Below are positions 1 through 64,000 of a stretch of 64,000 bases of DNA, piece by piece. Origin of the DNA: Minisyncoccota bacterium (GTDB taxonomy: Bacteria; Patescibacteriota; Minisyncoccia; Phycocordibacterales; UBA9973); contig DATKGV010000008.1 of NCBI GenBank assembly GCA_035510575.1, positions 4,618 through 68,617 on the forward strand. The letters are read 5' to 3'. A program made the translations under genes and the position numbers. The notes under the pieces are model-generated. The model searched no databases. It worked only from the letters and a program-made list of their open reading frames with translations, and was not told the DNA's origin. How positions within the stretch are numbered: position 1 is the first letter of the stretch; each line of letters starts with the position of its first letter.

Positions 1-233
1 GACACTCCAACGTCCACGATACAATTGGCTTCTCCCGGAACACAAGCCGGATCAAGTGTTGCGCCTGGAGCATATGGCGAGCCGATAGCGAATATTCTGG
101 CATACGCTATTAATAGCAGCAAGAAAAAAGAAACCGAGATAACGCGGGGCCAGTGATTTTTAAATAGATATTTAAAAAATGAAACAGTTTTCATGTTATA
201 TCACGCTTGTTAATTATAACATAATATTGATGT

Positions 234-1616
234 TTATTGGCAATCCAATATTACCTGTTCCATGGCATCAGGAGCATGAGCATTTATGCCAAGAGTATCA
301 TGCAATCTCTGAGCCAAGAATAAAGATGATTTCGGTTCGCCCATAACAACAAAAACTTTCTTCAGGGTGCTGGCTGTGTCTTTTACGAAACTTACCAGAT
401 GATCGGAATCCTTATGTCCGGAATAGCCGTTAATCATGACGACATGGGCTCGAAGAGGTATCTGCTCGCCTTGAATGTGCAGGGTCTTCGCTCCATCTTC
501 AATGGTTCTGCCAAGAGTGCCGATGGATTGATAGCCGATAAGAAGTATCGTATTGTTTGCATCCGGCAGATAATTAATCTCATGATGGATAATGCGTCCG
601 CCGTTGGACATTCCGCTTCCGGCCATAACAATCTTGGGATTAGGGACTTGAAGGATAGCTTTTGATTCTTCGGTTTCCATTGTGCTCTTCAATCCGGGGA
701 AATCAAACAGCTTGTCTCCCGTTTTGATTATCTTCAAAGTTTTCTCATTGAAATACTTTTCATATTTCAGATAAATGACTGTCAACTTGATGGCAAGAGG
801 CGAATCAAGAAACATCGGCATGCGCGGAATGCGATTGTTTTCAACCATTCCATCTATCTCATAAAGCAATTCTTGGGCGCGTTCAAGAGAGAATATCGGT
901 ATCATTAAAGTGCCTTTCCGCCTGTAATTGTCCATTATGGTCTCTTCAAGCTTCTTTTTTCTTTCATTGCGGTCTTCATGATTTCTGTCTCCATAAACCG
1001 ATTCCATAATCAGATAATCGGCGCCGGTAATGACATCGGTATCGGGCAAAAGTGGCGATGGCGAGTTGCCAAGATCGCCAGTGAAAACTATTTTCTTGCC
1101 GTTATAGATTACTTCAACCATTCCGGACCCGAGTATATGGCCGGCATTTTTGTATGAAAATTGGAAACCGCCGTCTATATCAAGTTTCTGCCCATACTCT
1201 AGAGTATCCCACACATCAAGGGCTTTCTTAATATTTTCGGCAGTATATATTTTATCCAGCCCATGCTCGGTGTCGCGCGATAATATGTGCGCCGTATCGG
1301 CAAGCATGACTTCTGTAATCTCTTTCGTCGGTATAGTTGAAACAATTCTGCCCTTAAATCCTTCATCAATCAATTTCGGAATGCGGCCTATATGGTCTAT
1401 ATGCCCGTGAGTAATGAAAAGAATATCTATCGACGAAGCATCATACGGGAATTTATCCCAGTTTGCATCATCGGCTATTTTTTCACCTTGAATCAATCCG
1501 CAATCAATCAGGAATTTTTTGCCATTGCCTTCCAGTAAAAAATTGGCGCCGGTCACAGTGCCTGCTCCTGAACAGAAAGTGACTTTCAGTTTCTTGTCAT
1601 CCGCATTATTTTTCAT
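234..1616 (-). CDS. MBL-fold metallo-hydrolase, beta-CASP/RNase J-like RNA-processing nuclease
   Basis: 460 aa. HGHIDH (HxHxDH) metallo-beta-lactamase motif near the N-terminus and a C-terminal beta-CASP-like region with conserved His/Asp. Organisation is typical of RNA-metabolising MBL enzymes. Confidence 0.55.
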   Translation of the reverse strand: MKNNADDKKLKVTFCSGAGTVTGANFLLEGNGKKFLIDCGLIQGEKIADDANWDKFPYDASSIDILFITHGHIDHIGRIPKLIDEGFKGRIVSTIPTKEITEVMLADTAHILSRDTEHGLDKIYTAENIKKALDVWDTLEYGQKLDIDGGFQFSYKNAGHILGSGMVEVIYNGKKIVFTGDLGNSPSPLLPDTDVITGADYLIMESVYGDRNHEDRNERKKKLEETIMDNYRRKGTLMIPIFSLERAQELLYEIDGMVENNRIPRMPMFLDSPLAIKLTVIYLKYEKYFNEKTLKIIKTGDKLFDFPGLKSTMETEESKAILQVPNPKIVMAGSGMSNGGRIIHHEINYLPDANNTILLIGYQSIGTLGRTIEDGAKTLHIQGEQIPLRAHVVMINGYSGHKDSDHLVSFVKDTASTLKKVFVVMGEPKSSLFLAQRLHDTLGINAHAPDAMEQVILDCQ

Positions 1617-1912
1617 ATTGAGCCATTATACCTTATAACAAGCATTATAAAAAATAAAAAATCCTTCCAATCAAGAAGAATTCCTTATTAGGATTATCTG
1701 AGAGATATTACCATAGCATAACGCTAAGTGGGACAAAGGATGGTGCGGATTTGTTAACGTAATAAGTATACAGCCCCGCATCAAAACTCTATATCCCCTA
1801 TAAAATGTGTTCTAGGTAATACATTTCCGATAACCCTGCCTAAAGTATACTATTGGATAAAAACTCCGCAAGCATTTTTCTAAAACAGCACACATTTTGA
1901 GTTGTTTCAAGT

Positions 1913-2497
1913 TTATTCATCCACGCCGAAACGCTTGTAGTCCAAGATTTTTATTTCTCCGAACCAGTGCTTAATTTCATGTTCAGCTTCTTCGGGGGTT
2001 TCGGAGCAATGAACTATGTTCATCACAGCTCGCTTTTCCATATTGGCAAGCGCCGGACTGTCAATGGAAAAGTCCCCGCGAATCGTGCCCATATCGGCTT
2101 TATACGGCATCGTATCTCCCGCTATTTTGCGAACCACGTCCACGGCGTGAACGCCTTTGACTATCATTTTCACAAGCGGAGCCGAAGTCATGTAGTCAAT
2201 AAGCCACTTGCGTATTTCAGGACCGATCTTCGCCGGATCGGCAGTGCCAAAATCTTTCACGGCATCATAGCCATATTTTTCATAGGTAGTCATAGTTTTT
2301 TGTCCGAGTCGAGTAACCCATTCTTCATTTTTCGGATAATGGTCATTAACTTTATCAAATGACGGATTAAACATTTCAAGAGCCACAATTTTAAGATCGC
2401 GCTGCTCGAAACGCTTGATAACCTCGCCGATAAGCCCTTTGCGGACTCCGTCGGGCTTCAGCATTACGTATGTAACTTCTTCTTTTGGATGCTTCAT
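1913..2497 (-). CDS. ndk: nucleoside diphosphate kinase (with internal insertion)
   Basis: The N-terminal 'TYVMLKPDGVRKGLIGEVIKRFEQRDLKIVALE' segment matches the NDK nucleotide-binding region. A C-terminal 'HCSETPEEAEHEIKHWF' segment resembles the NDK active-site His region. Longer than canonical NDK. Confidence 0.7.
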   Translation of the reverse strand: MKHPKEEVTYVMLKPDGVRKGLIGEVIKRFEQRDLKIVALEMFNPSFDKVNDHYPKNEEWVTRLGQKTMTTYEKYGYDAVKDFGTADPAKIGPEIRKWLIDYMTSAPLVKMIVKGVHAVDVVRKIAGDTMPYKADMGTIRGDFSIDSPALANMEKRAVMNIVHCSETPEEAEHEIKHWFGEIKILDYKRFGVDE

Positions 2498-2567
2498 ATT
2501 CTATAAAAACTAAAAAATTGTAATGTATGCATACTATCAGATTTCCATTAAAATTCCAAATTAAATA

Positions 2568-5294
2568 TTACTGTCTATATTTTTCCATTATCTCCTCTTC
2601 TATCTCGGCGCGGTCGCGGCCGTATTTCAAATATGACAGCTCCTTGATCTTATCAACGATTTCCATAATGCCTTGCGCAGGCGAATATGTTTTTATATTG
2701 AACGGCTTGGTCGGCTGGCCGTTTATGAGCATTGATAAATAAGCGTTGTAGTTTTCAATTTTCATAATATCGGCTGCCGTAAAGACCGGCTTGAATTTGC
2801 TTTCAAGGAATTGCGCATCATCGGCTCCAACTCGGAAAACCGCCATTGATCCAACGTTGCCGAAGACCGCATCTTTTATATTTTCTTCGAGCTGAGCTAT
2901 GTATTGATGCGCCACAGTCAGCGACAGGCGATATTTGCGGGCTTCAGAAAGTATGGATTCAATTGAATCAGTTGTTACGTTCTGGAATTCATCTATATAA
3001 AGATAAAAGTCCTCCATTTTTTTGCCGTACATATCCACGCGCGAAAGCGCCGCCATCTGTATTTTGCCGACAATCAGAAGCCCGATCAGATTGGCGTTAA
3101 TATCACCCAGGCGCCCTTTTGAAAGATTAACTAAGAGGATTTTCTTGCTATCCATGATGTCTCGGAAATTAAAGACCGATTTTTCCTGAAGAACGACCGG
3201 GCGCATAATGTCATTTGAAATAAAATTATCAAATTTGGAAGTTATATACGGCACGAAGTTAGCCAAGCTTTGTTCGCCTGTTGTTTGCTCGGCATTTTTC
3301 CAGAATTGAGTAATAATAGGATTCTTGCAATGCGACAGCTTCATGTCTCGAAAGGCCTTGTCTGAAAGAACGCGCCCGATTTCAAGCAACGTTGAACCGC
3401 TCTCGGGATGTTCCATCACAAGAAAGGCCGAGTTCTTGAAATATTGCTCGAACATCGGGCCGCCGGAGGTTTTCATATCAAAAAGCTTGTTGAAAATGCT
3501 CATCAGTTCGTTCACTACGAATGTCTTCTGCTCAGGATATTTAGGATCATACTCAAGCATGTTCAAGCCCATCGGCCGCGGAGTGTATGCCGGATCAAAA
3601 TAAATAACGTCATCAATTCTTTCCTTCGGTATATAGCTTAAGATATCCTGAATATCGGTTCCATGAGGATCGATATAGCATACTCCATGCCCCATTTCTA
3701 TGTCCTGGGCAATCATATTCTTCATAATAGTTGTCTTGCCAGTACCCGTCTGTCCGATAACATATAAGTGGCGCATGCGATCTTCCGGGGCAAAATGCAC
3801 TTCCGTATCTTTGCCTCTGTAACTATTAACGCCTAGAACAACGCCCTTGTTTCCCATTTCAATCGGCGCCGGCGCAATACCGGCTCTGGCTTGTTTGAGC
3901 TGAGGCGATGACGCTATACCGTAAGGAAAATGGAAAATTGTCGCCAGTTCTTTCAAGTTTAGCGGCATTCCGTATTTATTGGAAAATGTTCTATAAGAAA
4001 AATCGTGGACCAAATCATTCAGCTCGCCTCCCTCCAAGTTATGAAAATTAAATCCGTTGCGGTCAGCTTCGGTAAACTGGTTGAACGATGATTCAATGTC
4101 GGCAAGAATCTGCTTGGCGCGCGAGCTCGTTTCAGCTGAAGCGATTATGCGGATATTCGCTCCCATAATAGTGCTCTTTAATTTCTCTGTAATATTTTCC
4201 ACCGCTTTGTCATTGACTTTTTTCTCTTTGTTTTTTGAAGGGCCGAATATCATTTCCTTGGCAATAGAGCCGAAGCCCTTGGCGAATTGGCGAGTCATGT
4301 TTCCTGCAGTCCGAACCGACATGCCTTCTTTGACATCAGAGAGAACTATGTGGAATTTTTTGATGATTTCATCATCTTCCGGGCATATTATGAATTGAAT
4401 AGAAGCTCCTTCGCCTGATTTTTTCAGCTTGGTAAAAACATTCAATATAATATTAAGCGGATCATGATCAAGCGCATCATAGAGCTTTATCGGATAAACT
4501 TCATGATGAGCAAGCGTAGCATATGAGCCGGCCACAGCCCCGCCTTCAGTAAAAATATTATAGTCATCCGGAACTTCCACGACTTTAGCGTTCGGATGCA
4601 CGCCAAGAAGCTGTTTCTCGAACAAGTCGGCTTTGTGCGCCGGCACTGCGGCATAGAATATGAATTCGTCGCTATTTTCAGATAAAGCTATCTCAAGAGC
4701 AAAATGATTGCGGCTGTAATTTTCCCGCCCTTCGCCCACGGAATGCATGCCGGCATAGAATTGCTCCATCGCTCCCAATAATTCTTTCAACCCTTTTTTG
4801 TTATTTTCATCAGTTGTCGGATCAGGAAGCGTAATTTCAAATAATTTCATATCAAGGGACTTGAAAAGAGGCGTACCTTCCTTAAGCCCCGGAATCTTAT
4901 GAGTGCTTGATAAATATTGGACCAAGAAACGATGGAAATCGTCGTCCAAATGCGGATTATTCATTTTTCTGACTATTGATAAAGTGCTTGAGATTCCTTT
5001 ATCAAGCAGAAGTCCTAGCATTTCTTCCATTTTCCTGTCATGAGCTTCAGGATGAAGGCGCAAAATCAGCTTCTCGGCTTCATCTATCGGTATGAGATTT
5101 TTATCATACATTACCTCTTCGGGTTCATACTCCTTGTATTCTTGAATTACATTACTCGCCAGCTCTTCGTGACTTACTTCCTGCCCTTCTTGCTTAAGAG
5201 CTTCCTCTCGTTCTCTTATATGTGCGCGCAAAAACTCCAGCTCTTCCTGCGGGCTTTTGAATTTCGGCGCATTGTTTAAACTAAAATTCTCCAT
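2568..5294 (-). CDS. large P-loop ATPase of the TraG/TraD/VirD4 (T4SS coupling protein-like, FtsK/HerA superfamily) type with an unknown roughly 450-aa N-terminal region
   Basis: 908 aa. Walker A 'GQTGTGKTT', Walker B-like 'LYIDEFQN', and a following 'TVAHQ' motif typical of T4SS DNA-transfer ATPases. N-terminal half has no recognisable motif. Confidence 0.45.
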   Translation of the reverse strand: MENFSLNNAPKFKSPQEELEFLRAHIREREEALKQEGQEVSHEELASNVIQEYKEYEPEEVMYDKNLIPIDEAEKLILRLHPEAHDRKMEEMLGLLLDKGISSTLSIVRKMNNPHLDDDFHRFLVQYLSSTHKIPGLKEGTPLFKSLDMKLFEITLPDPTTDENNKKGLKELLGAMEQFYAGMHSVGEGRENYSRNHFALEIALSENSDEFIFYAAVPAHKADLFEKQLLGVHPNAKVVEVPDDYNIFTEGGAVAGSYATLAHHEVYPIKLYDALDHDPLNIILNVFTKLKKSGEGASIQFIICPEDDEIIKKFHIVLSDVKEGMSVRTAGNMTRQFAKGFGSIAKEMIFGPSKNKEKKVNDKAVENITEKLKSTIMGANIRIIASAETSSRAKQILADIESSFNQFTEADRNGFNFHNLEGGELNDLVHDFSYRTFSNKYGMPLNLKELATIFHFPYGIASSPQLKQARAGIAPAPIEMGNKGVVLGVNSYRGKDTEVHFAPEDRMRHLYVIGQTGTGKTTIMKNMIAQDIEMGHGVCYIDPHGTDIQDILSYIPKERIDDVIYFDPAYTPRPMGLNMLEYDPKYPEQKTFVVNELMSIFNKLFDMKTSGGPMFEQYFKNSAFLVMEHPESGSTLLEIGRVLSDKAFRDMKLSHCKNPIITQFWKNAEQTTGEQSLANFVPYITSKFDNFISNDIMRPVVLQEKSVFNFRDIMDSKKILLVNLSKGRLGDINANLIGLLIVGKIQMAALSRVDMYGKKMEDFYLYIDEFQNVTTDSIESILSEARKYRLSLTVAHQYIAQLEENIKDAVFGNVGSMAVFRVGADDAQFLESKFKPVFTAADIMKIENYNAYLSMLINGQPTKPFNIKTYSPAQGIMEIVDKIKELSYLKYGRDRAEIEEEIMEKYRQ

Positions 5295-5472
5295 TGAGAA
5301 TATTATATCACATAATAAAAAGCAAAATATCTAAAAAAGAGGCTTGCGAGCGCGTCGGTGAGAATAAAAGCAATATAATTAAAAATGGGCTTATGAGCTC
5401 GACGGAGCGAATAGTGAGCAAATTTTCAGCAGAAAATTTGTGTGCCATTTTTAAGTATATTGCTTTTTGAAT

Positions 5473-6240
5473 TTATATTTCAGTCAAAATTTCCGCTTCA
5501 CCTTCTGTTATAAGTATCGTATGTTCAAAATGCGCGGAGCGCGAGCCATCGGCTGTCTTAACCGTATAGCCGTCATCCGAGCTTATGATATCCGCCTTGC
5601 CGATATTTATCATCGGTTCAATGGCTATGACCATTCCAGGAATTAATTTCTGCCCATGCCCAGCTTTGCCATAATTTGGAACATAAGGATCTTCATGAAT
5701 TTTTATGCCAACTCCATGTCCGGCAAGTTCGCGAACTATGCCATATCTTTTATTTATAAATTGTTCAATGGCATGGCCAACATCTCCAACAGTATTTCCA
5801 CCACGCGCCATATCTATACCAACCATTAATGCTTCTTTAGTGTCATACATAAGCTTCTCTGATTTTTTATCAGTTTTTCCGACCGGCACAGTCACGGCAT
5901 GATCAGTAAATAGTCCTTTATGCTTGATCCCAAGATCAAGCGAAACAATATCGCCAGCTTTCAAAATTTTATTTCTGCTTGGAATTCCATGAACAACTTC
6001 GTTATTTACCGAAATACAAATTGAAGCAGGAAATGCGCGTGATACGCCGTCCGGCTTATAATTCAAAAATGCCGGTTCATCTTCAAGTTCTTTTATTAAA
6101 TCATAAGCATACTTATCAAGTTCAAATGTTGAAATCCCCGGCGCAACTTTTTTTGCAACCTTCGCCAAAACAGCCGCCAAGCGCTTTCCACCTTCTCTTA
6201 TAATATTTATTTGTTCTTTTGTTTTTATAATAACTGACAT
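5473..6240 (-). CDS. map: methionine aminopeptidase type I
   Basis: 255 aa with the conserved metal-ligand pattern (D..D, H, E, E) and 'VHGIP' / 'GHGVG' motifs of MetAP-I. Confidence 0.85.
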   Translation of the reverse strand: MSVIIKTKEQINIIREGGKRLAAVLAKVAKKVAPGISTFELDKYAYDLIKELEDEPAFLNYKPDGVSRAFPASICISVNNEVVHGIPSRNKILKAGDIVSLDLGIKHKGLFTDHAVTVPVGKTDKKSEKLMYDTKEALMVGIDMARGGNTVGDVGHAIEQFINKRYGIVRELAGHGVGIKIHEDPYVPNYGKAGHGQKLIPGMVIAIEPMINIGKADIISSDDGYTVKTADGSRSAHFEHTILITEGEAEILTEI

Positions 6241-6277
6241 ATTTTTATACTAACCAAATAAGCCCCACTTTGCAAAC

Positions 6278-7963
6278 CTAATAAACTTCTTGTTGATAAC
6301 ATTTTTCACAGTAAACAATTTCGGGTCTATCTGGTGCATAGCTTGTCTCAAATTCAACTTGGCATTTTCCTTCATGATTAGGATGCTTTTTATCGCACAT
6401 ACATTGCCTTTGCCAAAGTTTAGATGGTCCACGAAGTTTGAATCTATTTTCTAAACGACAAAAGAAACAATGCCTTGGTATTGGAATTTTCCATTTTTTA
6501 TAAAAATTTAATTCTTCATTTACTATTTTGTAATTTCTTTTGCAAATTAAACATTCAAGAATTTCATCTGTAATTGAATCTGATATATCGTTAATATTAT
6601 CTGAGACTTCAAAAAGAGTAGTTTTTCCTCTTGTTTGTTGAATATTATTCTGCCAACGAAACCCTTTTCTTAAAACATTTTCTTTTGAAAGTGGAAAGTA
6701 AAGCATCGCCATTGATTCATTATAAGCAAAAGAAGACATAGACATTGGGAAAAATTCTCCCCATTCCCCTGTTTTTTTCATATACTCTATAATTTTATTT
6801 TTAAGTTCAAAATATTCATCTTTTGTATATTCTTTATTAAAGATAGAATATTTACAATGCTTTAATCCCACACAACCAAAACATTCCTGACATGACATAC
6901 AAAAGTCAGAATAAAGAACATCCAAACTTTTCCAAACATAATTAACAAATAATGCTCGGGTTGAATGATCTGGAGTTATTCCTTCATAGCATTGTTCGAG
7001 TTCCCCGCCAACCGATAAATCATAGCTGTCTTTTTGGGTATCTCCATTTTCAATATATCTGCTATTTTCAAGTCTTCTAGTGTGAAAAGCATCTTTAGAA
7101 TTTTTACTATTTGCCAAATTATTTCCAGTGCAATTTAAACAATTATTGAAATTGGCATATTTTCTAGGCTGTTTTATAATAAATTCATTAAATTGTTTTT
7201 TAGCTTTTTCTACACCAGTCCAACTATCAAGCGAATAGTTAGCTATTATTTTTTCATATTCTTCTTTTACATATTGTTTATTTAAAATATTAAATTTTTT
7301 ATTTCGAAGTCCTACACACATAAAACAGTTACTGCATCCTCGGCAATCGTAACAAAAAATACAATTCACCAGTGTATTTGAATCTTGAATATATTTTGAA
7401 CCAAAACAATCCTGACTATACAGAGCTTCATAAAGACCTTCGCTTTTACTCATAATTCCCATACTATCCACAATATCTTTCGCATCAACTCCATATGCAA
7501 AATACATGCAATTTTCAATTTTCCAAGAAACTATTGTCATATAACAATCTTTACTGTAAACAACATCTTGAGTATATTCACAATTAGTACTGCCAATAGT
7601 ATTATCATTTACTAATGCCAAAGTAGGAATTTTCATGCGAAATTCATTAAATTGTTCAAAGAATGGTTTAGAAAAATCAAAACTCTGAGCGTATTTCTTT
7701 GGATCCCATATATCACCCCACCAACATTTATTGCAATAAATTATTTGTGGATTATCTGGAGAATAAATTGAAATTATATTTCTTTTGCATAAATCGCAAG
7801 TACGATTATAAAAAATAAATTCATTTCGCCATGAAAGTCTTCTTTGGCTTCTGCATTCTGGGCACCAAGTAGGTGCTGGAACCTTTATTTTCTCATAAAA
7901 AGAAAAGTCGTCTGGCTCAATTATAAAGTCTTTTTTGCAATTCTGGCAATTCCTAGTTTCCAT
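6278..7963 (-). CDS. cysteine-rich multi-zinc-ribbon protein of unknown function
   Basis: 561 aa with more than 40 Cys arranged as repeated CxxC pairs. N- and C-termini carry similar CxxC...FYxKxKxPxPxxCxxCR modules. The centre carries repeated C..C..C..C.GL modules. Confidence 0.5.
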   Translation of the reverse strand: METRNCQNCKKDFIIEPDDFSFYEKIKVPAPTWCPECRSQRRLSWRNEFIFYNRTCDLCKRNIISIYSPDNPQIIYCNKCWWGDIWDPKKYAQSFDFSKPFFEQFNEFRMKIPTLALVNDNTIGSTNCEYTQDVVYSKDCYMTIVSWKIENCMYFAYGVDAKDIVDSMGIMSKSEGLYEALYSQDCFGSKYIQDSNTLVNCIFCYDCRGCSNCFMCVGLRNKKFNILNKQYVKEEYEKIIANYSLDSWTGVEKAKKQFNEFIIKQPRKYANFNNCLNCTGNNLANSKNSKDAFHTRRLENSRYIENGDTQKDSYDLSVGGELEQCYEGITPDHSTRALFVNYVWKSLDVLYSDFCMSCQECFGCVGLKHCKYSIFNKEYTKDEYFELKNKIIEYMKKTGEWGEFFPMSMSSFAYNESMAMLYFPLSKENVLRKGFRWQNNIQQTRGKTTLFEVSDNINDISDSITDEILECLICKRNYKIVNEELNFYKKWKIPIPRHCFFCRLENRFKLRGPSKLWQRQCMCDKKHPNHEGKCQVEFETSYAPDRPEIVYCEKCYQQEVY

Positions 7964-8042
7964 AACACCATTATATCAAAGTATAAATAAAATACCTTAT
8001 AATCACTTTGAACGATCGTCTAATTAGGTTATAATAAGAAAT

Positions 8043-8525
8043 ATGAATATTATACAAGAAACACTGCATACTATTAGTAATTATCCTGGCGGATACAGGA
8101 TGATTTATGACTTAATATATAAAGAAAGGAATAAACCAAAGAATAATGGGCAAGTACTTAGAAATACATTATCAAAAATGAAAAAACGTGGATTACTTTC
8201 TAATGAAAAAGGTGTTTGGAAAATCACACCAGAAGGAAAGATTTTCTTAAAAAATGAGAATGTATCATTGATTAAATTTTCAGATTCAAAAAATAAAAAC
8301 AATAAACTTCCCAAAACAACGATGGTAGTTTTTGATATTCCTGAAAAGAAAAGGCTTTACCGTAACTGGCTTCGCAATGAACTTGTTGGCTTTGGATTTA
8401 CACTTATTCAAAAAAGTGTATGGTTTGGTCCAGCACTTCCAAAAGAATTTATATCTTATCTATCGGATCGTAAAATATTGGAATATGTAAGATTCTTTAA
8501 AGTTACAGAGAATGATCTAATTTAA
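8043..8525 (+). CDS. small putative DNA-binding protein, paralog A (wHTH-like N-terminus with a conserved 'DIPE..KR...R..L...F..IQKSVWFGP' C-terminal module)
   Basis: 160 aa. A clear paralog of the ORF at 33894-34394 shares 'V/LFDIPEKK', 'IQKSVW(F/V)GP' and 'LPKEFI(S/D)Y'. The C-terminal module is loosely reminiscent of Cas2/PaaX-type folds (tentative). Confidence 0.5.
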   Translation: MNIIQETLHTISNYPGGYRMIYDLIYKERNKPKNNGQVLRNTLSKMKKRGLLSNEKGVWKITPEGKIFLKNENVSLIKFSDSKNKNNKLPKTTMVVFDIPEKKRLYRNWLRNELVGFGFTLIQKSVWFGPALPKEFISYLSDRKILEYVRFFKVTENDLI

Positions 8526-8618
8526 ATTTATTAAATATGTTTATAACTTGTATAGACGATCGTCTGATTTGGTTATAAGTTATAATTATGATTTATATAA
8601 AGTATATTAAGAAAAATT

Positions 8619-9305
8619 TTATTTTATCACAGTCCCTATAAATTCCTTATTGTCAATATAGTTCTTGAGATTTTCCATGTTTCTGCCGTTTACAATGACA
8701 ACTTCAAGAGAAAGCGACTCGGCTTTCTCGGCTGCAATCGGGTCAAAAGGCGAACTTAATCCCGGATTCCATTCTTTGGGCAGCAGAGCGCGGAAATCTT
8801 TCCACGAACTTTCTTTTATCATTTTCGCGTCTGGATATATTTTGGGATCCTTGTCATAAGCATGATCAATGTTTGAAAGATTTATTATTCTTTTGACATT
8901 AAGCTGTTCGGCAATGACAACAGCGTCATAATCGCTGCTCCATCCCGGCTTCCATCCGGCGCCGATCATAATCGGCCTATCGGTCTCAGGAACTATGTTT
9001 GGGTCTATAATAATATCTGAATGCGCAAGAGAACCGAATATCAGGCGCATAAATTCCGCATTCAGGCGAGTCGCATAAATGCCGAGCCAATCAAGGGAAC
9101 TGGAAGAAGATTCTGAAACGTCGCTGAGCGCTTTTTGATAGCGCCTGCAGGTCTTGCCGCCGCCGGTAATAATAACAAAGTGATACCCTTTATTCACATA
9201 TTCTTTAATAGTCGAAACAAAAGATTTTAAAAAATCAGCATCTATCTGGTCTGGAACTATGAGCGAACCGCCGAGAGATATGACAATGTGTTCTTTTTTG
9301 TCCAT
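8619..9305 (-). CDS. pyrH: UMP kinase, archaeal-type amino-acid-kinase family
   Basis: 228 aa with 'VISLGGSLI' and 'VIITGGG' motifs of the carbamate/UMP kinase fold. Located next to adk. Confidence 0.6.
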   Translation of the reverse strand: MDKKEHIVISLGGSLIVPDQIDADFLKSFVSTIKEYVNKGYHFVIITGGGKTCRRYQKALSDVSESSSSSLDWLGIYATRLNAEFMRLIFGSLAHSDIIIDPNIVPETDRPIMIGAGWKPGWSSDYDAVVIAEQLNVKRIINLSNIDHAYDKDPKIYPDAKMIKESSWKDFRALLPKEWNPGLSSPFDPIAAEKAESLSLEVVIVNGRNMENLKNYIDNKEFIGTVIK

Positions 9306-9306
9306 A

Positions 9307-9897
9307 TTATATCCCGAGCTTTGAAATTAATTCTTTATAGACATCCGGAATAGATTGTTCGCCGTTGATTGTGTAAATTGTGTAGCCATCTTTTCCTTTG
9401 AAATAATTCATAGATGGAATCACATTTTTTACATATTCGTCAAAGCGATTAGCGATGCCTTCATCTGTGTCATCAGTTCTGCCGCGCAATTTCATGCGCC
9501 TGACAGCTTCTTCTTTGCTTAATTCTATGTATATGACTTTTACATCTCCGCGATTATAAAATTTCATCGCTTTTTCAAAAGCTTCTGATTGCGGAATCGT
9601 ACGGGGAAAACCGTCGGCAATAAGCGAGGTATTTTCTTTAAGATTCGTGGTTAGAATATTTGTAAACAAGCTTATAGTAAGGAAGTCCGGCTGCAAATAT
9701 CCTTTTTCAAGAATATCTTTGATAATCGTGGAAGTGTAGCTTCCGCTTTCAATAATTTTCCTATATTCCGCCCCTACTGAGGTGCATAAGACATCATCTG
9801 AAAGATTTTTCTCTTTCAAATATTTTTGCAAAAGCTCCGCTTGCGTTCCCTTGCCGGAACCGACAATGCCAAAAAATATAAATGTGTATGGCTTCAT
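9307..9897 (-). CDS. adk: adenylate kinase
   Basis: P-loop 'GIVGSGKGTQAELL' near the N-terminus. Canonical position immediately downstream of secY. Confidence 0.7.
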   Translation of the reverse strand: MKPYTFIFFGIVGSGKGTQAELLQKYLKEKNLSDDVLCTSVGAEYRKIIESGSYTSTIIKDILEKGYLQPDFLTISLFTNILTTNLKENTSLIADGFPRTIPQSEAFEKAMKFYNRGDVKVIYIELSKEEAVRRMKLRGRTDDTDEGIANRFDEYVKNVIPSMNYFKGKDGYTIYTINGEQSIPDVYKELISKLGI

Positions 9898-9954
9898 GTT
9901 TTTATTATATCCTGTAGTGAAATTTTTAATAAAATTCTACTACAGGATTATATG

Positions 9955-11226
9955 CTAATATTCTCGCATTGAAAGCTGGGCTTCAACTTTTTTGATCAAA
10001 TCAAGCACGACTGAAACGACAATCAAAAGCGCCGTACCGCCGATAGCGAAAGACGTTATGCCGGTAATCGAGCGCATTAAGAGAGGAAATACGGCAATCA
10101 ATCCCAAAAATACCGCGCCCATCATGGTAATGCGATTGAGAATTTTTAAAATATATTCCTTTGTGGCAGGACCGGGCCTGATGCCGGGAATGAATGCGCC
10201 ATTTTTCTGAAGATTTGTGGAAATCTGTTCTGGATCAAAGGTTACCGCCGTATAGAAATATGTGAACAGGAATACGAAGATGAAATAAGCCAAAGAATAA
10301 AGCCACGTATTGGCGACAAACCAAAGGAGTCCGTGCGAGATGCTCTGCAATGCATGATTGCTCATGCCTGCCAGAAAGTTGCCGGCAAGCTGGGGGAAAA
10401 GCAATATTGAAAGAGCGAAAATTATAGGTATGACTCCGGCTTGATTCACGCGCAACGGCAAATATGTCTGGGTGCCCCCTGCGACGTGATCACCTCTGAC
10501 TTGTTTCGCATAGGTAACCGGTATCGGCCGCTCGGCCTCGGTAACTATCACTACCGCCGCAACAATAAGAAATCCAATGGCTAGGAACAAGATATACAAA
10601 GGCAAGCTGGCAGTGTTATAAGTGAAGATGAACTGGGAAACTTCAGTCGGAATATTCGCGACGATGCCGGCAAATATTATCAGGGAGACGCCGTTACCGA
10701 TGCCGAATTCGGAAATCAATTCGCCTATCCACATAAGAAGCATTGAACCGGCAACAACGACAGACAAGCTGGAAACCATGTTAAAGAGAGAAAGATTGCC
10801 GACAATGCCTTGACGTTTCAAGAGAATAATAAGTCCTAATCCCTGAATTATGGCAAGAGGAACAGTGATGATACGGCTGTAATTATTGAATTTCTTGCGC
10901 CCGATTTCTCCGTCTTCCTGATACATCGCTTTCAACTTGGGCGACATGATGGTCAGAAGCTGCATTATTATCGAAGAAGTTATATATGGGCCGACGCCAA
11001 GCATCAGAATGGAGAGATGCGATAATCCGCCGCCGGAAAACATATTTAACACTCCGAGAAACTGGTTATTGTTTATGAAGGTCTCTAGCTTTGCCGAATC
11101 AATGCCTGGAATAGGTATTATCGCAAGCAGCCTAAAAACGATGAGCGCTCCAAGAACGAACAAAATGCGGGATCTTATCGCCTTGTCGGTAAATATCATT
11201 TTTATTTTGTCTAAGACAGTTTCCAT
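9955..11226 (-). CDS. secY: preprotein translocase subunit SecY
   Basis: Ten predicted TM helices with typical SecY segments. Position after rplO. The ORF track start at 11292 overlaps rplO, so the start is probably the internal Met (METVLDK). Confidence 0.9.
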   Translation of the reverse strand: METVLDKIKMIFTDKAIRSRILFVLGALIVFRLLAIIPIPGIDSAKLETFINNNQFLGVLNMFSGGGLSHLSILMLGVGPYITSSIIMQLLTIMSPKLKAMYQEDGEIGRKKFNNYSRIITVPLAIIQGLGLIILLKRQGIVGNLSLFNMVSSLSVVVAGSMLLMWIGELISEFGIGNGVSLIIFAGIVANIPTEVSQFIFTYNTASLPLYILFLAIGFLIVAAVVIVTEAERPIPVTYAKQVRGDHVAGGTQTYLPLRVNQAGVIPIIFALSILLFPQLAGNFLAGMSNHALQSISHGLLWFVANTWLYSLAYFIFVFLFTYFYTAVTFDPEQISTNLQKNGAFIPGIRPGPATKEYILKILNRITMMGAVFLGLIAVFPLLMRSITGITSFAIGGTALLIVVSVVLDLIKKVEAQLSMREY

Positions 11227-11231
11227 ATGAA

Positions 11232-11660
11232 TTATTTGATGCTGCCGCCGGCTTTTTCTATTTTTGCGCGGGCGGATTTTGAAACGGCGCAATCAACAAC
11301 CGAAACTTTGACCTTTAATTCGCCATCGCCTAAAATTTTAACTTTCGGAATGGCTCCGTTTATTTTTCTGATAAGATTTTTTTCAAAAAGTGCCGCTCCA
11401 TTTATTATTGATCCGGCTGGAAATGCGTTAAGAGCTTCCACGTTAACCGGCGAAAATTTATCAGTTATCGATTTAAACTTATAACCGCGAAGCTTCGGGA
11501 TCTTCTTTATTATATCGCGAATCTGCGGGCGGCGCTTGTTGCCGGCGCGGGCTGTCTGGCCTTTGCCTCCGCGACCCGAGGTCTTGCCGCGCTTGCCGCC
11601 GCGGCCGACGAGGCGCGATTTCTTATTCGGATGTTCTCTTTTTAATGTATGTAATTGCAT
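11232..11660 (-). CDS. rplO: 50S ribosomal protein L15
   Basis: Gly/Arg-rich 'GRGGKRGKTSGRGGKGQ' N-terminal region and operon position. Confidence 0.9.
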   Translation of the reverse strand: MQLHTLKREHPNKKSRLVGRGGKRGKTSGRGGKGQTARAGNKRRPQIRDIIKKIPKLRGYKFKSITDKFSPVNVEALNAFPAGSIINGAALFEKNLIRKINGAIPKVKILGDGELKVKVSVVDCAVSKSARAKIEKAGGSIK

Positions 11661-11673
11661 ATGATTATTTGTT

Positions 11674-12291
11674 TTAAATTTCTTCCGCTTCCGTCACTAT
11701 TGGAATATCTTCAACTATGACCGGCTCGATTATTTTGGGAACGGCTGACTTGGCGCGAATTTCCAAAAGAGCCTTATATGTGACGCGGGCATTATTCAAC
11801 TTATTCTTGCTGCCGGAATGAAGCTTGGCCGTCACATTTTTGAGCCCGGCGAGAGCAAGCATATCTCGCACAGTGCTTCCCGCAACCAATCCTTTGCCTC
11901 GATTAGGCATCATTGCCAGCTTGGAACTTGAGAACTTTGCAGAAACTTCATGAGGAATGGACATTTCTTTAGTTGTTTTGATTTTAAACATATTCTTTTT
12001 TGCCTGGCGAAGCGCTTTGGCTATGGCTATGGCCGTATCACCTCCCTTGCCCGTGCCCAAACCGACTGAACCTTTCTTGTCGCCTATCGCGATAGCAACT
12101 GCAAACGTCATGCGCCTGCCTCCGGCAACCACGCGGGTAACTCGGCGGATGGAAATCATTTTCTGGTCAAACTCCGGCTTTGGGCGCTCAAACATCGCTC
12201 TCGGCTTGCGATCACTGCCACTTTTGCCGCCATGAGCAGATCTGGCATTCTTAATATTATTCGTATGTTGTTTTTGTTTTGATGTGTCCAT
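11674..12291 (-). CDS. rpsE: 30S ribosomal protein S5 (with N-terminal extension)
   Basis: S5 dsRBD and C-terminal domain ('RVTRVVAGGRRMTF', 'GLVAGSTVRDMLALAGL'). Operon position. Confidence 0.9.
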   Translation of the reverse strand: MDTSKQKQHTNNIKNARSAHGGKSGSDRKPRAMFERPKPEFDQKMISIRRVTRVVAGGRRMTFAVAIAIGDKKGSVGLGTGKGGDTAIAIAKALRQAKKNMFKIKTTKEMSIPHEVSAKFSSSKLAMMPNRGKGLVAGSTVRDMLALAGLKNVTAKLHSGSKNKLNNARVTYKALLEIRAKSAVPKIIEPVIVEDIPIVTEAEEI

Positions 12292-12300
12292 ATTTTTATA

Positions 12301-12642
12301 TTAAAATTCTAAACCTGAAGCGCGCGCGGAATCGGCCAGCGCTTTGATCCGGCCGGTATATTTGAATCCATTGCGGTCAAAAACTACCGATTTTATTCCT
12401 TTATCTTTTGCCGACTTTGCGACAAGAGCGCCGACAGATACTGAGCGTTCCGTTTTTGTGCCTTTTTTTATGCTCATATCGGAAGCTGAAACAATTGTCT
12501 TGCCTGTCTCATCATTTATAATTTGGACATAGATAAATTTATTGGAACGAAAAACTGAAAGGCGAGGACGGCTTTCATTTCCGAATATCTTTGTTCGAAT
12601 CTTTTTCTTCAAGCGTATTCTTTTTTCTGATTTCTTATTCAT
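12301..12642 (-). CDS. rplR: 50S ribosomal protein L18
   Basis: Conserved L18 motifs 'RLSVFRSNKFIYVQII' and 'FDRNGFKYTGRIKALADSAR'. Confidence 0.9.
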   Translation of the reverse strand: MNKKSEKRIRLKKKIRTKIFGNESRPRLSVFRSNKFIYVQIINDETGKTIVSASDMSIKKGTKTERSVSVGALVAKSAKDKGIKSVVFDRNGFKYTGRIKALADSARASGLEF

Positions 12643-12683
12643 AATATTTTGTATTTTCTAGTCACTAGAAACTATAACCTAAT

Positions 12684-13220
12684 TTATGCAGCTTTCTTGC
12701 CCTGCTTGCGGCGTACAATTTCGTTATTGTAATGGAATCCTTTACCCTTGTACGGCTCCGGCTTCTTCATAGATCTTAGCGAGGCGGTAAACTGGCCGAC
12801 TAATTCTTTATCAATGCCGGTGACTGTTATATTATTCTTGTCAGCTGTTATTTTAATCCCTTCCGGAATTTTAACCTTAACCGGATGAGAAAATCCCAAG
12901 GCAAGATTTAAAAATTGCCCGGCAACTTCCGATTTAAAGCCGATGCCTTCAAGAACAAGCCCTTTAGTGTAACCTTTGTTTACGCCATCTATCATATTCT
13001 TGACATGGGAAGCATAAGCGCCCCAGAGCGCATTAACTGTGCGATCACCTGTTCTATTCGGAGTAAAAGTAATTTCATTGCCATTGATATGAATAGTGAC
13101 ATCACCTGGGAAATCGCGAGTGAGCGCGCCTTTAGGTCCTTTCACTGTGAAAACAGTTCCAGAGAGTTTAACTTCGGTGCCGTTTGGAATTATTATTTTT
13201 TGTTTACCTATGCGTGACAT
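12684..13220 (-). CDS. rplF: 50S ribosomal protein L6
   Basis: Begins 'MSRIGKQKIIIPNGTEV', the canonical L6 start. The longer ORF to 13265 is an upstream read-through into rpsH. Confidence 0.9.
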   Translation of the reverse strand: MSRIGKQKIIIPNGTEVKLSGTVFTVKGPKGALTRDFPGDVTIHINGNEITFTPNRTGDRTVNALWGAYASHVKNMIDGVNKGYTKGLVLEGIGFKSEVAGQFLNLALGFSHPVKVKIPEGIKITADKNNITVTGIDKELVGQFTASLRSMKKPEPYKGKGFHYNNEIVRRKQGKKAA

Positions 13221-13224
13221 ATAA

Positions 13225-13611
13225 TTACCAAACTTTAAATAATACTTCTCCTCCGACCATTTCACGGCGTGCTTCCCTGTCAGTCAAAATTCCTTTCGGT
13301 GTAGTCAGAACCATTAAGCCGAATCCGTTGCGGGTTGATTTTATATCCTTGACTCCCTTGTAAATACGCCGAGATGATTTTGAAACGCGCTCTACTCCGC
13401 TTACTTTCGGCTGGCCATCAACATACATCAACTCAAGTTCAATAACAGGCAAGCCCTTTCTTATTTTCTTAACAACGGATTTTAGAAAACCTTCTTTAAC
13501 GAGGCATTCGGCAATAGAATATTTAATTTTTGAAAATGGCACAATAACGGACTCTCGTTCTGCGAGATTGCCATTTTTTATCATATTCATCATGTTTGCG
13601 ATTTGATCCAT
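13225..13611 (-). CDS. rpsH: 30S ribosomal protein S8
   Basis: Starts with the 'DQIANMMNMIKNG' S8 signature. Operon position. Confidence 0.9.
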   Translation of the reverse strand: MDQIANMMNMIKNGNLAERESVIVPFSKIKYSIAECLVKEGFLKSVVKKIRKGLPVIELELMYVDGQPKVSGVERVSKSSRRIYKGVKDIKSTRNGFGLMVLTTPKGILTDREARREMVGGEVLFKVW

Positions 13612-13620
13612 ATAAATATT

Positions 13621-13806
13621 TTACCAACTTGATTTTCTAACACCGGGAAGCATTCCTTCATTTGCCATTTCACGAAAGCATATTCGGCAAAGACCGAAAT
13701 CCCTCATGTAAGCATGGGCGCGTCCGCAGCGAAAACACCGATTTGTTTCTCGCGTGCTAAATTTGCTTTTCTTTAAATGTCTGACTATAACTGATTTTTT
13801 GGCCAT
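13621..13806 (-). CDS. rpsZ: 30S ribosomal protein S14 type Z (zinc-binding)
   Basis: 61 aa with a CxxC...CxxC zinc ribbon ('[20 protein letters not shown]'). Confidence 0.9.
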
Positions 13807-13921
13807 AGATAAAATGCTTTTATTGATAAGGCGATATCATGTGTTATTTCTTCTTGGCCTTCCCTAAAACGATTACGTTCGGGCAAAGAAGGAGAAACAC
13901 AGATCAGCTCAATATCAAACT

Positions 13922-13958
13922 CCCCCTATACTAGCAGAAGAGGTATTTAATGTCAATA
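13922..13958 (-). promoter_or_regulatory. internal sigma70-like promoter upstream of rpsZ (TTGACA-N17-tgcTAGTATA)
   Basis: Minus-strand 'TTGACATTAAATACCTCTTCTGCTAGTATAGG' in the unusually long (159 nt) rplE-rpsZ spacer. Confidence 0.5.
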
Positions 13959-13965
13959 AAAAGCC

Positions 13966-14505
13966 TTATTTTTTAAACGGCAGGCCGATGAGTTCAAAGA
14001 AATCTGTGGCTTCTTTTTTGGTTTTGGCTGTTGTGACTATGGTAACAGCCAGGCCGAAAACGTCTTTCAATTCTTCATCGCCCGTTTCAGGGAAAATAGT
14101 ATGCTCTTTGATGCTTAAAGTCAGATTGCCGATATTATCCACAACTTTGCGGTCAATGCCGCGGAAGTCCTTTGTGCGGGGAATTGCCACATTTATAAGC
14201 TTGTCCAAAAATCCGTACATGCGCGCTCCGCGAAGAGTAACAAGCACGCCGATAGGATCGCCGATGCGGGTCTTGAATCCGGCAATAGATTTCTTGGCGC
14301 TGCGAGTAGCCGGTTTTTGTCCGGTAATTTTAGCCAAGCGGTCCATAACCAAATCATTGCGATTTTTATCGCGCTTGATGCCGCTGCCCGTGCCTGATGC
14401 CGCCACTATTTTTACAAGGTGAGGCGCAGCCATGGCATTTTTATATCCATGTTCGGCCTTAAGCTTGCTGAATGCTTTCTTTTCTTTTTGTTTGACTGTT
14501 TCCAT
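13966..14505 (-). CDS. rplE: 50S ribosomal protein L5
   Basis: L5 signature segments and operon position. Confidence 0.9.
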   Translation of the reverse strand: METVKQKEKKAFSKLKAEHGYKNAMAAPHLVKIVAASGTGSGIKRDKNRNDLVMDRLAKITGQKPATRSAKKSIAGFKTRIGDPIGVLVTLRGARMYGFLDKLINVAIPRTKDFRGIDRKVVDNIGNLTLSIKEHTIFPETGDEELKDVFGLAVTIVTTAKTKKEATDFFELIGLPFKK

Positions 14506-14520
14506 AATATTTAAAATAAA

Positions 14521-14754
14521 TTATTCATGTTTTGCCACATTTGATGCGTCAATAGGCATTGCTATATCCAATATCTGGCTTCTGTCCCCTTTTTTATTGG
14601 ACTTATGCGTTTTCTTTTTAAGATTAACGCCTTCAACGACGACTTGGTTGGAAGCAGGAATAGCCCTCAAGATCTTGCCCTTCTTGCCTTTGTTGCTTCC
14701 GGTGATAACTATTACATTGTCTCCTTTTTTGATTTTCATAATTTTTTGTGCCAT
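14521..14754 (-). CDS. rplX: 50S ribosomal protein L24
   Basis: KOW motif 'IKKGDNVIVITGSNKGKKGKI'. Confidence 0.85.
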   Translation of the reverse strand: MAQKIMKIKKGDNVIVITGSNKGKKGKILRAIPASNQVVVEGVNLKKKTHKSNKKGDRSQILDIAMPIDASNVAKHE

Positions 14755-14815
14755 AGGTCAGACCTAGGGACTTTCTTTTTTAAAATTTTGCCCCTAGGTC
14801 TGACCTATGGACCCT

Positions 14816-15187
14816 TTATATAACTTCCTGCGCAAGCGAAATAATCTTCTGATAACCCTTCTCCCCGATTTCTCGAGGAATAGGCCCGAACACGCGGCCG
14901 CCTTTCGGATCAAGCTTATCTTTTTCCAAAATCACGACAGCATTATCGTCAAAGCGTATGTATGATCCGTCTTTTCTTCTGTACGCTTTGACTGTGCGCA
15001 CCACGACGGCTTCTTGCACATCTTTTTTCTTCACCATCTTTCTGGGTTCGGCGATTTTAACGGAAATTATAACCTTGTCGCCGATTGCGGCATAGCGCTT
15101 TTTTGACGAACCAAGCACTTTGAAAACTCTTCCAATCTTGCCCCCGGTATTATCAGCTATATTTACTATTGTTGCATCTTGAATCAT
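14816..15187 (-). CDS. rplN: 50S ribosomal protein L14
   Basis: Starts 'MIQDATIVNIADNTGGK', typical L14. Confidence 0.9.
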   Translation of the reverse strand: MIQDATIVNIADNTGGKIGRVFKVLGSSKKRYAAIGDKVIISVKIAEPRKMVKKKDVQEAVVVRTVKAYRRKDGSYIRFDDNAVVILEKDKLDPKGGRVFGPIPREIGEKGYQKIISLAQEVI

Positions 15188-15196
15188 ATTATTATT

Positions 15197-15457
15197 CTAC
15201 TTGTCCGCCTCTGGCGTGACTATTTTAAATTTTTTATCTTTTGAAATGGGGCGGGTCTCAACTATTTCCACAAGATCGCCTATTTTCTTGCTGTTATTTT
15301 CATCATGAGCTTTATAGTTCTTTGATTTCTTGATGCGCTTGCCGTATTTGGCATGCTCAACAAAGCGAGTAACTTTCACAACGATTGTCTTATCCATCTT
15401 GTCGGAAACGACTATTCCTTTCAAAACTTTATTTAATTTTTTATTTTTTGTTTCCAT
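15197..15457 (-). CDS. rpsQ: 30S ribosomal protein S17
   Basis: OB-fold S17 pattern '[18 protein letters not shown]'. Directly abuts rplP with no room for rpmC (L29). Confidence 0.85.
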
Positions 15458-15468
15458 GATTTTTATTT

Positions 15469-15885
15469 TTATCTGGCTACTACGCGCGTATTAACCGGCA
15501 ATTTAGTGCCTGCTTTGCGAAGAGATTCTTTCGCCAGCGCTTCTGGCACTCCGTCGACTTCAAATATAATTCGTCCGGGCCGCACATCCAAACAGTAGCC
15601 CTGAGGATCGCCTTTGCCTTTTCCCATTCCCACTTCTGCCGGCTTGGCAGTAAACGGCCGATCTGGAAATACGCGAATCCACATGCGGCCGGTCTTGCCG
15701 AGAGTTCTTGACGTGACTTTGCGGGCTGATTCCAGCTGATTCGAGCGAATGCGTCCGCCCGTGACGGCTTTGAGTCCGAAAGAGCCGAAAGCGACAGTTA
15801 TGCCACGAGTGTCGGGAGTGACTTTGGTCATATCAGTTCGGCCTGTCTGCCACTTTCTATATTTTACTTTTTTGGGTAATAGCAT
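15469..15885 (-). CDS. rplP: 50S ribosomal protein L16
   Basis: Starts '[11 protein letters not shown]', typical L16 conserved core. Confidence 0.9.
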
Positions 15886-15893
15886 AAAAATAA

Positions 15894-16556
15894 TTATTTC
15901 TTAATATCGTTAAAAACTTCTCCGCGATAAATCCAGACCTTGATGCCGATATCTCCATAGCTCATATGAGCTTTCTCGCGGGCAAAATCAACATCGGCTC
16001 TGAATGTCTGAAGAGGAATGGAACCGCGCTTAATTTGCTCGCTGCGGGCGATTTCAGCTCCGCCAAGGCGTCCGCCAAGATAAATGCGCGCGCCTTTCAC
16101 TCCGCGGGCCGCCATAATTTTCTCGATGGCTTGCTTGATAACTCGGCGATACGGCAAGCGCTTCTCAAGGCCTTCGGCAATCAGGCACCCCATTATTGAA
16201 GCATCGGCATCCGGATTTGGAACTTCAACAATATCAAGCTTGAAATCTTCAGGGATGGCGATATTATTTCTGTTCATGACAGAAATCAAATCGCTTTTGA
16301 GCTTAGTTGCGCCTTCGCCGGAACGACCGATAATCATGCCCGGGCGCGATGTGTGCACAATTACTTTTGTAACTTTGACATTGCGCTCTATTTCAATGCG
16401 GGAAACATAAAAGCCCCTGAGTTTCTTGGCTAAGAACTCGCGAATAATAACGTCGCTCTTTAACAAGTCCTTATATTTTTTGTCGGCAAACCAGCGCGAT
16501 TTCCAGTCGCGGAGAGTCACTAACCTATGTGAATATGGATGGACAACTTTTGACAT
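15894..16556 (-). CDS. rpsC: 30S ribosomal protein S3
   Basis: KH domain and S3 C-terminal domain ('GIKVWIYRGEVF'). Confidence 0.9.
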   Translation of the reverse strand: MSKVVHPYSHRLVTLRDWKSRWFADKKYKDLLKSDVIIREFLAKKLRGFYVSRIEIERNVKVTKVIVHTSRPGMIIGRSGEGATKLKSDLISVMNRNNIAIPEDFKLDIVEVPNPDADASIMGCLIAEGLEKRLPYRRVIKQAIEKIMAARGVKGARIYLGGRLGGAEIARSEQIKRGSIPLQTFRADVDFAREKAHMSYGDIGIKVWIYRGEVFNDIKK

Positions 16557-16558
16557 AA

Positions 16559-16933
16559 TTATTTCTTTGATTTATTTATCTTTTTAACTTGCCTTGCCTT
16601 ATTATCAGCAGGTTTTTCGGAAAGCGTCAGAAGAACATGACTTGTGCGCCTGTTGATGCGGGACGCACTGCCTCGTGCGCGTGGCATGCTGCGCTTCATG
16701 ACAATGCCGTTATTAACCGTAATATTTGAAATTACAAGATTTTTATCTTCTATTCCGGCTTGCTTGGCATTGGAAATAGCGGAGGCAAGCAAGTTCTTTA
16801 TGGGAAGCGAGGCTCTTTTAGGAAGATTATCCAGCAAAACAAAAGCGTCGGCAACCCTTTTGCCTTTTATTAAGCTCGCTACAAGATTAACCTTGCGGGG
16901 AGACTGTCTGTAGTTTTTCAACGATGCCTTCAT
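16559..16933 (-). CDS. rplV: 50S ribosomal protein L22
   Basis: L22 conserved segments and operon position. Confidence 0.85.
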   Translation of the reverse strand: MKASLKNYRQSPRKVNLVASLIKGKRVADAFVLLDNLPKRASLPIKNLLASAISNAKQAGIEDKNLVISNITVNNGIVMKRSMPRARGSASRINRRTSHVLLTLSEKPADNKARQVKKINKSKK

Positions 16934-16941
16934 AATTAAAT

Positions 16942-17286
16942 TTATTTCTTTGCGGTTTCAACGGCTTCCTTGGCTGATTTTGATGCTGATATTTCCGCTT
17001 CTTTTTTCTTTTCTTCAAGTTCTTTCTGCATTTTTCCGCCGTGTCTGACGAATTTGCGCGTCAGAGAGAATTCGCCAAGCCGATGCCCTACCATATCTTC
17101 GCTTATCAAGACCTCTATGTGCTGTTTGCCATTATGAATGCCGAACATAAAACCAACCATTTCCGGAGAAATGACGCATGCTCGCGACCATGTCTTGATC
17201 ACGCCTGTTTCAATCGGCTTCTTGCCGGCAATCTTTTTCAACAGCCGTTCATCAACGTATGGGCCTTTTTTGAGCGATCTTGTCAT
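16942..17286 (-). CDS. rpsS: 30S ribosomal protein S19 (with Lys/Glu-rich C-terminal tail)
   Basis: Starts '[18 protein letters not shown]' with a later 'HNGKQHIEV' S19 signature. Confidence 0.9.
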
Positions 17287-17319
17287 AATATAATATAAAT
17301 AAGCTCACAAAGAGCTCGC

Positions 17320-17356
17320 AGGATCATACTAGCAAATCTGAAAATAAAGTCAATCT
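17320..17356 (-). promoter_or_regulatory. internal sigma70-like promoter upstream of rpsS (same motif as the tuf promoter)
   Basis: Minus-strand 'TTGACTTTATTTTCAGATTTGCTAGTATG', about 30 nt upstream of the rpsS start. Confidence 0.55.
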
Positions 17357-17553
17357 TTTGGGTTTATATGAGAAATGCCCTGCTCTCACTGGAACACAGG
17401 GCATTAAAATTGCTCGAATCTTTAGCATTATGGGCAATTGAAAACTATTCTCTTCTAACTTAAGTGTTACAGGACTCACCTTTTAACACCGTCGGAATGT
17501 GCAATCTCAACGACTATCTTATATTAAAATAATAATTTGTCAACAACTAAAAT

Positions 17554-17964
17554 TCAATTCATCAGCGCCAAAATTTTCGGCAAGAAGATAATTAATCCAA
17601 CAATTATGGATATAAAAACTGTTAAAAGAACTGCGCCGGCAGCGACATCTTTCGTGTCGCGGGCATACGGATGATATGTTGGACTTGTCAGGTCTATGTC
17701 TATTTCAATGGCAGAGTTTATAGTTTCAGCCAGAATCACAAGACCTATTGTCAGTATAATCAATATCCATTCAATGCTTGAGATGCGCAAAATAAAACCT
17801 AAATATACGGCAAGACCTGCAAAAAACAAATGCCCCCAAGCATTATGACTGCTTTTTAGGAAAATACCAATGCCTCTGACGGCATTATTCGAGCTTCTGA
17901 TGCGGGATATTATTGAGAATTTCTTTTTTTCTGAAAGCCTTTGATACATGGTTGTATTATACAC
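17554..17964 (-). CDS. diacylglycerol kinase (DgkA)/undecaprenol kinase family small membrane protein
   Basis: 136 aa with three TM helices and an 'AETINSAIE' motif resembling the DgkA catalytic region. Unusual position between rplB and rpsS. Confidence 0.5.
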   Translation of the reverse strand: MYNTTMYQRLSEKKKFSIISRIRSSNNAVRGIGIFLKSSHNAWGHLFFAGLAVYLGFILRISSIEWILIILTIGLVILAETINSAIEIDIDLTSPTYHPYARDTKDVAAGAVLLTVFISIIVGLIIFLPKILALMN

Positions 17965-18015
17965 CTAAAAAATAAATTTCCTGACATAATGGCCAGGAAA
18001 TTTCATAAATTATTA

Positions 18016-18228
18016 TTATGCCCATCCGTATGGTGCTCCACGTTTTCTGGCACTAAGCATCGCTAGACGTTCATCTTCTTTTTGTTTTCTTTCTCTGGCA
18101 AAAATCGGATTTTGAGCTCTATTATAAGCATATGCTACTTTTTTGGTTTTGGATCTTTTTATGACCTCTTGAGTTTGATTACATTTGAAACGACCTCTTG
18201 AAAGAGGTTTAAAAGTTGATGGTTTCAT
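18016..18228 (-). CDS. small highly basic protein (70 aa), unknown; possibly an r-protein-like or nucleic-acid-binding protein
   Basis: Lys/Arg-rich ORF inside the r-protein cluster with no recognisable family motif. Confidence 0.3.
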   Translation of the reverse strand: MKPSTFKPLSRGRFKCNQTQEVIKRSKTKKVAYAYNRAQNPIFARERKQKEDERLAMLSARKRGAPYGWA

Positions 18229-18315
18229 ATTTTAATGTATTAAGAATTTTAATTGATATTACATTTATGAGAATCAAAAGTCAATTAAAAATACCCCGAA
18301 GGGTATTTTTGAAAA

Positions 18316-19167
18316 TTATTTTAGATTTTTCGATTTGCCAACTTTGCGTCTTGAGACAACCCACATATTTGAATATTTCTTAGGCGTGCGGGTCTTCTGC
18401 CCTTTGCCGGATGGCTTGCCCCAGATGGTTTTGGCTCGGCGCAATCCTCGCCCTTGCCTGCCTTCGCCGCCGCCATACGGATGATCAACAGGGTTCATGA
18501 CTGAACCGCGAACACGGGGACGAATTCCTTTCCAGCGCGATCTTCCCGCCTTTCCGAAATTTTGAAGCTTAAATTCTTCGTTTGAAACCTCGCCGATGCA
18601 AGCATAGCAATTCTCCGAAACCTTGCGGATTTCCGTTGATGGCATTTTAATATTTGTGTAGCCCAAGTCATTCGCGACTACTTGGCCGAAAGTGCCGGCA
18701 GAACGCGCAAGCTTGCCTCCATTGCCCGGCTTTATTTCTACGTTATAGACGAAAGTTCCGACAGGTATAAGTTTAAGCGGCAAGCGATTAGCAGTCGTCA
18801 AAGGAGCTTTTTCTCCCACAATGAAAGTATCGCCGACTTTTACTGATTTAGGAATGATGACATAACGCTTCTCACCGTCGGCATAGATAGCTAGTCCGAT
18901 GAAAGCATTGCGGTTCGGATCATATTCAATGGAAGAAATTTTGGCGAGAATATCGCGCTTGTCATACATGAAGTCGATATCGCGATATAGGCGCTTGTGT
19001 CCGCCTCCGCGATGCCGCATGGTTATGCGCCCTTGGTTATTCCTTCCGTAAGACCGCTTGAAACCGCCAGTCAAAGATTTCGTAGGTTTACTTTTAGAAA
19101 GTACGTTACGATAATTAACTGTTGTTTGATTGCGTCTTGAAGGCGATGTTGGCTTATATGTTTTCAT
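18316..19167 (-). CDS. rplB: 50S ribosomal protein L2
   Basis: 283 aa with conserved L2 C-terminal 'GGGEGRQGRG' and His region. Confidence 0.9.
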   Translation of the reverse strand: MKTYKPTSPSRRNQTTVNYRNVLSKSKPTKSLTGGFKRSYGRNNQGRITMRHRGGGHKRLYRDIDFMYDKRDILAKISSIEYDPNRNAFIGLAIYADGEKRYVIIPKSVKVGDTFIVGEKAPLTTANRLPLKLIPVGTFVYNVEIKPGNGGKLARSAGTFGQVVANDLGYTNIKMPSTEIRKVSENCYACIGEVSNEEFKLQNFGKAGRSRWKGIRPRVRGSVMNPVDHPYGGGEGRQGRGLRRAKTIWGKPSGKGQKTRTPKKYSNMWVVSRRKVGKSKNLK

Positions 19168-19172
19168 AATTA

Positions 19173-19496
19173 TTATACAAATGCTATCTTGTCTCCCTTT
19201 TTCAAATATACGACCGCTTTTTTGCCTCCTTGTTTTACGCCAATAACTCCGCGGCGGACAACAACTTTTTCTTTAACTTGCATGATTCTCACTTTTATCG
19301 GAGACACGTTATAAACCATTTTGACAGCTTTCTTGATCTCATTTTTGGTCGCATTATTCACGACATTGAAAGTGTACGCTCCTTTGTCGGCAAAAATCGC
19401 CGACTTTTCCGTAATTCGCGGACCAATGATAAGCGGATGGGTTTTAACTTTCTTATCTTCCTCTTTATTATTCTTTTTTACTTTTGTTGTTGCCAT
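19173..19496 (-). CDS. rplW: 50S ribosomal protein L23
   Basis: L23 fold motifs and operon position between rplD and rplB. Confidence 0.85.
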   Translation of the reverse strand: MATTKVKKNNKEEDKKVKTHPLIIGPRITEKSAIFADKGAYTFNVVNNATKNEIKKAVKMVYNVSPIKVRIMQVKEKVVVRRGVIGVKQGGKKAVVYLKKGDKIAFV

Positions 19497-19497
19497 A

Positions 19498-20163
19498 TTA
19501 CTTTTCTATTTTACCGAGAAGATATGAAATACTTTCTTTCGGGTGTGAAATAATAATGTATCGGTGATTCATTAAATCAACTGGGTTAAGGTTGCGAACT
19601 TCATTAATTTCCACAGTCGGGATGTTGGCAAAACTTTTCTTAAGATTTTCGGTCTTTGCCGGCACTGTAATATACGTGTTGGCTTTTCTGCCGCCGGAAA
19701 TTTTTTCAAAACCTTTTACTTTGCTTAAATCATTAATGACCGCTGCTGCGTCTTTGGTTTTTATATTCTTAAGAGAAAGCTCCTCAACAAAAAGTATCTG
19801 TCCGCGTCTGAATTTTTCAGAAAGGACCATGCACAGAGCTTTGGCGCTCGCTTTTTTGTTAATTTTCTGCTTATAGCTTTTTTCATTGCGCGGACCGTGA
19901 GTTATGCCGCCGCCTCTCCATATCGGCGAACGCGTCGAGCCGTGGCGGGCTTGTCCGGTACCTTTCTGCCTCCAGGGCTTTCTGCCTCCTCCGCTGACAT
20001 CTCCGCGAATTTTAGTATGGGCAATAGGCGTGCGGGCATTGGCCTGCATGGCAGTTACAACTTGATGAACAAGATCTCCGTTCCACGGCAAGCCGAAAAC
20101 CGATTCCGGAACTTCAAGTTTTCCGACGGATTTTCCTTTTTGATTGTATATTTGCGTTTCCAT
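19498..20163 (-). CDS. rplD: 50S ribosomal protein L4
   Basis: L4 core with operon position. The ORF track start (20199) translates the intergenic palindrome. The true start is probably the internal Met ('METQIYNQKG'). Confidence 0.85.
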   Translation of the reverse strand: METQIYNQKGKSVGKLEVPESVFGLPWNGDLVHQVVTAMQANARTPIAHTKIRGDVSGGGRKPWRQKGTGQARHGSTRSPIWRGGGITHGPRNEKSYKQKINKKASAKALCMVLSEKFRRGQILFVEELSLKNIKTKDAAAVINDLSKVKGFEKISGGRKANTYITVPAKTENLKKSFANIPTVEINEVRNLNPVDLMNHRYIIISHPKESISYLLGKIEK

Positions 20164-20217
20164 ATATTTGTTCCATAGGTCGGACTTGTGGCTAGCCACA
20201 AGTCCGACCTATGGCCT

Positions 20218-20844
20218 TTATCCTATTATCTCCACCAAAGTTCCGCGCCTGCCAGGAACAGCGCCTTTGACGAGAAGCTGATTATTCTCCTTGTCAACGC
20301 CGATAATTTCCAAATTCTTCACGGTAATGCGATCACCTCCCATCCGGCCGCCCATGCGCATGGCTTTTGGAACTTTATTTCGCAATCCTCCGCCGATGGA
20401 ACCGTGCTCGCGTTCGGAATGTTTCTGTCCATGGCTTCGCGGACCTCCGTGGAAGCCATGGCGCTTGACAACGCCTTGAAAGCCCTTGCCTTTTGAAATT
20501 CCTGAAACAGTTACCATGTCTCCTTTTGAAAAAGCATCAACAGTAATCCTGTCTCCTACCGCAATTTCTTCAATATCGCGGAATTCACGAAGATGTTTGT
20601 AAGCGCCTGTGGCTTTTTCATCAGTAAGACCAGCCTTCTTCACGTGTCCAAGATGCGCCTTCGTTGCCCGGCTGGCTTTCTGTTCTTCAAATGCCACTTG
20701 CACTGCGGTATAGCCATCAACATCGGGATTTTTTACCTGAGTCACTATAAGCGGACCGGCTGAAATAACAGTGGTCGGAATTACCGCGCCATTATCATCA
20801 AAGCACTGCATCATATGCTGTTTTTTTCCAAGGATAAATTTCAT
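20218..20844 (-). CDS. rplC: 50S ribosomal protein L3
   Basis: L3 conserved core 'FDDNGAVIPTTVI' and Gly-rich C-terminal region. Confidence 0.9.
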   Translation of the reverse strand: MKFILGKKQHMMQCFDDNGAVIPTTVISAGPLIVTQVKNPDVDGYTAVQVAFEEQKASRATKAHLGHVKKAGLTDEKATGAYKHLREFRDIEEIAVGDRITVDAFSKGDMVTVSGISKGKGFQGVVKRHGFHGGPRSHGQKHSEREHGSIGGGLRNKVPKAMRMGGRMGGDRITVKNLEIIGVDKENNQLLVKGAVPGRRGTLVEIIG

Positions 20845-20852
20845 AAATTAAA

Positions 20853-21215
20853 TTACATCATCTTCACGTCTATATCAACGCCGGAAGGCAGCGACAAGCT
20901 GGTGAGGGCCTCAATCGTTTTCGGATTGGGATTTAAAATATCAATCACGCGCTTATGAATTCTGATTTCAAACTGTTCGCGGGCATTTTTAAAGATGAAC
21001 GGCGCCCGGTTCACAGTATATTTTTTGATTTCGGTCGGAAGAGGAATCGGTCCGACTATCTTTGCGTCATAGCGCGAAGCCGTATCGATAATCTGCTTGA
21101 CTGACGCATCAAGAATCTTGTTCTCGTATGCCCGCACGCGGATGCGAAGCTGGACGACTGCGTCTTCTTTCTTTTTAACTGTCGTTTTCTTTTTGGTTTT
21201 TAATTCTGTTGCCAT
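20853..21215 (-). CDS. rpsJ: 30S ribosomal protein S10
   Basis: Contains 'RIRVRAYENKILD' and 'GPIPLPT', typical of S10. First gene of the S10 operon. Confidence 0.9.
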   Translation of the reverse strand: MATELKTKKKTTVKKKEDAVVQLRIRVRAYENKILDASVKQIIDTASRYDAKIVGPIPLPTEIKKYTVNRAPFIFKNAREQFEIRIHKRVIDILNPNPKTIEALTSLSLPSGVDIDVKMM

Positions 21216-21294
21216 AAGTATAGGTTCTAGTTTCTAGGTTTTAGATTTTAGTATTTCTATTACTAGAACCTAGGCACTAGCTACTAACAACTGA

Positions 21295-22497
21295 TTATTT
21301 TATGATCTTTGTGACAACGCCTGCGCCTACCGTCTTGCCTCCTTCCCGGATGGCGAAGTGCATCTGCGCTTCAAGAGCGACCGGGGTTACTAATTTGATC
21401 GTGAGCTTGACCGTATCGCCAGGCATAACCATTTCTGTTCCGGAAGGCAAAGTCGCCTCGCCTGTAACGTCAGTCGTGCGGATATAGAATTGGGGCTTGT
21501 AGCCGGTAAAGAACGGGGTATGCCGTCCGCCTTCTTCTTTCTTCAAGACATAGACCTCGCATTCGAATTCCGAATGAGGAGTAACAGTACCCGGCTTGGC
21601 AAGAACTTGTCCGCGAGTAATGTCTTCTTTCTTGATTCCGCGGATAAGGACGCCGGCATTATCGCCAGCCATGCCTTCTTTCAAATTCTTGTTGAACATT
21701 TCAATGCCTGTAACCGTTGTTTTGGCGGTGGGCTTGATGCCGACAATTTCAACATCTTCGCCGAGCTTTACTATTCCGCGTTCAATCTTACCGGTCACAA
21801 CTGTACCGCGCCCTTCAATGGAGAAAATATCTTCAATCGGCATTAAGAACGGCTTTGTAATATCGCGCTCAGGAATCGGAATGTAAGTGTCAAGAGCATT
21901 TACAAGATCAAGAACTTTCTTTGCGTATTCATCATTATTATCTTTAGATTCAAGAGCTTTAAGCGCTGAACCGCGGATAACTGGAGCATTGGCGCCGTCA
22001 TATCCTTGTTTGGTTAGGAGTTCGCGAACTTCTTCTTCAACAAGATCAAGCATATCGGGATCGTCAACCATGTCGCATTTATTGAGAAATACTATAATTT
22101 TAGGAACGTTAACTTGTTTTGCAAGGAGAACGTGCTCGCGGGTCTGAGGCATCACGCCGTCAGTCGCAGCAACGACGATAATAGCGCCATCCATCTGAGC
22201 GGCGCCCGTAATCATATTCTTAATATAGTCGGCATGGCCCGGAGCGTCTATGTGAGCATAGTGGCGGGTCGGAGTCCAGTATTCATTGTGAGAAAGGGCG
22301 ATCGTAATGCCGCGCGCCTTTTCTTCAGGAGCTGAGTCGATTTGATCTACGCCTTTAATCTTAGCGCCGTATCCAGCGCCTTGTCGAGCCAGAATCGCCA
22401 AAATAGCCGCTGTTAATGTTGTTTTCCCATGGTCGACGTGGCCGATGGTTCCCACATTTACATGTGGCTTATCCCTGTTAAATTCTTCTGTTGCCAT
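21295..22497 (-). CDS. tuf: elongation factor Tu
   Basis: 400 aa with G1 'GHVDHGKTT', G3 'DAPGH' and G4 'NKCD' motifs. Near-universal EF-Tu sequence throughout. Confidence 0.95.
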
Positions 22498-22557
22498 ATT
22501 GTTTATTGGTCCCGCCGTTTACGTCGGGACATAAATTAATTAATAAAATTAAACGAT

Positions 22558-22598
22558 TGACTTCCATACTAGCAAATCTAAAAATAAAGTCAACCTAC
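22558..22598 (-). promoter_or_regulatory. sigma70-like promoter for tuf (minus strand): TTGACT-N16-tgcTAGTAT
   Basis: Minus-strand reading 'TTGACTTTATTTTTAGATTTGCTAGTATG'. A nearly identical copy lies upstream of rpsS and a third variant upstream of rpsZ. Confidence 0.6.
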
Positions 22599-22604
22599 CA
22601 TTAA

Positions 22605-22865
22605 TTATTTATAAATATCATGGTCGCCAACTCCCAATATAGCTGCTTTATTTTTATTTTCATATTGAAAAATAATTCGATAGGCATAATTAACTGAAAA
22701 ACCATAACAATTCTTATATTGGCCATTCAATTTATGAACTTTTAAAAGCTTATGATTCGAAATATTTTTAAACAGTTCAATTTTTTCTAAAACTTCTTCT
22801 TTCAAGTTATCATCTAATTTTCTAAAATTTCTAACAAAAATTGGAGCATAGATAATTTCAATCAT
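22605..22865 (-). CDS. type II toxin, RelE/ParE superfamily
   Basis: 86 aa. The C-terminal 'YRIIFQYENKNKAAILGVGDHDIYK' matches the RelE/ParE consensus (YRIIY...I..IGHRKDIY). Overlaps an upstream RHH gene by 1-2 nt. Confidence 0.6.
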   Translation of the reverse strand: MIEIIYAPIFVRNFRKLDDNLKEEVLEKIELFKNISNHKLLKVHKLNGQYKNCYGFSVNYAYRIIFQYENKNKAAILGVGDHDIYK

Positions 22866-22866
22866 A

Positions 22867-23088
22867 CTATTTGAATTTTTTAGCTAATTCCCTTAAATCT
22901 CCTGATAATCCCTTTCCCAGAGATATTTCTTTTTGAGCTATTAAAATCGCATTTACAGCTTCTTCTTCCGCAAGGCGGGTTATGGCGCGGCGAACGACAT
23001 CGGCTTTGTTCGAGCCATAGCCGGATTTTACCAGATTATTTAATTCCTTTTCTAATTGATAAGGCAATGGAACAGATATGGTAGTCAT
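22867..23088 (-). CDS. ribbon-helix-helix (CopG/ParD-like) antitoxin
   Basis: An 'MTTISVPLPYQLEKELNNLVKSGYGSNKADVVRRAI' RHH N-terminus. The ORF track start at 23121 runs into the operator palindrome, so the internal Met is the probable start. Confidence 0.55.
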   Translation of the reverse strand: MTTISVPLPYQLEKELNNLVKSGYGSNKADVVRRAITRLAEEEAVNAILIAQKEISLGKGLSGDLRELAKKFK

Positions 23089-23118
23089 AATATTTCTCAA
23101 TTTATTAAACTTATAATA

Positions 23119-23150
23119 CATATGATAATATCATATGATATTATCATATG
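23119..23150. promoter_or_regulatory. perfect 32-bp palindrome CATATGATAATATCATATGATATTATCATATG; candidate operator for the RHH antitoxin
   Basis: The sequence equals its own reverse complement and sits 30 bp upstream of the antitoxin start. Confidence 0.6.
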
Positions 23151-23210
23151 CAATAGCCCGGCAGTCCTAACCCATTCCGCATTTCTTGGTAATAAATATC
23201 AGCTTTCTAA

Positions 23211-23250
23211 CCACTAGCAAGAACCACTAGCAAGAACGGTTCTAGCTAGT
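23211..23250. repeat. REP-like palindromic repeat at the 3' side of the RAYT gene (one full 26-bp unit, 23225-23250, plus an upstream half unit)
   Basis: 'CCACTAGCAAGAAC|CACTAGCAAGAACGGTTCTAGCTAGT'. The unit forms a roughly 12-bp hairpin (ACTAGCAAGAAC / GTTCTAGCTAGT). Confidence 0.7.
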
Positions 23251-23928
23251 GGGTTCTATTATAAAATAATTCTCTATAAAATCTTTAAAAGATTGCTGTG
23301 ATTGGAAATAATCGGGAAATGCTTTTTTATTTAAAATATTACTTTCTATTCTGTCTGTGCCTATATAATCTTGATAACTGGAATATCTGTATGTTTCTAG
23401 AAAATCTTTCATTTCTTTATTATTTTTGTCTTTGTCTTTATCTTGTTTTTCCCAACCTGAAAACTTAATATCAAGTACATTTAGATGAATATATGCAAAA
23501 AGCTGCCGCATATAGTTATCATCTGCTTTTATACATTTTGATTTAAAGAGTCCGCCAAACAAAGCTCCTTGTCTTTGGTATTTTTTGTTAAAAAACATTG
23601 AATATCCTACACCTATCTTCCTCATGAACTTTGTTATTCCTCCATCTACTTCCTGCTTAACTAATATATGAAAATGATTATTCATAAGGCACCATGCGCC
23701 AATAGAAACTAGCGGCTCGCTTTTATTTAAGATCATTATTTCTTCATATCCCTTATGAAGAATATTTATTAAATTATCTAGTTTAATTGCTTCCTTATTA
23801 TTTGCAATATATAAAAGCATTTTAAATCTCTCGAAATCTCTTTCAAGCTTAAAAATGACTCTTTTATCTATACCCCTATTATAGATATGATAATATTCAC
23901 CGGTTATGAATGAATCTTTGCGAAGCAT
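23242..23928 (-). CDS. IS200/IS605-family Y1 (HUH) transposase, REP-associated tyrosine transposase (RAYT)-like
   Basis: 228 aa with 'YYHIYNRGIDKRVIF', HUH motif 'NHFHILV' and the catalytic-Tyr region 'AYIHLNV' (YIHxNP-type). Flanked on both sides by the same palindromic repeat. Confidence 0.65.
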   Translation of the reverse strand: MLRKDSFITGEYYHIYNRGIDKRVIFKLERDFERFKMLLYIANNKEAIKLDNLINILHKGYEEIMILNKSEPLVSIGAWCLMNNHFHILVKQEVDGGITKFMRKIGVGYSMFFNKKYQRQGALFGGLFKSKCIKADDNYMRQLFAYIHLNVLDIKFSGWEKQDKDKDKNNKEMKDFLETYRYSSYQDYIGTDRIESNILNKKAFPDYFQSQQSFKDFIENYFIIEPTS

Positions 23929-23954
23929 GTTTACAGTATAACAAACACCTTAGC

Positions 23955-24116
23955 CACTAGCAAGAACGGTTCTAGCTAGTCCCCAAGGCGGTTTTTATCT
24001 TATACACTAGCAAGAACGGTTCTAGCTAGTCTCGGCAATTCCAGCTACCCACTAGCAAGAACGGTTCTAGCTAGTCCTCACTATATATTACCTATAGCAA
24101 GAAAGGTCTAGCTAGT
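23955..24116. repeat. array of four REP-like 26-bp palindromic units (CACTAGCAAGAACGGTTCTAGCTAGT; the last is degenerate) separated by 19-24 nt unique spacers, at the 5' side of the RAYT gene
   Basis: Exact copies at 23955-23980, 24005-24030 and 24050-24075. Degenerate copy at 24095-24116. Confidence 0.7.
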
Positions 24117-24123
24117 CTCATCA

Positions 24124-24156
24124 AAAACCGCCCCATCAAACATAGGGGCGGTTTTT
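24124..24156. terminator. bidirectional Rho-independent terminator (AAAAACCGCCCC...GGGGCGGTTTTT)
   Basis: GC-rich 7-bp stem flanked by A-run and T-run. Followed by a second palindrome TAGCAAGGACCGTCCTTGCTA (24161-24181) related to the REP core. Confidence 0.6.
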
Positions 24157-24200
24157 GATTTAGCAAGGACCGTCCTTGCTAATCTGTAGCTTTAGCTTTT

Positions 24201-25403
24201 TTAATAGCAAAGTGTTTTGACTTCAAGAGCAGGGCCTGAACCTTTTACTGTTATAGTAGGATCTTCACTATTACGAAAAGTGATATACGACGAACCAGCA
24301 TCTATAATTGTTCTTATAGGACTTGATTCACTTATATACAAACTATGATCATAATCATCTGGTGCATTAATGAAGAGTGTATATTCTCCTTCAATGTGAG
24401 TAGCATTATTTGAAACATAACCATTAACAAAAACTTTACAAATACTGCCAAAGAAATTACTTGTAGTAGGGTGAGGCAAAAAATAATGGGCAGTATTATC
24501 ATATATACGTGTAACATAAGCGAATCGATCGGTAATATTCGCATTATTAATACAATTAGCTCCATTTATGTCACAGTATGCATTTGCACCAACATTTTCG
24601 CTAGATGTGGTGGGTTTAACGTATGTTCCCGTATCTGTCCAGGGACCACTTCCGGGTGTTCCCCAACTAGCAAGACCAGTAGCGTCTGAAGTAAGAACTT
24701 TGCCTACGCCGGGAGTTCCGCCAGAGATTTTAATGGTTCCTCCGATAGTAACTGCACCGCCGTCTGGCTGAAGTATAAGCGTCCTTGGGCCTGATCCAGA
24801 AGATGGATAATAATTGCCGGCATTTATAAACGCATTATCAGCAGCAGTGTTATATCCCAATTCCAATCTTGCGCCAGCTCCATTCGACGAATTGCCGATA
24901 ATAAGCTGACCTCCGGTATAATGCGAAGCGTCTGGTTTCGTATATGTTCCAGTATCTTTGATTTCCAAGTCCGCGCCAGGAGCAGTTGTGCCAATGCCAG
25001 TATTGCCAGTAATAAAGACATTTTGCATAAACTGCGCATTTTTCCTGGCAATAAGAGCATATGTGTCTATTCCTGTGTTTTTAAGCAAGTTCGTGTACGA
25101 TGTGATATAACCATTTGTATCTTTAATTCCCGCACCTGTTGATAATGTTGTAGGTGTAATTGAAGTAGTATAAGTATATCCATTATAAGCCGAAATAGCG
25201 CCTAAATTCAACGTCCCAATTTTATTCTGAACAGCAGCGCCAATATTTATAGGGGTATCTGTATTATTTGTAGGAGGCGTACCTGTAGCAGGAGTCCAAC
25301 CTTTAATAGTAGAATCACCTGCAAATACATATCTAACCCCCGAAACAATCATTATAGCCAAAACCAAAGCGAGCGCTATTTGTGTGAACTTTTTTGTATT
25401 CAT
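24201..25403 (-). CDS. secreted/membrane-anchored Gly/Thr-rich protein with phage-tail-fibre-like motifs
   Basis: N-terminal TM/signal segment and a 'TGNTGIGTTAPGADLEIKDTG' motif of the kind common in tail-fibre and surface proteins. Several Cys near the C-terminus. Confidence 0.45.
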   Translation of the reverse strand: MNTKKFTQIALALVLAIMIVSGVRYVFAGDSTIKGWTPATGTPPTNNTDTPINIGAAVQNKIGTLNLGAISAYNGYTYTTSITPTTLSTGAGIKDTNGYITSYTNLLKNTGIDTYALIARKNAQFMQNVFITGNTGIGTTAPGADLEIKDTGTYTKPDASHYTGGQLIIGNSSNGAGARLELGYNTAADNAFINAGNYYPSSGSGPRTLILQPDGGAVTIGGTIKISGGTPGVGKVLTSDATGLASWGTPGSGPWTDTGTYVKPTTSSENVGANAYCDINGANCINNANITDRFAYVTRIYDNTAHYFLPHPTTSNFFGSICKVFVNGYVSNNATHIEGEYTLFINAPDDYDHSLYISESSPIRTIIDAGSSYITFRNSEDPTITVKGSGPALEVKTLCY

Positions 25404-25620
25404 AATTTATATAGTTATTAATATTTAGTGCCTGTATTATATCACATATAATGATTTATTTATACAAATGCGAATTATGGAAAGGTGTGGAAAAGTAAAA
25501 TTGATAGCTAATTATCAAACTAAAACAACAAAAAAGTAAGCGTAAATCGCTTACTTTTTTTTATTAAAAATCCCAATCAAAGCTTACCATAAAGATATAC
25601 TCTTTCAGCACTAGCCGATT

Positions 25621-25821
25621 CTATCTCAATAGAACTATTTTTGACATTTTGCTTTTCCGTAATTTTTCATTGACATCCATTCTTTTATAAAGATTAAAAG
25701 AATTTGAGCCAATAGACGCTGTTCTCATTACAAAATATTCATAACCTTCTTTCTTTGCCCATTCTAAACGTTTTTGAACCAACTTTGATCCTATGCCTAG
25801 ATGTCGATATTTATAATCCAC
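25621..25821 (-). pseudogene. GNAT acetyltransferase C-terminal fragment (truncated remnant)
   Basis: 66 aa containing GNAT motif A 'RHLGIGSKLVQKRLEWAKKEGY' but lacking the N-terminal ~80 aa of the fold. Confidence 0.45.
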
Positions 25822-25905
25822 TGCAGGAAGGACAAGATACTGGTTGGAAAAAATTCTGGAAAGAACGATTTAATTTCTTGAAAATCTGGTTAAAAGATAA
25901 AAATT

Positions 25906-25936
25906 AAACCCGCTTCATAATTAAATGAAACGGGTT
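25906..25936 (-). terminator. Rho-independent terminator for the 25966-26472 gene
   Basis: Hairpin AACCCG(N17)CGGGTT followed by a T-run on the minus strand. Confidence 0.4.
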
Positions 25937-25965
25937 AGATTTTAGTTCTTTAAAACGCAGAAACA

Positions 25966-26472
25966 TTATGGAAGCATTGTATGTTTTTGTGTAGCACGAT
26001 AGCATCCGTTATTGTCACAATAAGACCATACAAATTCATCCATTGTTAACGTCCAAATTTTAAGAGGGGCACCCAAAGATTGATTTATTTGTTTACCATC
26101 TGTACTCATAGTATAAGATGCTTGAAAATAAACTGATCCATTAGCATGATAACTCCAAGTACTATCAGCAGAATATAAATCATAATCAGTGTGAGCAAAT
26201 GGTATTGGATATTCAGTCCAATCATTAGCTCCGGGACCACTGCTTTTTTCTGCTTTGAAAGGATACCATTTCCCTGACATCAGGCACTTTTTCAAGCTAT
26301 CTAATGGCGATGCAATTTCATGCATAACTATATCTGCAACTGGCTTTTCTGCCATTGGGATATAGATTGTATCCTTAACCGTAATTATTCTCATACACGA
26401 CACTTTCTGTGCCATTAAGTTTGTGGCTCCTATTGCTATAATAGTAGCCAAAAAAAATAAAATCTTTTTCAT
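25966..26472 (-). CDS. secreted hypothetical protein
   Basis: N-terminal signal peptide 'MKKILFFLATIIAIGATNLMA'. No recognisable domain. Confidence 0.45.
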   Translation of the reverse strand: MKKILFFLATIIAIGATNLMAQKVSCMRIITVKDTIYIPMAEKPVADIVMHEIASPLDSLKKCLMSGKWYPFKAEKSSGPGANDWTEYPIPFAHTDYDLYSADSTWSYHANGSVYFQASYTMSTDGKQINQSLGAPLKIWTLTMDEFVWSYCDNNGCYRATQKHTMLP

Positions 26473-26484
26473 GGCTTAGAGTTT

Positions 26485-27009
26485 TTAATTTTTTATTATT
26501 TTTTTTGTTATTATAGCACCGTCATTCGTTTTTAAACGAAGAATATAGGCGCCTACTTTTAGATTCTGACCATTGATTATAAAGTCTTCAGTTGACTGAC
26601 TTGTCAATTGAGTACTTACAATCTGACCAGTAAGAGAGAATACATCAATACTTTTCACTTCTAAATTAGTCCTAAGTGAGAAATTACTTGATGAAGGGTT
26701 GGGATACACACTGACTTGATCAGTATTAGTTACAGTTTTAACATCGGTTGCCGATGTGTCATAAATGAAACTAAATCCAATAATATCAATGTCTTTTCCT
26801 GCATTGGTGTGGATAACAAAATTAAATTCACCACTAGAAGCTATTGGCAATGAAATATCCTTAAGGAGAAATTTCTGGTAGCTACCATCTGCAAGTACAG
26901 CACTAACTGTATTGACGTCATCTTGAGCGCTTATCCTTGATAAGCCAAATGACAAAAGTATCGTAACGAGTACGAACACTCTTTTCAGAAAGAGAATTTT
27001 TGCTTTCAT
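26485..27009 (-). CDS. secreted protein with a C-terminal beta-sandwich sorting-domain-like tail (T9SS type-A-like 'YPNP...' segment)
   Basis: Signal peptide. The C-terminus 'VYPNPSSSNFSLRT...GAYILRLKTNDGAIITKKIIKN' resembles Por/T9SS C-terminal sorting domains. Confidence 0.4.
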   Translation of the reverse strand: MKAKILFLKRVFVLVTILLSFGLSRISAQDDVNTVSAVLADGSYQKFLLKDISLPIASSGEFNFVIHTNAGKDIDIIGFSFIYDTSATDVKTVTNTDQVSVYPNPSSSNFSLRTNLEVKSIDVFSLTGQIVSTQLTSQSTEDFIINGQNLKVGAYILRLKTNDGAIITKKIIKN

Positions 27010-27234
27010 ATTTTCAGTTTTATTTATTTTTCAAAAATCAAATTTATATTAGAATTAGAACACGGAATACTCTTATTGACAAGTATAGGGCATTTTTAGG
27101 CATTTGTCAAGCTCAAAGGCCTTTGGCTGTGGAAAGAGTGGATAAAGGTTAGAAGGGGTTTCCAAACAAAAAGCCATATATTATATGGACTTTATGGTTT
27201 AAATCGTCCAAATTGCGATTATTATAGCTAACTA

Positions 27235-27519
27235 TTATCTTTGTAATTTGCGCTCTATTCGCCCAAAACGAATAAGCAGATTATCAAATTCGTGCCTAGG
27301 GACGAATCGGTCACCAAGATCCAATACGTCGCGGCGAGTGGCCTTCAAGTTTTCTTTTACCTCATTAAGATCTATTTTAATATCGGCAATATCCTTATCA
27401 ACGCTTTCAAATCTTTTATCAACGCCGTCAAATCTTTTATCAACACTTTCAAACCCCTTGGCAACCATAATCGCCAAATTGTCTATTGTCATGTTCTTTT
27501 TATTTGTAACCTTTTTCAT
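27235..27519 (-). CDS. small hypothetical protein with internal 'VDKRF(D/E)(G/S)VDK' repeats
   Basis: 94 aa with probable coiled coil and internal tandem repeats. Confidence 0.35.
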   Translation of the reverse strand: MKKVTNKKNMTIDNLAIMVAKGFESVDKRFDGVDKRFESVDKDIADIKIDLNEVKENLKATRRDVLDLGDRFVPRHEFDNLLIRFGRIERKLQR

Positions 27520-27545
27520 ATATTAAAACAGTTATTGATTATTTA

Positions 27546-27845
27546 CTATTTTGACAAGCTTTCAAGCTCTTTCAGACGGTCAGCGTCGCTTATCTTGGCG
27601 GCAGTTGAGGATTTGTTCAATTTACTCAGGTCCGAAAGGCGTTCTTGCTCGGTTGCCGTTACTGGCTTTGACTCTTCAGCAAGCTTCTGTAATTCTTGTT
27701 CTCTGATCAAGTCGGTATTGGCCATTTGGGACTTTCTATAAAAAACAAAGTACCAGATAGCGACAATAATGAGCAAAAACAATATGATGGCCGTGATGAC
27801 AATATTCTTGCTAGATTTGACGTTATTCATTTGATTTGGTTCCAT
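27546..27845 (-). CDS. small membrane-anchored coiled-coil protein
   Basis: Single TM helix 'IVITAIILFLLIIVAIWYFVFY' followed by a charged helical region. Confidence 0.4.
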   Translation of the reverse strand: MEPNQMNNVKSSKNIVITAIILFLLIIVAIWYFVFYRKSQMANTDLIREQELQKLAEESKPVTATEQERLSDLSKLNKSSTAAKISDADRLKELESLSK

Positions 27846-27889
27846 ATGATTATTGTAAACCCACGCCTGTGGCGGGGCAAGATTAACTA

Positions 27890-29482
27890 TTAAAATTCTT
27901 TAAAGATTGGCTTGACTACTTTCTTGCAAGTGGCAGGATTTGTATGGTCATTATCGGTGTGGCAACTGTCATCTCCGCAATCAATCTTACCATCACCATT
28001 ATTATCTATGCCATGCAAGCCATTCGGACAAATTTGAGGGCCTACAGTTATAGTTACTGTATCCGAACCGCTTCCGTATGTGTTTGAACACGTCATTGTA
28101 TAGCTGTTTGTATAACCAATTGAATCGGTTGCAGGAGGTAATGATACTTGAGCATTACTATTAGGTGCTGTATTAGATGTCCATGTTGGTGCTGAACAAG
28201 AAGTAGCATTTGGACTAAGCCATGAAAGAGTTGATGTTCCTCCAGCTGAATTAAATGATGGCGGAGTTGCCGTAAGCGTAACAGTCGGAGGTTGAGGAGT
28301 GATTACGCTGACAACAACTGAATTAGAAACTATCGTTGTACCGCCTTTTGTGCATTGAATTGTGAAAGTTGTATTTTCAGTTATAGGTTTTGTGTTTTCA
28401 CCTGGAGGATAAGCTAAATTAGCGGGTTCTGACTTAGTAGGATTCTGCCATAAACCGCTTCCAGGAACACATGAATATGAGGAGTCCAAGTTTGATGTCC
28501 ATGTAAGATTAGAAGTTCCATTTTTAGGCACGTTCGTAGGGTTGGCAAACAAAGAAACATATGGATATGATGATGCGCAAATGGTTCCATTCCAAGTAGA
28601 ACCGGACTGGCAAGTAGCATTGGCAGTAGAAGTAGCGACATCAATGGAATCTATGCCGTTTATATTCTGTGAAAGATGGAATGTTTCAGATCCGAAGGAA
28701 ATAGTAAATGCCTGTAAACCAGAACTGCCATCTGGTTTATAATAAGAACTGCTATCTGCTTTATGATAATTGGAAGTTAAAGAGTAAGCGCCAACAGGAT
28801 CTGTAGTGTTCCATGTTACAGTTGTGGAACATGAAGAAGCGCCCGCAGGAATAGTGCAATCCGGCGTAGTTAGCGTGCTAATAGCTGGCATTATACTAAC
28901 ATGATAATCATTAGCTCCAGAACAATCACTGGTGCTGCAACTTGATGCTGAAATCCAGCCGACTACATTACCGCCCCAAGCGTATCCAGTCACAATACCG
29001 GTAGCCAGATTGGCATTAAAACCCCAAGAGTTGCTATCTCCATCGCTATCAGAACTTAAAGCAATAAGACCGTTCCACCCACTAGATCCATCGCTGCCAG
29101 AAATGGTCTTTGCCCATCCTGAAAATTTTCCAGTTGACGACATATTAGGTTGGCATTTTGTTCCGCAAACAGCTAAATCATTGCTGGTAAATTCACCGAT
29201 ATTAAACGAAATCCAGCCGACATTGGAAGACCAAGCATATCCTGAAAGATTGCCACTCGTTGGATTAATACTTACGCCATAGCTAGTACCGGGACACGTA
29301 GTAACGTCTGTACAATTATTAAATGAAATCCAGCCGATATTGGAGGACCAAGCGAAACCGTACATCTGCCTATCGCTGTCATGACCTGCCATAGCATTAT
29401 TAGCCTGGACAATCGTCTTGCCAAAAACAAAGATGGCACAGATGGAAAGAATGGCTATTGTAAAAATATATTTAGCGCGCAT
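27890..29482 (-). CDS. secreted repeat protein (4-5 copies of a ~45-aa 'GYAWSSN(V/I)GWISFN' module) with Cys-rich C-terminal domain
   Basis: Signal peptide 'MRAKYIFTIAILSICAIFVFG'. Repeated 'AWSSNIGWISFN' modules. C-terminal 'CPNGLHGIDNNGDGKIDCGDDSCHTD'. Confidence 0.5.
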   Translation of the reverse strand: MRAKYIFTIAILSICAIFVFGKTIVQANNAMAGHDSDRQMYGFAWSSNIGWISFNNCTDVTTCPGTSYGVSINPTSGNLSGYAWSSNVGWISFNIGEFTSNDLAVCGTKCQPNMSSTGKFSGWAKTISGSDGSSGWNGLIALSSDSDGDSNSWGFNANLATGIVTGYAWGGNVVGWISASSCSTSDCSGANDYHVSIMPAISTLTTPDCTIPAGASSCSTTVTWNTTDPVGAYSLTSNYHKADSSSYYKPDGSSGLQAFTISFGSETFHLSQNINGIDSIDVATSTANATCQSGSTWNGTICASSYPYVSLFANPTNVPKNGTSNLTWTSNLDSSYSCVPGSGLWQNPTKSEPANLAYPPGENTKPITENTTFTIQCTKGGTTIVSNSVVVSVITPQPPTVTLTATPPSFNSAGGTSTLSWLSPNATSCSAPTWTSNTAPNSNAQVSLPPATDSIGYTNSYTMTCSNTYGSGSDTVTITVGPQICPNGLHGIDNNGDGKIDCGDDSCHTDNDHTNPATCKKVVKPIFKEF

Positions 29483-29570
29483 ACTGCCATTATTGTACCA
29501 TATATAATAATTTATAAACACAAATCAAAGTTATTTTGCGGTGTGGAAAACTATTTTTCTTTGTATTAAT

Positions 29571-29625
29571 CTCCCCCTGCCAAGGGGGAGATGCCGGAGG
29601 CAGAGGGGGTTGTATTAATTAATTT
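29571..29625. repeat. GC-rich repeat element, partial copy A (first hairpin only)
   Basis: CTCCCCCTGCCAAGGGGGAGATGCCGGAGGCAGAGGGGGTTGTATTAATTAATT in the divergent promoter region between the 27890-29482 gene and nusA. Confidence 0.7.
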
Positions 29626-29761
29626 CTTGACCATAAGAATCACTTATAGTAGTATTCAATGTGTAAGTCCGTTCTCGAAACCGGACTTTTTTTATAAACA
29701 ATTTAATAAAAGGTATTTATATTTTAGCCAGCAACTAAAACCTAAAACCTAGAAACTAACA

Positions 29762-30934
29762 ATGTTAGACCTAAAAACAATGAGGTCGGCTCTGGAACAG
29801 CTTGAAACGGAGCGCAAGATACCTCGCGAGAAGATTATAGACGCGATTGAGCAAGCCCTGGCCGCCGCCTACAAGAAGGACTACGGCAAAAAAGGCCAGA
29901 TAATCCGCGCAAAAATAGATATTGAAACGGGTAAGACGGAGTTTTATCAAGTTAAAATCGTTGTCGACGAATCGCTTGTGCGAATGACGAAAGAAAACGA
30001 GGAAGAGGAAGAGATTGCCGAAGACGACGATCGCGTCCGCTACAATGAAGAGCATCATATCCTCCTTTCCGATGCCAAGAAAATAAAAAACGGCGCCAAA
30101 CTTGAAGAAGAAATAATTTTCCCGCTTGAAACCAAGGAGGACTACGGGCGCATTGCCGCTCAGACGGCCAAGCAGGTTATCATACAGAAGATTCGCGAAG
30201 CGGAGCGCGGCGCTGTCATTGAAGAATACGGGAGCAAGGAAGGCGAAATTATCAACGGAATTATTTCAAAAGTTGAAAGAGGCATCGTTTATATTGACTT
30301 CAATCGCGCAACTGGAATAATCCTGCCCGAAGAGCAGATTCCCGGCGAATTTTATAAGCGCGGAGAGCGAATTCGCGCCTATTTGTATTCCGTTGAAGAG
30401 ACGCCTCACGGCGTAAATCTCAAGCTTTCCCGCACTCATCCTCAATTCATTGAAGGATTATTCGCCATGGAAGCTCCCGAAATAGCATCAGGTGTCGTAG
30501 AAATAAAAGCGATTGCTCGCGAAGCAGGTTCACGTTCTAAGATTGCCGTATATTCAAATGACGAGCATGTTGATCCGGTCGGATCATGCGTCGGACAGAG
30601 AGGAGTTCGCGTAACGACAGTCATGAGCGAATTGAACGGCGAGAAAATAGATATTATCCCATGGTCGCCCGATATCGCCCAGTATGTTTCAAATTCAATC
30701 TCGCCGGCTCGAGTCCTTGATATAAATATAATTGACGAAGAGCATAAAGCCATAGTTGAAGTGGCGCCCGATCAATTGTCGCTTGCCATCGGCAAAGGCG
30801 GGCAGAATGTGCGCCTGGCCGCAAAATTAACCGGCTGGAGAATAGATATCAAAGCCGGCAATTCCGAAGAAATTATTTCAAGCGAAAATGATATACTGGA
30901 TGATGGCATCGTGGATGATGGCACAGATGCGTAA
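29762..30934 (+). CDS. nusA: transcription termination/antitermination factor NusA
   Basis: 390 aa with N-terminal NusA domain, S1-like and tandem KH regions ('LAIGKGGQNVRLAAKLTGWRIDI'). Confidence 0.85.
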   Translation: MLDLKTMRSALEQLETERKIPREKIIDAIEQALAAAYKKDYGKKGQIIRAKIDIETGKTEFYQVKIVVDESLVRMTKENEEEEEIAEDDDRVRYNEEHHILLSDAKKIKNGAKLEEEIIFPLETKEDYGRIAAQTAKQVIIQKIREAERGAVIEEYGSKEGEIINGIISKVERGIVYIDFNRATGIILPEEQIPGEFYKRGERIRAYLYSVEETPHGVNLKLSRTHPQFIEGLFAMEAPEIASGVVEIKAIAREAGSRSKIAVYSNDEHVDPVGSCVGQRGVRVTTVMSELNGEKIDIIPWSPDIAQYVSNSISPARVLDINIIDEEHKAIVEVAPDQLSLAIGKGGQNVRLAAKLTGWRIDIKAGNSEEIISSENDILDDGIVDDGTDA

Positions 30935-30962
30935 AAATTATTAATAATTAATAAAAATTTAT

Positions 30963-33029
30963 ATGAATCCTTTCATTATTTTTGCTCTTGTTTCCTCAAT
31001 TGTCGCAATATTATACGGCCTGTTTCTGATAAAAATCGTGATGAAAGAAGGCGCGGGCGACAAGAAAATGCAGGATATCGCTTCGGCCATACAGCAAGGC
31101 GCAAAAGCATATTTAAATCGCCAATATAAGACAATCGGTATTATCGCTCTTATTTTATTTTTAATAATCGGCTTTATCCCGATGCTCGGGTGGATGATGG
31201 CTATCGGTTTCTTGACTGGAGCCGTATTATCAGCATTGGCTGGATATATAGGCATGAACGTTTCAGTTCGCGCCAATGTCCGCACGGCCGAAGCCGCAAA
31301 GAAAGGTCTTAAGGAAGCGCTTGGTCTTGCGTTCAAAGGAGGCACAGTTACAGGACTTCTTGTAGTTGGACTCGCCCTTTTAGGTGTAACTTTATTTTAT
31401 ATAATTGCGGAAAAATTTGTCGGTGGCGGAGCTGTCCGCTCTCTTGTCGGATTATCTTTCGGAGCAAGCTTAATTTCTGTCTTTGCTCGTCTTGGCGGCG
31501 GCATATTTACCAAAGCAGCCGACGTCGGCGCCGATTTAGTCGGCAAGGTTGAAGTCGGTATTCCTGAAGATGATCCTCGCAATCCCGCCGTTATTGCCGA
31601 CAATGTCGGAGATAATGTCGGCGATTGCGCAGGCATGGCAGCGGACTTATTTGAGACCTACGCCGTGACATCCGTTGCCACGATGCTGCTCGGGTCGCTC
31701 ATTTTCTCAAACTGGAGCAATGCCGTAATTTTTCCTCTGGCTATCGGAGGCATGGCGATACTCTGTTCCATTATAGGCACATGGTTTGTTCGCTTAGGTA
31801 AACCTGCCCGCCCTCACGATGTTTCGGGAGCAGGCGGGAATAATAATATCATGGGAGCTTTGTATAAGGGCCTCATAGTTTCCGGCATACTATCAGCGAT
31901 TGGATTTTATCCTATAACAAAGTGGCTCATGTCTGGGCAATCAATTTATTCTGTCGGCGCTCTTTACGTTTGCGCATTAGTTGGAATATTTGTCACAGCT
32001 ATGATTATAGTTGTAACTGAATATTATACTTCCACAAAATACAATCCTGTTAAATCAATCGCCTATGCATCGCAATCAGGTCACGGCACAAATGTCATTC
32101 AAGGTTTGGCTATTTCAATGAAATCCACAGCTTTGCCTCTTATCGCCATTGTTGTTGGAATATTAGTTTCATATCATTTCGGCCAACTTTACGGAGTTGC
32201 GGTTGCCGCCATGTCCATGCTTTCTTTAACTGGAATAATAGTTGCAATTGATTCATTCGGTCCTATTACTGACAACGCCGGCGGAATCGCTGAAATGGCA
32301 AACTTGCCGGAAAGCGTCCGTGATGTGACTGATCCGCTTGATGCCGTCGGCAATACCACGAAAGCTGTTACGAAAGGTTACGCTATCGGTTCAGCCGGAC
32401 TTGCCGCTCTTGTTCTCTTCTCTTCATATACTCAAGAATTTTCTGATCTCGGGCATAAATTAAATTTTGATCTTGGTAATCCGCTTGTTATCGTCGGACT
32501 TTTAATCGGCGGACTTCTACCGTTTTATTTCAGCGCATTATGCATGGAAGCAGTCGGTAAAGCCGCCGGAAAAGTCGTTGATGAAGTTCGCCGACAATTC
32601 CGCGAGATTAAAGGAATCATGGACGGTTCTGGAAAACCGGATTATGCCAAATGTGTAGACATCGTTACCACTGGCGCAATCAAGCAAATGATTGTCCCAG
32701 CGCTTATTCCGGTTCTGACTCCGATTTTAGTCGGTTTCATACTTGGACCACAAGCTCTCGGTGGACTCCTCGTTGGATCTATTGTTACAGGAATCTTTCT
32801 TGCAATCTCAATGACATCCGGTGGTGGTGCATGGGATAATGCCAAGAAATATATTGAACTTGGAAATCACGGAGGCAAAGGAAGTGATGCTCACAAAGCA
32901 GCCGTTACAGGCGACACAGTTGGTGATCCTTATAAAGACACCGCTGGTCCTGCAATCAATCCGATGATTAAGATTCTAAACATCATCGCATTGCTATTGG
33001 TTCCAATATTAATAGCAATTTGGTTTTAA
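30963..33029 (+). CDS. hppA: membrane-bound H+/Na+-translocating pyrophosphatase
   Basis: 688 aa with about 16 TM helices. Conserved '[20 protein letters not shown]' and '[19 protein letters not shown]' PPase motifs. Confidence 0.9.
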
Positions 33030-33041
33030 TGCTCATTAGGA

Positions 33042-33082
33042 CAAGGACGGTTCTTAAGAGAGTTTCCCCAAGAACCGTCCTT
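33042..33082. repeat. 13-bp perfect inverted repeat AAGGACGGTTCTT...AAGAACCGTCCTT downstream of hppA
   Basis: Shares the GAACGGTTCT core with the REP units at 23955-24116 and the palindrome at 24161-24181. Confidence 0.55.
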
Positions 33083-33094
33083 AATTACACATTA

Positions 33095-33122
33095 AAAAAT
33101 CCCTCAGTTGAGGGATTTTTTA
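33095..33122. terminator. bidirectional Rho-independent terminator AAAAAATCCCTC-AGTT-GAGGGATTTTTT
   Basis: Perfect 6-bp GC-containing stem flanked by A6/T6 runs, between convergent hppA and the 33138-33770 gene. Confidence 0.65.
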
Positions 33123-33137
33123 ATGCAAAGTTACAAA

Positions 33138-33770
33138 TTAAATCTTTTCATAACCAAGAAGACCATGAGTAGACTCACTAGTGTCTTTATTTATTATTTT
33201 ATTTTTTGCCCACTTCAACTCTTTTATATCAGAACCTACATTATTGGGATTAAAATCCCAATCACTCTCTTGATCATCAGAAACATTTTTATTTAAAAGT
33301 TCTTCAACTTTTTTAATTAATAACTTATCACTTATAGGTATTGTTTGTAATTTCATTAAAAGTTCATCATAAGCCATATTATTATCAAACTTTAAATCTT
33401 TTTTACCAATTTTTTCAGCATATCCAACAATATAATCAACTAATTGTTTGTCTTTCTTTAAATACCCTAATCTATGTTGAATATTATCAACCATTACACA
33501 AAAAGCGTTAAAAGAAAACATCTCAACATTAAATTTTTTATTAAGTTCATTTCGATATGATTTATCTTCTTGATCAAAACTCTTTCTTTCTTTTCCTGTT
33601 TCAAAAAATTTATCTGGGTCAACTTCTTTTAAAAATTCAAGTATTTTTTTCTTAGATCCTTCTTTTTGTAATCTAATTTCTTCTGGAGAAATACATTCAC
33701 TTATAATTTCTTTACTTAATTTATCAGAATCTTCAATTACTTCTTCCTTTTTATTTAATCCTTCATTCAT
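33138..33770 (-). CDS. acidic hypothetical protein
   Basis: 210 aa. No recognisable motif. Confidence 0.4.
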   Translation of the reverse strand: MNEGLNKKEEVIEDSDKLSKEIISECISPEEIRLQKEGSKKKILEFLKEVDPDKFFETGKERKSFDQEDKSYRNELNKKFNVEMFSFNAFCVMVDNIQHRLGYLKKDKQLVDYIVGYAEKIGKKDLKFDNNMAYDELLMKLQTIPISDKLLIKKVEELLNKNVSDDQESDWDFNPNNVGSDIKELKWAKNKIINKDTSESTHGLLGYEKI

Positions 33771-33893
33771 AAAATTTAGTTAATATTACTAATATGCCCA
33801 CATTCTACCCCCCCCCCAACGCATCTTGTCAATAAACTAGGTAACAATAATCTATTTCCACTGCCTTGCGCGATAGCGTAAAGTAATGGAAAG

Positions 33894-34394
33894 ATGTATA
33901 ATATAATTATGTCTTTAAAAAATGAAATTTTAGAAATATTGAATACTCCTAAATTTTACTATAAAGGAATTCCAATGAATGCCCTATTTTTACCTGCCCT
34001 AGACAGTTATAAACATAAAACAATTCAAAATAATTTTTATAATCTTAAAAAAGAAGGGTATATAGAAAAATCAAATGGAAAATTCATAATAAATAAAAAC
34101 GGTAAAAATTTTTTAGAAAAATCTAAAAAACCGCAATTAAAAATTTTCAAAAGTATGAAAAATAATAATCCTAAAAATCTGCTTCTACTTTATGATATTC
34201 CGGAAGATAAGAAAAAAGAGCGCGATTGGTTCCGCCGCACATTGATAAAATTTAGTTTTGTGATGATTCAAAAAAGTGTCTGGGTTGGGCCGTCTCCTTT
34301 ACCAAAAGAATTTATTGATTATACAAAATCAATAGGATTAAAAGATTCTATAAAAAGTTTCAAGTTGGAAAAAGGATATAATATACAAAAATAA
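33894..34394 (+). CDS. small putative DNA-binding protein, paralog B (same family as 8043-8525)
   Basis: Shares 'LLLYDIPEDKKKER..FRRTL..F.FVMIQKSVWVGPSPLPKEFIDY' with paralog A. Flanked by its own direct repeats. Confidence 0.5.
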   Translation: MYNIIMSLKNEILEILNTPKFYYKGIPMNALFLPALDSYKHKTIQNNFYNLKKEGYIEKSNGKFIINKNGKNFLEKSKKPQLKIFKSMKNNNPKNLLLLYDIPEDKKKERDWFRRTLIKFSFVMIQKSVWVGPSPLPKEFIDYTKSIGLKDSIKSFKLEKGYNIQK

Positions 34395-34493
34395 TTTCCA
34401 TTGTTGTACGCGATAGCGTAAGATAGTGGAAATTAAATAATTAATAATAATTAGTTTGAAAATAGTTTAATTTTAGTATAAGATGTAAAAATT

Positions 34494-35585
34494 ATGAAAA
34501 TAACAATAAAAAAGCTTGAAAAAAGCGAAGTGGAAATATTGGGCGTATTACCTGTGGCAGATTTTGAAAAGTATGAGGAGAAGGCTCTTAATATCATAAG
34601 TGAAAGAGTTGAATTGCCGGGCTTCAGAAAAGGTAAAGCTCCTATCGCAATGATAAAAGAAAATGTAAAAGAAATGGAATTATTGGAAGAAATGGCAGAA
34701 CAGGCGCTTTATGATAATTATCCAAAAATATTACAAGAGAATAAAATAGACGCTATCGGCCGACCACAAATCGCAATTACTAAAATTGCCAAGGGTTCCG
34801 ATTTGGAATTCAAAATATTAACGGCAGTATTGCCGGAGATAAAGCTTCCTGACTATAAAAAAATAGCTAAAGAAAAAAATAGTAGCAATGATTTCAAAAA
34901 AGAAATTGTAGTCGATGAAGCAATGGTTGAGAAAACAATTCTTGATTTACGCAAAATGCGAGCTGAGCAAGCACAACATAAGGATCATGAACATGTACCT
35001 GCCCGCCCTCACGATGTTTCGGGAGCAGGCGGGAAAGGAGAAACTCACGTTGAAATTCCTGAAAGCGAATATCCGGCGTTTGATGATGCTTTCGCCAAAA
35101 CATTCGGCGACTTTGCCAGCGCTGAGGCATTAAAAGAAAAAATTCGCGCCAATCTAAAAATTGAAAAAGAAACCGAGCAGAAAGACAAGCTTCGTCTTGC
35201 TATTGTTGAGGAACTTTTGAAACAATCAGAATGCGAAATTCCAGAAATTCTTATAGACAGCGAAGTTGAAAAGATTTTCTATCGTTTGGAAGCAGATATT
35301 ACAAATATGGGTTTCAAATTTGATGAATATTTAATTCAAATTAAGAAAACTGAAGAAGATTTGCGAAAAGAATGGCGACCTGAAGCAGAAAAGCGCGCCA
35401 AGCTTCAAATGATAATCCAGACAATTTCCGAAAAAGAAAATCTCAAAGCAACTGAAGAAGAAATTGAAAAGGAAGTGAATAACATCGTAACCATCTATAA
35501 GGATGCTGATCCAGCCCGCGCCCGCGCTTATGTGGAACAAATGCTTGAAAATGAAAAGGTCTTTGCATTTCTTGAGAAACAATAA
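34494..35585 (+). CDS. tig: trigger factor (short form)
   Basis: N-terminal ribosome-binding domain '[14 protein letters not shown]' and C-terminal chaperone arm. Immediately upstream of clpP as in many bacteria. Confidence 0.7.
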
Positions 35586-35602
35586 TCTGCTATAATAAAC
35601 TT

Positions 35603-36193
35603 ATGTTAATTCCTACAGTTATAGAAAAAACAATGAATGGCGAACGGGCATATGATATCTACTCTCGCCTTTTGAACGAGCGTATTATTTTCCTCGGTGG
35701 TCCGATAGATGACAATGTCGCCAATCTTGTTATCGCTCAGCTTCTTTATTTGGATCATACAGATTCAAAGAAAGACATTCACCTTTATATAAACTCCCCC
35801 GGCGGTTCAGTTACTGCAGGGCTCGCAATCTTAGATACTATGGGTTTTGTGAAAGCCGATGTCTCTACTATATGTGTCGGTATCGCCGCATCAATGGGCG
35901 CAGTTCTACTTTCAGCTGGTACAAAAGGTAAAAGATTTGCGCTTCCCAATTCTGAAGTTATGATTCATCAAGTTATGGGTGGCGCTGAAGGCCAGGCCTC
36001 AGATATTGCTATCAATGCCAAACATATTCTTCGTACGAAAGATACATTAAATAAAATTTTGGCAAAAAATACTGGCCAGACAGTTACACAAGTAGAGAAA
36101 GATTCCGACCGCGACAATTACATGACCGCCGATGAAGCCAAAAAATACGGAATCATAGACGATACGGTTACTAAAGCGAAAAATAATAAATAA
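35603..36193 (+). CDS. clpP: ATP-dependent Clp protease proteolytic subunit
   Basis: Ser-His-Asp catalytic context '[11 protein letters not shown]' and 'MIHQVMGG'. Confidence 0.9.
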
Positions 36194-36200
36194 CCAATTC

Positions 36201-36230
36201 AAAAAAATCTCCGTAATGGAGATTTTTTTG
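36201..36230 (+). terminator. Rho-independent terminator after clpP
   Basis: Hairpin ATCTCCGTAATGGAGAT followed by T7. Confidence 0.6.
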
Positions 36231-36437
36231 AAACTCGACAAAATTTATCTTTTGCTGTATTATGAAGTTATCGAATTTTAACAGATTAGTTACAGTGCTT
36301 TACTTTTAAATACATTACCAAGGTATGAATATCAACCAATACGAAACGAGCGTTATGTGTCCGAAGAAATATAATATAGAACGCATAGAATATCTGCCAA
36401 TGATATAGTGTTTTTAAGGGTAGTCCACTGCCCATTT

Positions 36438-37964
36438 ATGAGTTTAATAGCAATAATAATTTCCATTGCGGCCCTAGTAATAGGCGCCGGTGTCGGGTAT
36501 TATTTGCGGCTTGTTATTTCGCTTGGCAAGAAAGGTTCGATGGAACTTGAAATCAAGCAGATAATGCTCGGCGCAAAAGAAGAAGCCCAGAAAGTAATTG
36601 ACGAAGCCAAGAAAAAGGCCGAAGAAAGATTAATTGAATCTCAGAAAGAGACCAAATTAAAAGAAGAGGAATGGAAGCAGACAGAACACCGCTTGATTAA
36701 AAAAGAGGAGCTTCTTGACGCCCGCCAGACAGAAATTGACAAAGAAGTCGAGAATATAAAAATAAAAGTTGAAGAAGTAAAAAAGATTAAAGAGCGCGTG
36801 GATAATATGCAAGCCGAGAAAGAAAAAGAGGTTGAGAAAATAGCTCTTTTGTCCGCCGATGAAGCCAAAGAAATGCTATTTAAAAACATTGAAGATAAAT
36901 ACGAGGAGGACTTGCTCGTCAGAATGCAAAAAATGGAAACCTCTAATACCGAGAAACTTGATCGCCGAGCCAAAGACATACTTGCCGCTTCCATAAATCG
37001 CCTCGCCTCTTCAACGGCCTCTGAAATGATGACTACGTCGGTCAATATTCCGAACGACGATATAAAAGGGAAAATTATCGGCAAGGAAGGGCGCAATATA
37101 CGCGCGTTTGAACGAACAGCGGGAGTTGAGCTTATTATCGATGAGACGCCTGGAGCTATTGTCATATCTTCATTTGATCCGGTTCGCCGGCAAGTGGCTC
37201 GGCTGGCGCTTGAAAGTTTGATTCTTGACGGCCGCATTCAGCCCGCCAAAATAGAAGAAGTCGTGGCGAAATCGGAAGCAGATATAAATAAAATTATCAA
37301 AGACAAAGGAGATCAGGCAGTATATGAATGCGGGATATTCAATCTTGATCCGCGCATTACGGCCATCATCGGCCGGTTATATTTCCGCACCAGCTACGGG
37401 CAAAATGTTCTGCAACATTCTATTGAAATGGCCCACATTGCCGGAATGCTGGCAGAAGAACTTGGCGCAGATATTCAAATAGCCAAGGCCGGAGCTCTAG
37501 TTCATGATATCGGCAAAGCGCTGGATCATGAAGTTCAAGGCACTCACATAGATATAGGCATCAGAATATTGCAGAAATTCAATGCCGATCCTCGAATTAT
37601 CACAGCCATGAAGAGCCATCACGATGATACTCCGCATGAATCAATTGAAGCGGTTATCGTTCAAACAGCCGATATGATTTCAGGAGGTAGGCCTGGCGCT
37701 CGCCGTGACAGCGTTGAGAATTATATCAAGCGCTTGCAAGACCTTGAGGCCTTGGCAAAGAGCTTTGAGGGCGTGGAAAAGTCCTATGCCTTATCCGCTG
37801 GCCGTGAAATACGCATATTTGTCACACCGGAGAAGCTTGGGGATATTGAAGCCAAGAATATGGCTCGCGATATAGCCAAGAAAATAGAGCAAGAACTTAC
37901 ATATCCAGGCGAAATAAAGGTTACAGTCATTCGCGAAAATCGAATTATCGAATACGCGAGGTAA
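36438..37964 (+). CDS. rny: ribonuclease Y
   Basis: N-terminal TM helix, coiled coil, KH domain 'GKIIGKEGRNIRAFE', and HD domain 'HSIEMAHIAGMLAEELGADIQIAKAGALVHDIGK'. Confidence 0.8.
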   Translation: MSLIAIIISIAALVIGAGVGYYLRLVISLGKKGSMELEIKQIMLGAKEEAQKVIDEAKKKAEERLIESQKETKLKEEEWKQTEHRLIKKEELLDARQTEIDKEVENIKIKVEEVKKIKERVDNMQAEKEKEVEKIALLSADEAKEMLFKNIEDKYEEDLLVRMQKMETSNTEKLDRRAKDILAASINRLASSTASEMMTTSVNIPNDDIKGKIIGKEGRNIRAFERTAGVELIIDETPGAIVISSFDPVRRQVARLALESLILDGRIQPAKIEEVVAKSEADINKIIKDKGDQAVYECGIFNLDPRITAIIGRLYFRTSYGQNVLQHSIEMAHIAGMLAEELGADIQIAKAGALVHDIGKALDHEVQGTHIDIGIRILQKFNADPRIITAMKSHHDDTPHESIEAVIVQTADMISGGRPGARRDSVENYIKRLQDLEALAKSFEGVEKSYALSAGREIRIFVTPEKLGDIEAKNMARDIAKKIEQELTYPGEIKVTVIRENRIIEYAR

Positions 37965-37982
37965 ACTGTCAATCTTCTTAAT

Positions 37983-38130
37983 CCCTTGCCCGCACACTCA
38001 TTTTGCTGTAGCTTTTTTGTTCTGCCGATAGAAGATTTGCCTATTTGGGTATTTATTGCTTAATATATAAGGTATTATTATTCTTTATATTGAAAAAGCA
38101 GAATAACAGCAAAATGAGTGTGCGGGCTTG
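37983..38130. repeat. 22-bp perfect inverted repeat (GCCCGCACACTCATTTTGCTGT) flanking a 96-nt AT-rich core; MITE-like or large RNA hairpin between rny and hup
   Basis: Left arm 37988-38009 and right arm 38106-38127 are exact reverse complements. Confidence 0.6.
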
Positions 38131-38254
38131 TATTAAAATAAGCTTGGTATATAATAACATCATACCTATTTATTAGGGATCGTTTGCAAACGGTCGAATA
38201 TTATTCAGATAGTGTTCTCATTTTTTGAAAGAAAATTTTGAGAAAGCAAAATAA

Positions 38255-38527
38255 ATGAATAAACAAGCATTAGTAGAACTCGTTCATGAAAAAATCGGCG
38301 GTACGAAAGTGCAGGCTGAAGAGGTTGTGAACGTAATATTTGATTCAATCGTCAGCACTTTGAAGAAAGGCGACGAGGTATCAATTGCAGGTCTTGGCAT
38401 TTTCTCAGTCAAAGCGCGCGCGGCTCGCATGGCTCGCAATCCAAAGACCGGGGAACAAGTCAAGGTTGCTGCAACAAAAGTTCCAAAGTTTAGAGCAGCG
38501 AAAGCTCTCAAAGACGCTGTAAAATAA
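38255..38527 (+). CDS. hup: DNA-binding protein HU
   Basis: 90 aa with the HU arm motif 'GLGIFSVKARAARMARNPKTGEQVKV'. Confidence 0.85.
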   Translation: MNKQALVELVHEKIGGTKVQAEEVVNVIFDSIVSTLKKGDEVSIAGLGIFSVKARAARMARNPKTGEQVKVAATKVPKFRAAKALKDAVK

Positions 38528-38543
38528 TTTAATATTACAGATT

Positions 38544-38579
38544 AAAAAACCGCTCTATTCTATCTATGAGTGGTTTTTT
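38544..38579 (+). terminator. Rho-independent terminator after hup
   Basis: AAAAAACCGCTC...GAGTGGTTTTTT. Confidence 0.5.
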
Positions 38580-38610
38580 AATGCGTGAACATCGCCAGCT
38601 GACGGATTAT

Positions 38611-39333
38611 TTAAAATAATCTAGTAATAAGAAAAATAAACAAAACACCAAGCACAGTCATGCCGACAGTTTTCAATGATGAGTTCTTGCTGTGAGCTTC
38701 AGGTAAAATATCAGAAACGCCTATATAGAGCAAAAATCCGGCAAAAAATCCAAGATACATTAATAGGGTCTTTTCAGATAAGGCGAAAAAAAGCGTTGAG
38801 AGGCCGCCAAATACCGGCGCAATTGCATCTATGAAAAGAAATTGCAGAGCTTTTTTGTCGGTATTTTTATGGCGGATCATTAATGAAACAGTATTCAGGC
38901 CATCGCAGAAATCGTGCGATATGACGGCAATAGCTATAAGAATGCCAGTCGGTCCGGATATTTGGAATCCAAGGCCAATGCCAACTCCATCAATAAATGA
39001 ATGTCCCGCAAGAGCAAGCGCTTGGAACTTCCCTATCGTCGGATGAGTGTGAGGACCATATTCATCTTCATGCGCATGGTGAACAAGCAAGAATTTTTCT
39101 GCGACATGAAAAATAATAAATCCGGAAACAAGTGCAATCATCGGATACGTCGAATTGACTGAAAGCATTCCGGTTAATTTTATGATCTCCGGGAAAATAT
39201 CAAAAGCAATAACGCCGAGTATCACTCCAGCAGTAAGACCCAAGATAAGATGCATTTTGTCCTTATATTTCAAGCCAAAAAGGCCTCCGAGAAAGGTAGA
39301 AACAAATGTAAAAAATATAAATATAAATTGCAT
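38611..39333 (-). CDS. ZIP-family zinc/metal transporter (ZupT-like)
   Basis: 240 aa with eight TM helices and the 'HSFIDGVGIGLGF' and 'HDFCDGLN' ZIP signatures. Confidence 0.75.
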   Translation of the reverse strand: MQFIFIFFTFVSTFLGGLFGLKYKDKMHLILGLTAGVILGVIAFDIFPEIIKLTGMLSVNSTYPMIALVSGFIIFHVAEKFLLVHHAHEDEYGPHTHPTIGKFQALALAGHSFIDGVGIGLGFQISGPTGILIAIAVISHDFCDGLNTVSLMIRHKNTDKKALQFLFIDAIAPVFGGLSTLFFALSEKTLLMYLGFFAGFLLYIGVSDILPEAHSKNSSLKTVGMTVLGVLFIFLITRLF

Positions 39334-39334
39334 G

Positions 39335-39405
39335 TGCGGGACGGGAGAATCGGACTCCCGCCAACAGTTTGGAAAACTGTAGTTCTACCACTAAACTAGT
39401 CCCGC
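39335..39405 (-). tRNA. tRNA-Gly (anticodon UCC)
   Basis: Cloverleaf: acceptor GCGGGAC/GTCCCGC, D-arm with GG, anticodon arm ACAGT-TTTCCAA-ACTGT. Shares D and T arms with the tRNA-Gly(GCC) at 40644-40717. Confidence 0.6.
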
Positions 39406-39467
39406 CTTCGTTTTGCGCAGGCTTGCAGGCCCGCTTTGCAAAGTAATAAAACAATTTCCAGATATTG

Positions 39468-39541
39468 TCGGGGTGCCGGGATTCGAACCCGGAGTCGCCT
39501 GTTCCCAAAACAGGAATGTTAGCCGTTACACCACACCCCGA
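39468..39541 (-). tRNA. tRNA-Pro (anticodon UGG)
   Basis: Acceptor CGGGGTG/CACCCCG with the C1:G72 pair characteristic of bacterial tRNA-Pro. Anticodon loop TTTGGGA. Confidence 0.65.
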
Positions 39542-39550
39542 AAAACTAAT

Positions 39551-39621
39551 TCGGAGTGCCGGGAATCGAACCCGGTTCTCACGAACCCGAATCGCGTATA
39601 CTACCGGTGTACTACACTCCG
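39551..39621 (-). tRNA. tRNA-Pro (anticodon CGG), tentative
   Basis: Acceptor CGGAGTG/CACTCCG (C1:G72), T-arm CCGGG-TTCGATT-CCCGG, anticodon arm CGCGA-TTCGGGT-TCGTG. Confidence 0.5.
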
Positions 39622-39667
39622 ATTGGACTCAATAATATTAGCATATTTTTAATTAAAAACAATTAAA

Positions 39668-40093
39668 TTATAAAATAATATTATCTATTGTTTTCACGCG
39701 GGCTTTTTTTTGTTTGAGATCAAGATACACAAGTAATAGATCAAATTGCCAAGGAGTGTTCCCTATTCTTTTATGAATTAAATATGTTTGAATTGTCCGT
39801 GAAAGCCGTTTCATTTTCCAAGGATGCATATTTTCTTCAGGCCTTGATATGAACGGATTGGTTTCTCGTGTAACATCGCATGCCTGCCCGCCAACATTTA
39901 CTAATGGGCGGGAAACGGACTTAACTTCTATAAAATATATTTTACCCTCTTTCTCCGAAATAATATCAATCTCACCCCATTTTTTAGTATAATTTCTTTC
40001 TAACACAGAAAAACCTTTACTAATAAGATGTTTACAAGCTATATCTTCTCCCAATTGCCCTATTTTTTGAGAATTTGAAGTAAATTTTTTCAT
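39668..40093 (-). CDS. yraN: YraN-family (UPF0102) endonuclease
   Basis: 'GEDIACKHLISKGFSVLERNY...GEIDIISEKEGKIYFIEVKSVSRP' matches the YraN/Holliday-junction-resolvase-like fold. Confidence 0.6.
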   Translation of the reverse strand: MKKFTSNSQKIGQLGEDIACKHLISKGFSVLERNYTKKWGEIDIISEKEGKIYFIEVKSVSRPLVNVGGQACDVTRETNPFISRPEENMHPWKMKRLSRTIQTYLIHKRIGNTPWQFDLLLVYLDLKQKKARVKTIDNIIL

Positions 40094-40396
40094 ATATGTT
40101 TCACATGAAACGTTATATATATATATAAAAGACAATGGATTGTCCTTTATATATAATATCCTTATTATATCAACTTATTTCTGTAAAATAGCAATTTTAA
40201 CTTTCAAAAATCTTTTAATTATTGGTGTCTTTTATAAACAATGCACACATAGTTATCCACATAAATCTTAATTTTAAAGGTTTTTTAATGTGTATAAAGG
40301 ACTAATAAAGGTCAAAAAGAAATTTGTGTGGTCACAAGTATTTTTCTACTAAAAAATCTCGCGACCCCGCCTCGGTTCGTCAACCTCCGGCTTGCA

Positions 40397-40440
40397 CAAA
40401 TTATTAAATTAAATACTTTTAATTTAATAATTTGTGCACC
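40397..40440. repeat. perfect AT-rich 20-bp-stem palindrome GCACAAATTATTAAATTAAA...TTTAATTTAATAATTTGTGC directly 3' of tRNA-Arg
   Basis: Generates the mirrored spurious ORFs 40312-40497(-) and 40328-40510(+). Probable terminator or processing hairpin. Confidence 0.55.
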
Positions 40441-40506
40441 TACCAGGACTCGAACCTGGAACATCTGCTTCGAAGGCAGGTATGATATCCATTTCACTAT
40501 AGGTGC
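40434..40506 (-). tRNA. tRNA-Arg (anticodon UCG), tentative
   Basis: Acceptor GCACCTA/TAGGTGC, T-arm CCAGG-TTCGAGT-CCTGG, anticodon loop CTTCGAA with U33. Confidence 0.5.
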
Positions 40507-40643
40507 ATAAAACTATAAATCATTATACATAAATAATCATTATTTACAAAATATGTTTACAGATTAAGGTTAAAAATAAATTGCATTTAATCATTAAAAA
40601 TATTATAATCCAACTCAGGTTGTAATTTTATTAATAAAAATAT

Positions 40644-40717
40644 GCGGAATTGGTTTAGTGGTAGAACACGTCCTTGCCAAGGATGAGACAGGAGTCCGAT
40701 TCTCCTATTCCGCACCA
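40644..40717 (+). tRNA. tRNA-Gly (anticodon GCC) with encoded CCA
   Basis: Acceptor GCGGAAT/ATTCCGC, anticodon arm CGTCC-TTGCCAA-GGATG, 3' CCA present. Confidence 0.65.
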
Positions 40718-40724
40718 AATTTTT

Positions 40725-42446
40725 ATGGCTGATAAGCCAATCATAAACAATTCAAAAATACCATCTTATGTTACACATGTAACAGAAACACTCAAAAATG
40801 CTGGTTTTGAGAGTTTTCTTGTGGGTGGCTGCGTTCGTGATCTTATACTTAATAAGGAACCAAAGGACTGGGATATTACAACAAATGCTAAACCTGAAGA
40901 AATAATAGCTTTATTTGAGAAAACCGTATATGAAAATACTTTTGGAACAGTGGGGGTGTTTATTCTTGATGTTTCGCATGAAACAAAGGAAGATGTTACA
41001 CGTGTAACTAATAATGATGTTAATCCCGCCGACGGATTACCTGTGGCGGGCAGGCATGAAACAGATAGGGATGTTACACGGGAAACACCTCAATATAATA
41101 TAGTTGAAGTTACACCATATAGGATTGAAGCAAAATATAGCGATTTTAGGCACCCAGATAAAGTTAAATTCAGTGAAAACGTTGAAGATGACTTAAAAAG
41201 ACGTGATTTTACTATAAATGCTATGGCATATGATTCTGATAAAGGACATTTAATGGACTTATTTGATGGGATAAAGGACATAAAGGACAAAGTGATAAGA
41301 GCGGTAGGGAAGCCGAGCGATAGATTTAATGAAGATGCATTGCGAATGCTTCGAGCTATCAGGTTTTCCACACAATTAAATTTTGTAATTGAATATGACA
41401 CGATGCAAGCAATTGTGGATAACTCTCATTTGTTAAAAAATATTTCTGAAGAAAGAATTCGTGATGAATTTATAAAAATTATTGAATCAAAAAATTCTGC
41501 AATGGGAATTGGAATGTTATCAAAATTAGGATTACTAAAATATATTATTCCAGAACTTGAAGAGGGAATTGGCTGTGTTCAAGGAGGAGCTCATACTCTT
41601 GATGTGTTTGAACATTTATTAAAAGCGCTTGAATATGCTTCAGATAAAAATTTCTCAATTGAAATTAGATTGGCTGCATTATTTCATGATATTGGAAAGC
41701 CAAGATCAAGGAGAAATAATGCAGGATTTATAGAACCAGAAACCAATTTATCAGGTCCTCGGATCTCCTCGCTTATAGCTCGGCCAGACCATGCTAAATT
41801 AGTTTCTGGTTCAAAAAATTTAAAGAAAAAATACACATTCTATGGCCATGAAGTTGTTGGTGCAAAAATGACACAAAAAATTTTGGATCGATTAAAATTT
41901 CCAAAAAAGATTTCTGATTTAGTTGTGTCGATGATTCGCAATCACATGTTCTTCTCTGATACAGAACAGATTACACTTTCTGCAGTGCGTCGTATTGTGC
42001 AAAAAGTTGGACCCTCCGACGCTAAAGCTTTGGCGGGCAGGAAAGAAAATTATCCAATTTGGGATTTAATGAAAGTTAGAGAGTGTGATAGAGCTGGAAT
42101 GAAGAAAAGTGAATCACCTTATCGCTTGCGAAAATATTACGCCATGATTGAAGAAGTACTACACGATCCGATTTCTGTCGGCCAACTTGCTATTGATGGG
42201 GAAGTATTAATAGGTGAGTTACACATGAAACCATCGCCTCGTATGGGCTGGATTTTACATGCCTTACTTGAAGAAGTCCTTGATGATCCAACAAAAAATG
42301 ATAAAGGACATCTAATGGACATTGCTAAATCATTAGATTTATTGGGGGATAATGAATTAAAAGCATTAGGTGAAAGAGGGAAGGAAGAAAAAGAAAAGTT
42401 AGAACAAGAAGAAATTAAAAGGTTACATGAGAAACATGGAGTATAA
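40725..42446 (+). CDS. cca: CCA-adding tRNA nucleotidyltransferase (poly(A) polymerase family head with HD domain)
   Basis: Pol-beta nucleotidyltransferase motif 'GGCVRDLILNKEPKDWDITT' and HD motif 'HDIGKP'. The ORF track start inside the tRNA is spurious, so the start is taken at 'MADKPII'. Contains a tandemly duplicated insertion (see findings). Confidence 0.75.
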   Translation: MADKPIINNSKIPSYVTHVTETLKNAGFESFLVGGCVRDLILNKEPKDWDITTNAKPEEIIALFEKTVYENTFGTVGVFILDVSHETKEDVTRVTNNDVNPADGLPVAGRHETDRDVTRETPQYNIVEVTPYRIEAKYSDFRHPDKVKFSENVEDDLKRRDFTINAMAYDSDKGHLMDLFDGIKDIKDKVIRAVGKPSDRFNEDALRMLRAIRFSTQLNFVIEYDTMQAIVDNSHLLKNISEERIRDEFIKIIESKNSAMGIGMLSKLGLLKYIIPELEEGIGCVQGGAHTLDVFEHLLKALEYASDKNFSIEIRLAALFHDIGKPRSRRNNAGFIEPETNLSGPRISSLIARPDHAKLVSGSKNLKKKYTFYGHEVVGAKMTQKILDRLKFPKKISDLVVSMIRNHMFFSDTEQITLSAVRRIVQKVGPSDAKALAGRKENYPIWDLMKVRECDRAGMKKSESPYRLRKYYAMIEEVLHDPISVGQLAIDGEVLIGELHMKPSPRMGWILHALLEEVLDDPTKNDKGHLMDIAKSLDLLGDNELKALGERGKEEKEKLEQEEIKRLHEKHGV

Positions 42447-42450
42447 GAAA

Positions 42451-42477
42451 AATAACCGACATAATCGGTTATTTTTT
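42451..42477. terminator. bidirectional Rho-independent terminator AATAACCGACATAATCGGTTATTTTTT
   Basis: 8-bp stem flanked by A/T runs between convergent cca and the 42476-43420 gene. Confidence 0.55.
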
Positions 42478-43420
42478 ATTTTTCAGGATTATTATAGTCC
42501 CAACCATGATGTTTATAATTTTCTTTTTTATCTTTATTTTTTGGTGTCTTAGGATTATGAAAAATGCCTCTTTCCATTGATTTTGTTATAGGATTATACG
42601 TAAATGACTTTAACCCTTCTATGTTTGGTAAAGATGCTTCTGATGTAGGAGTTATAGTTATTCCCCCATTTTCAACATTTCCTTTTTCTATTACATCTCC
42701 TATTAGTTCACTGTGTTGGTCTAATGGCTTTCCTATTGAAGCTTCTAGTGCGGACTGTTTTGCAAATAAATGCCTACCTTCTGGTTGATCAAGCAATGAA
42801 CGCTTTACCATTCCCTTGTAAGGTTCTCCTTTTTGCCACCATGTGCTATCCTTGCCAGATTTATCATTCTTTCTTATTTTTCCCATATCATTATGAATAA
42901 TCCAATTATCTAAATTATCTTCAGTTTCATTAAATTTATAAAATTGATCATTATTTATTGGCGTACTAGCATCTGAAACATTATATTTTTTTTGATATTT
43001 TAATTTTCTTTTAGAAGGATAAAGTTCATCAGGACGGGGCATAAAATCATAAGTGCTGTCTACAAGATCAAAACCCCCTTTAAATTTTCTAATATGATAC
43101 ATTCGGCCATCTTTTTGTAGATATTGTGAACCATAAACGTCAATTATCTTGGCTCCTTCAGGTAAAGAAGGAGTAAATCCTGAATAAGATTCATTAGGTG
43201 CAATTAGTTCTTCTTCTAATATACGATTAGCAGATAGATTATCTGCTAAAGTTTTATCCATTTTACTATTATCTAGTAATTTAGATAATAGTGTGGCTTT
43301 AAAATTAGGTGTATTTTTTATTAGTGTTCTAATTTTAGCCAAATTTGAAACTTTAGATTCCTTATCTAAAATAGATTCTTTTTTGGGGTCTTCCTTTTTT
43401 ATTAGATTAAAATTTTCCAT
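42476..43420 (-). CDS. Lys-rich hypothetical protein
   Basis: 314 aa. No recognisable motif. Confidence 0.4.
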   Translation of the reverse strand: MENFNLIKKEDPKKESILDKESKVSNLAKIRTLIKNTPNFKATLLSKLLDNSKMDKTLADNLSANRILEEELIAPNESYSGFTPSLPEGAKIIDVYGSQYLQKDGRMYHIRKFKGGFDLVDSTYDFMPRPDELYPSKRKLKYQKKYNVSDASTPINNDQFYKFNETEDNLDNWIIHNDMGKIRKNDKSGKDSTWWQKGEPYKGMVKRSLLDQPEGRHLFAKQSALEASIGKPLDQHSELIGDVIEKGNVENGGITITPTSEASLPNIEGLKSFTYNPITKSMERGIFHNPKTPKNKDKKENYKHHGWDYNNPEK

Positions 43421-43443
43421 AGATTAATTTTACTACAAAAAAA

Positions 43444-44211
43444 CTAAAACTCAATCATTATTGGACAGTGATCGGAACCATAGTAATCAGATAGAGTTTT
43501 AAAATCTTTTATTTTTTTCATGAAATTTTTATCTACAAAAAAGTAATCTATGCGCCAGCCGACATTTCGGTCGCGTGCGCGAGTTATCTGATCCCAATAA
43601 GTATAAACATCTTTTTTATTTGGGTTAAGAGTACGGAAAGTATCCACAAATCCATTGTCTATAACTTTATCTATCCATTCTCGTTCCATCGGTAAGAACC
43701 CAGTTGAATCCTCATTATCTTTTGGACGAGCAAGATCAATAGCGGTGTGTGCTGTATTTACATCTCCAGTGAAAATCACATTATATCCGGCCTTCTTTTT
43801 CCTATTTATAAATTTTAAAAATGCATCATAAAACTCCATTTTATATTTTAATCGTACAGGTCCACCACCACCATTAGGGAAGTAGCAATTGATTAAAATA
43901 AAATTTTTATAATAAGAAATAACCGTGCGACCTTCATCATCAAATTCTTCTATGCCAATTCCATATTCAACTTTCTCTGGTTTTACTTTTGAATAGATAG
44001 CTACTCCACTGTAACCTTTTCTTTTTTTAGAAAATGAGAAATAAGAATTGTAACCAAAATAATTTCGGATTTCATTTGGCAATTGCTCTGGCTCACATTT
44101 TGTTTCTTGAAAGCAAACAATATCGGGTTTGTATTTCGAAAATAGGGGATAAAAATGGCCTTGATTGGCTGTAGCTCTTAACCCATTTGTGTTCCATGAA
44201 ATTATTTTCAT
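43444..44211 (-). CDS. xth: exodeoxyribonuclease III (EEP family AP endonuclease)
   Basis: Starts 'MKIISWNTNGLR' with 'FQETK' and a C-terminal 'GSDHCP' catalytic His. The ORF track N-terminal extension to 44277 is translation of a GC-rich repeat element. Confidence 0.8.
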   Translation of the reverse strand: MKIISWNTNGLRATANQGHFYPLFSKYKPDIVCFQETKCEPEQLPNEIRNYFGYNSYFSFSKKRKGYSGVAIYSKVKPEKVEYGIGIEEFDDEGRTVISYYKNFILINCYFPNGGGGPVRLKYKMEFYDAFLKFINRKKKAGYNVIFTGDVNTAHTAIDLARPKDNEDSTGFLPMEREWIDKVIDNGFVDTFRTLNPNKKDVYTYWDQITRARDRNVGWRIDYFFVDKNFMKKIKDFKTLSDYYGSDHCPIMIEF

Positions 44212-44230
44212 GATAGAAGTATAGCATTTG

Positions 44231-44324
44231 CCTCGCCCCCTGCTAAGGGGGAGATGCCGGAGGCAGAGGGGGTGCATTAATTAATTCACCCCTCCTCAAT
44301 CCTCCCCTTGTTAAGGGGAGGAGG
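44231..44324. repeat. GC-rich two-hairpin dispersed repeat element, copy B
   Basis: CCTCGCCCCCTGCTAAGGGGGAGATGCCGGAGGCAGAGGGGGTGCATTAATTAATTCACCCCTCCTCAATCCTCCCCTTGTTAAGGGGAGGAGG. Near-identical to 61463-61549. Confidence 0.8.
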
Positions 44325-44334
44325 AACTCAAAAA

Positions 44335-45384
44335 CTATTTACTGTGAAATTTCTTATGAACATCGCGAAGCTGTTTGTCTGTTATATGAGTATATATCTG
44401 AGTCGTGGCAATATTCGCATGGCCTAACATCATTTGAACTGAACGAATATCTGCTCCATTTGAAAGCAAGTCAGTGGCAAATGAGTGGCGAATAATGTGA
44501 GGAGTAACTTTCTTTGAAATTCCGGCCTTTATCGCATAAAACTTTACGATACGCTCTATAGAACGAGGTGCGAGCCTGTTTCCCACCGAAGCAAGGCTTA
44601 GGTTTTTACCTAAGCCTTGCTTCGGTGAATTATGCGAATACTGAACAAAAAGTGGCTGATCCATATCTTTTCTAGATTTTAAGTAATTACGAATGGCATC
44701 TTTGGCACTATCAGACAGGAATACAACGCGAACTTTCTCTCCTTTACCGCGAATAGAAAATTCATCTTTTGATAAATCAATATCTCGATCAAGAGAACAT
44801 AATTCAGACAGACGCAATCCAGTTGAGAAAAATAATTCAAGAATGGCTTTATCACGCAGAATTCTTATTGTTTTGCTGGCAATGGAATTTTGAAGTCCTC
44901 GGATCTCCTCGCTATTACTTTCTTTGTTTTTTGAAATAGCTCGGCCAGACTTCAAAATTCCATTGCCAGCTTCACTCATATTGGGAGCATTAAGAAGTCT
45001 TGTTAATTCTTCAGCAGAGATTAAATCAAGCGAGCGCTCTTTTATCTTTGCCAGTTCTATCCTATCCGGCGAGAGGGAAGTTATGCCGCGCTTCATCAGA
45101 TATTTAAGAAACGAACGAAGCGCAATAAGATGATAATTTTGAGTGTTTTTCTTCAAAGTGCCGGCATGTTGCCCGCGAATTTTAACTCCGGGTTGGCGAT
45201 TCAAATATAATCTAAACTCCCGTATTTTGTCGTCAGTTATTCCATTTGGTTCGGAAATCTTGGCAAAGGCAAAAAATCTGGAAAGATAATAGTCATAATT
45301 ATTTACTGTCTTTAAGCTGTTGCCTTTCTCGATTTCCACATGTTCGAGAAATTCTCTTTTTAATTGTTCAATACGTGCTGCCAT
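44335..45384 (-). CDS. tyrosine site-specific recombinase XerC/XerD-like (with two in-frame palindromic insertions)
   Basis: C-terminal catalytic region 'HIIRHSFATDLLSNGADIRSVQMMLGHANIATTQIYTH'. The start is taken at the internal 'MAARIEQLKREF', typical of Xer N-termini. Confidence 0.7.
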   Translation of the reverse strand: MAARIEQLKREFLEHVEIEKGNSLKTVNNYDYYLSRFFAFAKISEPNGITDDKIREFRLYLNRQPGVKIRGQHAGTLKKNTQNYHLIALRSFLKYLMKRGITSLSPDRIELAKIKERSLDLISAEELTRLLNAPNMSEAGNGILKSGRAISKNKESNSEEIRGLQNSIASKTIRILRDKAILELFFSTGLRLSELCSLDRDIDLSKDEFSIRGKGEKVRVVFLSDSAKDAIRNYLKSRKDMDQPLFVQYSHNSPKQGLGKNLSLASVGNRLAPRSIERIVKFYAIKAGISKKVTPHIIRHSFATDLLSNGADIRSVQMMLGHANIATTQIYTHITDKQLRDVHKKFHSK

Positions 45385-45492
45385 GATAGAAAAACATGTA
45401 ATGCCTGCCCGACCTTTGGAGGGTCGTAAAACAATTATAGCATAAAATAAAACATTGCATTTTCTACTAAAATGTGCTAACATTGAGGTGTA

Positions 45493-45753
45493 ATGTTAAC
45501 AACAAAGAAAAAGCAGAATATCATAAAAAAGAGCCGACTTCATGATAAAGACACGGGCAGTCCTGAGGTGCAGATTGCGATTCTTAGCAAAAGAATTGAC
45601 GAATTGGCTGAACATTTGAAAGGACACAAGAAGGACAACAGCTCCCGCAGAGGATTGATCAAAATGGTTGCTGACAGAAGGGGCCATTTGAAGAATCTTG
45701 AAAAGACCGACAAAGCAAGGCACGCAAATCAAATTAAGAAATTAAAAGAATAA
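45493..45753 (+). CDS. rpsO: 30S ribosomal protein S15
   Basis: 'DTGSPEVQIAILSKRIDELAEHLKGHKKDNSSRRGL' is the S15 signature. Confidence 0.85.
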   Translation: MLTTKKKQNIIKKSRLHDKDTGSPEVQIAILSKRIDELAEHLKGHKKDNSSRRGLIKMVADRRGHLKNLEKTDKARHANQIKKLKE

Positions 45754-45804
45754 ATAAGATGTCTCGGCCTTGGTCGGGGCATTTTATTTTGATATAATGC
45801 AAGC

Positions 45805-46302
45805 ATGATCATAAAACATAAAGAACAAAGGGTAGGAGTTTTCATAGACACTTCCAATATATATCACAGCGCAAAAAATTTATATAAAAGGAAAGTCAAT
45901 TTCGGGGCGGTTTTGAAAGACGCTCTTGCCGGAAGAAAGCTGGTGCGAGCGATAGCCTATGTCATAACCAGCGAGGGGGGCGAAGAAAAAAAATTCTTTG
46001 AGGCGCTGGTCAAGCTCGGCATTGAAACAAAAACAAAAGATCTTCAAGTTTTTGCCGGCGGAGCAAAAAAGGGCGATTGGGATGTGGGCATTACCGTCGA
46101 TGCCATTACTATGTCGTCCCGAATTGACGCGGCAATTCTTATAACCGGCGACGGCGATTTCGTCCCTCTTGTCGAATATTTGAAAAATACAACGCAAGTA
46201 GAGGTGATTTCATTCGGAAAATCAACTTCAATGAGATTAAAGGAGGCAGCCGATGATTTCCTTGATCTGTCAGAAAATCCCAGAAAATATTTGATATATT
46301 AA
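45805..46302 (+). CDS. NYN-domain (LabA/DUF88-like) putative RNase
   Basis: 165 aa. 'VGVFIDTSNIY' N-terminal PIN-like strand, a conserved 'ITGDGDF' motif and acidic residues consistent with NYN nucleases. Confidence 0.5.
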   Translation: MIIKHKEQRVGVFIDTSNIYHSAKNLYKRKVNFGAVLKDALAGRKLVRAIAYVITSEGGEEKKFFEALVKLGIETKTKDLQVFAGGAKKGDWDVGITVDAITMSSRIDAAILITGDGDFVPLVEYLKNTTQVEVISFGKSTSMRLKEAADDFLDLSENPRKYLIY

Positions 46303-46367
46303 ATTATTAATATCAATAAAAAAATAAGCCATCCTAAATAGGTGGCTCATTCATTGTTTCTTATTAA

Positions 46368-47081
46368 TCAATCTTCATCGTCATATTGATTAATTTGGTT
46401 TTTAACACCAATAGTAGAAACTTCTATTAGGTATTGAAGATGATTAATGTATAAAGTTATTCTGTTGCCGGGATTTAACTCAACAATTTTGTAGAAATTA
46501 TCACTGTTATTATAAACCACTGATCTAAAGTTTTTATATTCAACATTAGATTTATTCGTTTTGACAATTTCACCTTCTATTCTAAGAAAGTTGTGCTTTC
46601 CCTTATACAACATATTACAAGAATATCCAACACATTCTTGCAATAGTGTTCTCATATCTATGAGAGATCTCAAATAATTTGAGTAACATGATGATATTAT
46701 AAAAGGATTAATGCAATCCAATTCTGGATGCATCGGTATTATTCCTAATATATTATCAAATCTTACAACCAAATCTATTGGTTCTTCATAAATAGAAGAG
46801 GATAGGTCTTGGCAAGTGTAAAAATGAAAACTATTTTCTCCCATAGAACCTACTATTCCCGTGATATGTTTCCAGGAAAATAAACCGTCCTCTTTTATAC
46901 GAGTCACAGGCAATTTTATTTGTCTGCCTTTATTCCTATTTATATAATCTTTGAGCAAGATTAGATTATTCAAATAATCTTTGCTAAAAGATATAAGTTG
47001 TTCCGGTTCCAGATTAGTATAACCATCAAACTTAATAGTTTTTGGCGTTATTCTTTGGGGTGTTAATAATAAATCTTTCAT
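46368..47081 (-). CDS. hypothetical protein
   Basis: 237 aa. No recognisable motif. Confidence 0.4.
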   Translation of the reverse strand: MKDLLLTPQRITPKTIKFDGYTNLEPEQLISFSKDYLNNLILLKDYINRNKGRQIKLPVTRIKEDGLFSWKHITGIVGSMGENSFHFYTCQDLSSSIYEEPIDLVVRFDNILGIIPMHPELDCINPFIISSCYSNYLRSLIDMRTLLQECVGYSCNMLYKGKHNFLRIEGEIVKTNKSNVEYKNFRSVVYNNSDNFYKIVELNPGNRITLYINHLQYLIEVSTIGVKNQINQYDDED

Positions 47082-47195
47082 AGTACAATTTTTTAAGTTT
47101 TCTTTACTTTATAGAAAATAAAAACTATTGTCAATAAACTTGACAATATATAATTTTTATGATAATATGTCAAAAAACATTTAAAAAATACGGTT

Positions 47196-47504
47196 ATGAA
47201 AAAACACTTGGTATTTCTAATAACGGGAATTCTTGCTATTAAAATTTCTGCGGGAATTTGTTTATTTATGTTTTTAAAATTAAAAACTATAAATAATTAT
47301 TCTGGGATTTTCATATCTTTTATATTTTTTGTACTCGGATTAATCTTGTTTGGATATTACGTAAAATTCAGGAACGAGTATAAAATTTTAAAGAATATTG
47401 AAGAAAAAGAAATTTATCCTTTTTTAAAAGAAAAAGAAATAGGAGAGTTTAGGAATAGTGTGAAAAAAGTTGGCGAAGAATTTAAAAAGAGAAAAAAGGA
47501 ATGA
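47196..47504 (+). CDS. small two-TM membrane protein
   Basis: 102 aa with two hydrophobic helices and a Lys/Glu-rich tail. Confidence 0.4.
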   Translation: MKKHLVFLITGILAIKISAGICLFMFLKLKTINNYSGIFISFIFFVLGLILFGYYVKFRNEYKILKNIEEKEIYPFLKEKEIGEFRNSVKKVGEEFKKRKKE

Positions 47505-47508
47505 ATGA

Positions 47509-47546
47509 AATCCTGCTTGTATGCAAAGTACAAGCAGGATTTTTGT
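47509..47546 (+). terminator. Rho-independent terminator
   Basis: AAATCCTGCTTGTA...TACAAGCAGGATTTTTG. Perfect 12-bp stem plus T-run. Confidence 0.65.
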
Positions 47547-47711
47547 TTGCAAAAAACCTGCCAATATCGCCTCTTTATAAAAGTAAATATTTCTGCTATG
47601 CTTTGGCTATTAGCAGCCAATAACTAGCTACCCTTCAGACGGATAGAGTTGAAGCCGGAAAATTATCAGGTTTCAAAACTAGGGTCTGAAAAGTAGCTTA
47701 TAAAATACAAT

Positions 47712-49835
47712 ATGAACAGCAAAGAATATGAATTAGAAGTAGGCGGAAAGAAAATTACCGCAATTTTCAGCGATTTGGCGGATCAAGCCAATGGATCGGT
47801 AATGCTCAAATCGGAAGGAACAGTCGTTATGGCGACAGCCGTCATATCGAAAGACGGGGATTCAAATCCGGGATTTTTCAATCTGACAGTCGAGTATCTG
47901 GAGAAATTCTACGCGGCCGGAAAAATCCTCGGCAGCCAGTTTAATCACCGTGAAGGCAGGCCGAGCGATCAAGCGATACTGGCTGCCCGCATGACAGACA
48001 GAACTATACGACCGCTTTTTGATCATCATATAAAGAATGCGGTTCAAGTCATCATAACGGTCCTTGCCATAGGCAAAGCCGACCCGAAAACTCTCGGAGT
48101 TAATGCCGCATCAATAGCGCTTTATGTTTCGGACATACCATGGAATGGTCCAGTCGGAGCTGTTCATGTAAGCAAAACAAAAGCAGATGAAACTATTAAA
48201 ATAAATGATTACATACCGATCGCCGATGAGCCGGTGTATACGCTTGATCTGCTTGTGTGCGGAAAAGACCAAACAATCAATATGATAGAAGCCATGGCTT
48301 TTGAGCTGTCTGAAGAGGAAATGGGTAAGTGTTTTGAAGTCGCCGTTGCCGAGATAACAAAATGGGAAGATTTCCAGAAAAAACTTCGAGCTGAATTCGG
48401 CAAAGAAAAATTATTATTCCCTAAAGTTGAAACACCCGCTGAAATGCTTTCAATCTTCGATGAAAAAGTCAAACCGATGTTAGAGAGTGGATTATTCAGC
48501 AAAGACAGCAAAAAGATAACAAGTGAGGCCGAGGAACTTTGGAAAAATATTATTGACGGGAAATATGATCCTGATGATGACAAGGGCAGGTATGCCGCAG
48601 AAGATCACATGCGCCATTATTTAGATAAAGCATTTCATGATGCTGCGCTTATTAAAGGCATCCGCGCTGACGGACGCGCGCCTGATGAAATTCGGAAATT
48701 ATACGCCAAAGCCGGAGGTATCTCAGACACGTTGCATGGTTCCGGGATATTTTATCGCGGAGAGACGCATGTGCTTTCGGTTTTGACTCTTGCCGGCCCT
48801 GAAGCAATGCACACGATTGAAGGAATGGAATCATCTTGCAAGAAACGCTTCATGCATCATTATAACTTTCCTCCATATTCCAGCGGCGAGACCGGGCGGT
48901 TCGGCGGAATCAATCGCCGAGAAATGGGCCACGGCTTTCTGGCTGAAAAAGCGCTTACTCCAGTCATACCTGACAAAATTTTATTCCCTTATACTATCCG
49001 CGTCGTCTCGGAATCAGTCGCTTCTAATGGATCAACTTCTCAGGCATCAATCTGCGCATCAACTATCGCTCTTATGGATGGAGGAGTGCCTATTAAAAAT
49101 CCGGTAGCCGGAATATCAATCGGGCTTATGATTGATAAGGATGACAAGAATAAATACGTTCTTTTTTCAGATATTCAAGGGCCTGAAGATCATTATGGCG
49201 ATATGGATTTTAAAGTTGCCGGCACAAGAAACGGCATTACCGCCATACAGTTGGATATAAAAGTTGACGGCGTTTCCGTCATGATACTGAAAGACGCGCT
49301 AGAAAGAGCAAAGAGCGCCCGTCTTCAAATTCTCGAAGCTATCGCCAAAGAAATAGCAGGGCCGCGCGCAAATATTTCTTCAAATGCTCCGATGATTCTG
49401 ACAGTAAAAATCAAGAAAGACCAGATAGGAATGATTATCGGTCCCGGCGGCAAGAACATAAATGCTATACGGGAAGAAACCGGAACTGAAATCACAATAG
49501 AAGAAGACGGCACGGTATTTGTCACTGGCAAGAATGGAGGAGCGGAAAAAGCGGTAAAAATAATAGGAGAAATAACGCATGAATATAAAGTTGGCGACAC
49601 TGCGCAAGGGGAGGTTGTAAAACTTATGGATTTCGGCGCTTTCGTCCGCATCGGCCATGATACCGAGGGACTTGTGCATATTTCAGAAATTGCGCCGTTC
49701 CGAGTTGAGAAAGTTTCTGATATTCTTAAAGAAGGAGATAAAGTTCCAATTAAGATAATCAAGGTTGATGAGAAAGGCCGATTGAGTTTGTCAATAAAGG
49801 AAGCCGATATTAATTTCTTCAAGCCAAAAGCATAA
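47712..49835 (+). CDS. pnp: polynucleotide phosphorylase
   Basis: 707 aa with two RNase PH domains, a KH domain ('IGMIIGPGGKNINAIREETG') and a C-terminal S1 domain. Confidence 0.9.
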   Translation: MNSKEYELEVGGKKITAIFSDLADQANGSVMLKSEGTVVMATAVISKDGDSNPGFFNLTVEYLEKFYAAGKILGSQFNHREGRPSDQAILAARMTDRTIRPLFDHHIKNAVQVIITVLAIGKADPKTLGVNAASIALYVSDIPWNGPVGAVHVSKTKADETIKINDYIPIADEPVYTLDLLVCGKDQTINMIEAMAFELSEEEMGKCFEVAVAEITKWEDFQKKLRAEFGKEKLLFPKVETPAEMLSIFDEKVKPMLESGLFSKDSKKITSEAEELWKNIIDGKYDPDDDKGRYAAEDHMRHYLDKAFHDAALIKGIRADGRAPDEIRKLYAKAGGISDTLHGSGIFYRGETHVLSVLTLAGPEAMHTIEGMESSCKKRFMHHYNFPPYSSGETGRFGGINRREMGHGFLAEKALTPVIPDKILFPYTIRVVSESVASNGSTSQASICASTIALMDGGVPIKNPVAGISIGLMIDKDDKNKYVLFSDIQGPEDHYGDMDFKVAGTRNGITAIQLDIKVDGVSVMILKDALERAKSARLQILEAIAKEIAGPRANISSNAPMILTVKIKKDQIGMIIGPGGKNINAIREETGTEITIEEDGTVFVTGKNGGAEKAVKIIGEITHEYKVGDTAQGEVVKLMDFGAFVRIGHDTEGLVHISEIAPFRVEKVSDILKEGDKVPIKIIKVDEKGRLSLSIKEADINFFKPKA

Positions 49836-49858
49836 GGCATAAATTTGCTTGGACAAAT

Positions 49859-50752
49859 ATGGAAGAAAATAAGCCACAACCAAATAGCGCGGAAGGCCTG
49901 CAGGTTTTAAGGACATATTCATCGGATATGGCTGATGCTGTCCGCAATAATGAAATGTCTGTGATAAAAATAGCAATGGCCGAGCAAAAAAGGCATGAGA
50001 TGGAAAAAGTATATGAGGAAGAAAAAAAGATTAGTACTTCAAAAATACTTATGATAATTGGCGGGCTTATTTTGATTGTATCATCGATTGCCGGCTTGTA
50101 TTTCATATTTCAGAAAAAAAATGCCGATAATGCGGTGCAACAGGCAATTATAAAGCCAAATGCTCTTATTTCTTACGATGACCAGTCATATATTGACGTA
50201 ACAAACGTATCAAGCGGCGCAAATCTGGTAAACTTGATAAAATCTGAAGCGGCTAAACCGGAAAAGCAGGGCGCTATAAAATCGTTATTCTTGACGGCAA
50301 ATGCAAATGGGAGTACGGCATTGATCAAGTTAAGAGATTTTCTGTCTCTCATGGGAGTGACAGCGTCATCATCTCTTATTGATTCTTTCTCCGATAGATA
50401 TATGATAGGCACTTATACGCCGGCTGATAAGCCGCATTTGTTCCTGCTGTTCGAAATAAAAGATTATAATCAAGCCTATGCCGGAATGCTCGCTTGGGAA
50501 AGATCATTATTGAGCGATATGTTCCTGTTATTTCAAATCGACATCTCAGGTAGTAATAGCGGACTCTTAAATGCTTCGTGGAAAGATATTATCATAAATA
50601 ATAAGGACGCTCGCGTTTTATATGACCAGAATAATAATCCCTTGCTTTACTATATATTCATAGACAAAAATAACTTCGTCATTGCCGACAGCCAGGATAC
50701 TATAAAAGAAATAATTTCAAGATTATTGACTCAAAATACCAAGCCGTTATAA
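49859..50752 (+). CDS. membrane-anchored hypothetical protein
   Basis: Single TM 'ILMIIGGLILIVSSIAGLYFIF' after a roughly 60-aa cytoplasmic N-terminal region. Confidence 0.45.
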   Translation: MEENKPQPNSAEGLQVLRTYSSDMADAVRNNEMSVIKIAMAEQKRHEMEKVYEEEKKISTSKILMIIGGLILIVSSIAGLYFIFQKKNADNAVQQAIIKPNALISYDDQSYIDVTNVSSGANLVNLIKSEAAKPEKQGAIKSLFLTANANGSTALIKLRDFLSLMGVTASSSLIDSFSDRYMIGTYTPADKPHLFLLFEIKDYNQAYAGMLAWERSLLSDMFLLFQIDISGSNSGLLNASWKDIIINNKDARVLYDQNNNPLLYYIFIDKNNFVIADSQDTIKEIISRLLTQNTKPL

Positions 50753-50788
50753 TTTGTTATTTATTATAACAATGCTAATATATAAATT

Positions 50789-51148
50789 ATGAAAATAAAT
50801 ATAAATAAAACAAAGCTTGAAGAAGAAAAGCAATTATTGGAAAACGAACTTGGCGGATTGGGCCGCGTTGATAAGGATACCGATGAATGGGAAGCAGTTC
50901 CAGAAGAGCAGACAGCGCCTGAAGCCGATGAGAACGATCTGGCTGACAGATCGGAAGATTTCGAGGAACGATCAAGCACAATGACAGCTCTAGAAACTCG
51001 GCTGGAAGACATTAATCATGCTCTAGGTTCAATTGAGGATGGAACTTACGGCATCTGCGAAATTTGCGGAAAAAAAATAGAGGAAGATAGATTAGAAGTA
51101 AATCCTGCGGCGCGCACATGCAAGGAATGCATGGTAAAAGCAATTTAA
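50789..51148 (+). CDS. DksA/TraR-family C4 zinc-finger protein
   Basis: C-terminal 'CEICGKKIEEDRLEVNPAARTCKEC' four-Cys finger preceded by an acidic coiled coil. Confidence 0.65.
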   Translation: MKININKTKLEEEKQLLENELGGLGRVDKDTDEWEAVPEEQTAPEADENDLADRSEDFEERSSTMTALETRLEDINHALGSIEDGTYGICEICGKKIEEDRLEVNPAARTCKECMVKAI

Positions 51149-51155
51149 ATAAATT

Positions 51156-52724
51156 ATGTCATTTGCAAGAGTTTATTCTGCGCAGACACATTTAATAAAA
51201 GGAAAAATTGTCACGGTGGAAGTTGATATTACTAAGAACACCCTGCATGCTTTTACTCTTGTCGGGCTTCCTGATAAAGCCGTGGATGAGTCAAAAGACA
51301 GGATGAGCTCGGCGCTGAAAAATTCCGGATTTGCTTCTCCCAAGAATCAAAATCAAAAAATAGTCATATCTCTTTCGCCGGCTGATCTTAAAAAAGAAGG
51401 CCCCTATTTTGATTTAGCGATTGCTCTTGCATATCTGCTGTCGGCTGAGGAAATTGATTTTGATCCTAAAGACAGGGTATTTCTCGGAGAACTTTCGCTT
51501 AATGGCGAACTGCAGCCGATCAAAGGCGCCCTTCCTCTTGCAGAAGCGGCTAAAAAACTTGGATTTAAGGAAATTTATCTGCCGATCATGAACGCCAAAG
51601 AAGCGGCGCTGGTGGACGGCATAACTATTTACGGAGCAAAGACATTAAAAGAAGTCATTGATCATATTTATAAGATAAAATACGACAAAAAAGGAAATCC
51701 TTTAGAACAGGAAAAGCCGAAATTAAAACCTCAGCCAAAAACAATAATAGAATACGCCAAGAAAAATCCTGAAATAGATTTCTCCGATATCCGCGGACAG
51801 GAAGCTGCCAAGCGCGGTTTGGAAATCGCGGCATCGGGAGGGCACAACATAGCGATGTCAGGACCGCCCGGTACCGGCAAGACAATGCTTGCCCGCGTTT
51901 TTTCAAATATACTTCCAGAGCTGAAAAAAGACGATGTGCTGGAAATTACCGGCATTCATTCTGTGGTCGGGCAACTGGACGGCGAACTTGTCACAGAACC
52001 GCCGTTTCGAGCGCCGCATCATACCGCAAGCTATGTCTCTATGATTGGCGGAGGATCCATTCCCAAGCCCGGAGAAGTGACTTTGGCTCACAAAGGAGTA
52101 TTGTTCCTGGATGAATTTCCCGAATTTGAAAAGAGAGTTCTTGAATCGCTGCGTCAGCCGCTTGAAGATAATTTCGTGTCAATTTCCCGAGCCAAAGAAT
52201 CCGCAATATTTCCATCAAATTTCATATTAGTAGCCGCTATGAATCCGTGTCCCTGCGGAAATCGCGGCAACAAGCAGAAAACTTGCATCTGCAAGCCGAG
52301 CGATTTGGACAAATATCAAAGAAAATTATCAGGCCCGATAATGGACCGCATCGACATTTGGGTGACAGTCGGCGCTGTTGATTATGATAAGCTTTCAAAT
52401 ATGGAACAAGTTGGGGATAAGACATTTAATATAAAAGATAGAGTAAAAATGGCTCGTGATATACAGGCAAAAAGATTCAAGAATGCAGCCAGAAAAATAA
52501 GCTCAAATAGCGAAATGAACGTCAAGGAACTGGGCATATATGCCCCGCTAACGCCTGAAATAAAACAATTATTGAATCAAAGCGCGGAGAAGCTTCAATT
52601 ATCAGCCCGCGCCTATCACAGAGTTATAAAATTGGCGCGCACGATTGCTGATCTTGAAGGAAGCGAAAATATAAATCAACCTCATATTCTTGAGGCCTTG
52701 CAATACAGGCCTAGGGTAAATTAA
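51156..52724 (+). CDS. comM: YifB/ComM-family Mg-chelatase-like AAA+ ATPase
   Basis: N-terminal Lon-like domain, Walker A 'GPPGTGKTM', Walker B 'VLFLDEFPEF' and a C-terminal chelatase subunit ChlI-like region. Confidence 0.75.
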   Translation: MSFARVYSAQTHLIKGKIVTVEVDITKNTLHAFTLVGLPDKAVDESKDRMSSALKNSGFASPKNQNQKIVISLSPADLKKEGPYFDLAIALAYLLSAEEIDFDPKDRVFLGELSLNGELQPIKGALPLAEAAKKLGFKEIYLPIMNAKEAALVDGITIYGAKTLKEVIDHIYKIKYDKKGNPLEQEKPKLKPQPKTIIEYAKKNPEIDFSDIRGQEAAKRGLEIAASGGHNIAMSGPPGTGKTMLARVFSNILPELKKDDVLEITGIHSVVGQLDGELVTEPPFRAPHHTASYVSMIGGGSIPKPGEVTLAHKGVLFLDEFPEFEKRVLESLRQPLEDNFVSISRAKESAIFPSNFILVAAMNPCPCGNRGNKQKTCICKPSDLDKYQRKLSGPIMDRIDIWVTVGAVDYDKLSNMEQVGDKTFNIKDRVKMARDIQAKRFKNAARKISSNSEMNVKELGIYAPLTPEIKQLLNQSAEKLQLSARAYHRVIKLARTIADLEGSENINQPHILEALQYRPRVN

Positions 52725-52762
52725 CATAATAAAAAATATCGAACCATATGGTTCGATATTTT

Positions 52763-53038
52763 TTATGCTTTCTTCTTTATTACAGTTTTCTTTTTTGCGG
52801 TTACTTTTTTGGCTGAGTGGGGAGCATTGTCAAGAGTGATAAGCGGGGGATTGATGATGAGTTTCTCAGCAACTTTTTTCTTTTTTACAGTTTTCTTTTT
52901 TTTAACTGCTACTTTTTTAGTTACCGATTTTACGGCTGAAACAGCCGTACTGGATGAACTTGTTGCGGCAAAACTGCTTATTGGATAACCAACAAATAAA
53001 GATATAATTATTAATACTGGAATAATTTTTTTAATCAT
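52763..53038 (-). CDS. small secreted Lys-rich protein
   Basis: Signal peptide followed by a KKKxxVKKKK low-complexity region. Confidence 0.35.
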   Translation of the reverse strand: MIKKIIPVLIIISLFVGYPISSFAATSSSSTAVSAVKSVTKKVAVKKKKTVKKKKVAEKLIINPPLITLDNAPHSAKKVTAKKKTVIKKKA

Positions 53039-54173
53039 TGATCATTAAATCAGTGCTGTTAATTTTCAGTCCCACATAAGGGTTGCCAAGAGTGCCATGG
53101 AATCCGATATGAACATGAGGCCCGGTAGAATGACCAGTAGAACCAACATAGCCTATTATATCGCCTTGCTTGACGATATCGCCGGCCTTTGCTGCAACTT
53201 TACTCATATGGCCGAAAATGGCTTGGCGCCCGTCATTAAAGTTTATAACCACATATAATCCGTAACCGCCGTTATATCCGGTTGAATGAGCAATTAAGAC
53301 GATACCGCTTTGGACCGCGTATATGGGCGTGCCCTTTGGAGCAGCGAAGTCATATGCCTGGTCGGCATGCAATCCTTGAGAAATTCGTCCAACTCCTTCC
53401 GGGAATGGCCATATATACCCGCCTACTACTGTGCCTGTCGGTTGACCGGTTGGTGTTGCAGGTTCTGCTGCAGGTGTAACATTTGTTGTCGTATCAACAG
53501 TAGGTGCTGGTGCTGGCACTGGTGCTGGTGCTGGTGCTTGCAATTGATCAACTTCATCGGCAGGTTTGTTTGTATTTGTCTGGATTTGTTCTGAAGAAGA
53601 AACATCTGTTTTTTCGTCTTCTTTTTTAATAACCGGCTTTGGCATGTCGTCTTTGACAGGCAAGATAACAAGAGTTTGACCTATTTTGAGAGTATCTTTA
53701 TCCTCTAAGTCAGCGTTAGAGTAAAAGATAGTGTCTTTTGATATTTTAAATTTCTTGGCTATGCTTTCAAGAGTGTCGCCTTCTTTGACGATATAAACGT
53801 TAATTTTTGCAGATGAAGCGTATTTTTCCAAATCGTTGGCTGGTCCGAGAGACCCATTATTGGAAAGAAGCGTTCCATCTTCAACTACTGCCGTATTATC
53901 TTGCGTATTATTGATATTTTTCATGTCTGGATCAATAGACGATTCAGGAAGAGGTATGGTTTGGGAATTATAGACGACATTGTCATTGGCAGAAGTTGCT
54001 GCAGCCGGCTGATCTGCTTGAGCAGTTTGGCTTTTTCCAAGAATCCCCGATACTAAATCAGAAAAAAATCCGGCATTTGCCTGTGTTGGAATGCCAATTA
54101 TTGGTATTAAAACCAGCAACAGAAAAAAGACCTTGACAATATGAGCCTTGATAAATAAGGATATTTTCATCAA
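53031..54173 (-). CDS. LysM-domain M23-family metallopeptidase
   Basis: LysM 'YIVKEGDTLESIAKKF', (PA)n linker, and M23 catalytic 'HSTGYNGGYGLYV...GSTGHSTGPHVHIGF'. Confidence 0.75.
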   Translation of the reverse strand: MMKISLFIKAHIVKVFFLLLVLIPIIGIPTQANAGFFSDLVSGILGKSQTAQADQPAAATSANDNVVYNSQTIPLPESSIDPDMKNINNTQDNTAVVEDGTLLSNNGSLGPANDLEKYASSAKINVYIVKEGDTLESIAKKFKISKDTIFYSNADLEDKDTLKIGQTLVILPVKDDMPKPVIKKEDEKTDVSSSEQIQTNTNKPADEVDQLQAPAPAPVPAPAPTVDTTTNVTPAAEPATPTGQPTGTVVGGYIWPFPEGVGRISQGLHADQAYDFAAPKGTPIYAVQSGIVLIAHSTGYNGGYGLYVVINFNDGRQAIFGHMSKVAAKAGDIVKQGDIIGYVGSTGHSTGPHVHIGFHGTLGNPYVGLKINSTDLMIND

Positions 54174-54618
54174 ACGACCATTTTGATCATCAAAATTGTC
54201 GTTTGAATCTTTTATTTTGAGTAAAATAAGCCTAAATTAAATAATCACACCACATTGCCCCCAAACAGGAACTACAGTACGACCGCAAAAGCGAGGGCTG
54301 TAATCATATAAGCAACGCGAGTGATTGTTACAATCATCTCAGAAATGCTGTAAAATAAAGGTTTTTTCTGATAAATCAGTACAAGAGGGCCCTATACCAT
54401 TGAACCCTGCCTATAAGGGTAGCCCATGTGAAAGCATTAGTCAATAAAGTAATCCACAGTTTAGATTCCCCTCTTCTAGGGTGGATTTTGTAATCAAAAG
54501 ACGGGGTGGAATAAATTAAATGCATCCACCTCCCCCGCATTAGCGGGTACTCCTCAAGAGGAGAATAAACCAGAACATAAAATTAAATTTTTGACAAGAA
54601 GAGGGGTATTGTTGTATA
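54174..54618 (+). ncRNA. 445-nt non-coding, hairpin-rich region (candidate structured RNA or long 5' leader of the giant ORF). Identity unknown.
   Basis: No ORF in a compact genome. Three consecutive stem-loops at 54503-54570 (GGTGGA..TCCACC, CCCGC-ATTA-GCGGG, CTCCTC-AA-GAGGAG) immediately before the 54619 start codon. Confidence 0.3.
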
Positions 54619-57600
54619 ATGGCAGGTATGACAAATGAAGTTCCCCCAAAAACTAAAAATAAAGAAATTGCACACGCAGATAAAGTTAATGCCCGCATAG
54701 AAGAAGTCAAAAAAAGACAAGTAGAACTTGCTGAATTAATTAAATCGCCAAACAACAAGATGGCTATAGAAGAAAATAATGAGCTTGTAAAAGAGGCGTT
54801 ATCGCTTGATAAAGAATCAAATATAATAAAAACAGAATCTCTAGAAAAAACAAATAAAAAAGCATATGAAATATATGAGAAGAGAAAAAGAGAGGGAAGA
54901 GAGGGCAATGAAAAGACAGATTGGGAACAAGCTGAAAAAGAATTAAATGCAGATAACGAAAAAAAGACGGGGAAAATTAAAGAAAACATAAATTTTGACC
55001 TCAATAAAAAAGATGAAGAGAAAAATAAGAAAATTCTTGATAACAAATTAGTACAGGCAGGATTAAGTAAAGATGATTTTAAAAATATTCCAGAGTGGAA
55101 TGATCTTTCGGCTGGACAAAAAATGCTCGTGGTTGAACAGGCCTCTCAAGATACTCTTTCGCGTGTGAGAGAAATAGGAGAAAAGAATTTTCAAGAGAAA
55201 AATAAGCTTTCAATAAAAGATCCAAAAACATTGCCCAAAAAGATTCTTCATCGTTTATTTAAAAAAGTTTGGATTAGCAAGGAAGAAAAAAGCGTTATTG
55301 AGGATGTGCGAAACGGCAAAATAAAACCAGATGAAGAAAAATTAAAACAGTTGGCGGAAAGAACTGCTGATATGGATTTAAATGCCACTATCAAAGATGG
55401 CAAGGCAAGTGTTGAATTCATACCAATCGATAAAAGTTTATCAAAAGAACAGCAGGAAGTTGTTGAAAATTACAATAAACTTGCAAATGAATTCTCTAAA
55501 ATGCCTGACTCTTGGAAGAATGAGAAAGCTGCAGCAAGCAAGAAAAGTAATTTATTTAATAAAAATAAGTCAGAACATTACGACAAATATAAAAATATAG
55601 AATTACAATATAATGAAGCGCTTAAAACATTACTTGAATTGAAGGCAAAGAACTACGATCCAAACACTATGATTCAAACTTCAAATGGCGTATATGAAGA
55701 ATCACAAAAAGTTGCAAAAGAAAAAGCCATGCTTGAAATGAAAGATAGCGATTTTAATGTAGCCATGCTTCAATTCACAAATACTAATCCAGATGCCATA
55801 GAAGAATTAAATAAAATACGAAATGAAAGTTCATGGGGAAGATTGGTAAATAATGAAACCATCTGGCGAGGATTATATATGGGTATCGGCTATGGCGCAC
55901 GCAAGGGATTAACATATTCTTTTGGATTGCTTGCAGCGCCAATTGTCGCTGGAACTATTGGAGGAATTCGCGCTCGTGAGAAAGCCAAGCAAAAAATAAA
56001 TACGGCGTTCATGGAAGGACGCAATGAAGAAACATTTTTAGAAAGAAAAGAAGCGGGCAAAAAAGGAGCAGTTGATGATAAAAATAAAAATACTGGAATT
56101 ATTTCAAAAGTGTTTAGCGGTCAAAAAATAAATACCAAAGAAGTTGCCGCTTTTGTGGATGCTGACAGTCAGATGCAAAGATTGAATAATATAAAGCAAA
56201 AATTAGAAAAAGTTAGTTCGAAAGAAGAAAGATTTAGATTAAATTCTGAACTTTACCATCGCTTGAGTTTTGTTGAAGAAAAACTTCAAAAGGGTCTGAT
56301 AAATTATGGAACAAAGAATGCTATTGGCAAGAATTATGAGCTGTTAAAAATTTTAGGTGAAACGTCAATACAAATCGCAGAACCTTCTCCAGATTTAATA
56401 AAAGAAGATAATAGGCGCCATGAATTGCTCCAAAAAATAATGAAAGATAATGAAGCTAAGCTGGGAAGCAAGCAAGCTATCATTAAGAATCAAGAAATGC
56501 TGCGAGGCATGGCAGTCAGCGCAGGATTTGCAACTCTTGGATTTTATATTCGTGAATTTATGCATCATGGCGCACCGACTATAGGCGCTCATGCTGGTGC
56601 AATTAACGCGCATATTGAAAACGGCCACTTGATAAAAAATATTGATGCAACGCAGGCGGATAAGCCATTGAATGAAGCAATGATGAAAAACTATTTCCCG
56701 AATACGAAGCTCGATAATGAGTTGCATGAAAATATTTTAAATCCTGATGCAGTTGTCCATAAAGGCGAAGGAATAGAAAGCACATTCATCAGGCAGATTC
56801 AAAATAATCATGAATTGGCAAAATCTCTCGGATTCAAGGGAGATGCAAATGATGCAAATGCATTACATGAATTTGCCGGACGCGAAGCGCATATTTTGGC
56901 GATAAAAGAAGGATATGTAGGAAGTGATGGACAAGAAATAAGAGTTGCAGATGCAGACAAAGTGGCTTATGAAATAAAAATGGAAAATGGGCATGCGGTC
57001 ATTAATGAGAAAACCGTCGATGGGAAAATAGTTGAAACGCATCATGAAGGAGATAAATTTGAAGCGACAAAAGCAAATAAATATGAGAGAGTTCATACAA
57101 ATGAAATAAAAAAAGTTGAAGTAGAAAATGAAAATAATGAAAATATAGATAGTACGAAAACAGAAGAGGTAACGGAACCTAAGCCAATATCAAAAAATAT
57201 AAGCGGCTACGATTTCAGCAATAAGGAAAAAGCAATTGCCGACTTTGATGATGTGAGCGAGGAAACAAAAGGCACTTACGCGGAGGATTTGATGAAAGTT
57301 AACGATGATCCGACGGAGCAGAATGATGTGGGCAAGGCCCTGATTGCTTTGCGTGAGACAGTTAAAGCAAACACTGGCAAATTGATTAATCCAAATCCTG
57401 ATGAAAGCTTGCATGATTACGTCCATAGATTGATGAACGCCGATTCAAATGCGCCGACAGAAAAAATAGGCAGGCCGAATTTTGAAAAGATGGAATCAAT
57501 ACCTGCAAAAAATGTCGGGGTAGAACATGCGCAGACAGCACAGCCAAAAATTAGGCAAGTTGAAGATAATTATATTAAAAATGATTCAAGCATAAATAAG

Positions 57601-58455
57601 ACGCCCACTAATATTGATGGAAAAACGACACTTTCGGCATCAGAAGCAAATAGATTTTCTGATTTGGCTAGAGAAAATAAAATTCTTGATGCACATATAA
57701 AAGAAGATAATCCGTTCAAAGGAGAAACTTTTGCGTCTGATTCTACACATTATAGGCAAGTCGGCTTTGGTGAAAGCAAGGATCTTGAAATTGCAAGAAA
57801 AATTGCCAATACTGATTACAGAGCAAAGATTGCCATGGAAAGCGGCGTAATTAAATTAGGAGCATCAAATGATATGGAATTGCATGACCTTAAAGAAGTA
57901 GTCATGCAAGACAAAACAACTGGTTTGTATCATGTTTATCATGCAGTTGAAGTTGATAAACCTGCATCGTCAGTTAGTGGTACTGAACATATCGCCGTTG
58001 TTGAGAATAAAGCTAATATACATGAAAATAATTATGAAAAATTTCATAAAGCATTTCCGAATAGCGAGCAGGTGCATGGCATGCCTCGCGCAGAATATGA
58101 CAGCAAGGTTGAAAATTATCTAAAGAGTAAAGGAATAACATGGGCAGATGATGCTAAACGAGATACAGATTTATGGCTATGGGAAAAATTTGGAAAAGTG
58201 GATCCAATGCAGAGTCCGGATGAGAATCCGCTCTGGCAATTGGCAAAAAACAGCAGAGACCCTTCTGCTCTGGACTTAATGGAAGTTGGAAAAGATGAAG
58301 GAAATAAATACAGAGTTGGACAGGAACTTGTAAAGCTCTTTAATCTTGTTAAAGTTCAGACAGGAGAAGAAATATATCCGAATATAAGCCCGGTTGAAAC
58401 TCCTAATGAATACGTTTATCGTTTGATAGAAGCGCTTGAAAGAAAAAACTCTTAA
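54619..58455 (+). CDS. giant (1278 aa) Lys/Glu-rich coiled-coil protein with two central hydrophobic helices. Unknown function.
   Basis: Long uninterrupted ORF with strong AT-rich codon usage consistent with the genome. Predicted TM segments around residues 420-450 and 640-660. Confidence 0.55.
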   Translation: MAGMTNEVPPKTKNKEIAHADKVNARIEEVKKRQVELAELIKSPNNKMAIEENNELVKEALSLDKESNIIKTESLEKTNKKAYEIYEKRKREGREGNEKTDWEQAEKELNADNEKKTGKIKENINFDLNKKDEEKNKKILDNKLVQAGLSKDDFKNIPEWNDLSAGQKMLVVEQASQDTLSRVREIGEKNFQEKNKLSIKDPKTLPKKILHRLFKKVWISKEEKSVIEDVRNGKIKPDEEKLKQLAERTADMDLNATIKDGKASVEFIPIDKSLSKEQQEVVENYNKLANEFSKMPDSWKNEKAAASKKSNLFNKNKSEHYDKYKNIELQYNEALKTLLELKAKNYDPNTMIQTSNGVYEESQKVAKEKAMLEMKDSDFNVAMLQFTNTNPDAIEELNKIRNESSWGRLVNNETIWRGLYMGIGYGARKGLTYSFGLLAAPIVAGTIGGIRAREKAKQKINTAFMEGRNEETFLERKEAGKKGAVDDKNKNTGIISKVFSGQKINTKEVAAFVDADSQMQRLNNIKQKLEKVSSKEERFRLNSELYHRLSFVEEKLQKGLINYGTKNAIGKNYELLKILGETSIQIAEPSPDLIKEDNRRHELLQKIMKDNEAKLGSKQAIIKNQEMLRGMAVSAGFATLGFYIREFMHHGAPTIGAHAGAINAHIENGHLIKNIDATQADKPLNEAMMKNYFPNTKLDNELHENILNPDAVVHKGEGIESTFIRQIQNNHELAKSLGFKGDANDANALHEFAGREAHILAIKEGYVGSDGQEIRVADADKVAYEIKMENGHAVINEKTVDGKIVETHHEGDKFEATKANKYERVHTNEIKKVEVENENNENIDSTKTEEVTEPKPISKNISGYDFSNKEKAIADFDDVSEETKGTYAEDLMKVNDDPTEQNDVGKALIALRETVKANTGKLINPNPDESLHDYVHRLMNADSNAPTEKIGRPNFEKMESIPAKNVGVEHAQTAQPKIRQVEDNYIKNDSSINKTPTNIDGKTTLSASEANRFSDLARENKILDAHIKEDNPFKGETFASDSTHYRQVGFGESKDLEIARKIANTDYRAKIAMESGVIKLGASNDMELHDLKEVVMQDKTTGLYHVYHAVEVDKPASSVSGTEHIAVVENKANIHENNYEKFHKAFPNSEQVHGMPRAEYDSKVENYLKSKGITWADDAKRDTDLWLWEKFGKVDPMQSPDENPLWQLAKNSRDPSALDLMEVGKDEGNKYRVGQELVKLFNLVKVQTGEEIYPNISPVETPNEYVYRLIEALERKNS

Positions 58456-58476
58456 ATTTTGAATTGGATAATAATA

Positions 58477-58511
58477 AAACCCCTCTCAATTTAGTATTGA
58501 AAGGGGTTTTT
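58477..58511. terminator. bidirectional terminator AAAACCCCT...AGGGGTTTTT
   Basis: 7-bp GC stem flanked by A/T runs between convergent genes. Confidence 0.5.
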
Positions 58512-58520
58512 ATTTAAATT

Positions 58521-59363
58521 TTAGTATCCTGCTAGACGATCCCATGGATCATTTACACGAAACAACTTATTGTCTTTATTGCCTGTATTTCCGGGAATAG
58601 GGCTAAAGTTGGTTACCACGTTGATTGGTATGGCATTTTTCTTCGGCTCAATGTCTATGCAACCGTTTTGGGTTGTATATAGCACATATGTGTTCAAGAA
58701 AAAGCTATTTTCCATACTTTGGGTGATGAGTTTTTTTCTGTTATCCTTTGTATCAGGAACATATAAAACTTCATTCTTAAAAATTCTTTGCCCATTATCC
58801 ACTTCCAAAACTTTTGTTGCTTCAATTTGGAAAAAGTATTTCTTGGTTCCCCAAAATCCATGCTTAAACCAAACCTTTCTTGGAACTAAGTAATCCAGTC
58901 GTGAATAGAAATATTTTTGCATATCCCTTACAGTAACTTTGCATTTCCTATCAAATTTAACTGGTTCACCCATAGCATAGACAAGATTGTCGCCGTCATC
59001 GCCCTTGCCTACCGGCAGGTAATTACCAGCTCGCAAGGAAACTTTTTCATACAAAATCCAAAATGGCTTAAACTCGGACTGCAAAGCTCTCAAGGCCTTG
59101 TAGTTTTCGTCAGTATATTCAAGTTTGACGATAACATTCTTTGTTGTGTCATCTTCTGGGTCGTCGAGCTTTCCATATTTTTCAACATTTAATATCATGA
59201 ACGGTTTTGGTCCATCCGGGGTATTCATGACATACTGGATGTCGATAATTCCTGAGAGCATAACAAATGCATATTCCCTGTTGTTGTTCTGCCCGAAGGC
59301 GACTTTTGGTGCAACTGCCATAATTAATAGGCAAAATACACTACATAAAACAATTTTTCTCAT
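58521..59363 (-). CDS. secreted hypothetical protein
   Basis: Signal peptide 'MRKIVLCSVFCLLIMAVAPKVAFG'. No recognisable domain. Confidence 0.45.
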   Translation of the reverse strand: MRKIVLCSVFCLLIMAVAPKVAFGQNNNREYAFVMLSGIIDIQYVMNTPDGPKPFMILNVEKYGKLDDPEDDTTKNVIVKLEYTDENYKALRALQSEFKPFWILYEKVSLRAGNYLPVGKGDDGDNLVYAMGEPVKFDRKCKVTVRDMQKYFYSRLDYLVPRKVWFKHGFWGTKKYFFQIEATKVLEVDNGQRIFKNEVLYVPDTKDNRKKLITQSMENSFFLNTYVLYTTQNGCIDIEPKKNAIPINVVTNFSPIPGNTGNKDNKLFRVNDPWDRLAGY

Positions 59364-59478
59364 TTTTCTACGTATTAGTTACTATTTAAAATTTTCAATT
59401 TATTTTCGCCCATTATATACTATATTTTACAAGTTGTCAATAATATGTTTTATGTAAAAACTGCTATCATAGACAGGC

Positions 59479-61455
59479 ATGAATTACCTCGAAAATCTCA
59501 ATGACAAACAGAAAGAAGCGGTTCTTTATACAGAAGGACCCCTTTTAATCGTGGCTGGAGCCGGAGCTGGCAAGACAAAGACCATTACGCATAGAATTAT
59601 CCATCTTATTCATCAGGGAATTGCGCCAAGTTCCATACTTGCCCTGACTTTTACTAATAAAGCCGCCAAAGAAATGAAGGACAGAGTAAGCGTGTTGCTC
59701 GGAGATCCTATACACGGCAATATGCCGGAGTTTGGAAGGACGGCTCGCCCCGCCCAAAGGCGGGACGAGCCGTTTATTTCTACTTTTCATTCTCTTGGAG
59801 TTCACATTATAAAAGAAAATGCTAGTTTGCTCGGTCTGACCAAGCATTTCACTATCATTGATGAACATGACGCTCTGGTTATTATTAAAGATGCGATGAA
59901 GGCGCGCGACATAGATGGGAAACAGCATGAACCGCAAAAAATAAAAAGCATCATATCAAAAGCAAAAGGCGATTTCATAACTGCTGATGCTTATAACAAT
60001 AGCGCGGCAAGCGCGTTGCAAAGCATTGTCGGAGTGATCTGGCGCGATTATGAAAGGACTCTTAAAAAAGAGAAGGCCTTGGATTTCGATGATTTATTGC
60101 TTGAGACGGTCTTGCTTTTGAAAAAATATCCCGAAATCAAAAAAAATTATCAGGACAGATGGCAATATATCCACATTGACGAATATCAGGATACTAATGA
60201 AGTCCAATATGAGCTCGTTAAATTGCTTGTGAATAAAAAAGAAAATATCTGCGTCGTCGGCGATACCGACCAGAATATTTACAGCTGGCGCGGAGCAAAC
60301 ATAAAAAACATGCTTCTATTTGAAAAGGATTATCCTAATGCCAAAATTGTCATGCTTGAGCAGAATTATCGCTCAACCAAGAATATTATTGAGGCGGCAA
60401 ACAGCGTCATCAAGAAAAACCAATACCGCATAGACAAAAATCTTTTTACTAAAAATATTGAAGGCGAATCAATCAGCGTGCACGAGGCCTACGATGAGGG
60501 AAGCGAAGCGGAATTCGTCGCAGACACTATAAGCGAACTGCTGCGAAAAAATGATCCAGAAGATATCGCCGTTCTTTACCGAGCCAACTTTCAATCGCGC
60601 GCGATCGAAGAAGCATTGCTCGGAAAGCAGATTCCGTACCAAGTGCTCGGAGTAAAATTTTTTGAGAGAAGAGAAGTCAAGGACTTGCTCTCATATATCC
60701 GCGCAAGTTACAACAGAGAGAGTTTATCAGACATAAAAAGAATTATTAATAATCCGGCGCGCGGCATCGGCAAAGTCACGCTTGTAAAACTTTTTGCGAA
60801 TCAATTCGCCATGCTGCCTGCCGCTATGCAAGAAAAAATAAATAAATTTTATTCATTGCTCGATGACATACACGCATATTCTGAATCTCACGCGCCGTCA
60901 GAATCCATAAAATATGTCTTGGAGAAAAGCGAAATTGAAAAAGAACTTTCGCATGGCACAAGCGACGAGCAAGAACGCTTGGAAAATATGAAAGAATTGG
61001 TAACCTTGGCAACCAAATATGATGCGATGCCGCAGGGAATTGGCATGGAAAAATTGCTTGAAGATGCCGCGCTTTCAAGCGATCAAGATACCTTGATGCA
61101 TAATATGGGTAAAGGCGCTCGCCCCGCCAACGGCGGGGTAAAATTAATGACAGTTCATGCATCAAAAGGGCTTGAATTCAAATATGTTTTCATAACCGGC
61201 ATGGAGCAAGATTTATTCCCTCATGCAATGAGCGGCACGAAAACAAAAGAAGACGGCGAGGAAGAACGGCGGCTTTTTTATGTGGCGCTGACGCGGGCAA
61301 AGCATAAATTATATTTATCATATGCAGAGCTCCGCACGATATTCGGCTCAAAACAAGTGAACATGCCGAGCGAATTTATTTATGACATTCCGGAACATCT
61401 GACAAGTTTTGAGCAGGGTAAGCCAAGTAATAAGGAGAAAATAGTTTATTTATGA
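59479..61455 (+). CDS. UvrD/PcrA/Rep-family SF1 DNA helicase (compact)
   Basis: Walker A 'AGAGAGKTKTITHR', motif II 'HIDEYQDTN', motif III 'VVGDTDQNIYSWRGA' and C-terminal 'VHASKGLEF...FYVALTRAK'. Contains two in-frame GC-hairpin insertions. Confidence 0.8.
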   Translation: MNYLENLNDKQKEAVLYTEGPLLIVAGAGAGKTKTITHRIIHLIHQGIAPSSILALTFTNKAAKEMKDRVSVLLGDPIHGNMPEFGRTARPAQRRDEPFISTFHSLGVHIIKENASLLGLTKHFTIIDEHDALVIIKDAMKARDIDGKQHEPQKIKSIISKAKGDFITADAYNNSAASALQSIVGVIWRDYERTLKKEKALDFDDLLLETVLLLKKYPEIKKNYQDRWQYIHIDEYQDTNEVQYELVKLLVNKKENICVVGDTDQNIYSWRGANIKNMLLFEKDYPNAKIVMLEQNYRSTKNIIEAANSVIKKNQYRIDKNLFTKNIEGESISVHEAYDEGSEAEFVADTISELLRKNDPEDIAVLYRANFQSRAIEEALLGKQIPYQVLGVKFFERREVKDLLSYIRASYNRESLSDIKRIINNPARGIGKVTLVKLFANQFAMLPAAMQEKINKFYSLLDDIHAYSESHAPSESIKYVLEKSEIEKELSHGTSDEQERLENMKELVTLATKYDAMPQGIGMEKLLEDAALSSDQDTLMHNMGKGARPANGGVKLMTVHASKGLEFKYVFITGMEQDLFPHAMSGTKTKEDGEEERRLFYVALTRAKHKLYLSYAELRTIFGSKQVNMPSEFIYDIPEHLTSFEQGKPSNKEKIVYL

Positions 61456-61462
61456 GATAATT

Positions 61463-61549
61463 CCTCGCCCCCTGCTAAGGGGGAGATGCCGGAGGCAGAG
61501 GGGGTGCATTAATTCACCCCTCCTCAATCCTCCCCTTGGCAGGGGAGGA
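61463..61549. repeat. GC-rich two-hairpin dispersed repeat element, copy C
   Basis: Greater than 90% identical to copy B. Located in the uvrD-rsmA spacer. Confidence 0.8.
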
Positions 61550-61585
61550 AAAACTCAATTTTTGAATAAATGCTAATATACAAAT

Positions 61586-62464
61586 ATGATTTATCATGCG
61601 AAAAAATCTCTCAGCCAAAATTTTCTAAAATCAAAACCGGCGCTTGAAATGATGATCAAAGCGGGCGAGGTTGATGACAATGATATTATTTTGGAAATCG
61701 GTCCCGGCAAAGGCGCCTTAACAAGCAAGCTTCTGGAAAAAGCGAAAAAAGTAATCGCCGTTGAGAAAGATAGCAGCTTGATCAGAATGCTTGAAGAAAA
61801 ATTCAAGAATGAAATAAAAAATAAAAAACTTATTTTAATAAATGAGGATATCTTAAAGTTTAAATTCCCCCTCCCCTTTACAAGGGGAGGGCTGGGGAGG
61901 GGTGAATTGATAGACCCCCTCTGCCCTTCGGGCATCTCCCCCTTATCAAGGGGGAGAGGGATTAATGAGTACAAAATAATAGCCAATATTCCTTACAATA
62001 TTACCGGCGCAATCATAAAAAAATTTCTCTCCGGAGAAAATCAGCCGTCGGTTATGATCCTGCTTGTGCAAAAAGAAGTGGCAGACAGAATTACTGCTAG
62101 AAGTAACAAAGAAAGCATTTTATCGCTCAGCGTCAAAGCTTATGGAACGCCGAAATATGTGATGAAAGTTGGAAAAAGATTCTTCTCGCCCAGCCCTAAA
62201 GTGGATTCAGCCATTATATCGATAAAAGATATCTCCAGAAAAAATTTCAAGACGCCGAGTGAAGAAGAGCAATTCTTCAAAATAATCAAGAGCGCTTTCG
62301 CGCACAAGCGAAAAGTTCTCCGCAAGAACTTGGAAGAGGTGGCATCGCTTGAAACTATTGATTTTATGTTTGCAAAATTAGGAATAAATCAAAAAATCAG
62401 AGCTGAAGATGTGCCATTTACGCAGTGGCTCTCGATAAGCAGATATTTATCAGAAAATGCCTAG
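61586..62464 (+). CDS. rsmA: 16S rRNA (adenine1518/1519-N6)-dimethyltransferase RsmA/KsgA, carrying an in-frame ~108-bp repeat-element insertion
   Basis: 'GQNFLKSKPALEMMIKAG...EIGPGKGALT' SAM-binding region and C-terminal RsmA domain. The segment 'LPFTRGGLGRGELIDPLCPSGISPLSRGRGINE' is encoded by an inverted copy of the GC-rich element seen at 44231 and 61463. Confidence 0.75.
   Translation: MIYHAKKSLSQNFLKSKPALEMMIKAGEVDDNDIILEIGPGKGALTSKLLEKAKKVIAVEKDSSLIRMLEEKFKNEIKNKKLILINEDILKFKFPLPFTRGGLGRGELIDPLCPSGISPLSRGRGINEYKIIANIPYNITGAIIKKFLSGENQPSVMILLVQKEVADRITARSNKESILSLSVKAYGTPKYVMKVGKRFFSPSPKVDSAIISIKDISRKNFKTPSEEEQFFKIIKSAFAHKRKVLRKNLEEVASLETIDFMFAKLGINQKIRAEDVPFTQWLSISRYLSENA
61865..61972. 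repeat. GC-rich repeat element, inverted copy D inserted in-frame inside rsmA
   Basis: The reverse complement aligns to copies B and C along its whole length with a few substitutions and a 4-nt indel. Confidence 0.75.
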
Positions 62465-62508
62465 GAAAATTCTCTCATAAATAGTATAATTCGCAGATAA
62501 GAAACATA

Positions 62509-63387
62509 ATGAATAAGAATTATCTGCCAAGCAAACAATTCATAATTCGCATAGCAATTATCGCGGCAGTTGTCGCCGTCGTTTGGGGCACCTATGAGAT
62601 AACAAGCTATTTCATGAACAGGCCTAAAAAAGAAGGAGTACCGACCAAACTGCTGGTTAAAGACATTGTGCAGAAGGACAGCAATAATAACGGCATACCC
62701 GACTGGGAAGAAATATTATGGGGTCTTGATCCGAGCAAGAATGGGCCGTCGAACAAGGAATTCATCACTGCAAAGCAGGAAGCTTTGTCCAAAGAAAACG
62801 GCGCTTCCGTTTCTTCTACAAATAAAACAGATAATGAATTACTCTCGCAGGAATTCTTTGCCACTATCATGTCGCTGGAGCAGACAGGAAATCTCGATGA
62901 TGCATCAATGCAATCGATATCCGATGCCATTGGGCAAAAAATCATAGCCGACCCTATCGCTGATGTTTACACGAAAGATATGCTGATTGTAAAGACAACG
63001 ACAACATCATCGGCTGTTAAATATTATCAGGATTTAAAAAACCTATTAACCAAATATAAAGACAAGGACATAGGCAATGAATTGACCTTTATCGCTCAAG
63101 GCGTGCAAAATAACGATCCTCAAGCCCTATATCTAGCTGGAACAATAGCTGACCAATACAAATCGTTCGCCAATGAATTAATTAAGATTCCCGTGCCGGA
63201 AGCGTTTGCGCCCAAAGATCTCAGCTTGGCAAATGATTATGACAAGGTTTCCCAGTCCATAACAGGGTTAACGCAGATAATTTCGGATCCGATTACCGGA
63301 ATGAAGGCCTTGATTAATTACAAGAAATACAGCGACGCGCTGGTGGCCGATATCACATATTTTTCAGACAATTTTAATCAGAAATGA
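62509..63387 (+). CDS. membrane-anchored hypothetical protein
   Basis: N-terminal TM 'IIRIAIIAAVVAVVWG'. No recognisable domain. Confidence 0.45.
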   Translation: MNKNYLPSKQFIIRIAIIAAVVAVVWGTYEITSYFMNRPKKEGVPTKLLVKDIVQKDSNNNGIPDWEEILWGLDPSKNGPSNKEFITAKQEALSKENGASVSSTNKTDNELLSQEFFATIMSLEQTGNLDDASMQSISDAIGQKIIADPIADVYTKDMLIVKTTTTSSAVKYYQDLKNLLTKYKDKDIGNELTFIAQGVQNNDPQALYLAGTIADQYKSFANELIKIPVPEAFAPKDLSLANDYDKVSQSITGLTQIISDPITGMKALINYKKYSDALVADITYFSDNFNQK

Positions 63388-63407
63388 TATACTAAACATA
63401 AGAAAAT

Positions 63408-64000
63408 ATGAAGAAATTTGCCGCAAAAATAATAATATTCGCAATAATGGTTTTCTCTCTGCTTTCTGCGCAGGTTTTTTCGCCTTTGCCAGTTTCTGCA
63501 GCTGTACTTAATTATGACCACCCTAATGGCAGCAGCCCTTATAAGCTAAAGGCCTCGGATATAGCAAACCCTGAAGTATTTATGTCTGTTGTGGCATGCA
63601 CGGGAATTATAAACACTGTTGCGGGAGCAATTCAAGGACTTTTGACTAATCTTATTACCGTCAAAGCTCCAGAAGTTGCAAAAGAAGCAGATATAAGGGC
63701 AGGAGAAGTAACTTCAGTAACTGCTGGCGCGGCAGCAAGCACGGAAGTAGAAGGTACAGGAAACACTTCTCTTGAACAACTAGCGGCTGAGACAGACAAA
63801 CTTCTTGATGAAGCAACAATAGCGCAAAAATTTCAAGATGACCAAGCTCAACGAGATGCGCAAAGAACAAAATGCCTAGACGGCATAGCCATTCAGCTTG
63901 CTCGAAATCAGCTTACTAAAATGACAAAAGACACTATGAACTGGATCACGACCGGGTTTAACGGCAATCCATTTTTTGTGGGCGTGGCGGACTCTTTCAT
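63408..64000 (+). CDS. secreted/membrane hypothetical protein (3'-truncated by window end)
   Basis: ATG at 63408 with signal peptide 'MKKFAAKIIIFAIMVFSLLSAQVFSPLPVSAA'. Open frame runs to the window end. Not in the supplied ORF track because it is incomplete. Confidence 0.4.
   Translation, partial: MKKFAAKIIIFAIMVFSLLSAQVFSPLPVSAAVLNYDHPNGSSPYKLKASDIANPEVFMSVVACTGIINTVAGAIQGLLTNLITVKAPEVAKEADIRAGEVTSVTAGAAASTEVEGTGNTSLEQLAAETDKLLDEATIAQKFQDDQAQRDAQRTKCLDGIAIQLARNQLTKMTKDTMNWITTGFNGNPFFVGVADSF

Follow-up and report, generated by a model that had tools for sequence, protein, structure and literature searches.

At 23212–24181 of the 64-kb window (the whole stretch of DNA that was analysed), a gene for a Y1 HUH enzyme is bordered by copies of a short palindrome, with those on its 5′ side spaced so evenly that they resemble a miniature CRISPR array, and the locus raises the question of what kind of system the enzyme and the palindromes form together. 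The answer favored here, and considered probable, is a REPtron/TIRtron-like unit in which a domesticated, single-copy class-2 Y1 HUH gene lies between its cognate hairpins. The features are as follows.

23212–23224, no strand assigned: additional half-arm CACTAGCAAGAAC, directly next to the 3′ hairpin (TRF and repeat search)
23225–23253, no strand assigned: 3′ hairpin, exact copy (25-mer match at 23226–23250)
23242–23928, minus strand: gene for the Y1 HUH enzyme, 228 aa (Pfam Y1_Tnp, AF2 model, Foldseek, profile against the PDB)
23929–23963, minus strand: promoter of the Y1 gene (promoter scan)
23955–23980, no strand assigned: 5′ hairpin copy 1, proximal, exact, overlapping the −35 of the Y1 gene
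24005–24030, no strand assigned: 5′ hairpin copy 2, exact (25-mer match)
24050–24075, no strand assigned: 5′ hairpin copy 3, exact (25-mer match)
24092–24116, no strand assigned: decayed copy 4, with three substitutions and one deletion
24120–24159, no strand assigned: terminator-like symmetric hairpin with 15-bp arms and T-runs on both strands (inverted repeat and terminator scans)
24161–24181, no strand assigned: solo palindrome of a sister core type, TAGCAAGGAC-C-GTCCTTGCTA (fold −9.3 kcal/mol, z = −6.9)
33042–33082, no strand assigned: long hairpin with arms AAGGACGGTTCTT, just 3′ of the H+-PPase gene, a possible distant relative

The Y1 HUH enzyme

The 228-aa protein carries its HUH motif as Asn84-His85-Phe86-His87, its catalytic tyrosine as Tyr146 within YIHLNV, and a YSSY tail, with residues 84–87 and Tyr146 invariant in the family alignments. 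It scores 29.8 bits against Pfam Y1_Tnp (PF01797; cut-off 23), and its AF2 model (pLDDT 93.9) has as its top Foldseek match 4ER8, E. coli TnpAREP in complex with a REP hairpin (E = 1.2e-5), which ranks above the IS608 and ISDra2 TnpA structures, although 4ER8, 2VJV, and 2XQC are all found with a probability of 1.0. A single-sequence phmmer search of the PDB produced nothing relevant and a 16-sequence profile reached an E-value of about 0.7 at best; an 81-sequence profile returned 4er8 as the top hit (E = 0.016), in an alignment spanning the HUH motif to YIxxNP. The HUH motif, the single catalytic tyrosine, and the fold that define the Y1 superfamily are therefore all present. Because the tyrosine motif has the consensus Y---NP (YIHLNP in the family, YIHLNV in the window protein, where the Asn is kept and the Pro replaced by Val) and not Y---Q, assignment to the class-2, RAYT-like Y1 HUH enzymes is supported over that to class 1, the IS200-type TnpA. 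The initial description of the gene as a RAYT-type Y1 transposase, made from the sequence alone, is upheld, with 4ER8 as the best structural match.

The E. coli-type RAYTs themselves were rejected as the closer identity, with a score of 31 bits against the NCBIfam equivalog REP_Tyr_transpos, far under its cut-off of 80. By its motifs rather than by phylogeny, the protein appears to fit TnpAY1 subclass 2.1 and not the E. coli-type subclass; NHFH, the YIHLNP consensus, the SS tail, and a length of ∼225–240 aa all agree with the features given by Quentin et al. 2018 (PMC6006769, Table 1), namely NH[YF]H, Y[IV]HLNP, an SS tail, and a median of about 238 aa. This subclass is the same group as TIRYT/TIRtron (Di Nocera et al. 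2013, PMC3733652) and as Group 1 of the RAYTs in Bertels et al. 2017 (PMC5581495). A total of 1,723 homologues was found, the top ones being 68–79% identical, and every named one among those belongs to Paceibacterota/Nomurabacteria. This lineage (CPR) is not among the taxa named for these subclasses in the available text of the TIRYT and subclass papers, and neither a paper linking RAYT/IS200-type enzymes to CPR bacteria nor one containing the window palindrome was found in the searchable literature. REP/RAYT-type systems would extend into Paceibacterota and their very small genomes, where a conserved HUH enzyme kept together with its hairpins is unlikely to be mere junk.

Hairpins flanking the gene

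The 25-mer ACTAGCAAGAACGGTTCTAGCTAGT has four exact matches in the 64-kb window (23226, 23956, 24006, and 24051), all on the plus strand, with 0 expected by chance (100 shuffles); the best matches on the minus strand have 3 mismatches, so the copies share one orientation. The other ∼63 kb of the window holds no further exact copy of this unit and, two distant relatives aside, no exact or one-mismatch copy of its core. Read on the gene-sense strand, each copy follows a GAG or GGG and contains an internal T.T mismatch, which is conserved in this sub-clade.

The sequence-only reading had placed one and a half copies 3′ of the gene, as is the case, with the exact copy at 23226–23250 and the half-arm at 23212–23224. 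This half-arm (TRF period 13, 2.2 copies) and the 3′ hairpin form an arm-arm-loop-arm arrangement with two alternative hairpins, the longer of which is preferred in the DNA fold (−13 kcal/mol, z = −5.4), and the same additional arm is also present at the loci L018, L031, L134, L098, L059, and L087. On the 5′ side, where four copies had been counted in a very regular array with spacers of 19–24 nt, three are exact but the fourth (24092–24116) is decayed and folds weakly (−3.3 kcal/mol, z = −1.2); spacers of 24 and 19 nt are found, but the third is 16 nt and the period runs 50/45/42. The spacer at 23981–24004 bears a likeness to the right arm of the nearby terminator. That terminator-like hairpin (24120–24159) closes the upstream 400-aa gene and bounds the array on its outer side, placing the array between a terminator and the Y1 promoter. 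Immediately beyond it, 24161–24181 had been taken for a relative of the array core; it is a related, perfect palindrome but with a different core (AGGAC.GTCCT), a sister type that in the three closest relatives is the one flanking the Y1 gene. The element at 33042–33082, also proposed as a relative, proved not to be a copy, having 13-bp arms around a 14–15-nt loop with each arm a G.T hybrid of the two cores, and whether it belongs to the same repeat kind is uncertain.

Gene and hairpins are interlocked at both ends. The −35 box TTGCTA (23963–23958) lies within the right arm of the proximal hairpin and is followed after 17 nt by a TG-extended −10 box, TATACT (23940–23935), and then, after 6 nt, by the ATG. 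Since there is no Shine-Dalgarno sequence at the gene, its mRNA is predicted to be leaderless, probably. The stop codon (23242–23244) is inside the 3′ hairpin, an arm of which encodes the final codons Thr-Ser and the TAG stop. Orthologues in other Paceibacterota/Nomurabacteria contigs follow the same plan: a promoter-adjacent hairpin is present in 16/16 with readable upstream flanks, the distance from −10 to ATG is exactly 6 nt in all of these, and in all 13 of the 13 orthologues with an AGAAC-type hairpin the −35 (TTGCnn), 16–18 nt from the −10, comes from the right arm of that hairpin. A hairpin is found at or near the stop codon in every orthologue whose 3′ flank was readable, and its arm often provides the TAG. 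The hairpin type varies with the protein clade (AGAAC, AGGAC, and others), and paralogues of 40% identity have their own hairpins, unrelated in sequence. These observations support the flanking palindrome, which borders the window gene on both sides as in a REPtron, as cognate to the Y1 gene. The rules of the family are unusually clean: the AGAAC-type majority keeps its −35 within the hairpin, the −10 and the ATG are 6 nt apart, and the stop often falls in the 3′ hairpin. Together with a core shared across species, they would offer a compact model for what class-2.1 Y1 enzymes recognize, a group with no DNA partner assigned in the available text of the literature.

Two further candidates at these loci were rejected. 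The window and L009 do not share synteny upstream of the gene, as the proteins of ∼400 aa encoded there have no relationship to each other, and an upstream strain difference between L149 and L150 is no evidence of hairpin-mediated exchange, its breakpoint being ∼255 nt ahead of the ATG and ∼200 nt away from the hairpin. A similarity between the 5′ segment of the gene and the operator palindrome of a toxin-antitoxin pair (23112–23155) is likely a chance match in AT-rich DNA.

The 5′ array could be taken for a degenerate or miniature CRISPR array, as had been pointed out initially, in that it consists of three to four short palindromic repeats of 25–26 nt with unique spacers and a regular period of 45–50 bp. 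This is, however, extremely improbable, because searches for cas genes came back empty (neither Pfam on the ten largest ORFs nor PADLOC on seven ORFs gave a Cas or defence-system hit), the spacers of 16–24 nt are too short (CRISPR spacers are about 26–72 nt), and the array is identical across five metagenome samples (L001–L005). Moreover, the same repeat also occurs on the far side of the Y1 gene and as dispersed single copies elsewhere, no Rfam family reaches threshold over the array, and a comparison of the spacers with phage and plasmid sequence, suggested as a check at the outset, gave no exact IMG/VR match for the spacers of 24 and 19 nt. The array is a mimic only, and CRISPR would be the wrong annotation for this locus.

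Solo hairpins and gene copy number

Whether the repeat occurs beyond this locus had been proposed as a second check, and the same core was found as single hairpins (solos), mostly extragenic, in many other contigs. In GTDB, three genomes hold the 21-mer core, with one exact copy each. A metagenome scan returned at least 139 core sites in at least 120 contigs; among the at least 139 sites listed, 114 have no Y1 gene in the fetched stretch, within which alone gene absence was judged, and 23 are in full units. The stem is extended by at least 2 bp in 97 of the 139 sites listed, where ∼6% would be expected by chance, and the remaining 42 lack this extension and may include chance matches. Extra half-arms accompany 17 of these 97 hairpins. 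Of 63 non-redundant solos, 50 fall outside any ORF ≥150 aa long, many solos are within about 60 nt of gene ends, and one hairpin forms part of an ileS T-box leader (the leaders of L007 and L008 are near-identical and were counted as one event). The distribution of solo copies across contigs suggests a low to moderate copy number per genome.

The 16-bp core is symmetric and conserved in sequence across species, and most hairpins of the family are fully symmetric. Covariation in the outer stem was 0.247 as compared with 0.095 in shuffled alignments (0/500), with slid controls at 0.05–0.09. No conserved tetranucleotide was found past the stem in 135 aligned hairpins. Solo hairpins were also considered as mobile promoters or operators, a candidate that was rejected as −10 phasing is absent; 5 matches at spacings of 16–18 in 150 directions equal the background.

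The gene itself is found at one locus wherever copies could be compared. The window protein (P0001) has one identical genomic context in 5 samples, and two other family members each have a single context, P0070 in 6 listed places (14 contigs read) and P0111 in 10 listed places (24 contigs read). Between species the unit occupies different loci and the proteins are 60–79% identical. One contig, L148, contains three copies of a module comprised of the hairpin, the promoter, and the first 41 nt of the gene, all with an identical end point.

Comparison with known systems and possible mechanism

The closest parallels are the TIRtrons, with which the window system shares the protein length, a C-terminal extension with the SS motif, the NH[YF]H and Y[IV]HLNP motifs, and a low copy number. 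According to Di Nocera et al. (PMC3733652), the repeats flanking TIRYT genes can be self-complementary, moderately abundant, and clustered, and the window repeat is likewise present on both sides, self-complementary, moderately abundant, and found in dimers or clusters. It differs in being a clear hairpin with the core GCAAGAAC.GTTCTTGC, without GGGGWSAS, the common TIR motif; Quentin et al. (PMC6006769) report no REP-like structures for subclass 2.1, and a −35 within a hairpin with a probably leaderless start goes unmentioned for TIRYT systems in the text accessible.

With the E. coli-type REPtron (PMC3333891, PMC3479197, PMC8266576; 4ER8), the window system has in common the best structural match, a single-copy Y1 gene bordered by several cognate hairpin copies with local amplification alongside, an internal hairpin mismatch (in the window sub-clade), and solos that are mostly extragenic. 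In contrast, its protein is 228 rather than 165 aa and about 14% identical, its hairpin core is conserved across many species and not species-specific, and its copy number appears low, the 64-kb window and the three GTDB genomes falling short of the high count in one genome (classically >100) by which REPs are defined. The proposed match to REP/BIME arrays is sustained with qualifications, in the cognate flanking hairpins and extragenic solos, but the hairpins have no 5′ GT[AG]G foot (the canonical GTAG-type foot of REPs) and are direct repeats, all in the same orientation, instead of the alternating REP/iREP pairs of a BIME.

A plausible course of events can be outlined by analogy. The E. coli enzyme binds the folded, single-stranded REP hairpin and cleaves it, does not bind double-stranded DNA, and requires a mismatch in the stem (PMC3333891). 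By comparison with TnpAREP and IS608 TnpA, the window enzyme would probably bind its hairpin when the DNA is single-stranded and folded, as may occur on the lagging-strand template, and the T.T mismatch would make it specific for one strand and orientation, a role that the mismatch in REP plays for the E. coli enzyme. Cutting near the hairpin foot via a 5′-phosphotyrosine link and rejoining of strands could, over time, have seeded solos as well as extra half-arms and local clusters. In the window, the three exact copies and the decayed one, with their 45–50-bp period, would then represent a local amplification, like a BIME cluster, placed between the terminator of the neighboring gene and the Y1 gene's own promoter. 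As the proximal hairpin holds the −35, its occupancy or extrusion probably feeds back on expression of the enzyme. Against current activity, the array shows no change between the five metagenomes. Against the REPtron/TIRtron reading itself, the single exact 21-mer per GTDB genome is far below the >100 copies of classical REPs.

Two other explanations draw on much of the same evidence. The unit could be an autonomous IS200/IS605-style insertion sequence, its hairpins serving as subterminal left and right ends of a ∼0.75-kb element mobile as single-stranded DNA, and the solos being MITE-like remnants (PATEs). The Y1 HUH fold is shared with IS608 and ISDra2 TnpA, asymmetric hairpins on one strand stand at both ends in the same orientation, the unit is extremely compact, its left hairpin containing the −35 and its right hairpin the stop codon, and it is found at different loci in different species; furthermore, the head-to-tail partial repeats in L148 are reminiscent of end junctions, and Bertels et al. 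(PMC5581495) count Group 1 among the more IS-like RAYT groups. We nevertheless consider this unlikely. Such elements are recognized by several near-identical copies, a Y---Q TnpA of about 150 aa, and often tnpB, whereas here every examined genome has one locus (5, 6, and 10 places shown), the proteins of different species are 60–79% identical rather than near-identical, the 228-aa protein has Y---N(P) and a conserved C-terminal extension, no tnpB-sized ORF lies beside the gene in the window, and solos far exceed full units (114 versus 23 among the at least 139 sites listed). The modeled structure, too, is nearer to TnpAREP than to the IS608 and ISDra2 enzymes, and the gene should not be annotated as a plain "IS200 transposase." Less likely again, the palindrome could be a cis-element of the host, whether as the operator site of a DNA-binding dimer or as a hairpin or terminator in the transcript, with the Y1 gene simply borrowing it as an operator and the array being a series of such operators. 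A dimeric binder of double-stranded DNA explains the symmetric, conserved 16-bp core equally well, and the overlap with the Y1 −35 in fixed geometry, the many solos within about 60 nt of gene ends, and the copy in the ileS T-box leader are also in keeping with this. The outer stem, however, keeps its pairing while its sequence changes, which points to a folded hairpin and not to base-specific contacts in a duplex, and the hairpin type follows the Y1 clade, being completely different in the paralogues. Solos lack a −10 at promoter spacing, duplicated half-arms are what hairpin processing or slippage typically produces, and the array, lying between terminator and promoter, is probably untranscribed.

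Beyond the REPtron/TIRtron-like unit preferred here, it is conceivable, though quite improbable, that enzyme and hairpin constitute a host-level system for single-strand site-specific recombination in streamlined CPR genomes. Just as speculatively, such a system might include the capture, duplication, and exchange of hairpin-bounded cassettes and the co-option of hairpins into RNA leaders; integron attC sites would be its functional counterpart, but with an HUH enzyme as the driver. Hints in this direction are the L148 modules, the ileS T-box hairpin, toxin-antitoxin pairs located immediately beside the Y1 unit (the window, L149) or beside a solo hairpin (L041), and GNAT genes with a hairpin on either side in two contigs that are unrelated to each other (L006, 3508/4320; L057, 5164/5876).

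The Y1 protein and its palindromic repeats

The ORF at 23242..23928(-) encodes a 228-residue protein carrying the motifs NHFH and YIHLNV, which exceeds the Pfam Y1_Tnp threshold and falls far short of the cut-off of the NCBIfam equivalog for E. coli-type REP-associated transposases (31 bits against 80). The AlphaFold model, for which a diverse alignment of 81 sequences was the input, is confident (pLDDT 93.9) and the solved structure nearest to it is 4ER8, E. coli TnpAREP with a bound REP hairpin (E 1.2e-5), with IS608 and ISDra2 TnpA being the next neighbours. A profile search of PDB sequences also placed 4er8 at the top, the alignment running from the HUH motif through the tyrosine motif YIxxNP. 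The family comprises 17,220 representative clusters at E <=1e-3 and 462 at <=1e-30; the best 120 homologues share 68-79% identity, and every named one is from Paceibacterota, Nomurabacteria or Parcubacteria. The family consensus (NHFH and YIHLNP, the tail motif YSSY, ~225-240 residues in all) matches, at the level of motifs, the signature given for TnpAY1 subclass 2.1 by Quentin et al. (2018, PMC6006769), a subclass that corresponds to RAYT Group 1 of Bertels and largely to the proteins that Di Nocera et al. (2013) called 'TIRYT'. The Y1_Tnp match, the top structural hit to 4ER8 and the class-2 motifs all uphold the RAYT-type Y1/HUH assignment made by the sequence-only reading.

Palindromic elements associated with the Y1 gene
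23212-23224: extra half-arm (a single palindrome arm) of 13 nt, adjoining the 3' copy
23226 (+): exact 25-mer ACTAGCAAGAACGGTTCTAGCTAGT, at the 3' end of the gene
23956, 24006 and 24051 (+): exact 25-mers, 5' of the gene
24092-24116: decayed fourth copy, 16 nt past the third exact 5' copy
24120-24159: terminator-like symmetric hairpin, outward of the decayed copy
24161-24181: perfect palindrome with the related core TAGCAAGGAC-C-GTCCTTGCTA
33042-33082: longer, different hairpin, each arm a G.T hybrid of both cores

The best opposite-strand matches to the 25-mer contain three mismatches, so all four exact copies share one orientation; no exact copies are expected in dinucleotide-preserving shuffles of the sequence, and no further copies of the unit were found elsewhere in the 64-kb window. 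The array flanking the gene is arranged much as had been described, with small corrections: the 5' side holds three exact copies and one decayed copy where four regular ones had been counted, and the spacers measure 24, 19 and 16 nt instead of 19-24 nt. The proposed relative at 24161-24181 is indeed a perfect palindrome of related core, and that at 33042-33082 has arms combining both cores but is a different, longer hairpin.

The repeat unit is an imperfect palindrome with stems of 6 bp and 4-5 bp separated by one A.A mismatch, which reads T.T on the gene-sense strand. The calculated folding energy of the unit in single-stranded form is -6 to -7 kcal/mol (z about -3.5 to -3.8), and the half-arm together with the 3' copy allows a longer alternative hairpin of -13 kcal/mol. 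The H+-pyrophosphatase gene is followed by two successive hairpins (33042-33123), of which the first is the hybrid-core hairpin, with 13-bp arms, and the second (33096-33123) is a classic terminator-like stem with A and T runs alongside.

Conservation of the hairpin with the Y1 gene

A hairpin lies beside the promoter in 16/16 orthologues with a readable upstream flank (61-100% identity), and another is present at or near the stop codon in every orthologue with a readable 3' flank, its outer arm often providing TAG as the stop codon. Thirteen orthologues share a GC(A/T)AGAAC-S-GTTCT(T/A)GC core with variable outer stems. P0004, P0009 and P0011, the three proteins most closely related to that of the window, have AGGAC-N-GTCCT, a compensatory double change, and the AGGAC type is found in the window as the solo hairpin at 24161. 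Members of the window sub-clade retain a stem mismatch at position 7, either T.T or T.C, and three paralogues of ~40% identity have their own, wholly unlike hairpins at both ends. The hairpin belongs to the Y1 gene.

The right hairpin arm of every one of the 13 AGAAC-type orthologues supplies a -35-like TTGCnn, and a -10-like hexamer comes 16-18 nt (17 nt in ten) after it; in the three relatives of AGGAC type the -10 comes 6 nt after the arm. The distance from the -10 to the ATG is exactly 6 nt in 16/16 orthologues, a Shine-Dalgarno sequence is absent from the same 16, and an independent promoter scan recovers this site in the window. From the sequence we infer a leaderless transcript, whose promoter would be overlapped by the putative recognition hairpin of the enzyme, suggesting possible feedback.

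The identical protein was found in five metagenome assemblies with a constant neighbourhood and the same four exact repeat copies each time. Two relatives were likewise each seen in a single context (P0111 in the 10 places listed of 24 contigs and P0070 in the 6 places listed of 14), and the position of the locus varies from species to species. In the window, the gene for a 400-aa secreted-looking protein lies on one side of the unit; on the other comes an RHH/ParE toxin-antitoxin pair and, after it, tuf and rpsJ. The RHH antitoxin and ParE/RelE toxin genes (22605-23155 (-)) come directly after the 3' hairpin, and a perfect 42-bp palindrome spans the start of the antitoxin gene. On other contigs, an MNT/HepT pair comes after the Y1 gene (L149, 4773-5607) and a solo hairpin lies immediately upstream of a MazE/AbrB-like antitoxin promoter (L041, 1335-1400); in E. 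coli strains without tnpAREP, hicAB took the place of that gene (PMC3333891). The assemblies L149 and L150 are identical in the Y1 gene and downstream genes and differ upstream of 4001, with the breakpoint ~255 nt before the ATG, past a small divergent 49-aa ORF.

Solo hairpins at other sites

The exact 21-mer core occurs once each in three other GTDB species genomes. One of these contigs (L006) has two intergenic sites, one of them differing by 1 mismatch, and its fetched stretch of 8 kb contains no Y1 gene; in the other two (L007 and L008) the core lies inside the ileS T-box leader, and as these leaders are near-identical they were counted as one event. The leader (L007 467-600, hairpin 512-536; L008 about 2230-2400 (-)) has an ultrashort stem I with the AUC Ile specifier in the loop of that stem, scores 42 bits (E 3e-8) against the Rfam T-box, under the gathering score, and has incorporated the exact 25-nt palindrome into its stem II region.

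Scanning metagenome contigs with a degenerate core yielded at least 139 sites on at least 120 contigs, numbers that describe the contig collection and not copies per genome. Among the 139 listed, 23 lie beside a Y1 homologue; for 114, the fetched stretch contains no such gene. The stem is at least 2 bp longer than the searched core in 97/139, compared with ~6% by chance; the 42 sites without extension may include chance matches, the collection being so large. Among the matches listed, 17 of the 97 stem-extended hairpins have an additional half-arm alongside. Solos are extragenic in 50/63 non-redundant cases with adequate flanks, many within tens of nt of a gene end, and no -10 boxes at promoter spacing were found in them. 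Across 135 distinct hairpins, six outer stem pairs still pair through compensatory changes, with an outer-stem covariation score of 0.247 versus 0.095 when shuffled (0/500) and 0.05-0.09 in slid controls.

Six contigs (L100, L116, L127, L132, L147 and L121) share an orthologous hairpin within a ~380-aa ORF (e.g. L100 10601-10625); its centre base is G in L132 and C in some samples, which is what flipping of the palindrome centre would produce. On two unrelated contigs a GNAT acetyltransferase gene sits between two palindrome copies (L006 3508-4344 and L057 5164-5892), and a GNAT-like fragment of 66 aa is encoded in the window at 25621-25821.

Interpretation and alternatives

The best-supported interpretation is that the Y1 gene and its hairpins form a REPtron/TIRtron-like unit, a domesticated class-2 Y1 HUH enzyme with a cognate hairpin that has been amplified locally 5' of the gene and dispersed elsewhere at low to moderate copy number. 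The cognate hairpins, the solos and the TnpAREP-like fold support the earlier REP/RAYT-type proposal with qualifications: the arrangement operates like a REPtron (a RAYT gene with REP repeats), whereas canonical REP/BIME sequences have a GT[AG]G foot, alternating orientation and high copy number, and the window unit lacks the foot, has all copies in one orientation and appears to be of low copy number. The nearest known system is the TIRtron of Di Nocera et al. (PMC3733652), a TIRYT gene with flanking repeats that may be self-complementary, clustered and of moderate abundance. Because characterized relatives bind a folded single-stranded hairpin, require an irregularity in its stem and cleave and rejoin strands through a tyrosine link (PMC3333891; PMC8266576), the enzyme would be expected to bind its hairpin folded in single-stranded DNA, in a manner dependent on the stem irregularity, and to cleave and rejoin through the tyrosine.

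The chief competing explanation is an autonomous element of the IS200/IS605 kind. In its favour, the asymmetric hairpins are directly oriented, the unit is compact and its location differs from species to species; against it, the unit appears to be single-copy and is divergent between species, the protein has class-2 motifs and a C-terminal extension, tnpB is absent and solos are in excess. A palindrome of purely host-regulatory function is disfavoured because the hairpins are clade-specific, their outer stems covary and solos show no promoter phasing. The array mimics a CRISPR but, as had been anticipated, is not one: neither the ten largest ORFs nor the seven run through PADLOC matched Cas or other defence systems, the spacers are 16-24 nt long, the repeat flanks the gene at both ends and also stands alone elsewhere, the array is invariant between samples, and the 24-nt and 19-nt spacers had no exact match in IMG/VR.

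Repeated insertion or duplication on the spot, with later drift, accounts for the unique spacers better than acquisition of the CRISPR type would, since spacer 23981-24004 is similar, by eye, to one arm of the neighbouring terminator and a close relative (L148, 77% identity) contains a triple module. Here, the hairpin, promoter and first 41 nt of the Y1 gene are present in three copies (3860-4800), one upstream, one forming the true gene start and one downstream of the gene. All three stop at the same nucleotide, ...TACTATCA, and this common terminus may mark a defined site of breakage within the gene.

Quentin et al. (2018, PMC6006769) did not report REP-like structures for subclass 2.1; consequently, a clade that resembles 2.1 and whose hairpin partner is obvious and conserved is a useful addition, not a new kind of system. 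Our literature search found nothing linking RAYT or IS200-type enzymes to CPR bacteria and nothing containing this palindrome.

Elsewhere in the window, a 908-aa protein (2568-5294 (-)) has VirD4/TraG-type coupling-protein domains (T4SS-DNA_transf, TrwB_AAD_bind and TraG-D_C), and a 1,278-aa ORF (54619-58455 (+)) with no match in Pfam or PADLOC sits in a stretch with strong AT and GC skew. The 174-aa protein encoded at 26485-27009 (-) contains a T9SS Por_Secre_tail sorting domain (TIGR04183, 45.7 bits), a Bacteroidota-type signal that is unexpected in a CPR genome (Paceibacterota contig). This gene and the same neighbours recur in three other assemblies (L002-L004), indicating that it is not a chimera peculiar to the window.

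Follow-up and report, generated by a model that had tools for sequence, protein, structure and literature searches.

The 64-kb window analysed here, that is, the whole stretch of DNA under study, belongs to a Candidatus Paceibacterota (Patescibacteria) MAG and carries, according to Pfam, genes for an H+/Na+-pyrophosphatase (hppA) and for trigger factor (tig), both of which contain the same GC-rich hairpin in frame (Table 1). The preliminary description had reported a 37-mer shared verbatim by the two genes, and exactly two occurrences were found, at 31803-31839 and 34998-35034, while none (0) is expected by chance in the 64-kb window. The stretch common to the hppA and tig copies is in fact 39 nt when the comparison is made within the window, but the boundaries of the element, termed m1, were placed at a core of 36 nt and not 37 nt because of comparison with copies from other genomes. 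This core, CCTGCCCGCCCTCACGATGTTTCGGGAGCAGGCGGG (CCTGCCCGCC…GGCGGG), corresponds to 12 codons, and the translations of both copies give one identical 12-residue peptide, as had been claimed. The contrast between a GC-rich element and an AT-rich genome was also borne out, with a GC content of 72% for m1 versus ~39% for the window.

The hairpins of this family share the ends 5'-CCTGCCCGC(C) and (GCA)GGCGGG-3' and have a total length of 18-39 nt, while their inner sequences differ and are usually self-complementary. The ends can pair in two registers, either CCCGCC with GGCGGG, or CCTGCC with GGCGGG via one G-T wobble. Within the window, the pattern CCCGCC-N3-30-GGCGGG was found 6 times versus 0.02 expected, and the 10-mer CCTGCCCGCC is present in 5 exact copies, or in 8 copies with at most one mismatch versus 1.4 expected.

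Table 1. Hairpin elements, associated repeats and the transposase ORF of the window, in order of position.
Feature	Position	Strand	Basis and remarks
IS200-like Y1 (HUH) transposase ORF	23242..23928	-	PF01797, 29.8 bits (cut-off 23); HFHIL and YIHLN motifs
Family 3, partial intergenic copy	29568..29619	+	repeat alignment
m1, 36-nt hairpin in frame in hppA (30963-33029)	31803..31838	+	residues 281-292; exact repeat
m1, second identical copy of the 36-nt hairpin, in frame in trigger factor gene tig (34494-35585)	34998..35033	+	residues 169-180; exact repeat
Module GATGTTACACGAGAAAC (DVTRET) adjoining the yraN hairpin	39861..39877	-	3 matches versus 0.06 expected
30-nt member CCTGCCCGCC-N14-GGCGGG in UPF0102/YraN gene yraN (39668-40135, minus strand)	39883..39912	+	read as SRPLVNVGGQA
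Composite insert in cca (CCA-adding enzyme)	40976..41086	+	hairpin between two direct repeats
Possible old family member CCTGCCCGCCAAAGCTTTAGCGTCGGAGGG in cca, hairpin weak	42012..42041	-	sequence resemblance
Family 3, intergenic copy	44231..44335	+	repeat alignment
34-nt near-perfect hairpin, subfamily GCTCGCCCCGCC, in frame in UvrD/PcrA helicase gene (59479-61455)	59740..59773	+	fold -30.3 kcal/mol, z = -5.7
22-nt hairpin, subfamily GCTCGCCCCGCC, in UvrD/PcrA helicase gene	61117..61138	+	hairpin, in frame
Family 3, intergenic copy between uvrD and rsmA	61463..61560	+	repeat alignment
Family 3, ~93-nt triple-hairpin element in frame in rsmA/ksgA (61586-62464)	61867..61959	-	inverted repeats I1, I2, I7; reverse-oriented

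Related hairpins and a longer family in the window

Three kinds of members listed in Table 1 were missing from the preliminary description, namely the yraN copy, the possible old cca copy and the ~93-nt family of rsmA. The yraN hairpin is reversed relative to its gene because yraN lies on the minus strand; its loop is unlike that of the orthologue in the related locus L015, and the net length difference is only 3 aa. The module that adjoins this hairpin also flanks the hairpin of cca, where two direct repeats of 33 nt each (40976-41008 and 41054-41086), both containing GATGTTACACG, enclose a reverse-oriented hairpin of 30 nt. An inverted relative in cca had been described previously at 41034-41063; it exists, but at 41025-41054. 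The composite insert accounts for ~27 residues more than in the L015 orthologue, the Pfam PolyA_pol match of cca is broken in two at this point, and the same loop of L015 holds a different GC-rich fragment that is family-3-like. The possible old member of cca is kept in the L015 orthologue and is, for this reason, regarded as an ancient or native sequence.

The two uvrD hairpins noted previously were confirmed, also as to their reading frame, but constitute a separate subfamily, and the second starts one nucleotide later than had been given. The peptide of the first has no counterpart among 120 orthologues; its place is a variable loop preceding the TFHS motif. The loop that holds the second is ~7 aa longer than in the usual form of UvrD/PcrA, and a few orthologues have decayed-looking versions of it, such as GSARSAKG and ENARHATN.

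As for the ~93-nt element, termed family 3, the rsmA copy can be aligned with the intergenic copies from end to end, and RsmA residues 93-125 have no alignment with B. subtilis KsgA. With its intergenic copies and an in-frame copy in rsmA, family 3 behaves like the GC hairpins.

Insertion sites and host proteins

Alignment with orthologues, a check proposed in the preliminary description, revealed that the inserts are lineage-specific. No insert of any kind is present in 117 of 120 hppA orthologues, and each lineage with an insert has nearer relatives without one. The hppA product is 688 aa long here versus 676 aa in the closest relative, which has 12 codons fewer, and the tig product is 363 aa long versus 351 aa in the closest orthologue, P0121, from which exactly these 12 codons are missing. 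The sign that had been named for an ancestral sequence, namely distant lineages carrying this peptide in the corresponding place, was looked for and not found. At the DNA level, comparison of the filled hppA site (GGT AAA/36 nt/AAT AAT) with the empty site of L015 (GGA AAA/AAG AAA AAC) shows a clean 36-nt insertion and no target duplication. Likewise, no repeated flank indicative of a target-site duplication (TSD) was found at any of the insertion sites compared (17/17). The 17 flanks share no conserved target motif apart from A- or purine-richness, which is expected because linkers are Lys/Glu-rich.

Some positions have been hit repeatedly. In one hppA loop, different family members (of 30, 36 and 39 nt) have been inserted independently at least three times, and in the tig linker at least five separate positions are occupied by family members. 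Repeated hits on the same hppA codon could reflect a site-specific or selected process instead of random insertion and filtering.

The inserts occupy disordered or variable loops. In the structure check suggested beforehand, the hppA and tig inserts both fall in coil segments of the AF2 models. The hppA insert corresponds to an alignment gap between TM6 and TM7 of the Vigna PPase and forms a coil between helices in a model of low overall confidence (mean pLDDT 57.7), from which only secondary structure was taken because the model is poor. The tig insert lies inside a coil with pLDDT below 50, spanning residues 164-185.

Copies in other genomes and the nature of the elements

The exact 36-mer core occurs at five distinct sites in the public collections scanned, including hppA and tig. 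The three further sites, from other MAGs and metagenomes, are a membrane protein gene, the alanine racemase gene alr and an apparently intergenic position. The copy near the N-terminus of the membrane protein is forward, while that in alr is in the opposite orientation and encodes a different peptide; therefore, what is conserved is the nucleic acid and not the peptide. Between the window and L003, PNPase identity is 57% and element identity is 100%. Intergenic copies of the hairpins include one in L010 and the apparently intergenic one in L006. It is extremely improbable that such palindromes were produced by local replication errors (template switching, snap-back synthesis) or by assembly. 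Template switching can indeed make palindromes, and the hppA copy was found in one assembly only; however, template switching copies local sequence, whereas here the same foreign GC-rich sequence stands in unrelated genes and genomes. Moreover, each of the copies in tig, alr and the membrane protein gene was seen again in independent assemblies, the tig allele with the insert in those of JGI, which speaks against the assembly artefact considered in the preliminary description.

The frame CCT GCC CGC (PAR…GG) is used by every forward copy within a gene (12/12), against an expectation of ~(1/3)^11 for random frames, and four further intragenic copies are antisense. The m1 element has a length divisible by three and five open frames out of six, and the preferred frame gives a flexible Pro/Gly peptide. 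The single frame of the forward copies points to translation and to selection on the peptide, and indicates that the insert is probably translated as part of the host protein. This one frame and the commonness of PAR…GG across genes might also suggest a selected or ancestral protein motif, of which nucleotide identity would be a by-product. Such an explanation is very improbable, since reverse copies turn the same nucleotides into unrelated peptides and intergenic copies exist, which together largely refute it; the motif is also missing from most orthologues, and nucleotide identity remains complete, third codon positions included, at the PNPase divergence mentioned above.

Whole elements fold better than shuffled sequences in most members, and the inner segments alone have a mean z of -1.26 (t ~ -2.9, n=13), although inner pairing is weak in the 30-nt members. 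Among nine 36-nt members of one subfamily, 88% of the cells are paired and no covariation above shuffles was found, so that this count says little either way. Copies form a series of decay, with two substitutions in the L015 copy and six in the L014 copy, four of which lower GC and most of which weaken the stem. No hairpin was called as an intrinsic terminator in a scan of 30900-42500, where the flanks are A-rich or mixed. Rfam at the gathering threshold returned only five tRNAs for the whole window, and a permissive Rfam scan of the element gave chance-level matches only (E>3). Host-selected nucleic-acid signals within genes, such as mRNA stabilisers, RNase processing sites, inter-domain translational pauses or protein-binding sites, are an unlikely source of these hairpins. 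They would fit the conserved ends with a G-T wobble on one strand only, the better folding of the forward strand in several members, the sense orientation of most intragenic copies, and the recurrence at domain boundaries or loops (the tig linker and one hppA loop). They are at odds, however, with the antisense intragenic copies, with close relatives that lack the insert, with a stem that is lost in older copies and for which no covariation was found in that small set, with the absence of both a terminator signature and an Rfam match, and with identical copies in unrelated genes and intergenic DNA.

The family is distributed across Paceibacterota and is also present in phage contigs, where members lie in frame in portal-like genes of low-GC contigs. 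The family is not restricted to this genome. A degenerate scan of IMG/VR yielded mostly GC-rich contigs, which represent chance matches or other repeat families, and only nine matches, all on low-GC contigs, were accepted as family members. The exact core was not found in IMG/VR, nor was the exact element found in cultured-phage or plasmid collections, and no paper describing intragenic palindromic elements of Patescibacteria (CPR) was found in the literature. The observed copy number is low, with two exact copies and ~3-4 relatives in the 64 kb, and neither a transposition event nor coexisting filled and empty sites in a single population were observed.

Identical copies in distant genomes and the enrichment of CCTGCCCGCC might also be expected if this 10-mer and its hairpin were a DNA-uptake or recombination signal, spread by molecular drive in competent Patescibacteria as DUS/USS are. 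The USS of Haemophilus, too, lie in genes with a frame bias. Nevertheless, this origin is quite unlikely: uptake sequences originate through point substitutions and have a density of ~1 per kb, whereas here clean insertions of 30-39 nt are found at ~1 per 12 kb, and the variable inner part travels with the ends.

It is likely, in our assessment, that the hairpins are miniature palindromes of a selfish nature which spread horizontally, are translated and pass through the filter of selection. The colonisation of coding sequence by a selfish palindrome, in the manner of Rickettsia palindromic elements (RPEs) and as first proposed for this locus, is supported by the lineage-specific inserts, the disordered or variable loops and the reversed alr copy. 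According to this model, non-autonomous GC-rich palindromes would move, or would recently have moved, within and between genomes of Patescibacteria and phages, possibly carried by phages or through DNA uptake, and would insert as DNA with no duplication of the target. Most insertions would fall in genes because these genomes are tiny and gene-dense. The survivors would be copies with a length that is a multiple of three, no stop codons and a harmless Pro/Gly-rich frame (PAR…GG), placed in a tolerant loop or linker; they would be transcribed and translated with the host protein and would later decay through AT-biased mutation. The mobilising step might be gene conversion, or it might be performed by an enzyme recognising single-stranded hairpins; an HUH/Y1 transposase working in trans, as in the case of REPs, would be one example.

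The window itself contains a Y1 transposase ORF flanked by its own 25-nt hairpin, ACTAGCAAGAACGGTTCTAGCTAGT, in four exact copies (23226, 23956, 24006 and 24051). This RAYT/REP-like layout makes it a candidate for the class of mobilising enzyme only. A link between this ORF and the GC hairpins was looked for and not found, the flanking repeat ACTAGCAAGAACGGTTCTAGCTAGT being unrelated to them, and no cognate RAYT flanked by GC hairpins was found in the window and ~130 kb of related loci. Searching the PDB by sequence with the Y1 ORF yielded no useful match. Two tuf copies around the transposase were also considered and dismissed, as the second ORF of 400 aa is unrelated to EF-Tu. A repeat resembling ACTAGCAAGAACGGTTCTAGCTAGT was observed in L009, where it does not adjoin any transposase.

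More speculatively, the 36-nt hairpin may be among the smallest horizontally transmissible elements, with a sequence shaped for coding DNA, and may now be moving between Patescibacteria lineages whose core proteins differ by more than 40%, and also into structural genes of phages, via a hairpin-recognising enzyme; this bolder proposal is put forward tentatively. Among bacteria, Patescibacteria (CPR) are one of the groups whose genomes are smallest and most densely packed with genes, and few studies have dealt with mobile DNA in this group. If the selfish-element reading is true, such hairpins would regularly give rise to insertions and changes of length in proteins essential to CPR bacteria, including pyrophosphatase, trigger factor, CCA-adding enzyme, helicase and rRNA methyltransferase, and would affect alignment, phylogeny and annotation in these lineages. 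The family would also offer a compact system for following the spread of a 36-nt element between distant genomes and the insertion tolerance of protein positions, and the elements could be used to trace recent exchange of DNA among CPR bacteria that co-occur in groundwater and their phages.

Comparison with known palindromic elements

According to the summary in PMC10969869 of the work of Ogata et al. (2000), RPEs are repeated palindromes of ~100-150 bp found in frame in housekeeping ORFs and in intergenic DNA. Similar to RPEs, the elements reported here are repeated palindromic DNA of a small AT-rich genome, lie in frame in housekeeping genes that are unrelated to one another, would add an extra peptide at structurally tolerant positions, and have intergenic copies too; in-frame copies were found in hppA, tig, yraN, cca, uvrD, alr and the membrane protein gene, an intergenic one in L010 and an apparently intergenic one in L006. 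Compared by description, however, RPEs encode peptides of ~30-50 aa, whereas the units here are 18-39 nt, or 6-13 aa, and are 3-5x shorter, the only RPE-sized unit being the ~93-nt family 3 element of rsmA. Furthermore, RPEs belong to Rickettsiales, while the host here is a member of Patescibacteria and identical copies occur in very distant genomes, with family members in phage contigs.

Intragenic MITEs, such as Coxiella QMITEs, ERIC and Correia/NEMIS, are small non-autonomous repeats that make in-frame ORF fusions (PMC5896051, PMC10969869). They are typically 100-400 bp and have terminal inverted repeats, a TSD and a parent IS, whereas the present elements are ~36 nt without a TSD. Their 6-nt ends, CCTGCC/GGCGGG, are complementary with one wobble, and no parent IS for the GC hairpins was found in the sequence examined.

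With REP/REPIN sequences, which are mobilised by RAYTs (IS200-like Y1/HUH transposases), the elements share an imperfect GC-rich hairpin of ~20-40 nt with a conserved stem and variable loop and the lack of a TSD; the window also contains a RAYT-like gene with hairpins of its own on its flanks. REPs, however, are extragenic by definition, number in the hundreds and are often paired as REPINs/BIMEs, whereas the hairpins here are mostly intragenic singletons with a low observed copy number. As regards the 5' tetranucleotide of REPs (GTAG in E. coli), CCTG here precedes the CCCGCC/GGCGGG stem in one register and pairs with GGCGGG in the other.

GC clusters of yeast mitochondria, which include in-frame insertions in var1, and the byp elements of Magnusiomyces (PMC8811140) offer a further parallel. 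Like GC clusters, which measure ~30-50 nt, the present elements are short GC-rich palindromes in an AT-rich compact genome, with shared terminal sequences and variable or shuffled interiors, and their in-frame insertion leads to protein length polymorphism. Unlike GC clusters, which are mitochondrial and have AG/TAG terminal repeats read as TSDs, they reside in a bacterial host and lack terminal repeats. The strict frame and the absence of stops argue for translation rather than byp-style ribosome bypass. In their mode of action the elements resemble RPEs, REPs or the GC clusters of yeast mitochondria, yet they belong to none of these groups.

The 36-nt element and its family

The window carries two exact copies of a 37-mer (31803-31839 and 34998-35034), where shuffled sequences lead to an expectation of none, and the pattern CCCGCC-N3-30-GGCGGG is found six times where 0.02 would be expected. 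As the preliminary description had it, the repeat is verbatim in hppA and tig and encodes the same 12-residue peptide in both; alignment of all exact copies across genomes gives a common unit of exactly 36 nt (CCTGCCCGCCCTCACGATGTTTCGGGAGCAGGCGGG) with unrelated flanks, instead of the 37 nt proposed at first. The element has a GC content of 72%, compared with about 39% for the window, and is predicted to fold into a stem-loop of about -18 kcal/mol. The hairpin reported in cca is present, nine bases upstream of the position originally assigned to it, while the two hairpins in uvrD are both real (59740-59773 and 61117-61138) but share a different 12-mer, GCTCGCCCCGCC, and constitute a separate subfamily.

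Positions and contexts of the element copies and of the transposase gene (L numbers denote loci or contigs from other MAGs, metagenomes or IMG/VR)
Source	Position	Gene or context	Element and remarks
Window	31803-31838	H+/Na+-pyrophosphatase (hppA), ORF 30963-33029	36-nt element, in frame
Window	34998-35033	Trigger factor (tig), ORF 34494-35585, after HEHV	36-nt element (m1), in frame
Window	39883-39912	UPF0102/YraN gene	Family member, reverse to gene
Window	41025-41054	cca	Family member, reverse
Window	42012-42041	cca	Weak copy, also in L015 orthologue
L010		hppA, same codon as window insert	30-nt family member
L011		hppA, one codon downstream of window insert	39-nt family member
L013		tig, after EHK	Inner sequence differs
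L014		tig, after HEHK	m1 with six substitutions
L015		tig, after NMTEE	m1 with two substitutions
L016		tig, after EHAK	30-nt unit
L017		tig	Perfect palindrome of 18 nt, CCTGCCTGCGCAGGCAGG, with a different reading frame
L003/L008/L009		Hypothetical membrane protein, N-terminal region	Exact core, orientation and frame as in window
L004/L005		Alanine racemase	Exact core, opposite orientation, read as a different 11-residue peptide
L006		Short AT-rich contig	Exact core, appears intergenic
L072	3344-3376	Near N-terminus of portal-like protein	In frame, PARTNQREAGG
L067 (also L075, L088)	1443-1478	C-terminal end of portal-like protein	Element gives stop codon and overlaps next ORF
Window	44231-44335	Intergenic	Second family
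Window	61463-61560	Intergenic	Second family
Window	29568-29619	Intergenic	Second family, partial
Window	61867-61959	rsmA/ksgA	Second family, full-length, reverse, in frame
Window	23242-23928, minus		IS200-like Y1/HUH transposase ORF; PF01797, 29.8 bits; HFHIL and YIHLN motifs

The pooled copies share conserved ends, CCTGCCCGC(C) at 5' and (GCA)GGCGGG at 3', around a variable interior of 0-21 nt, and total lengths of 18, 30, 33, 36 and 39 nt were observed. The ends can pair in two registers, CCCGCC with GGCGGG or CCTGCC with GGCGGG via one G-T wobble. For most members the whole element folds better than shuffled sequence. Taken by themselves, the interiors exceed shuffles in self-complementarity by a modest margin (mean z -1.26, t about -2.9, n=13), an effect that is strong in some members and missing from the short 30-nt ones. 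Pair counting in one nine-member subfamily gave 88% paired cells and no covariation above the shuffle control; it is thus the comparison between subfamilies, rather than covariation, that supports the hairpin.

A 17-nt module, GATGTTACACGRGAAAC (read as DVTRET), adjoins the hairpin in yraN (39861-39877) and is duplicated on either side of the hairpin in cca (40992-41008 and 41070-41086); its similarity to the loop of the 36-mer (GATGTTTCGGGAG) hints that modules may be shuffled between elements. The weak second copy in cca may be ancient or native, as it is shared with an orthologue. The cca gene also contains an extra 33-residue segment (NNAGFIEPETNLSGPRISSLIARPDHAKLVSGS, about 41722-41820), which is missing from the same orthologue and is neither GC-rich nor an obvious hairpin. 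Five tRNA genes are clustered at 39335-40714. The listed TTG start of cca (40674) falls inside the tRNA at 40644-40714, so translation probably begins at the downstream ATG instead (MADKP…).

Filled and empty sites, reading frame and tolerated positions

Orthologue alignment confirmed that the inserts are lineage-specific. Among 120 close hppA orthologues, 117 have no insert, and the usual length is 676 aa compared with 688 aa in the window. On its contig, the closest relative (about 92-94% hppA identity) has an hppA protein of 676 aa and a tig protein of 351 aa, both without exactly these 12 codons, and the tig alignment shows a clean 12-codon insertion in the window gene. Comparison of the empty hppA site (GGA AAA/AAG AAA AAC) with the filled one (GGT AAA/36 nt/AAT AAT AAT) revealed no target-site duplication. 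Two other hppA lineages, L010 and L011, carry units with CCTGCCCG at the 5' end and GGCGGG at the 3' end. Because all three insert-bearing lineages have closer relatives in which the insert is absent, the history of this gene would involve either three or more independent insertions or precise loss on repeated occasions. In the tig linker, family members occupy at least five different positions, and in the L014 copy much of the stem and of the GC content is gone, so the hairpin is not maintained by the host. The trigger factor of this lineage consists of a ribosome-binding N domain and a C domain alone; it has no PPIase domain, and a His/Glu-rich disordered linker takes that place.

All intragenic copies are stop-free and a multiple of three in length. 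Moreover, 12 of 12 independent forward intragenic copies (three in hppA, five in tig, one in the L003 membrane protein, one in the L004 ORF 7292-7999 and two in phage portal-like genes), gathered by search methods that favour no frame, use the frame CCT GCC CGC, for which the chance is about (1/3)^11 under equal frame use. The remaining forward frames would give hydrophobic or Cys-rich peptides, and one reverse frame contains a stop; this is the outcome to be expected if selection acts on a translated peptide. A peptide motif as the identity of the element was ruled out, as reverse copies keep the nucleotides and alter the peptide.

The inserts are in tolerant places, in line with the location first envisaged. 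The tig insert is placed within a coil (residues 164-185, pLDDT<50) by a model that is confident elsewhere (mean pLDDT 84), the hppA insert aligns to a gap that separates TM6 from TM7 in the Vigna enzyme and is located in a coil between two helices in a low-confidence model, and both uvrD hairpins lie in loops of variable length among 120 orthologues. Going by the published topology of these pumps, the hppA loop is on the side facing away from the cytoplasmic active site. A second family, about 93 nt long and made up of three hairpins, with CCCCCT/AGGGGG stems, includes a copy in rsmA, where B. subtilis KsgA has nothing equivalent to residues 93-125; related copies occur in L010 (about 4060-4170). 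The cca loop that holds a hairpin composite in the window holds a second-family fragment in L015, and different element families thus accumulate in the same permissive loops.

Copies in other genomes and phage contigs

The window hppA protein is 100% identical to that of a Candidatus Paceibacterota MAG, and the tig allele with the insert was found again in independent JGI assemblies. With one genome per species scanned, the core turned up in two further Patescibacteria MAGs, and a metagenome scan found it in five contigs; the exact core occupies five distinct sites in total, including hppA and tig. The alanine racemase of L004 has two elements about 130 nt apart, an upstream one of 30 nt (912-941) and the core (1071-1106), both in alignment gaps relative to the solved structure PDB 4y2w, and ORF 7292-7999 of this contig carries another in-frame copy, PARNATHSVAGG, beyond which the sequence stays GC-rich. 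Between the window and the L003 genome the 36 nt do not differ despite a PNPase identity of only 57%, while older copies visibly decay, which implies recent spread between lineages.

No cultured phage or plasmid record contains the exact element. In IMG/VR, a degenerate scan located family members in frame within portal-like genes; the low-GC phage contigs concerned (L072; L067/L075/L088) code for a terminase-like protein as well, and phage is a possible vector. In the same scan, five contigs of 48-53% GC (L028, L029, L037, L074 and L087) contained 18 copies of a 36-mer, CCTGCCCGCAATGCTTCGCAACGCGAGGCAGGCGGG, nearly identical to one Paceibacterota subfamily and embedded in a larger composite repeat (CTCTCACAGAGCCCACAGAG … TCTGTG…CTCTGTGAGAG); the hairpin module is therefore not confined to Paceibacterota.

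Possible mobilisation and comparison with known systems

A selfish element is the likely reading, as proposed in the preliminary description, with its length, coordinates, family limits and taxonomic spread now corrected. The data support a model in which a discrete DNA unit inserts in either orientation, leaves no target duplication and then undergoes selection and decay. Single-strand transposition of the HUH/Y1 type, the route of REPs and IS200/IS605, might be involved, as it fits the hairpin dependence and the missing target-site duplication; gene conversion following DNA uptake is an alternative route, and naming any specific mobilising enzyme would be doubtful at best. The window encodes a Y1 transposase with a 25-nt hairpin of its own, ACTAGCAAGAACGGTTCTAGCTAGT, of which one exact copy lies downstream of the ORF and three lie upstream (region 23210-24080), a RAYT/REP-like arrangement in a Patescibacteria genome. 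The GC family is unrelated to this hairpin, and a link between the transposase and that family was sought but not found.

Several other identities were ruled out. The element matches no Rfam RNA family. A terminator was rejected by the stem-plus-T-tract criterion, the true terminator-like sites of the region having AT-rich stems, and a local template-switch product by the same foreign sequence occurring in unrelated genes and genomes. Near the Y1 ORF, at about 24125-24160, there is a bidirectional terminator-like hairpin. In addition, a 39-nt partly palindromic motif (ATTTCCACTG…GCGCGATAGCGTAA…TGGAAA), which may be an operator or promoter, closely flanks a PaaX_M/Cas2-like ORF (33894-34394) on its upstream side (33854-33892) and its downstream side (34394-34432); this ORF is syntenic beside tig in relatives and has a paralogous ORF at 8043-8525.

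No description of such elements in CPR/Patescibacteria came up in full-text literature searches, and the window elements fail defining features of each system to which they can be likened. Compared with REPs, they are mostly intragenic singletons, and unlike for RAYT-mobilised REPs, no cognate RAYT was found for them in the window and about 130 kb of related loci. In behaviour, they are similar to Rickettsia palindromic elements and to the intragenic MITEs of Coxiella, although far shorter than both and, relative to the latter, without target-site duplication. They also behave like the GC clusters of yeast mitochondria, which occur in frame in var1, in a host that is here bacterial rather than mitochondrial.

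Follow-up and report, generated by a model that had tools for sequence, protein, structure and literature searches.

Bacterial MITEs (e.g., Correia, Nezha) are defined by conserved terminal inverted repeats (TIRs) matching those of a parent IS and by target-site duplications. The GC-cluster or “byp” hairpin insertions of yeast mitochondria interrupt the reading frame, and the ribosome skips over them. Cyanobacterial small dispersed repeats (SDR), reportedly described by Elhai and colleagues in 2008, are said to be 21–27 nt long, mostly intergenic, and confined to the Nostocales; we know of no description of in-frame residence in essential genes, or of arm covariation at orthologous sites, for these. 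The palindromic RPEs of Rickettsia are found both between genes and in frame in housekeeping ORFs, including PheT (PMC1779305, citing Claverie & Ogata 2003). REP/REPIN sequences are proposed to be mobilized in trans by RAYT (Y1/HUH) transposases acting on single-stranded hairpins (PMC3116915, PMC6006769).

The window considered here is a stretch of 64,000 nt from a Minisyncoccota bacterium. On its minus strand, at 44335–45384, is an ORF for a xerC/xerD-like tyrosine recombinase, whose product matches a Candidatus Paceibacterota MAG protein (Pfam domains PF02899 and PF00589) at 100% identity and can be aligned to the solved XerA and XerD structures. On the plus strand, at approximately 40728–42446, is the ORF for a CCA-adding enzyme (cca), orthologues of which carry PF01743, PF12627, PF01966, and PF13735. 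The first hosts two palindromic features, here called hairpin 1 and element 2, and the second hosts a relative of element 2. As the first-pass annotation of this DNA had it, these segments are translated in frame: open reading continues across the inserts in both genes. In an alignment of XerC orthologues, all length variation falls at two hot spots, each with translated palindromes. Inserts were placed in XerC by sequence alignment to XerA and XerD, an AlphaFold model of it (mean pLDDT 50) being too poor for the purpose. Peptides predicted to span the insert junctions include GPRISSL, SSDLLA, SEEIRGL, and KQGLGKNLSLAS.

Element 2 is a complete hairpin of 96 nt (32 codons) on the plus strand at 44875–44970, with the minus-strand translation AGNGILKSGRAISKNKESNSEEIRGLQNSIAS. 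Its arms (44875–44897 and 44948–44970) are perfect, 23 nt each with the GTC/GAC included; it had been recognized earlier, but as 84 bp with 17-bp arms. The outer arms on the plus strand (5′, 44875–44894, perfectly complementary to 3′, 44951–44970) are specific to this locus and occur in no other family member. They enclose a conserved asymmetric center (44895–44950, plus strand) made up of GTCCTCGGATCTCCTCGC, an apical stem-loop (GCTATT..AATAGC, at about 44911–44940), and GCTCGGCCAGAC. Fold z scores are −8.7 to −9.5, and of the six reading frames the 96 nt are open in one, the frame used by xerC. The window and orthologue P0002 have the element, whereas P0003/L045 and P0006/L047, the closest orthologues for which DNA was available, lack it as a block of exactly 96 nt; deleting exactly 96 nt gives the codon count of the empty orthologues. 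No target-site duplication is seen in the filled/empty comparison. The arms of P0002 probably covary, judging from its protein (NGIL/QNSI vs. SKIF/ENFT). Core-family elements are found at this position (site 1) in two of 35 aligned XerC orthologues. The 23-nt arm, whose 17-bp form was one of two sequences proposed earlier as probes for further copies, occurs nowhere else in the window, and among the other 171 fetched loci only in L151, an identical sequence from the same organism on an independent metagenome contig.

The possibility that outer arms represent an inverted or direct duplication of adjacent target (X-center-X'-X*) was considered, a AACAATAA match in the xerC filled/empty alignment, one base out of register, having hinted at it. 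In 60 non-redundant elements arm-to-flank similarity equals that of controls, so that such an origin was dropped as a general rule.

The recurrence of the element 2 core inside cca holds up. The family member there (41726–41819, plus strand) is translated FIEPETNLSGPRISSLIARPDHAKLVSGSKN, and in a scan of the 64 kb with a covariance model derived from members at other loci it and the xerC copy are the only ones found, at 72.6 and 58.1 bits respectively, with the next-best match at 21.6 bits. Its 28-nt arms (41726–41753 and 41792–41819) are 86% complementary and unrelated in sequence to the xerC arms, while the conserved center (41755–41789, plus strand) is a short-apex form, GTCCTCGGATCTCCTCGCTTATAGCTCGGCCAGAC. 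Within it, CCTCGGATCTCCTCGCT is exact at 41757–41773 and 44897–44913 (0.04 matches expected), and ATAGCTCGGCCAGAC at 41775–41789 and 44936–44950. In both genes the center is on the plus strand, so it runs antisense to xerC and in the sense direction of cca, as had been noted. Like element 2, the cca segment is an insertion relative to orthologues: it is absent from 85 of 120, and the other 35 have an insert of at least five residues at the site, about 25 of these being of the xerC/cca element type. In this set, sampled without pattern bias, interiors differ or have been replaced and termini persist. Across six folds (three elements, both strands), z ranges from −3.5 to −10.9, and no shuffle equals them.

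The core, the other proposed probe, is widespread. Collected by exact 22-nt pattern, GTCCTCGGATCTCCTCGC..GCTCGGCCAGAC is found in 141 non-redundant copies in Patescibacteria genomes and metagenomes; 31 copies are in GTDB genomes (Saccharibacteria, Paceibacteria, Adlerbacteria, Nomurabacteria, Vogelbacteria), and at least 119 metagenome loci have the family center. Positions outside the search pattern are also conserved (upstream GTCC in 135 of 141, GCTCGG in 111, GCGAGG in 19). The most conserved parts of the center are the junction boxes (G)GTCCTCGGA and GCCAGAC(C), with an A usually bulged after GAC(C); the apex is variable. Center variants include GGTCCTCGGA...GCCAGACC. Elements are 70–125 nt long. 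About 60% are in frame in housekeeping genes (LigA, PolA, DnaE, UvrC, aaRSs, tRNA-modification enzymes): 85 copies lie within ORFs of 120 aa or more, and the remaining 56 between genes or in short ORFs, bearing out the suggestion that element 2 is one of a family of dispersed repeats residing in coding sequence. The 85 are stop-free in the host frame, with all six frames in use, and the center has no stop codon in any of the six; homologous protein sequence is found on either side of the insert in the host families examined. Diverged lineages carry copies at shared sites (LigA 13, IleRS 5, PolA 6, UvrC 8, TruB 4), including the cca site in both Saccharibacteria and Paceibacteria. Flipped copies in LigA, PolA, TruB, and MnmA are exact reverse complements, asymmetric inner arms included. 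The uvrC genes of L106 and L159 each have two copies, with arms and apex type shared. A subfamily of 27 copies, mostly intergenic and 12–25 nt from start codons, has 21-nt arms conserved in differing contexts. Density is low, two per 64 kb in the window and about eight more over 1.1 Mb of flanking DNA.

Copies in coding sequence are sense rather than antisense by 67 to 18, a count that includes orthologous, hence non-independent, copies. A tie between orientation and the direction of replication was considered: the core strand has positive GC skew in 52 of 75 loci, but most antisense copies are on the C-rich strand (3 of 10 positive), so it is gene direction and not replication that the bias tracks, and the tie was rejected. 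A scan of the window against Rfam 15 at gathering thresholds yielded tRNAs only, and a permissive scan of 41600–45100 only chance-level matches to generic hairpins. There were no matches in IMG/VR that would indicate phage carriage, and no transposase-like gene among 20 window ORFs scanned with Pfam. Literature searches turned up no account of such elements in CPR or Patescibacteria, the other papers returned being on RPEs and REPINs.

Each copy can be read as having three layers: a nearly invariant asymmetric center of about 35 nt; inner arms specific to the subfamily; and long outer arms, locus-specific and almost perfectly Watson-Crick complementary. Sixteen of 17 variable arm pairs have changed on both sides, a figure reached by none of 500 shuffles, and the signal vanishes when the pairing is slid; the apical stem covaries as well. 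In the LigA set, outer arms have 0.43–0.47 differences per site, versus 0.53 at third codon positions in the flanks, yet just 6% of arm positions are unpaired, and of the pairwise differences 313 have their mirror image on the opposite arm and 109 do not. Arm mismatches comprise nine G·T, 18 A·C, and 65 others in about 1250 positions. This lack of G·U enrichment across copies argues against an RNA helix, and a helix acting at the RNA level was rejected on these grounds and for want of an Rfam match. There are what we take to be partial and, on hand comparison, unconvincing resemblances to the hammerhead, HDV L3, the tRNA D-arm, the 16S 3′ end, and the K-turn.

Element 2 and the copy in cca are best read as an RPE/REPIN-like selfish palindromic DNA repeat, kept at the DNA level, and as members of a phylum-wide, non-autonomous hairpin repeat family. 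The unit that is duplicated and cleanly inserted is the whole hairpin, arms included. Insertion leaves no target-site duplication. The element occurs in either orientation, with reverse complements at orthologous sites, and the host gene dictates which of the six frames is translated. For the xerC features together we incline, with a little more confidence than doubt, to products of DNA-level palindrome dynamics across CPR genes, surviving only where the protein tolerates extra loop residues. The complementarity of the arms would then come from the templating of one arm by the other, whether by intrastrand template switching or hairpin-directed repair, and not from selection on RNA folding. 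The junction boxes could be the recognition site of a putative trans-acting DNA enzyme, perhaps an HUH/Y1 or other structure-specific nuclease or recombinase working on extruded single-stranded hairpins, which would copy or convert the center between sites.

Several observations run counter to this reading. The Pfam scan of 20 window ORFs brought up no protein that might mobilize the element. Resident copies of a selfish element should decay, yet the center and inner arms are conserved at old sites; the sense bias is not predicted by a pure DNA-level model; and the copy number is low, unlike that of a bursting MITE.

Hairpin 1, at 44584–44627 and translated SPKQGLGKNLSLASV, is a palindrome with a perfect 20-bp stem and a loop of 4 nt. 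Its arms (44584–44603 and 44608–44627, 20 nt each) are 100% complementary, with an ssDNA folding z of −10.8 versus shuffles; the first-pass annotation had found it, but with a 17-bp stem and 7-nt loop and an end at 44637. The palindrome falls at XerC variable site 2, where the alignment to XerA 4a8e has a gap. What is extra relative to orthologues is 21 nt (44584–44604, minus strand; AACCTAAGCCTTGCTTCGGTG in gene sense), an exact inverted copy of the neighboring unit at 44608–44627: P0004/L168 orthologue DNA reads AATTCACCAAAGCAAGGCCTCGGTAAG/GGT, and the window ...GGTAAA(21 nt)GGA. Orthologues have a single SPKQGLGKG unit, to which an inverted copy has been added in the window. Hairpin 1 is thus, by this comparison, a 21-nt inverted duplication of sequence present in orthologues; it is neither transposon-borne nor the second inserted element it was first taken for. 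The unit, CC(G/T)AAGCAAGGCTTAGG, is a recurrent CPR repeat, found singly in P0004 at sites 1 and 2 and as inverted doublets in the window, P0005, and L052. A pre-existing mini-palindromic unit of 17–20 nt was probably doubled in inverted orientation, adding 21 nt or seven codons, by the same kind of templating as proposed for element 2.

The nearest functional parallel is with the RPEs. Like these and the protein-coding palindromic repeats of Wolbachia, the CPR family is a dispersed hairpin repeat family, intergenic and in frame in housekeeping ORFs, with insert-free orthologues, and is kept at orthologous sites across a clade, without a known transposase, in the small genomes of host-dependent bacteria. 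RPE families, however, are 100–150 bp long, conserved over their full length, and found in one order, while the CPR family conserves only the center of about 35 nt and short inner arms, extends over a whole phylum (Saccharibacteria to Paceibacteria), and has locus-specific covarying outer arms and flipped copies at orthologous sites. We would class it as working like an RPE, by function and not by sequence homology, rather than as an RPE; homology to RPE-1 to RPE-8 is not expected, because the phylum is different. The hairpin 1 family resembles REPs and REPINs in having short imperfect palindromic units as singlets and inverted doublets that form a longer hairpin. REPs are extragenic, high-copy, and species-specific, with conserved stems; the CPR elements are intragenic and low-copy, and core-family stems vary around a conserved center. 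Doublets of the hairpin 1 unit, neither extragenic nor numerous, are intragenic at one locus in the window and one more (L052) in the 1.1 Mb of fetched DNA. SDRs share with the CPR family a tiny conserved mobile sequence within differing, hairpin-capable flanks, and the lack of target duplications and of a known enzyme.

The strongest rival reading, which we consider possible but would put well short of probable, is that the center is a host-functional structured nucleic-acid motif, kept by purifying selection in and between essential genes: a hairpin or cruciform site in ssDNA, or an RNA motif with a bulged, kink-like junction, bound by a CPR-wide protein and merely presented by the long arms. 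In the LigA set, center and inner arms differ at 0.15–0.17 per site, as conserved as codon positions 1 and 2, where third positions are 53% and outer arms 45% diverged, and this conservation is at the nucleotide level whatever the frame or orientation. The occupied sites shared by diverged lineages (LigA, IleRS, PolA, UvrC, TruB, cca), the covarying arms and apical stem, the few copies per genome, the sense-strand bias, and the closeness of the intergenic subfamily to start codons would fit as well. Against it are the patchy presence of the element (two of 35 XerC, 35 of 120 cca with an insert of at least five residues), its occurrence in both orientations relative to transcription, the replaced interiors at the cca site, and, for an RNA version, the lack of G·U enrichment and of an Rfam match. 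Ascertainment by exact pattern inflates the conservation estimates, and may account for part of the conservation of center and inner arms. The strong conservation at old LigA sites suggests either host-level selection or continuing conversion. In a more elaborate and slightly more doubtful form, the center of about 35 nt, with its bulged junction GGTC-CUC-GG / CC-A-GACC, would be an ancient Patescibacteria-wide functional motif, displayed on hairpins within essential genes for replication, repair, and tRNA enzymes and read by a putative conserved protein, with arms kept paired by dedicated templating and orientation switchable by between-arm inversion.

The first-pass annotation had taken the palindromic arms for the TIRs of a MITE. 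A classical one, moved by cut-and-paste by a transposase encoded elsewhere and only happening to have a length that is a multiple of three, now seems improbable. MITEs and the CPR family are alike small, non-autonomous, non-coding, palindromic, multi-copy, and insertion-polymorphic, they are sometimes in frame in genes, and one subfamily here does have conserved arms. However, what the family conserves is the asymmetric center and not the termini; outer arms are specific to each locus and, instead of being fixed, covary at orthologous sites; target-site duplications are absent; and no related IS or transposase was seen among 20 window ORFs scanned with Pfam.

Less probable still is that the segments are removed, by intron-like RNA excision or programmed ribosomal bypass, so that their coding content is irrelevant. 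The hairpins would be very stable within mRNAs, and the GC-rich bypassed hairpin insertions of yeast mitochondria (reported by Lang et al. 2014) are a precedent; byps too are mobile hairpins that have colonized permissive places in coding sequence. An in-frame openness filter would be needless if the segment were removed, though, and all 85 ORF copies are open in the host frame, with frame kept and flanks homologous in the host families examined; the xerC copy is open only in the frame used; and there are no take-off/landing codon pairs or stop after take-off. Frame and openness are preserved in the CPR copies, unlike byps, which implies translation.

Ordinary protein with chance palindromes, or an assembly artifact, has nothing in its favor beyond the low complexity of AT-rich DNA and can be practically dismissed, given at most 0.04 expected matches, folds that no shuffle equals, the same sequence on the independent contig L151, a protein identical to that of an NCBI MAG, and 141 non-redundant family copies.

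The earlier observation of palindromic in-frame insertions with a shared core is thus confirmed, with coordinates and sizes slightly off, and its interpretation is partly supported. Since 2000, to our knowledge, the means by which RPEs and other protein-coding palindromic repeats spread have been in question. The CPR family offers a sharp handle on it: a short, nearly invariant, recognition-like center; clean filled and empty sites without target duplication; in-place flips; arm covariation measurable at near-neutral rates; and a distribution over a whole uncultivated phylum. With these, phylogenetic profiling becomes a directly feasible way to look for the putative trans-acting enzyme. The inserts account for much puzzling length variation in CPR housekeeping proteins, and can mislead gene callers, alignments, and structure predictions; as perfect hairpins of 20–40 bp, they may also break assemblies. 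If the center instead proves to be a functional motif, the elements would form a class of their own, as intragenic cis-elements or as DNA structures that maintain themselves, and would not be decaying junk.

In both the xerC-like gene (ORF 44335-45384, minus strand) and cca (ORF about 40728-42446, plus strand), the reading frame runs on through the palindromic segments flagged in the first-pass annotation, as it had proposed. The two palindromes it described in xerC are also present, but with different dimensions: hairpin 1, given there a 17-bp stem, a 7-nt loop and an end at 44637, is a perfect 20-bp stem with a 4-nt loop, ending at 44627 (44584-44603/44608-44627), and element 2, given as 84 bp with 17-bp arms, is a 96-nt palindromic insertion with perfect 23-nt arms (44875-44897/44948-44970). 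The element 2 core does recur in cca: CCTCGGATCTCCTCGCT and ATAGCTCGGCCAGAC form an exact shared centre, found in the window only at 41757-41789 and 44897-44950, where 0.04 and 0.7 matches respectively are expected at up to three mismatches. The cca centre is flanked by inverted arms (41726-41753/41792-41819; 86% complementary) unrelated in sequence to those in xerC. Trained on 17 other copies, a covariance model matched only these two in the window (72.6 and 58.1 bits), the next match being a generic hairpin at 21.6 bits; a window scan against Rfam returned no matching family for the element.

On sequence comparison, element 2 belongs to a repeat family found across the phylum Patescibacteria. 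Its copies number at least 141 (non-redundant, GTDB and JGI together). An exact 18-mer scan of GTDB, one genome per species, gave 44 loci, and a two-box pattern scan of JGI metagenomes at least 119. The full architecture is present in 31 copies from the GTDB scan, from Saccharibacteria, Paceibacteria/Paceibacterota, Adlerbacteria, Nomurabacteria, Vogelbacteria, and unclassified Patescibacteria MAGs; one such locus (L022) is in a MAG labelled Bacteroidetes. The 18-mer matches left over come from other phyla, mostly of high GC (0.48-0.76); they have no second half and are chance matches. No family copy was found in IMG/VR viral contigs.

From one end to the other, a copy consists of an outer arm, which can reach 30 bp or more; the inner arm, A-rich on this side; a first box, GTCC TCGGATCT CCTCGC; an apex 7-10, 17-23 or 27-31 nt long, with its own covarying stem in the longer forms; a second box, beginning GCTCGG in 111 copies and GCGAGG in 19 among the matches listed, and ending CCAGAC(C), usually with a bulged A next; and then a T-rich inner arm and the outer arm. 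GTCC, which is outside the search pattern, precedes it in 135 of the 141 copies listed. One subfamily, with 27 copies among the matches listed, has conserved 21-nt arms (ACAAATTATATTCTGAAAAAA/ATTTTTTCATAAAATAATTTGT) and is mostly intergenic, in many contexts, usually 12-25 nt from a start codon. Its members (loci L057-L167; for example L094 2351-2392, L118, and L061) lie upstream of starts on either side, such as that of rplL, and arm plus flank resembles TTCATA-17 nt-TAAAAT; this subfamily may be a portable promoter or leader.

Divergence was compared among eleven LigA orthologues as mean pairwise difference per site. Flanking third codon positions gave 0.53 and positions 1+2 0.14; the outer arms gave 0.43-0.47 and the 15-16 nt inner arms 0.15-0.17. 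Although the outer arms diverge at a near-neutral rate, just 6% of their positions are unpaired, and a pairwise difference on one arm has its mirror on the other in 313 cases and lacks it in 109. When the alignment was made without fitting to the structure, both sides had changed in 16 of the 17 variable arm pairs; the covariation values were reached in none of 500 shuffles, and the signal was lost once the partner was slid by one column. Over about 1250 positions, arm mismatches show no enrichment in G·T (9 G·T, 18 A·C, 65 other); several C·T and A·A mismatches that recur are characteristic of subfamilies. Where LigA, PolA, TruB, and MnmA carry copies in opposite orientation at one site, these are reverse complements of the whole element, asymmetric inner arms included; the DNA is kept even though the encoded peptide is altered. 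Together, the LigA divergence, the mirrored arms, the lack of a G·T excess, and the exact flips point to the DNA as the level of both constraint and pairing, with inversion in place, rather than to mRNA structure.

As read from the sequences, the family fits a selfish, non-autonomous palindromic DNA repeat. The main rival explanation gives the centre a host function, in favor of which are its strong nucleotide-level conservation at old sites, the low copy number, and a sense bias of 67:18 among the matches listed. The cca site, between HDIGKPRSRR and KKxYTFYGHE, bears on retention, and was sampled in 120 orthologues free of ascertainment bias. Eighty-five have no insert. The window-type centre is found in three, namely the window protein, P0140, and P0206, and in about 17 others homologous arms (..ETNLS|GPR ... 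PDH|AK..) enclose different interiors, such as GPRTRGTGAVPDH or GPRMREDEGPD. The element is flipped in five, and only one arm is present in two. Such patchy presence means turnover rather than universal retention. In the DNA of three cca orthologues, the junction boxes GGTCCTCGGA and GCCAGACC are kept around different interiors; because they persist in this way, the junctions are the most constrained part, with interiors replaced or diverging.

Intrastrand template switching is known from quasipalindrome correction. In this family, one arm would be re-templated repeatedly from the other by this route, and the junction boxes would be read by a trans-acting enzyme acting on extruded hairpins. 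A model for the latter is provided by the TnpA/RAYT-type HUH enzymes, which act on such hairpins (PMC6006769, PMC3116915); a Pfam scan of 20 window ORFs turned up no enzyme of this type.

The cca gene has other repeats. Two further in-frame GC-rich palindromes, at 41024-41050 (CCCGCCGACGG-ATTA-CCTGTGGCGGG; PADGLPVAG) and 42011-42040 (CCCTCCGACGCTAAAGCTTTGGCGGGCAGG; PSDAKALAG), are another hairpin family, since the peptides they encode are found again at several positions along cca orthologues. Six parS-like 16-mers (TGTTNCAYRTGNAACA, 2-3 mismatches to TGTTTCACGTGAAACA) lie within 1.2 kb (39860-41087; at 39860, 40097, 40769, 40970, 40994, and 41072), with 0.24 expected in the whole window. Four are in frame in the 5′ part of cca (peptides SHET, VTRVT, and VTRET), exactly where orthologues are hypervariable, with repeated VTHET/VTRET motifs; this may be a centromere-like parS cluster inside coding sequence.

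XerC orthologues show 74-85% identity overall (about 78-92% on aligned columns) and range from 303 to 354 aa, with the length variation confined to two positions: site 1 after LLNAP, at the start of the stretch aligning to the catalytic domain of solved structures, and site 2 after QYSxN, a gap in the alignment to the XerA structure 4a8e. These are filled by different translated palindromes in different orthologues (SPKQGLG..LSLAS, PRSDLGAKSK..LGLTYG, QRSNLGSTRGSTSNT). At site 2, P0006 (L047) has a further small palindrome (CCTGCCTGC/GCAGGCAGG; peptide RPACAG) and none of the other inserts, which shows that a single site sees rapid turnover of different hairpins among orthologues sharing 81-92% identity with the window protein. 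Palindromes on CCATAGGTC(A/G)GAC.., whose translation gives the PRSDLG/LGLTYG peptides of sites 1 and 2 in many orthologues, also overlap gene starts in the ribosomal-protein operon (14748-14813, 20173-20214).

Hairpin 1 occupies site 2, which in many orthologues reads QYSKNSPKQGLGKGNRLTPR. P0004 (L168) has AAT TCA CCA AAG CAA GGC CTC GGT AAG followed directly by GGT AAT; the window has AAT TCA CCG AAG CAA GGC TTA GGT AAA, then AAC CTA AGC CTT GCT TCG GTG, then GGA AAC, the 21 additional bases being the exact reverse complement of the 20 before them. The unit CCTAAGCAAGGCTTAGG is itself a mini-palindrome (7-bp stem, AAG loop). It recurs at site 1 in both P0004 and P0005 (in the latter as a spaced doublet) and at an unrelated locus, L052 (as a doublet with 21-bp arms). 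Hairpin 1 is thus a doublet of a recurrent unit, much as a REPIN doublet stands to a REP singlet, and in all probability a local inverted duplication. Most simply, it would have arisen as an inverted copy of pre-existing sequence. An ancestral doublet that lost one arm in other lineages is less parsimonious, although one-arm remnants of the core family do occur at the cca site.

Element 2, at site 1, is missing as an exact 96-nt block from P0003 (L045) and P0006, the closest orthologues with DNA to compare; removal of 44875-44970 leaves their codon number. A MITE with terminal inverted repeats, as first proposed for element 2, fails on both defining features: the filled and empty DNA show no flank (target-site) duplication, and arms differ from one locus to another, one subfamily apart, that of xerC having no other occurrence in the window and fetched loci except in L151, which is the same organism. 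The arm does, at least sometimes, belong to the mobile unit. L106 and L159 each have two copies within one uvrC gene, about 290 nt apart, with the same arms and apex type; since apex types differ between orthologous copies of the two, this suggests whole-hairpin duplication or within-genome conversion.

Among the matches listed, 85 copies are within ORFs 120 aa or longer; the other 56 lie between genes or in short ORFs. Hosts by Pfam include replication and repair proteins (LigA, PolA, DnaE, UvrC, RecJ, RecG) and IleRS, LeuRS, ArgRS, PheT, TruB, TrmD, MnmA, TsaD, Tgt, and SpoU methylase, besides XerC and CCA. Diverged lineages carry copies at the same sites, namely the LigA zinc-finger loop (13 copies among the matches listed), IleRS (5), the PolA linker (6), UvrC (8, at two sites), and TruB (4). 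The cca HD loop is filled both in the window and in L012, a 28%-GC Saccharibacteria genome, where the arms are unrelated and the frame differs. Two CPR class-I synthetases carry additional whole domains: a histidine phosphatase in an IleRS-like enzyme (L009 5376-8000) and NUDIX in a LeuRS (L075 4341-7172). All six frames are used (sense GPRISS.., VLGSPR.., SSDLLA..; antisense SEEIRG.., RGDPRT.., ARRSED..), and the two conserved boxes are stop-free in every frame. The whole xerC copy is open only in the gene's own frame, which argues for translation plus a selective filter, and contradicts an intron or bypass of the inserts. Chance palindromes or an artefact are likewise contradicted: hairpin 1, element 2, and the cca copy each outfold all 200 shuffles (z -3.5 to -10.9), copies are numerous, and the independent metagenome contig L151 is 100% identical to the window across 2.8 kb, as is the XerC protein to that of a Candidatus Paceibacterota MAG.

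The window contains other repeats. An identical 39-nt element (ACCTGCCCGCCCTCACGATGTTTCGGGAGCAGGCGGGAA; 31802-31840, 34997-35035) is in frame in two unrelated genes, for H+-pyrophosphatase and trigger factor, giving the same 12-residue peptide. A composite GC-rich repeat of about 100 nt with several short hairpins (CCCCCTGCTAAGGGGG, CCTCCCCTTGTTAAGGGGAGG) has four copies (29568-29619, 44231-44332, 61463-61558, 61859-61953), one forming the whole spacer between an exonuclease III-like gene and the xerC stop, and one, inverted, in frame in rsmA/ksgA as FKFPLPFTRGGLGRGELIDPLCPSGISPLSRG. A 26-nt palindrome (CACTAGCAAGAACGGTTCTAGCTAGT) has four copies at 23221-24080, three of them within 130 nt (23951-24080). 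Two intergenic hairpins (5366-5467, 37985-38130; arms 23 and 25 nt) have a similar “variable arm + centre” look, with unrelated centres of 56 and 96 nt.

The element 2 family is similar in spirit to the Rickettsia palindromic elements (RPEs), 100-150-bp repeats of intergenic and protein-coding regions, PheT included (PMC1779305); its layered design is distinctive. Full-text search, whose coverage is incomplete so that an earlier description is possible, found no account of such elements in CPR bacteria, the related literature concerning RPE and REPIN. The kind is a known one, protein-coding palindromic repeats; new here are the conserved asymmetric centre, the covarying locus-specific arms, the in-place flips, and the phylum-wide spread.
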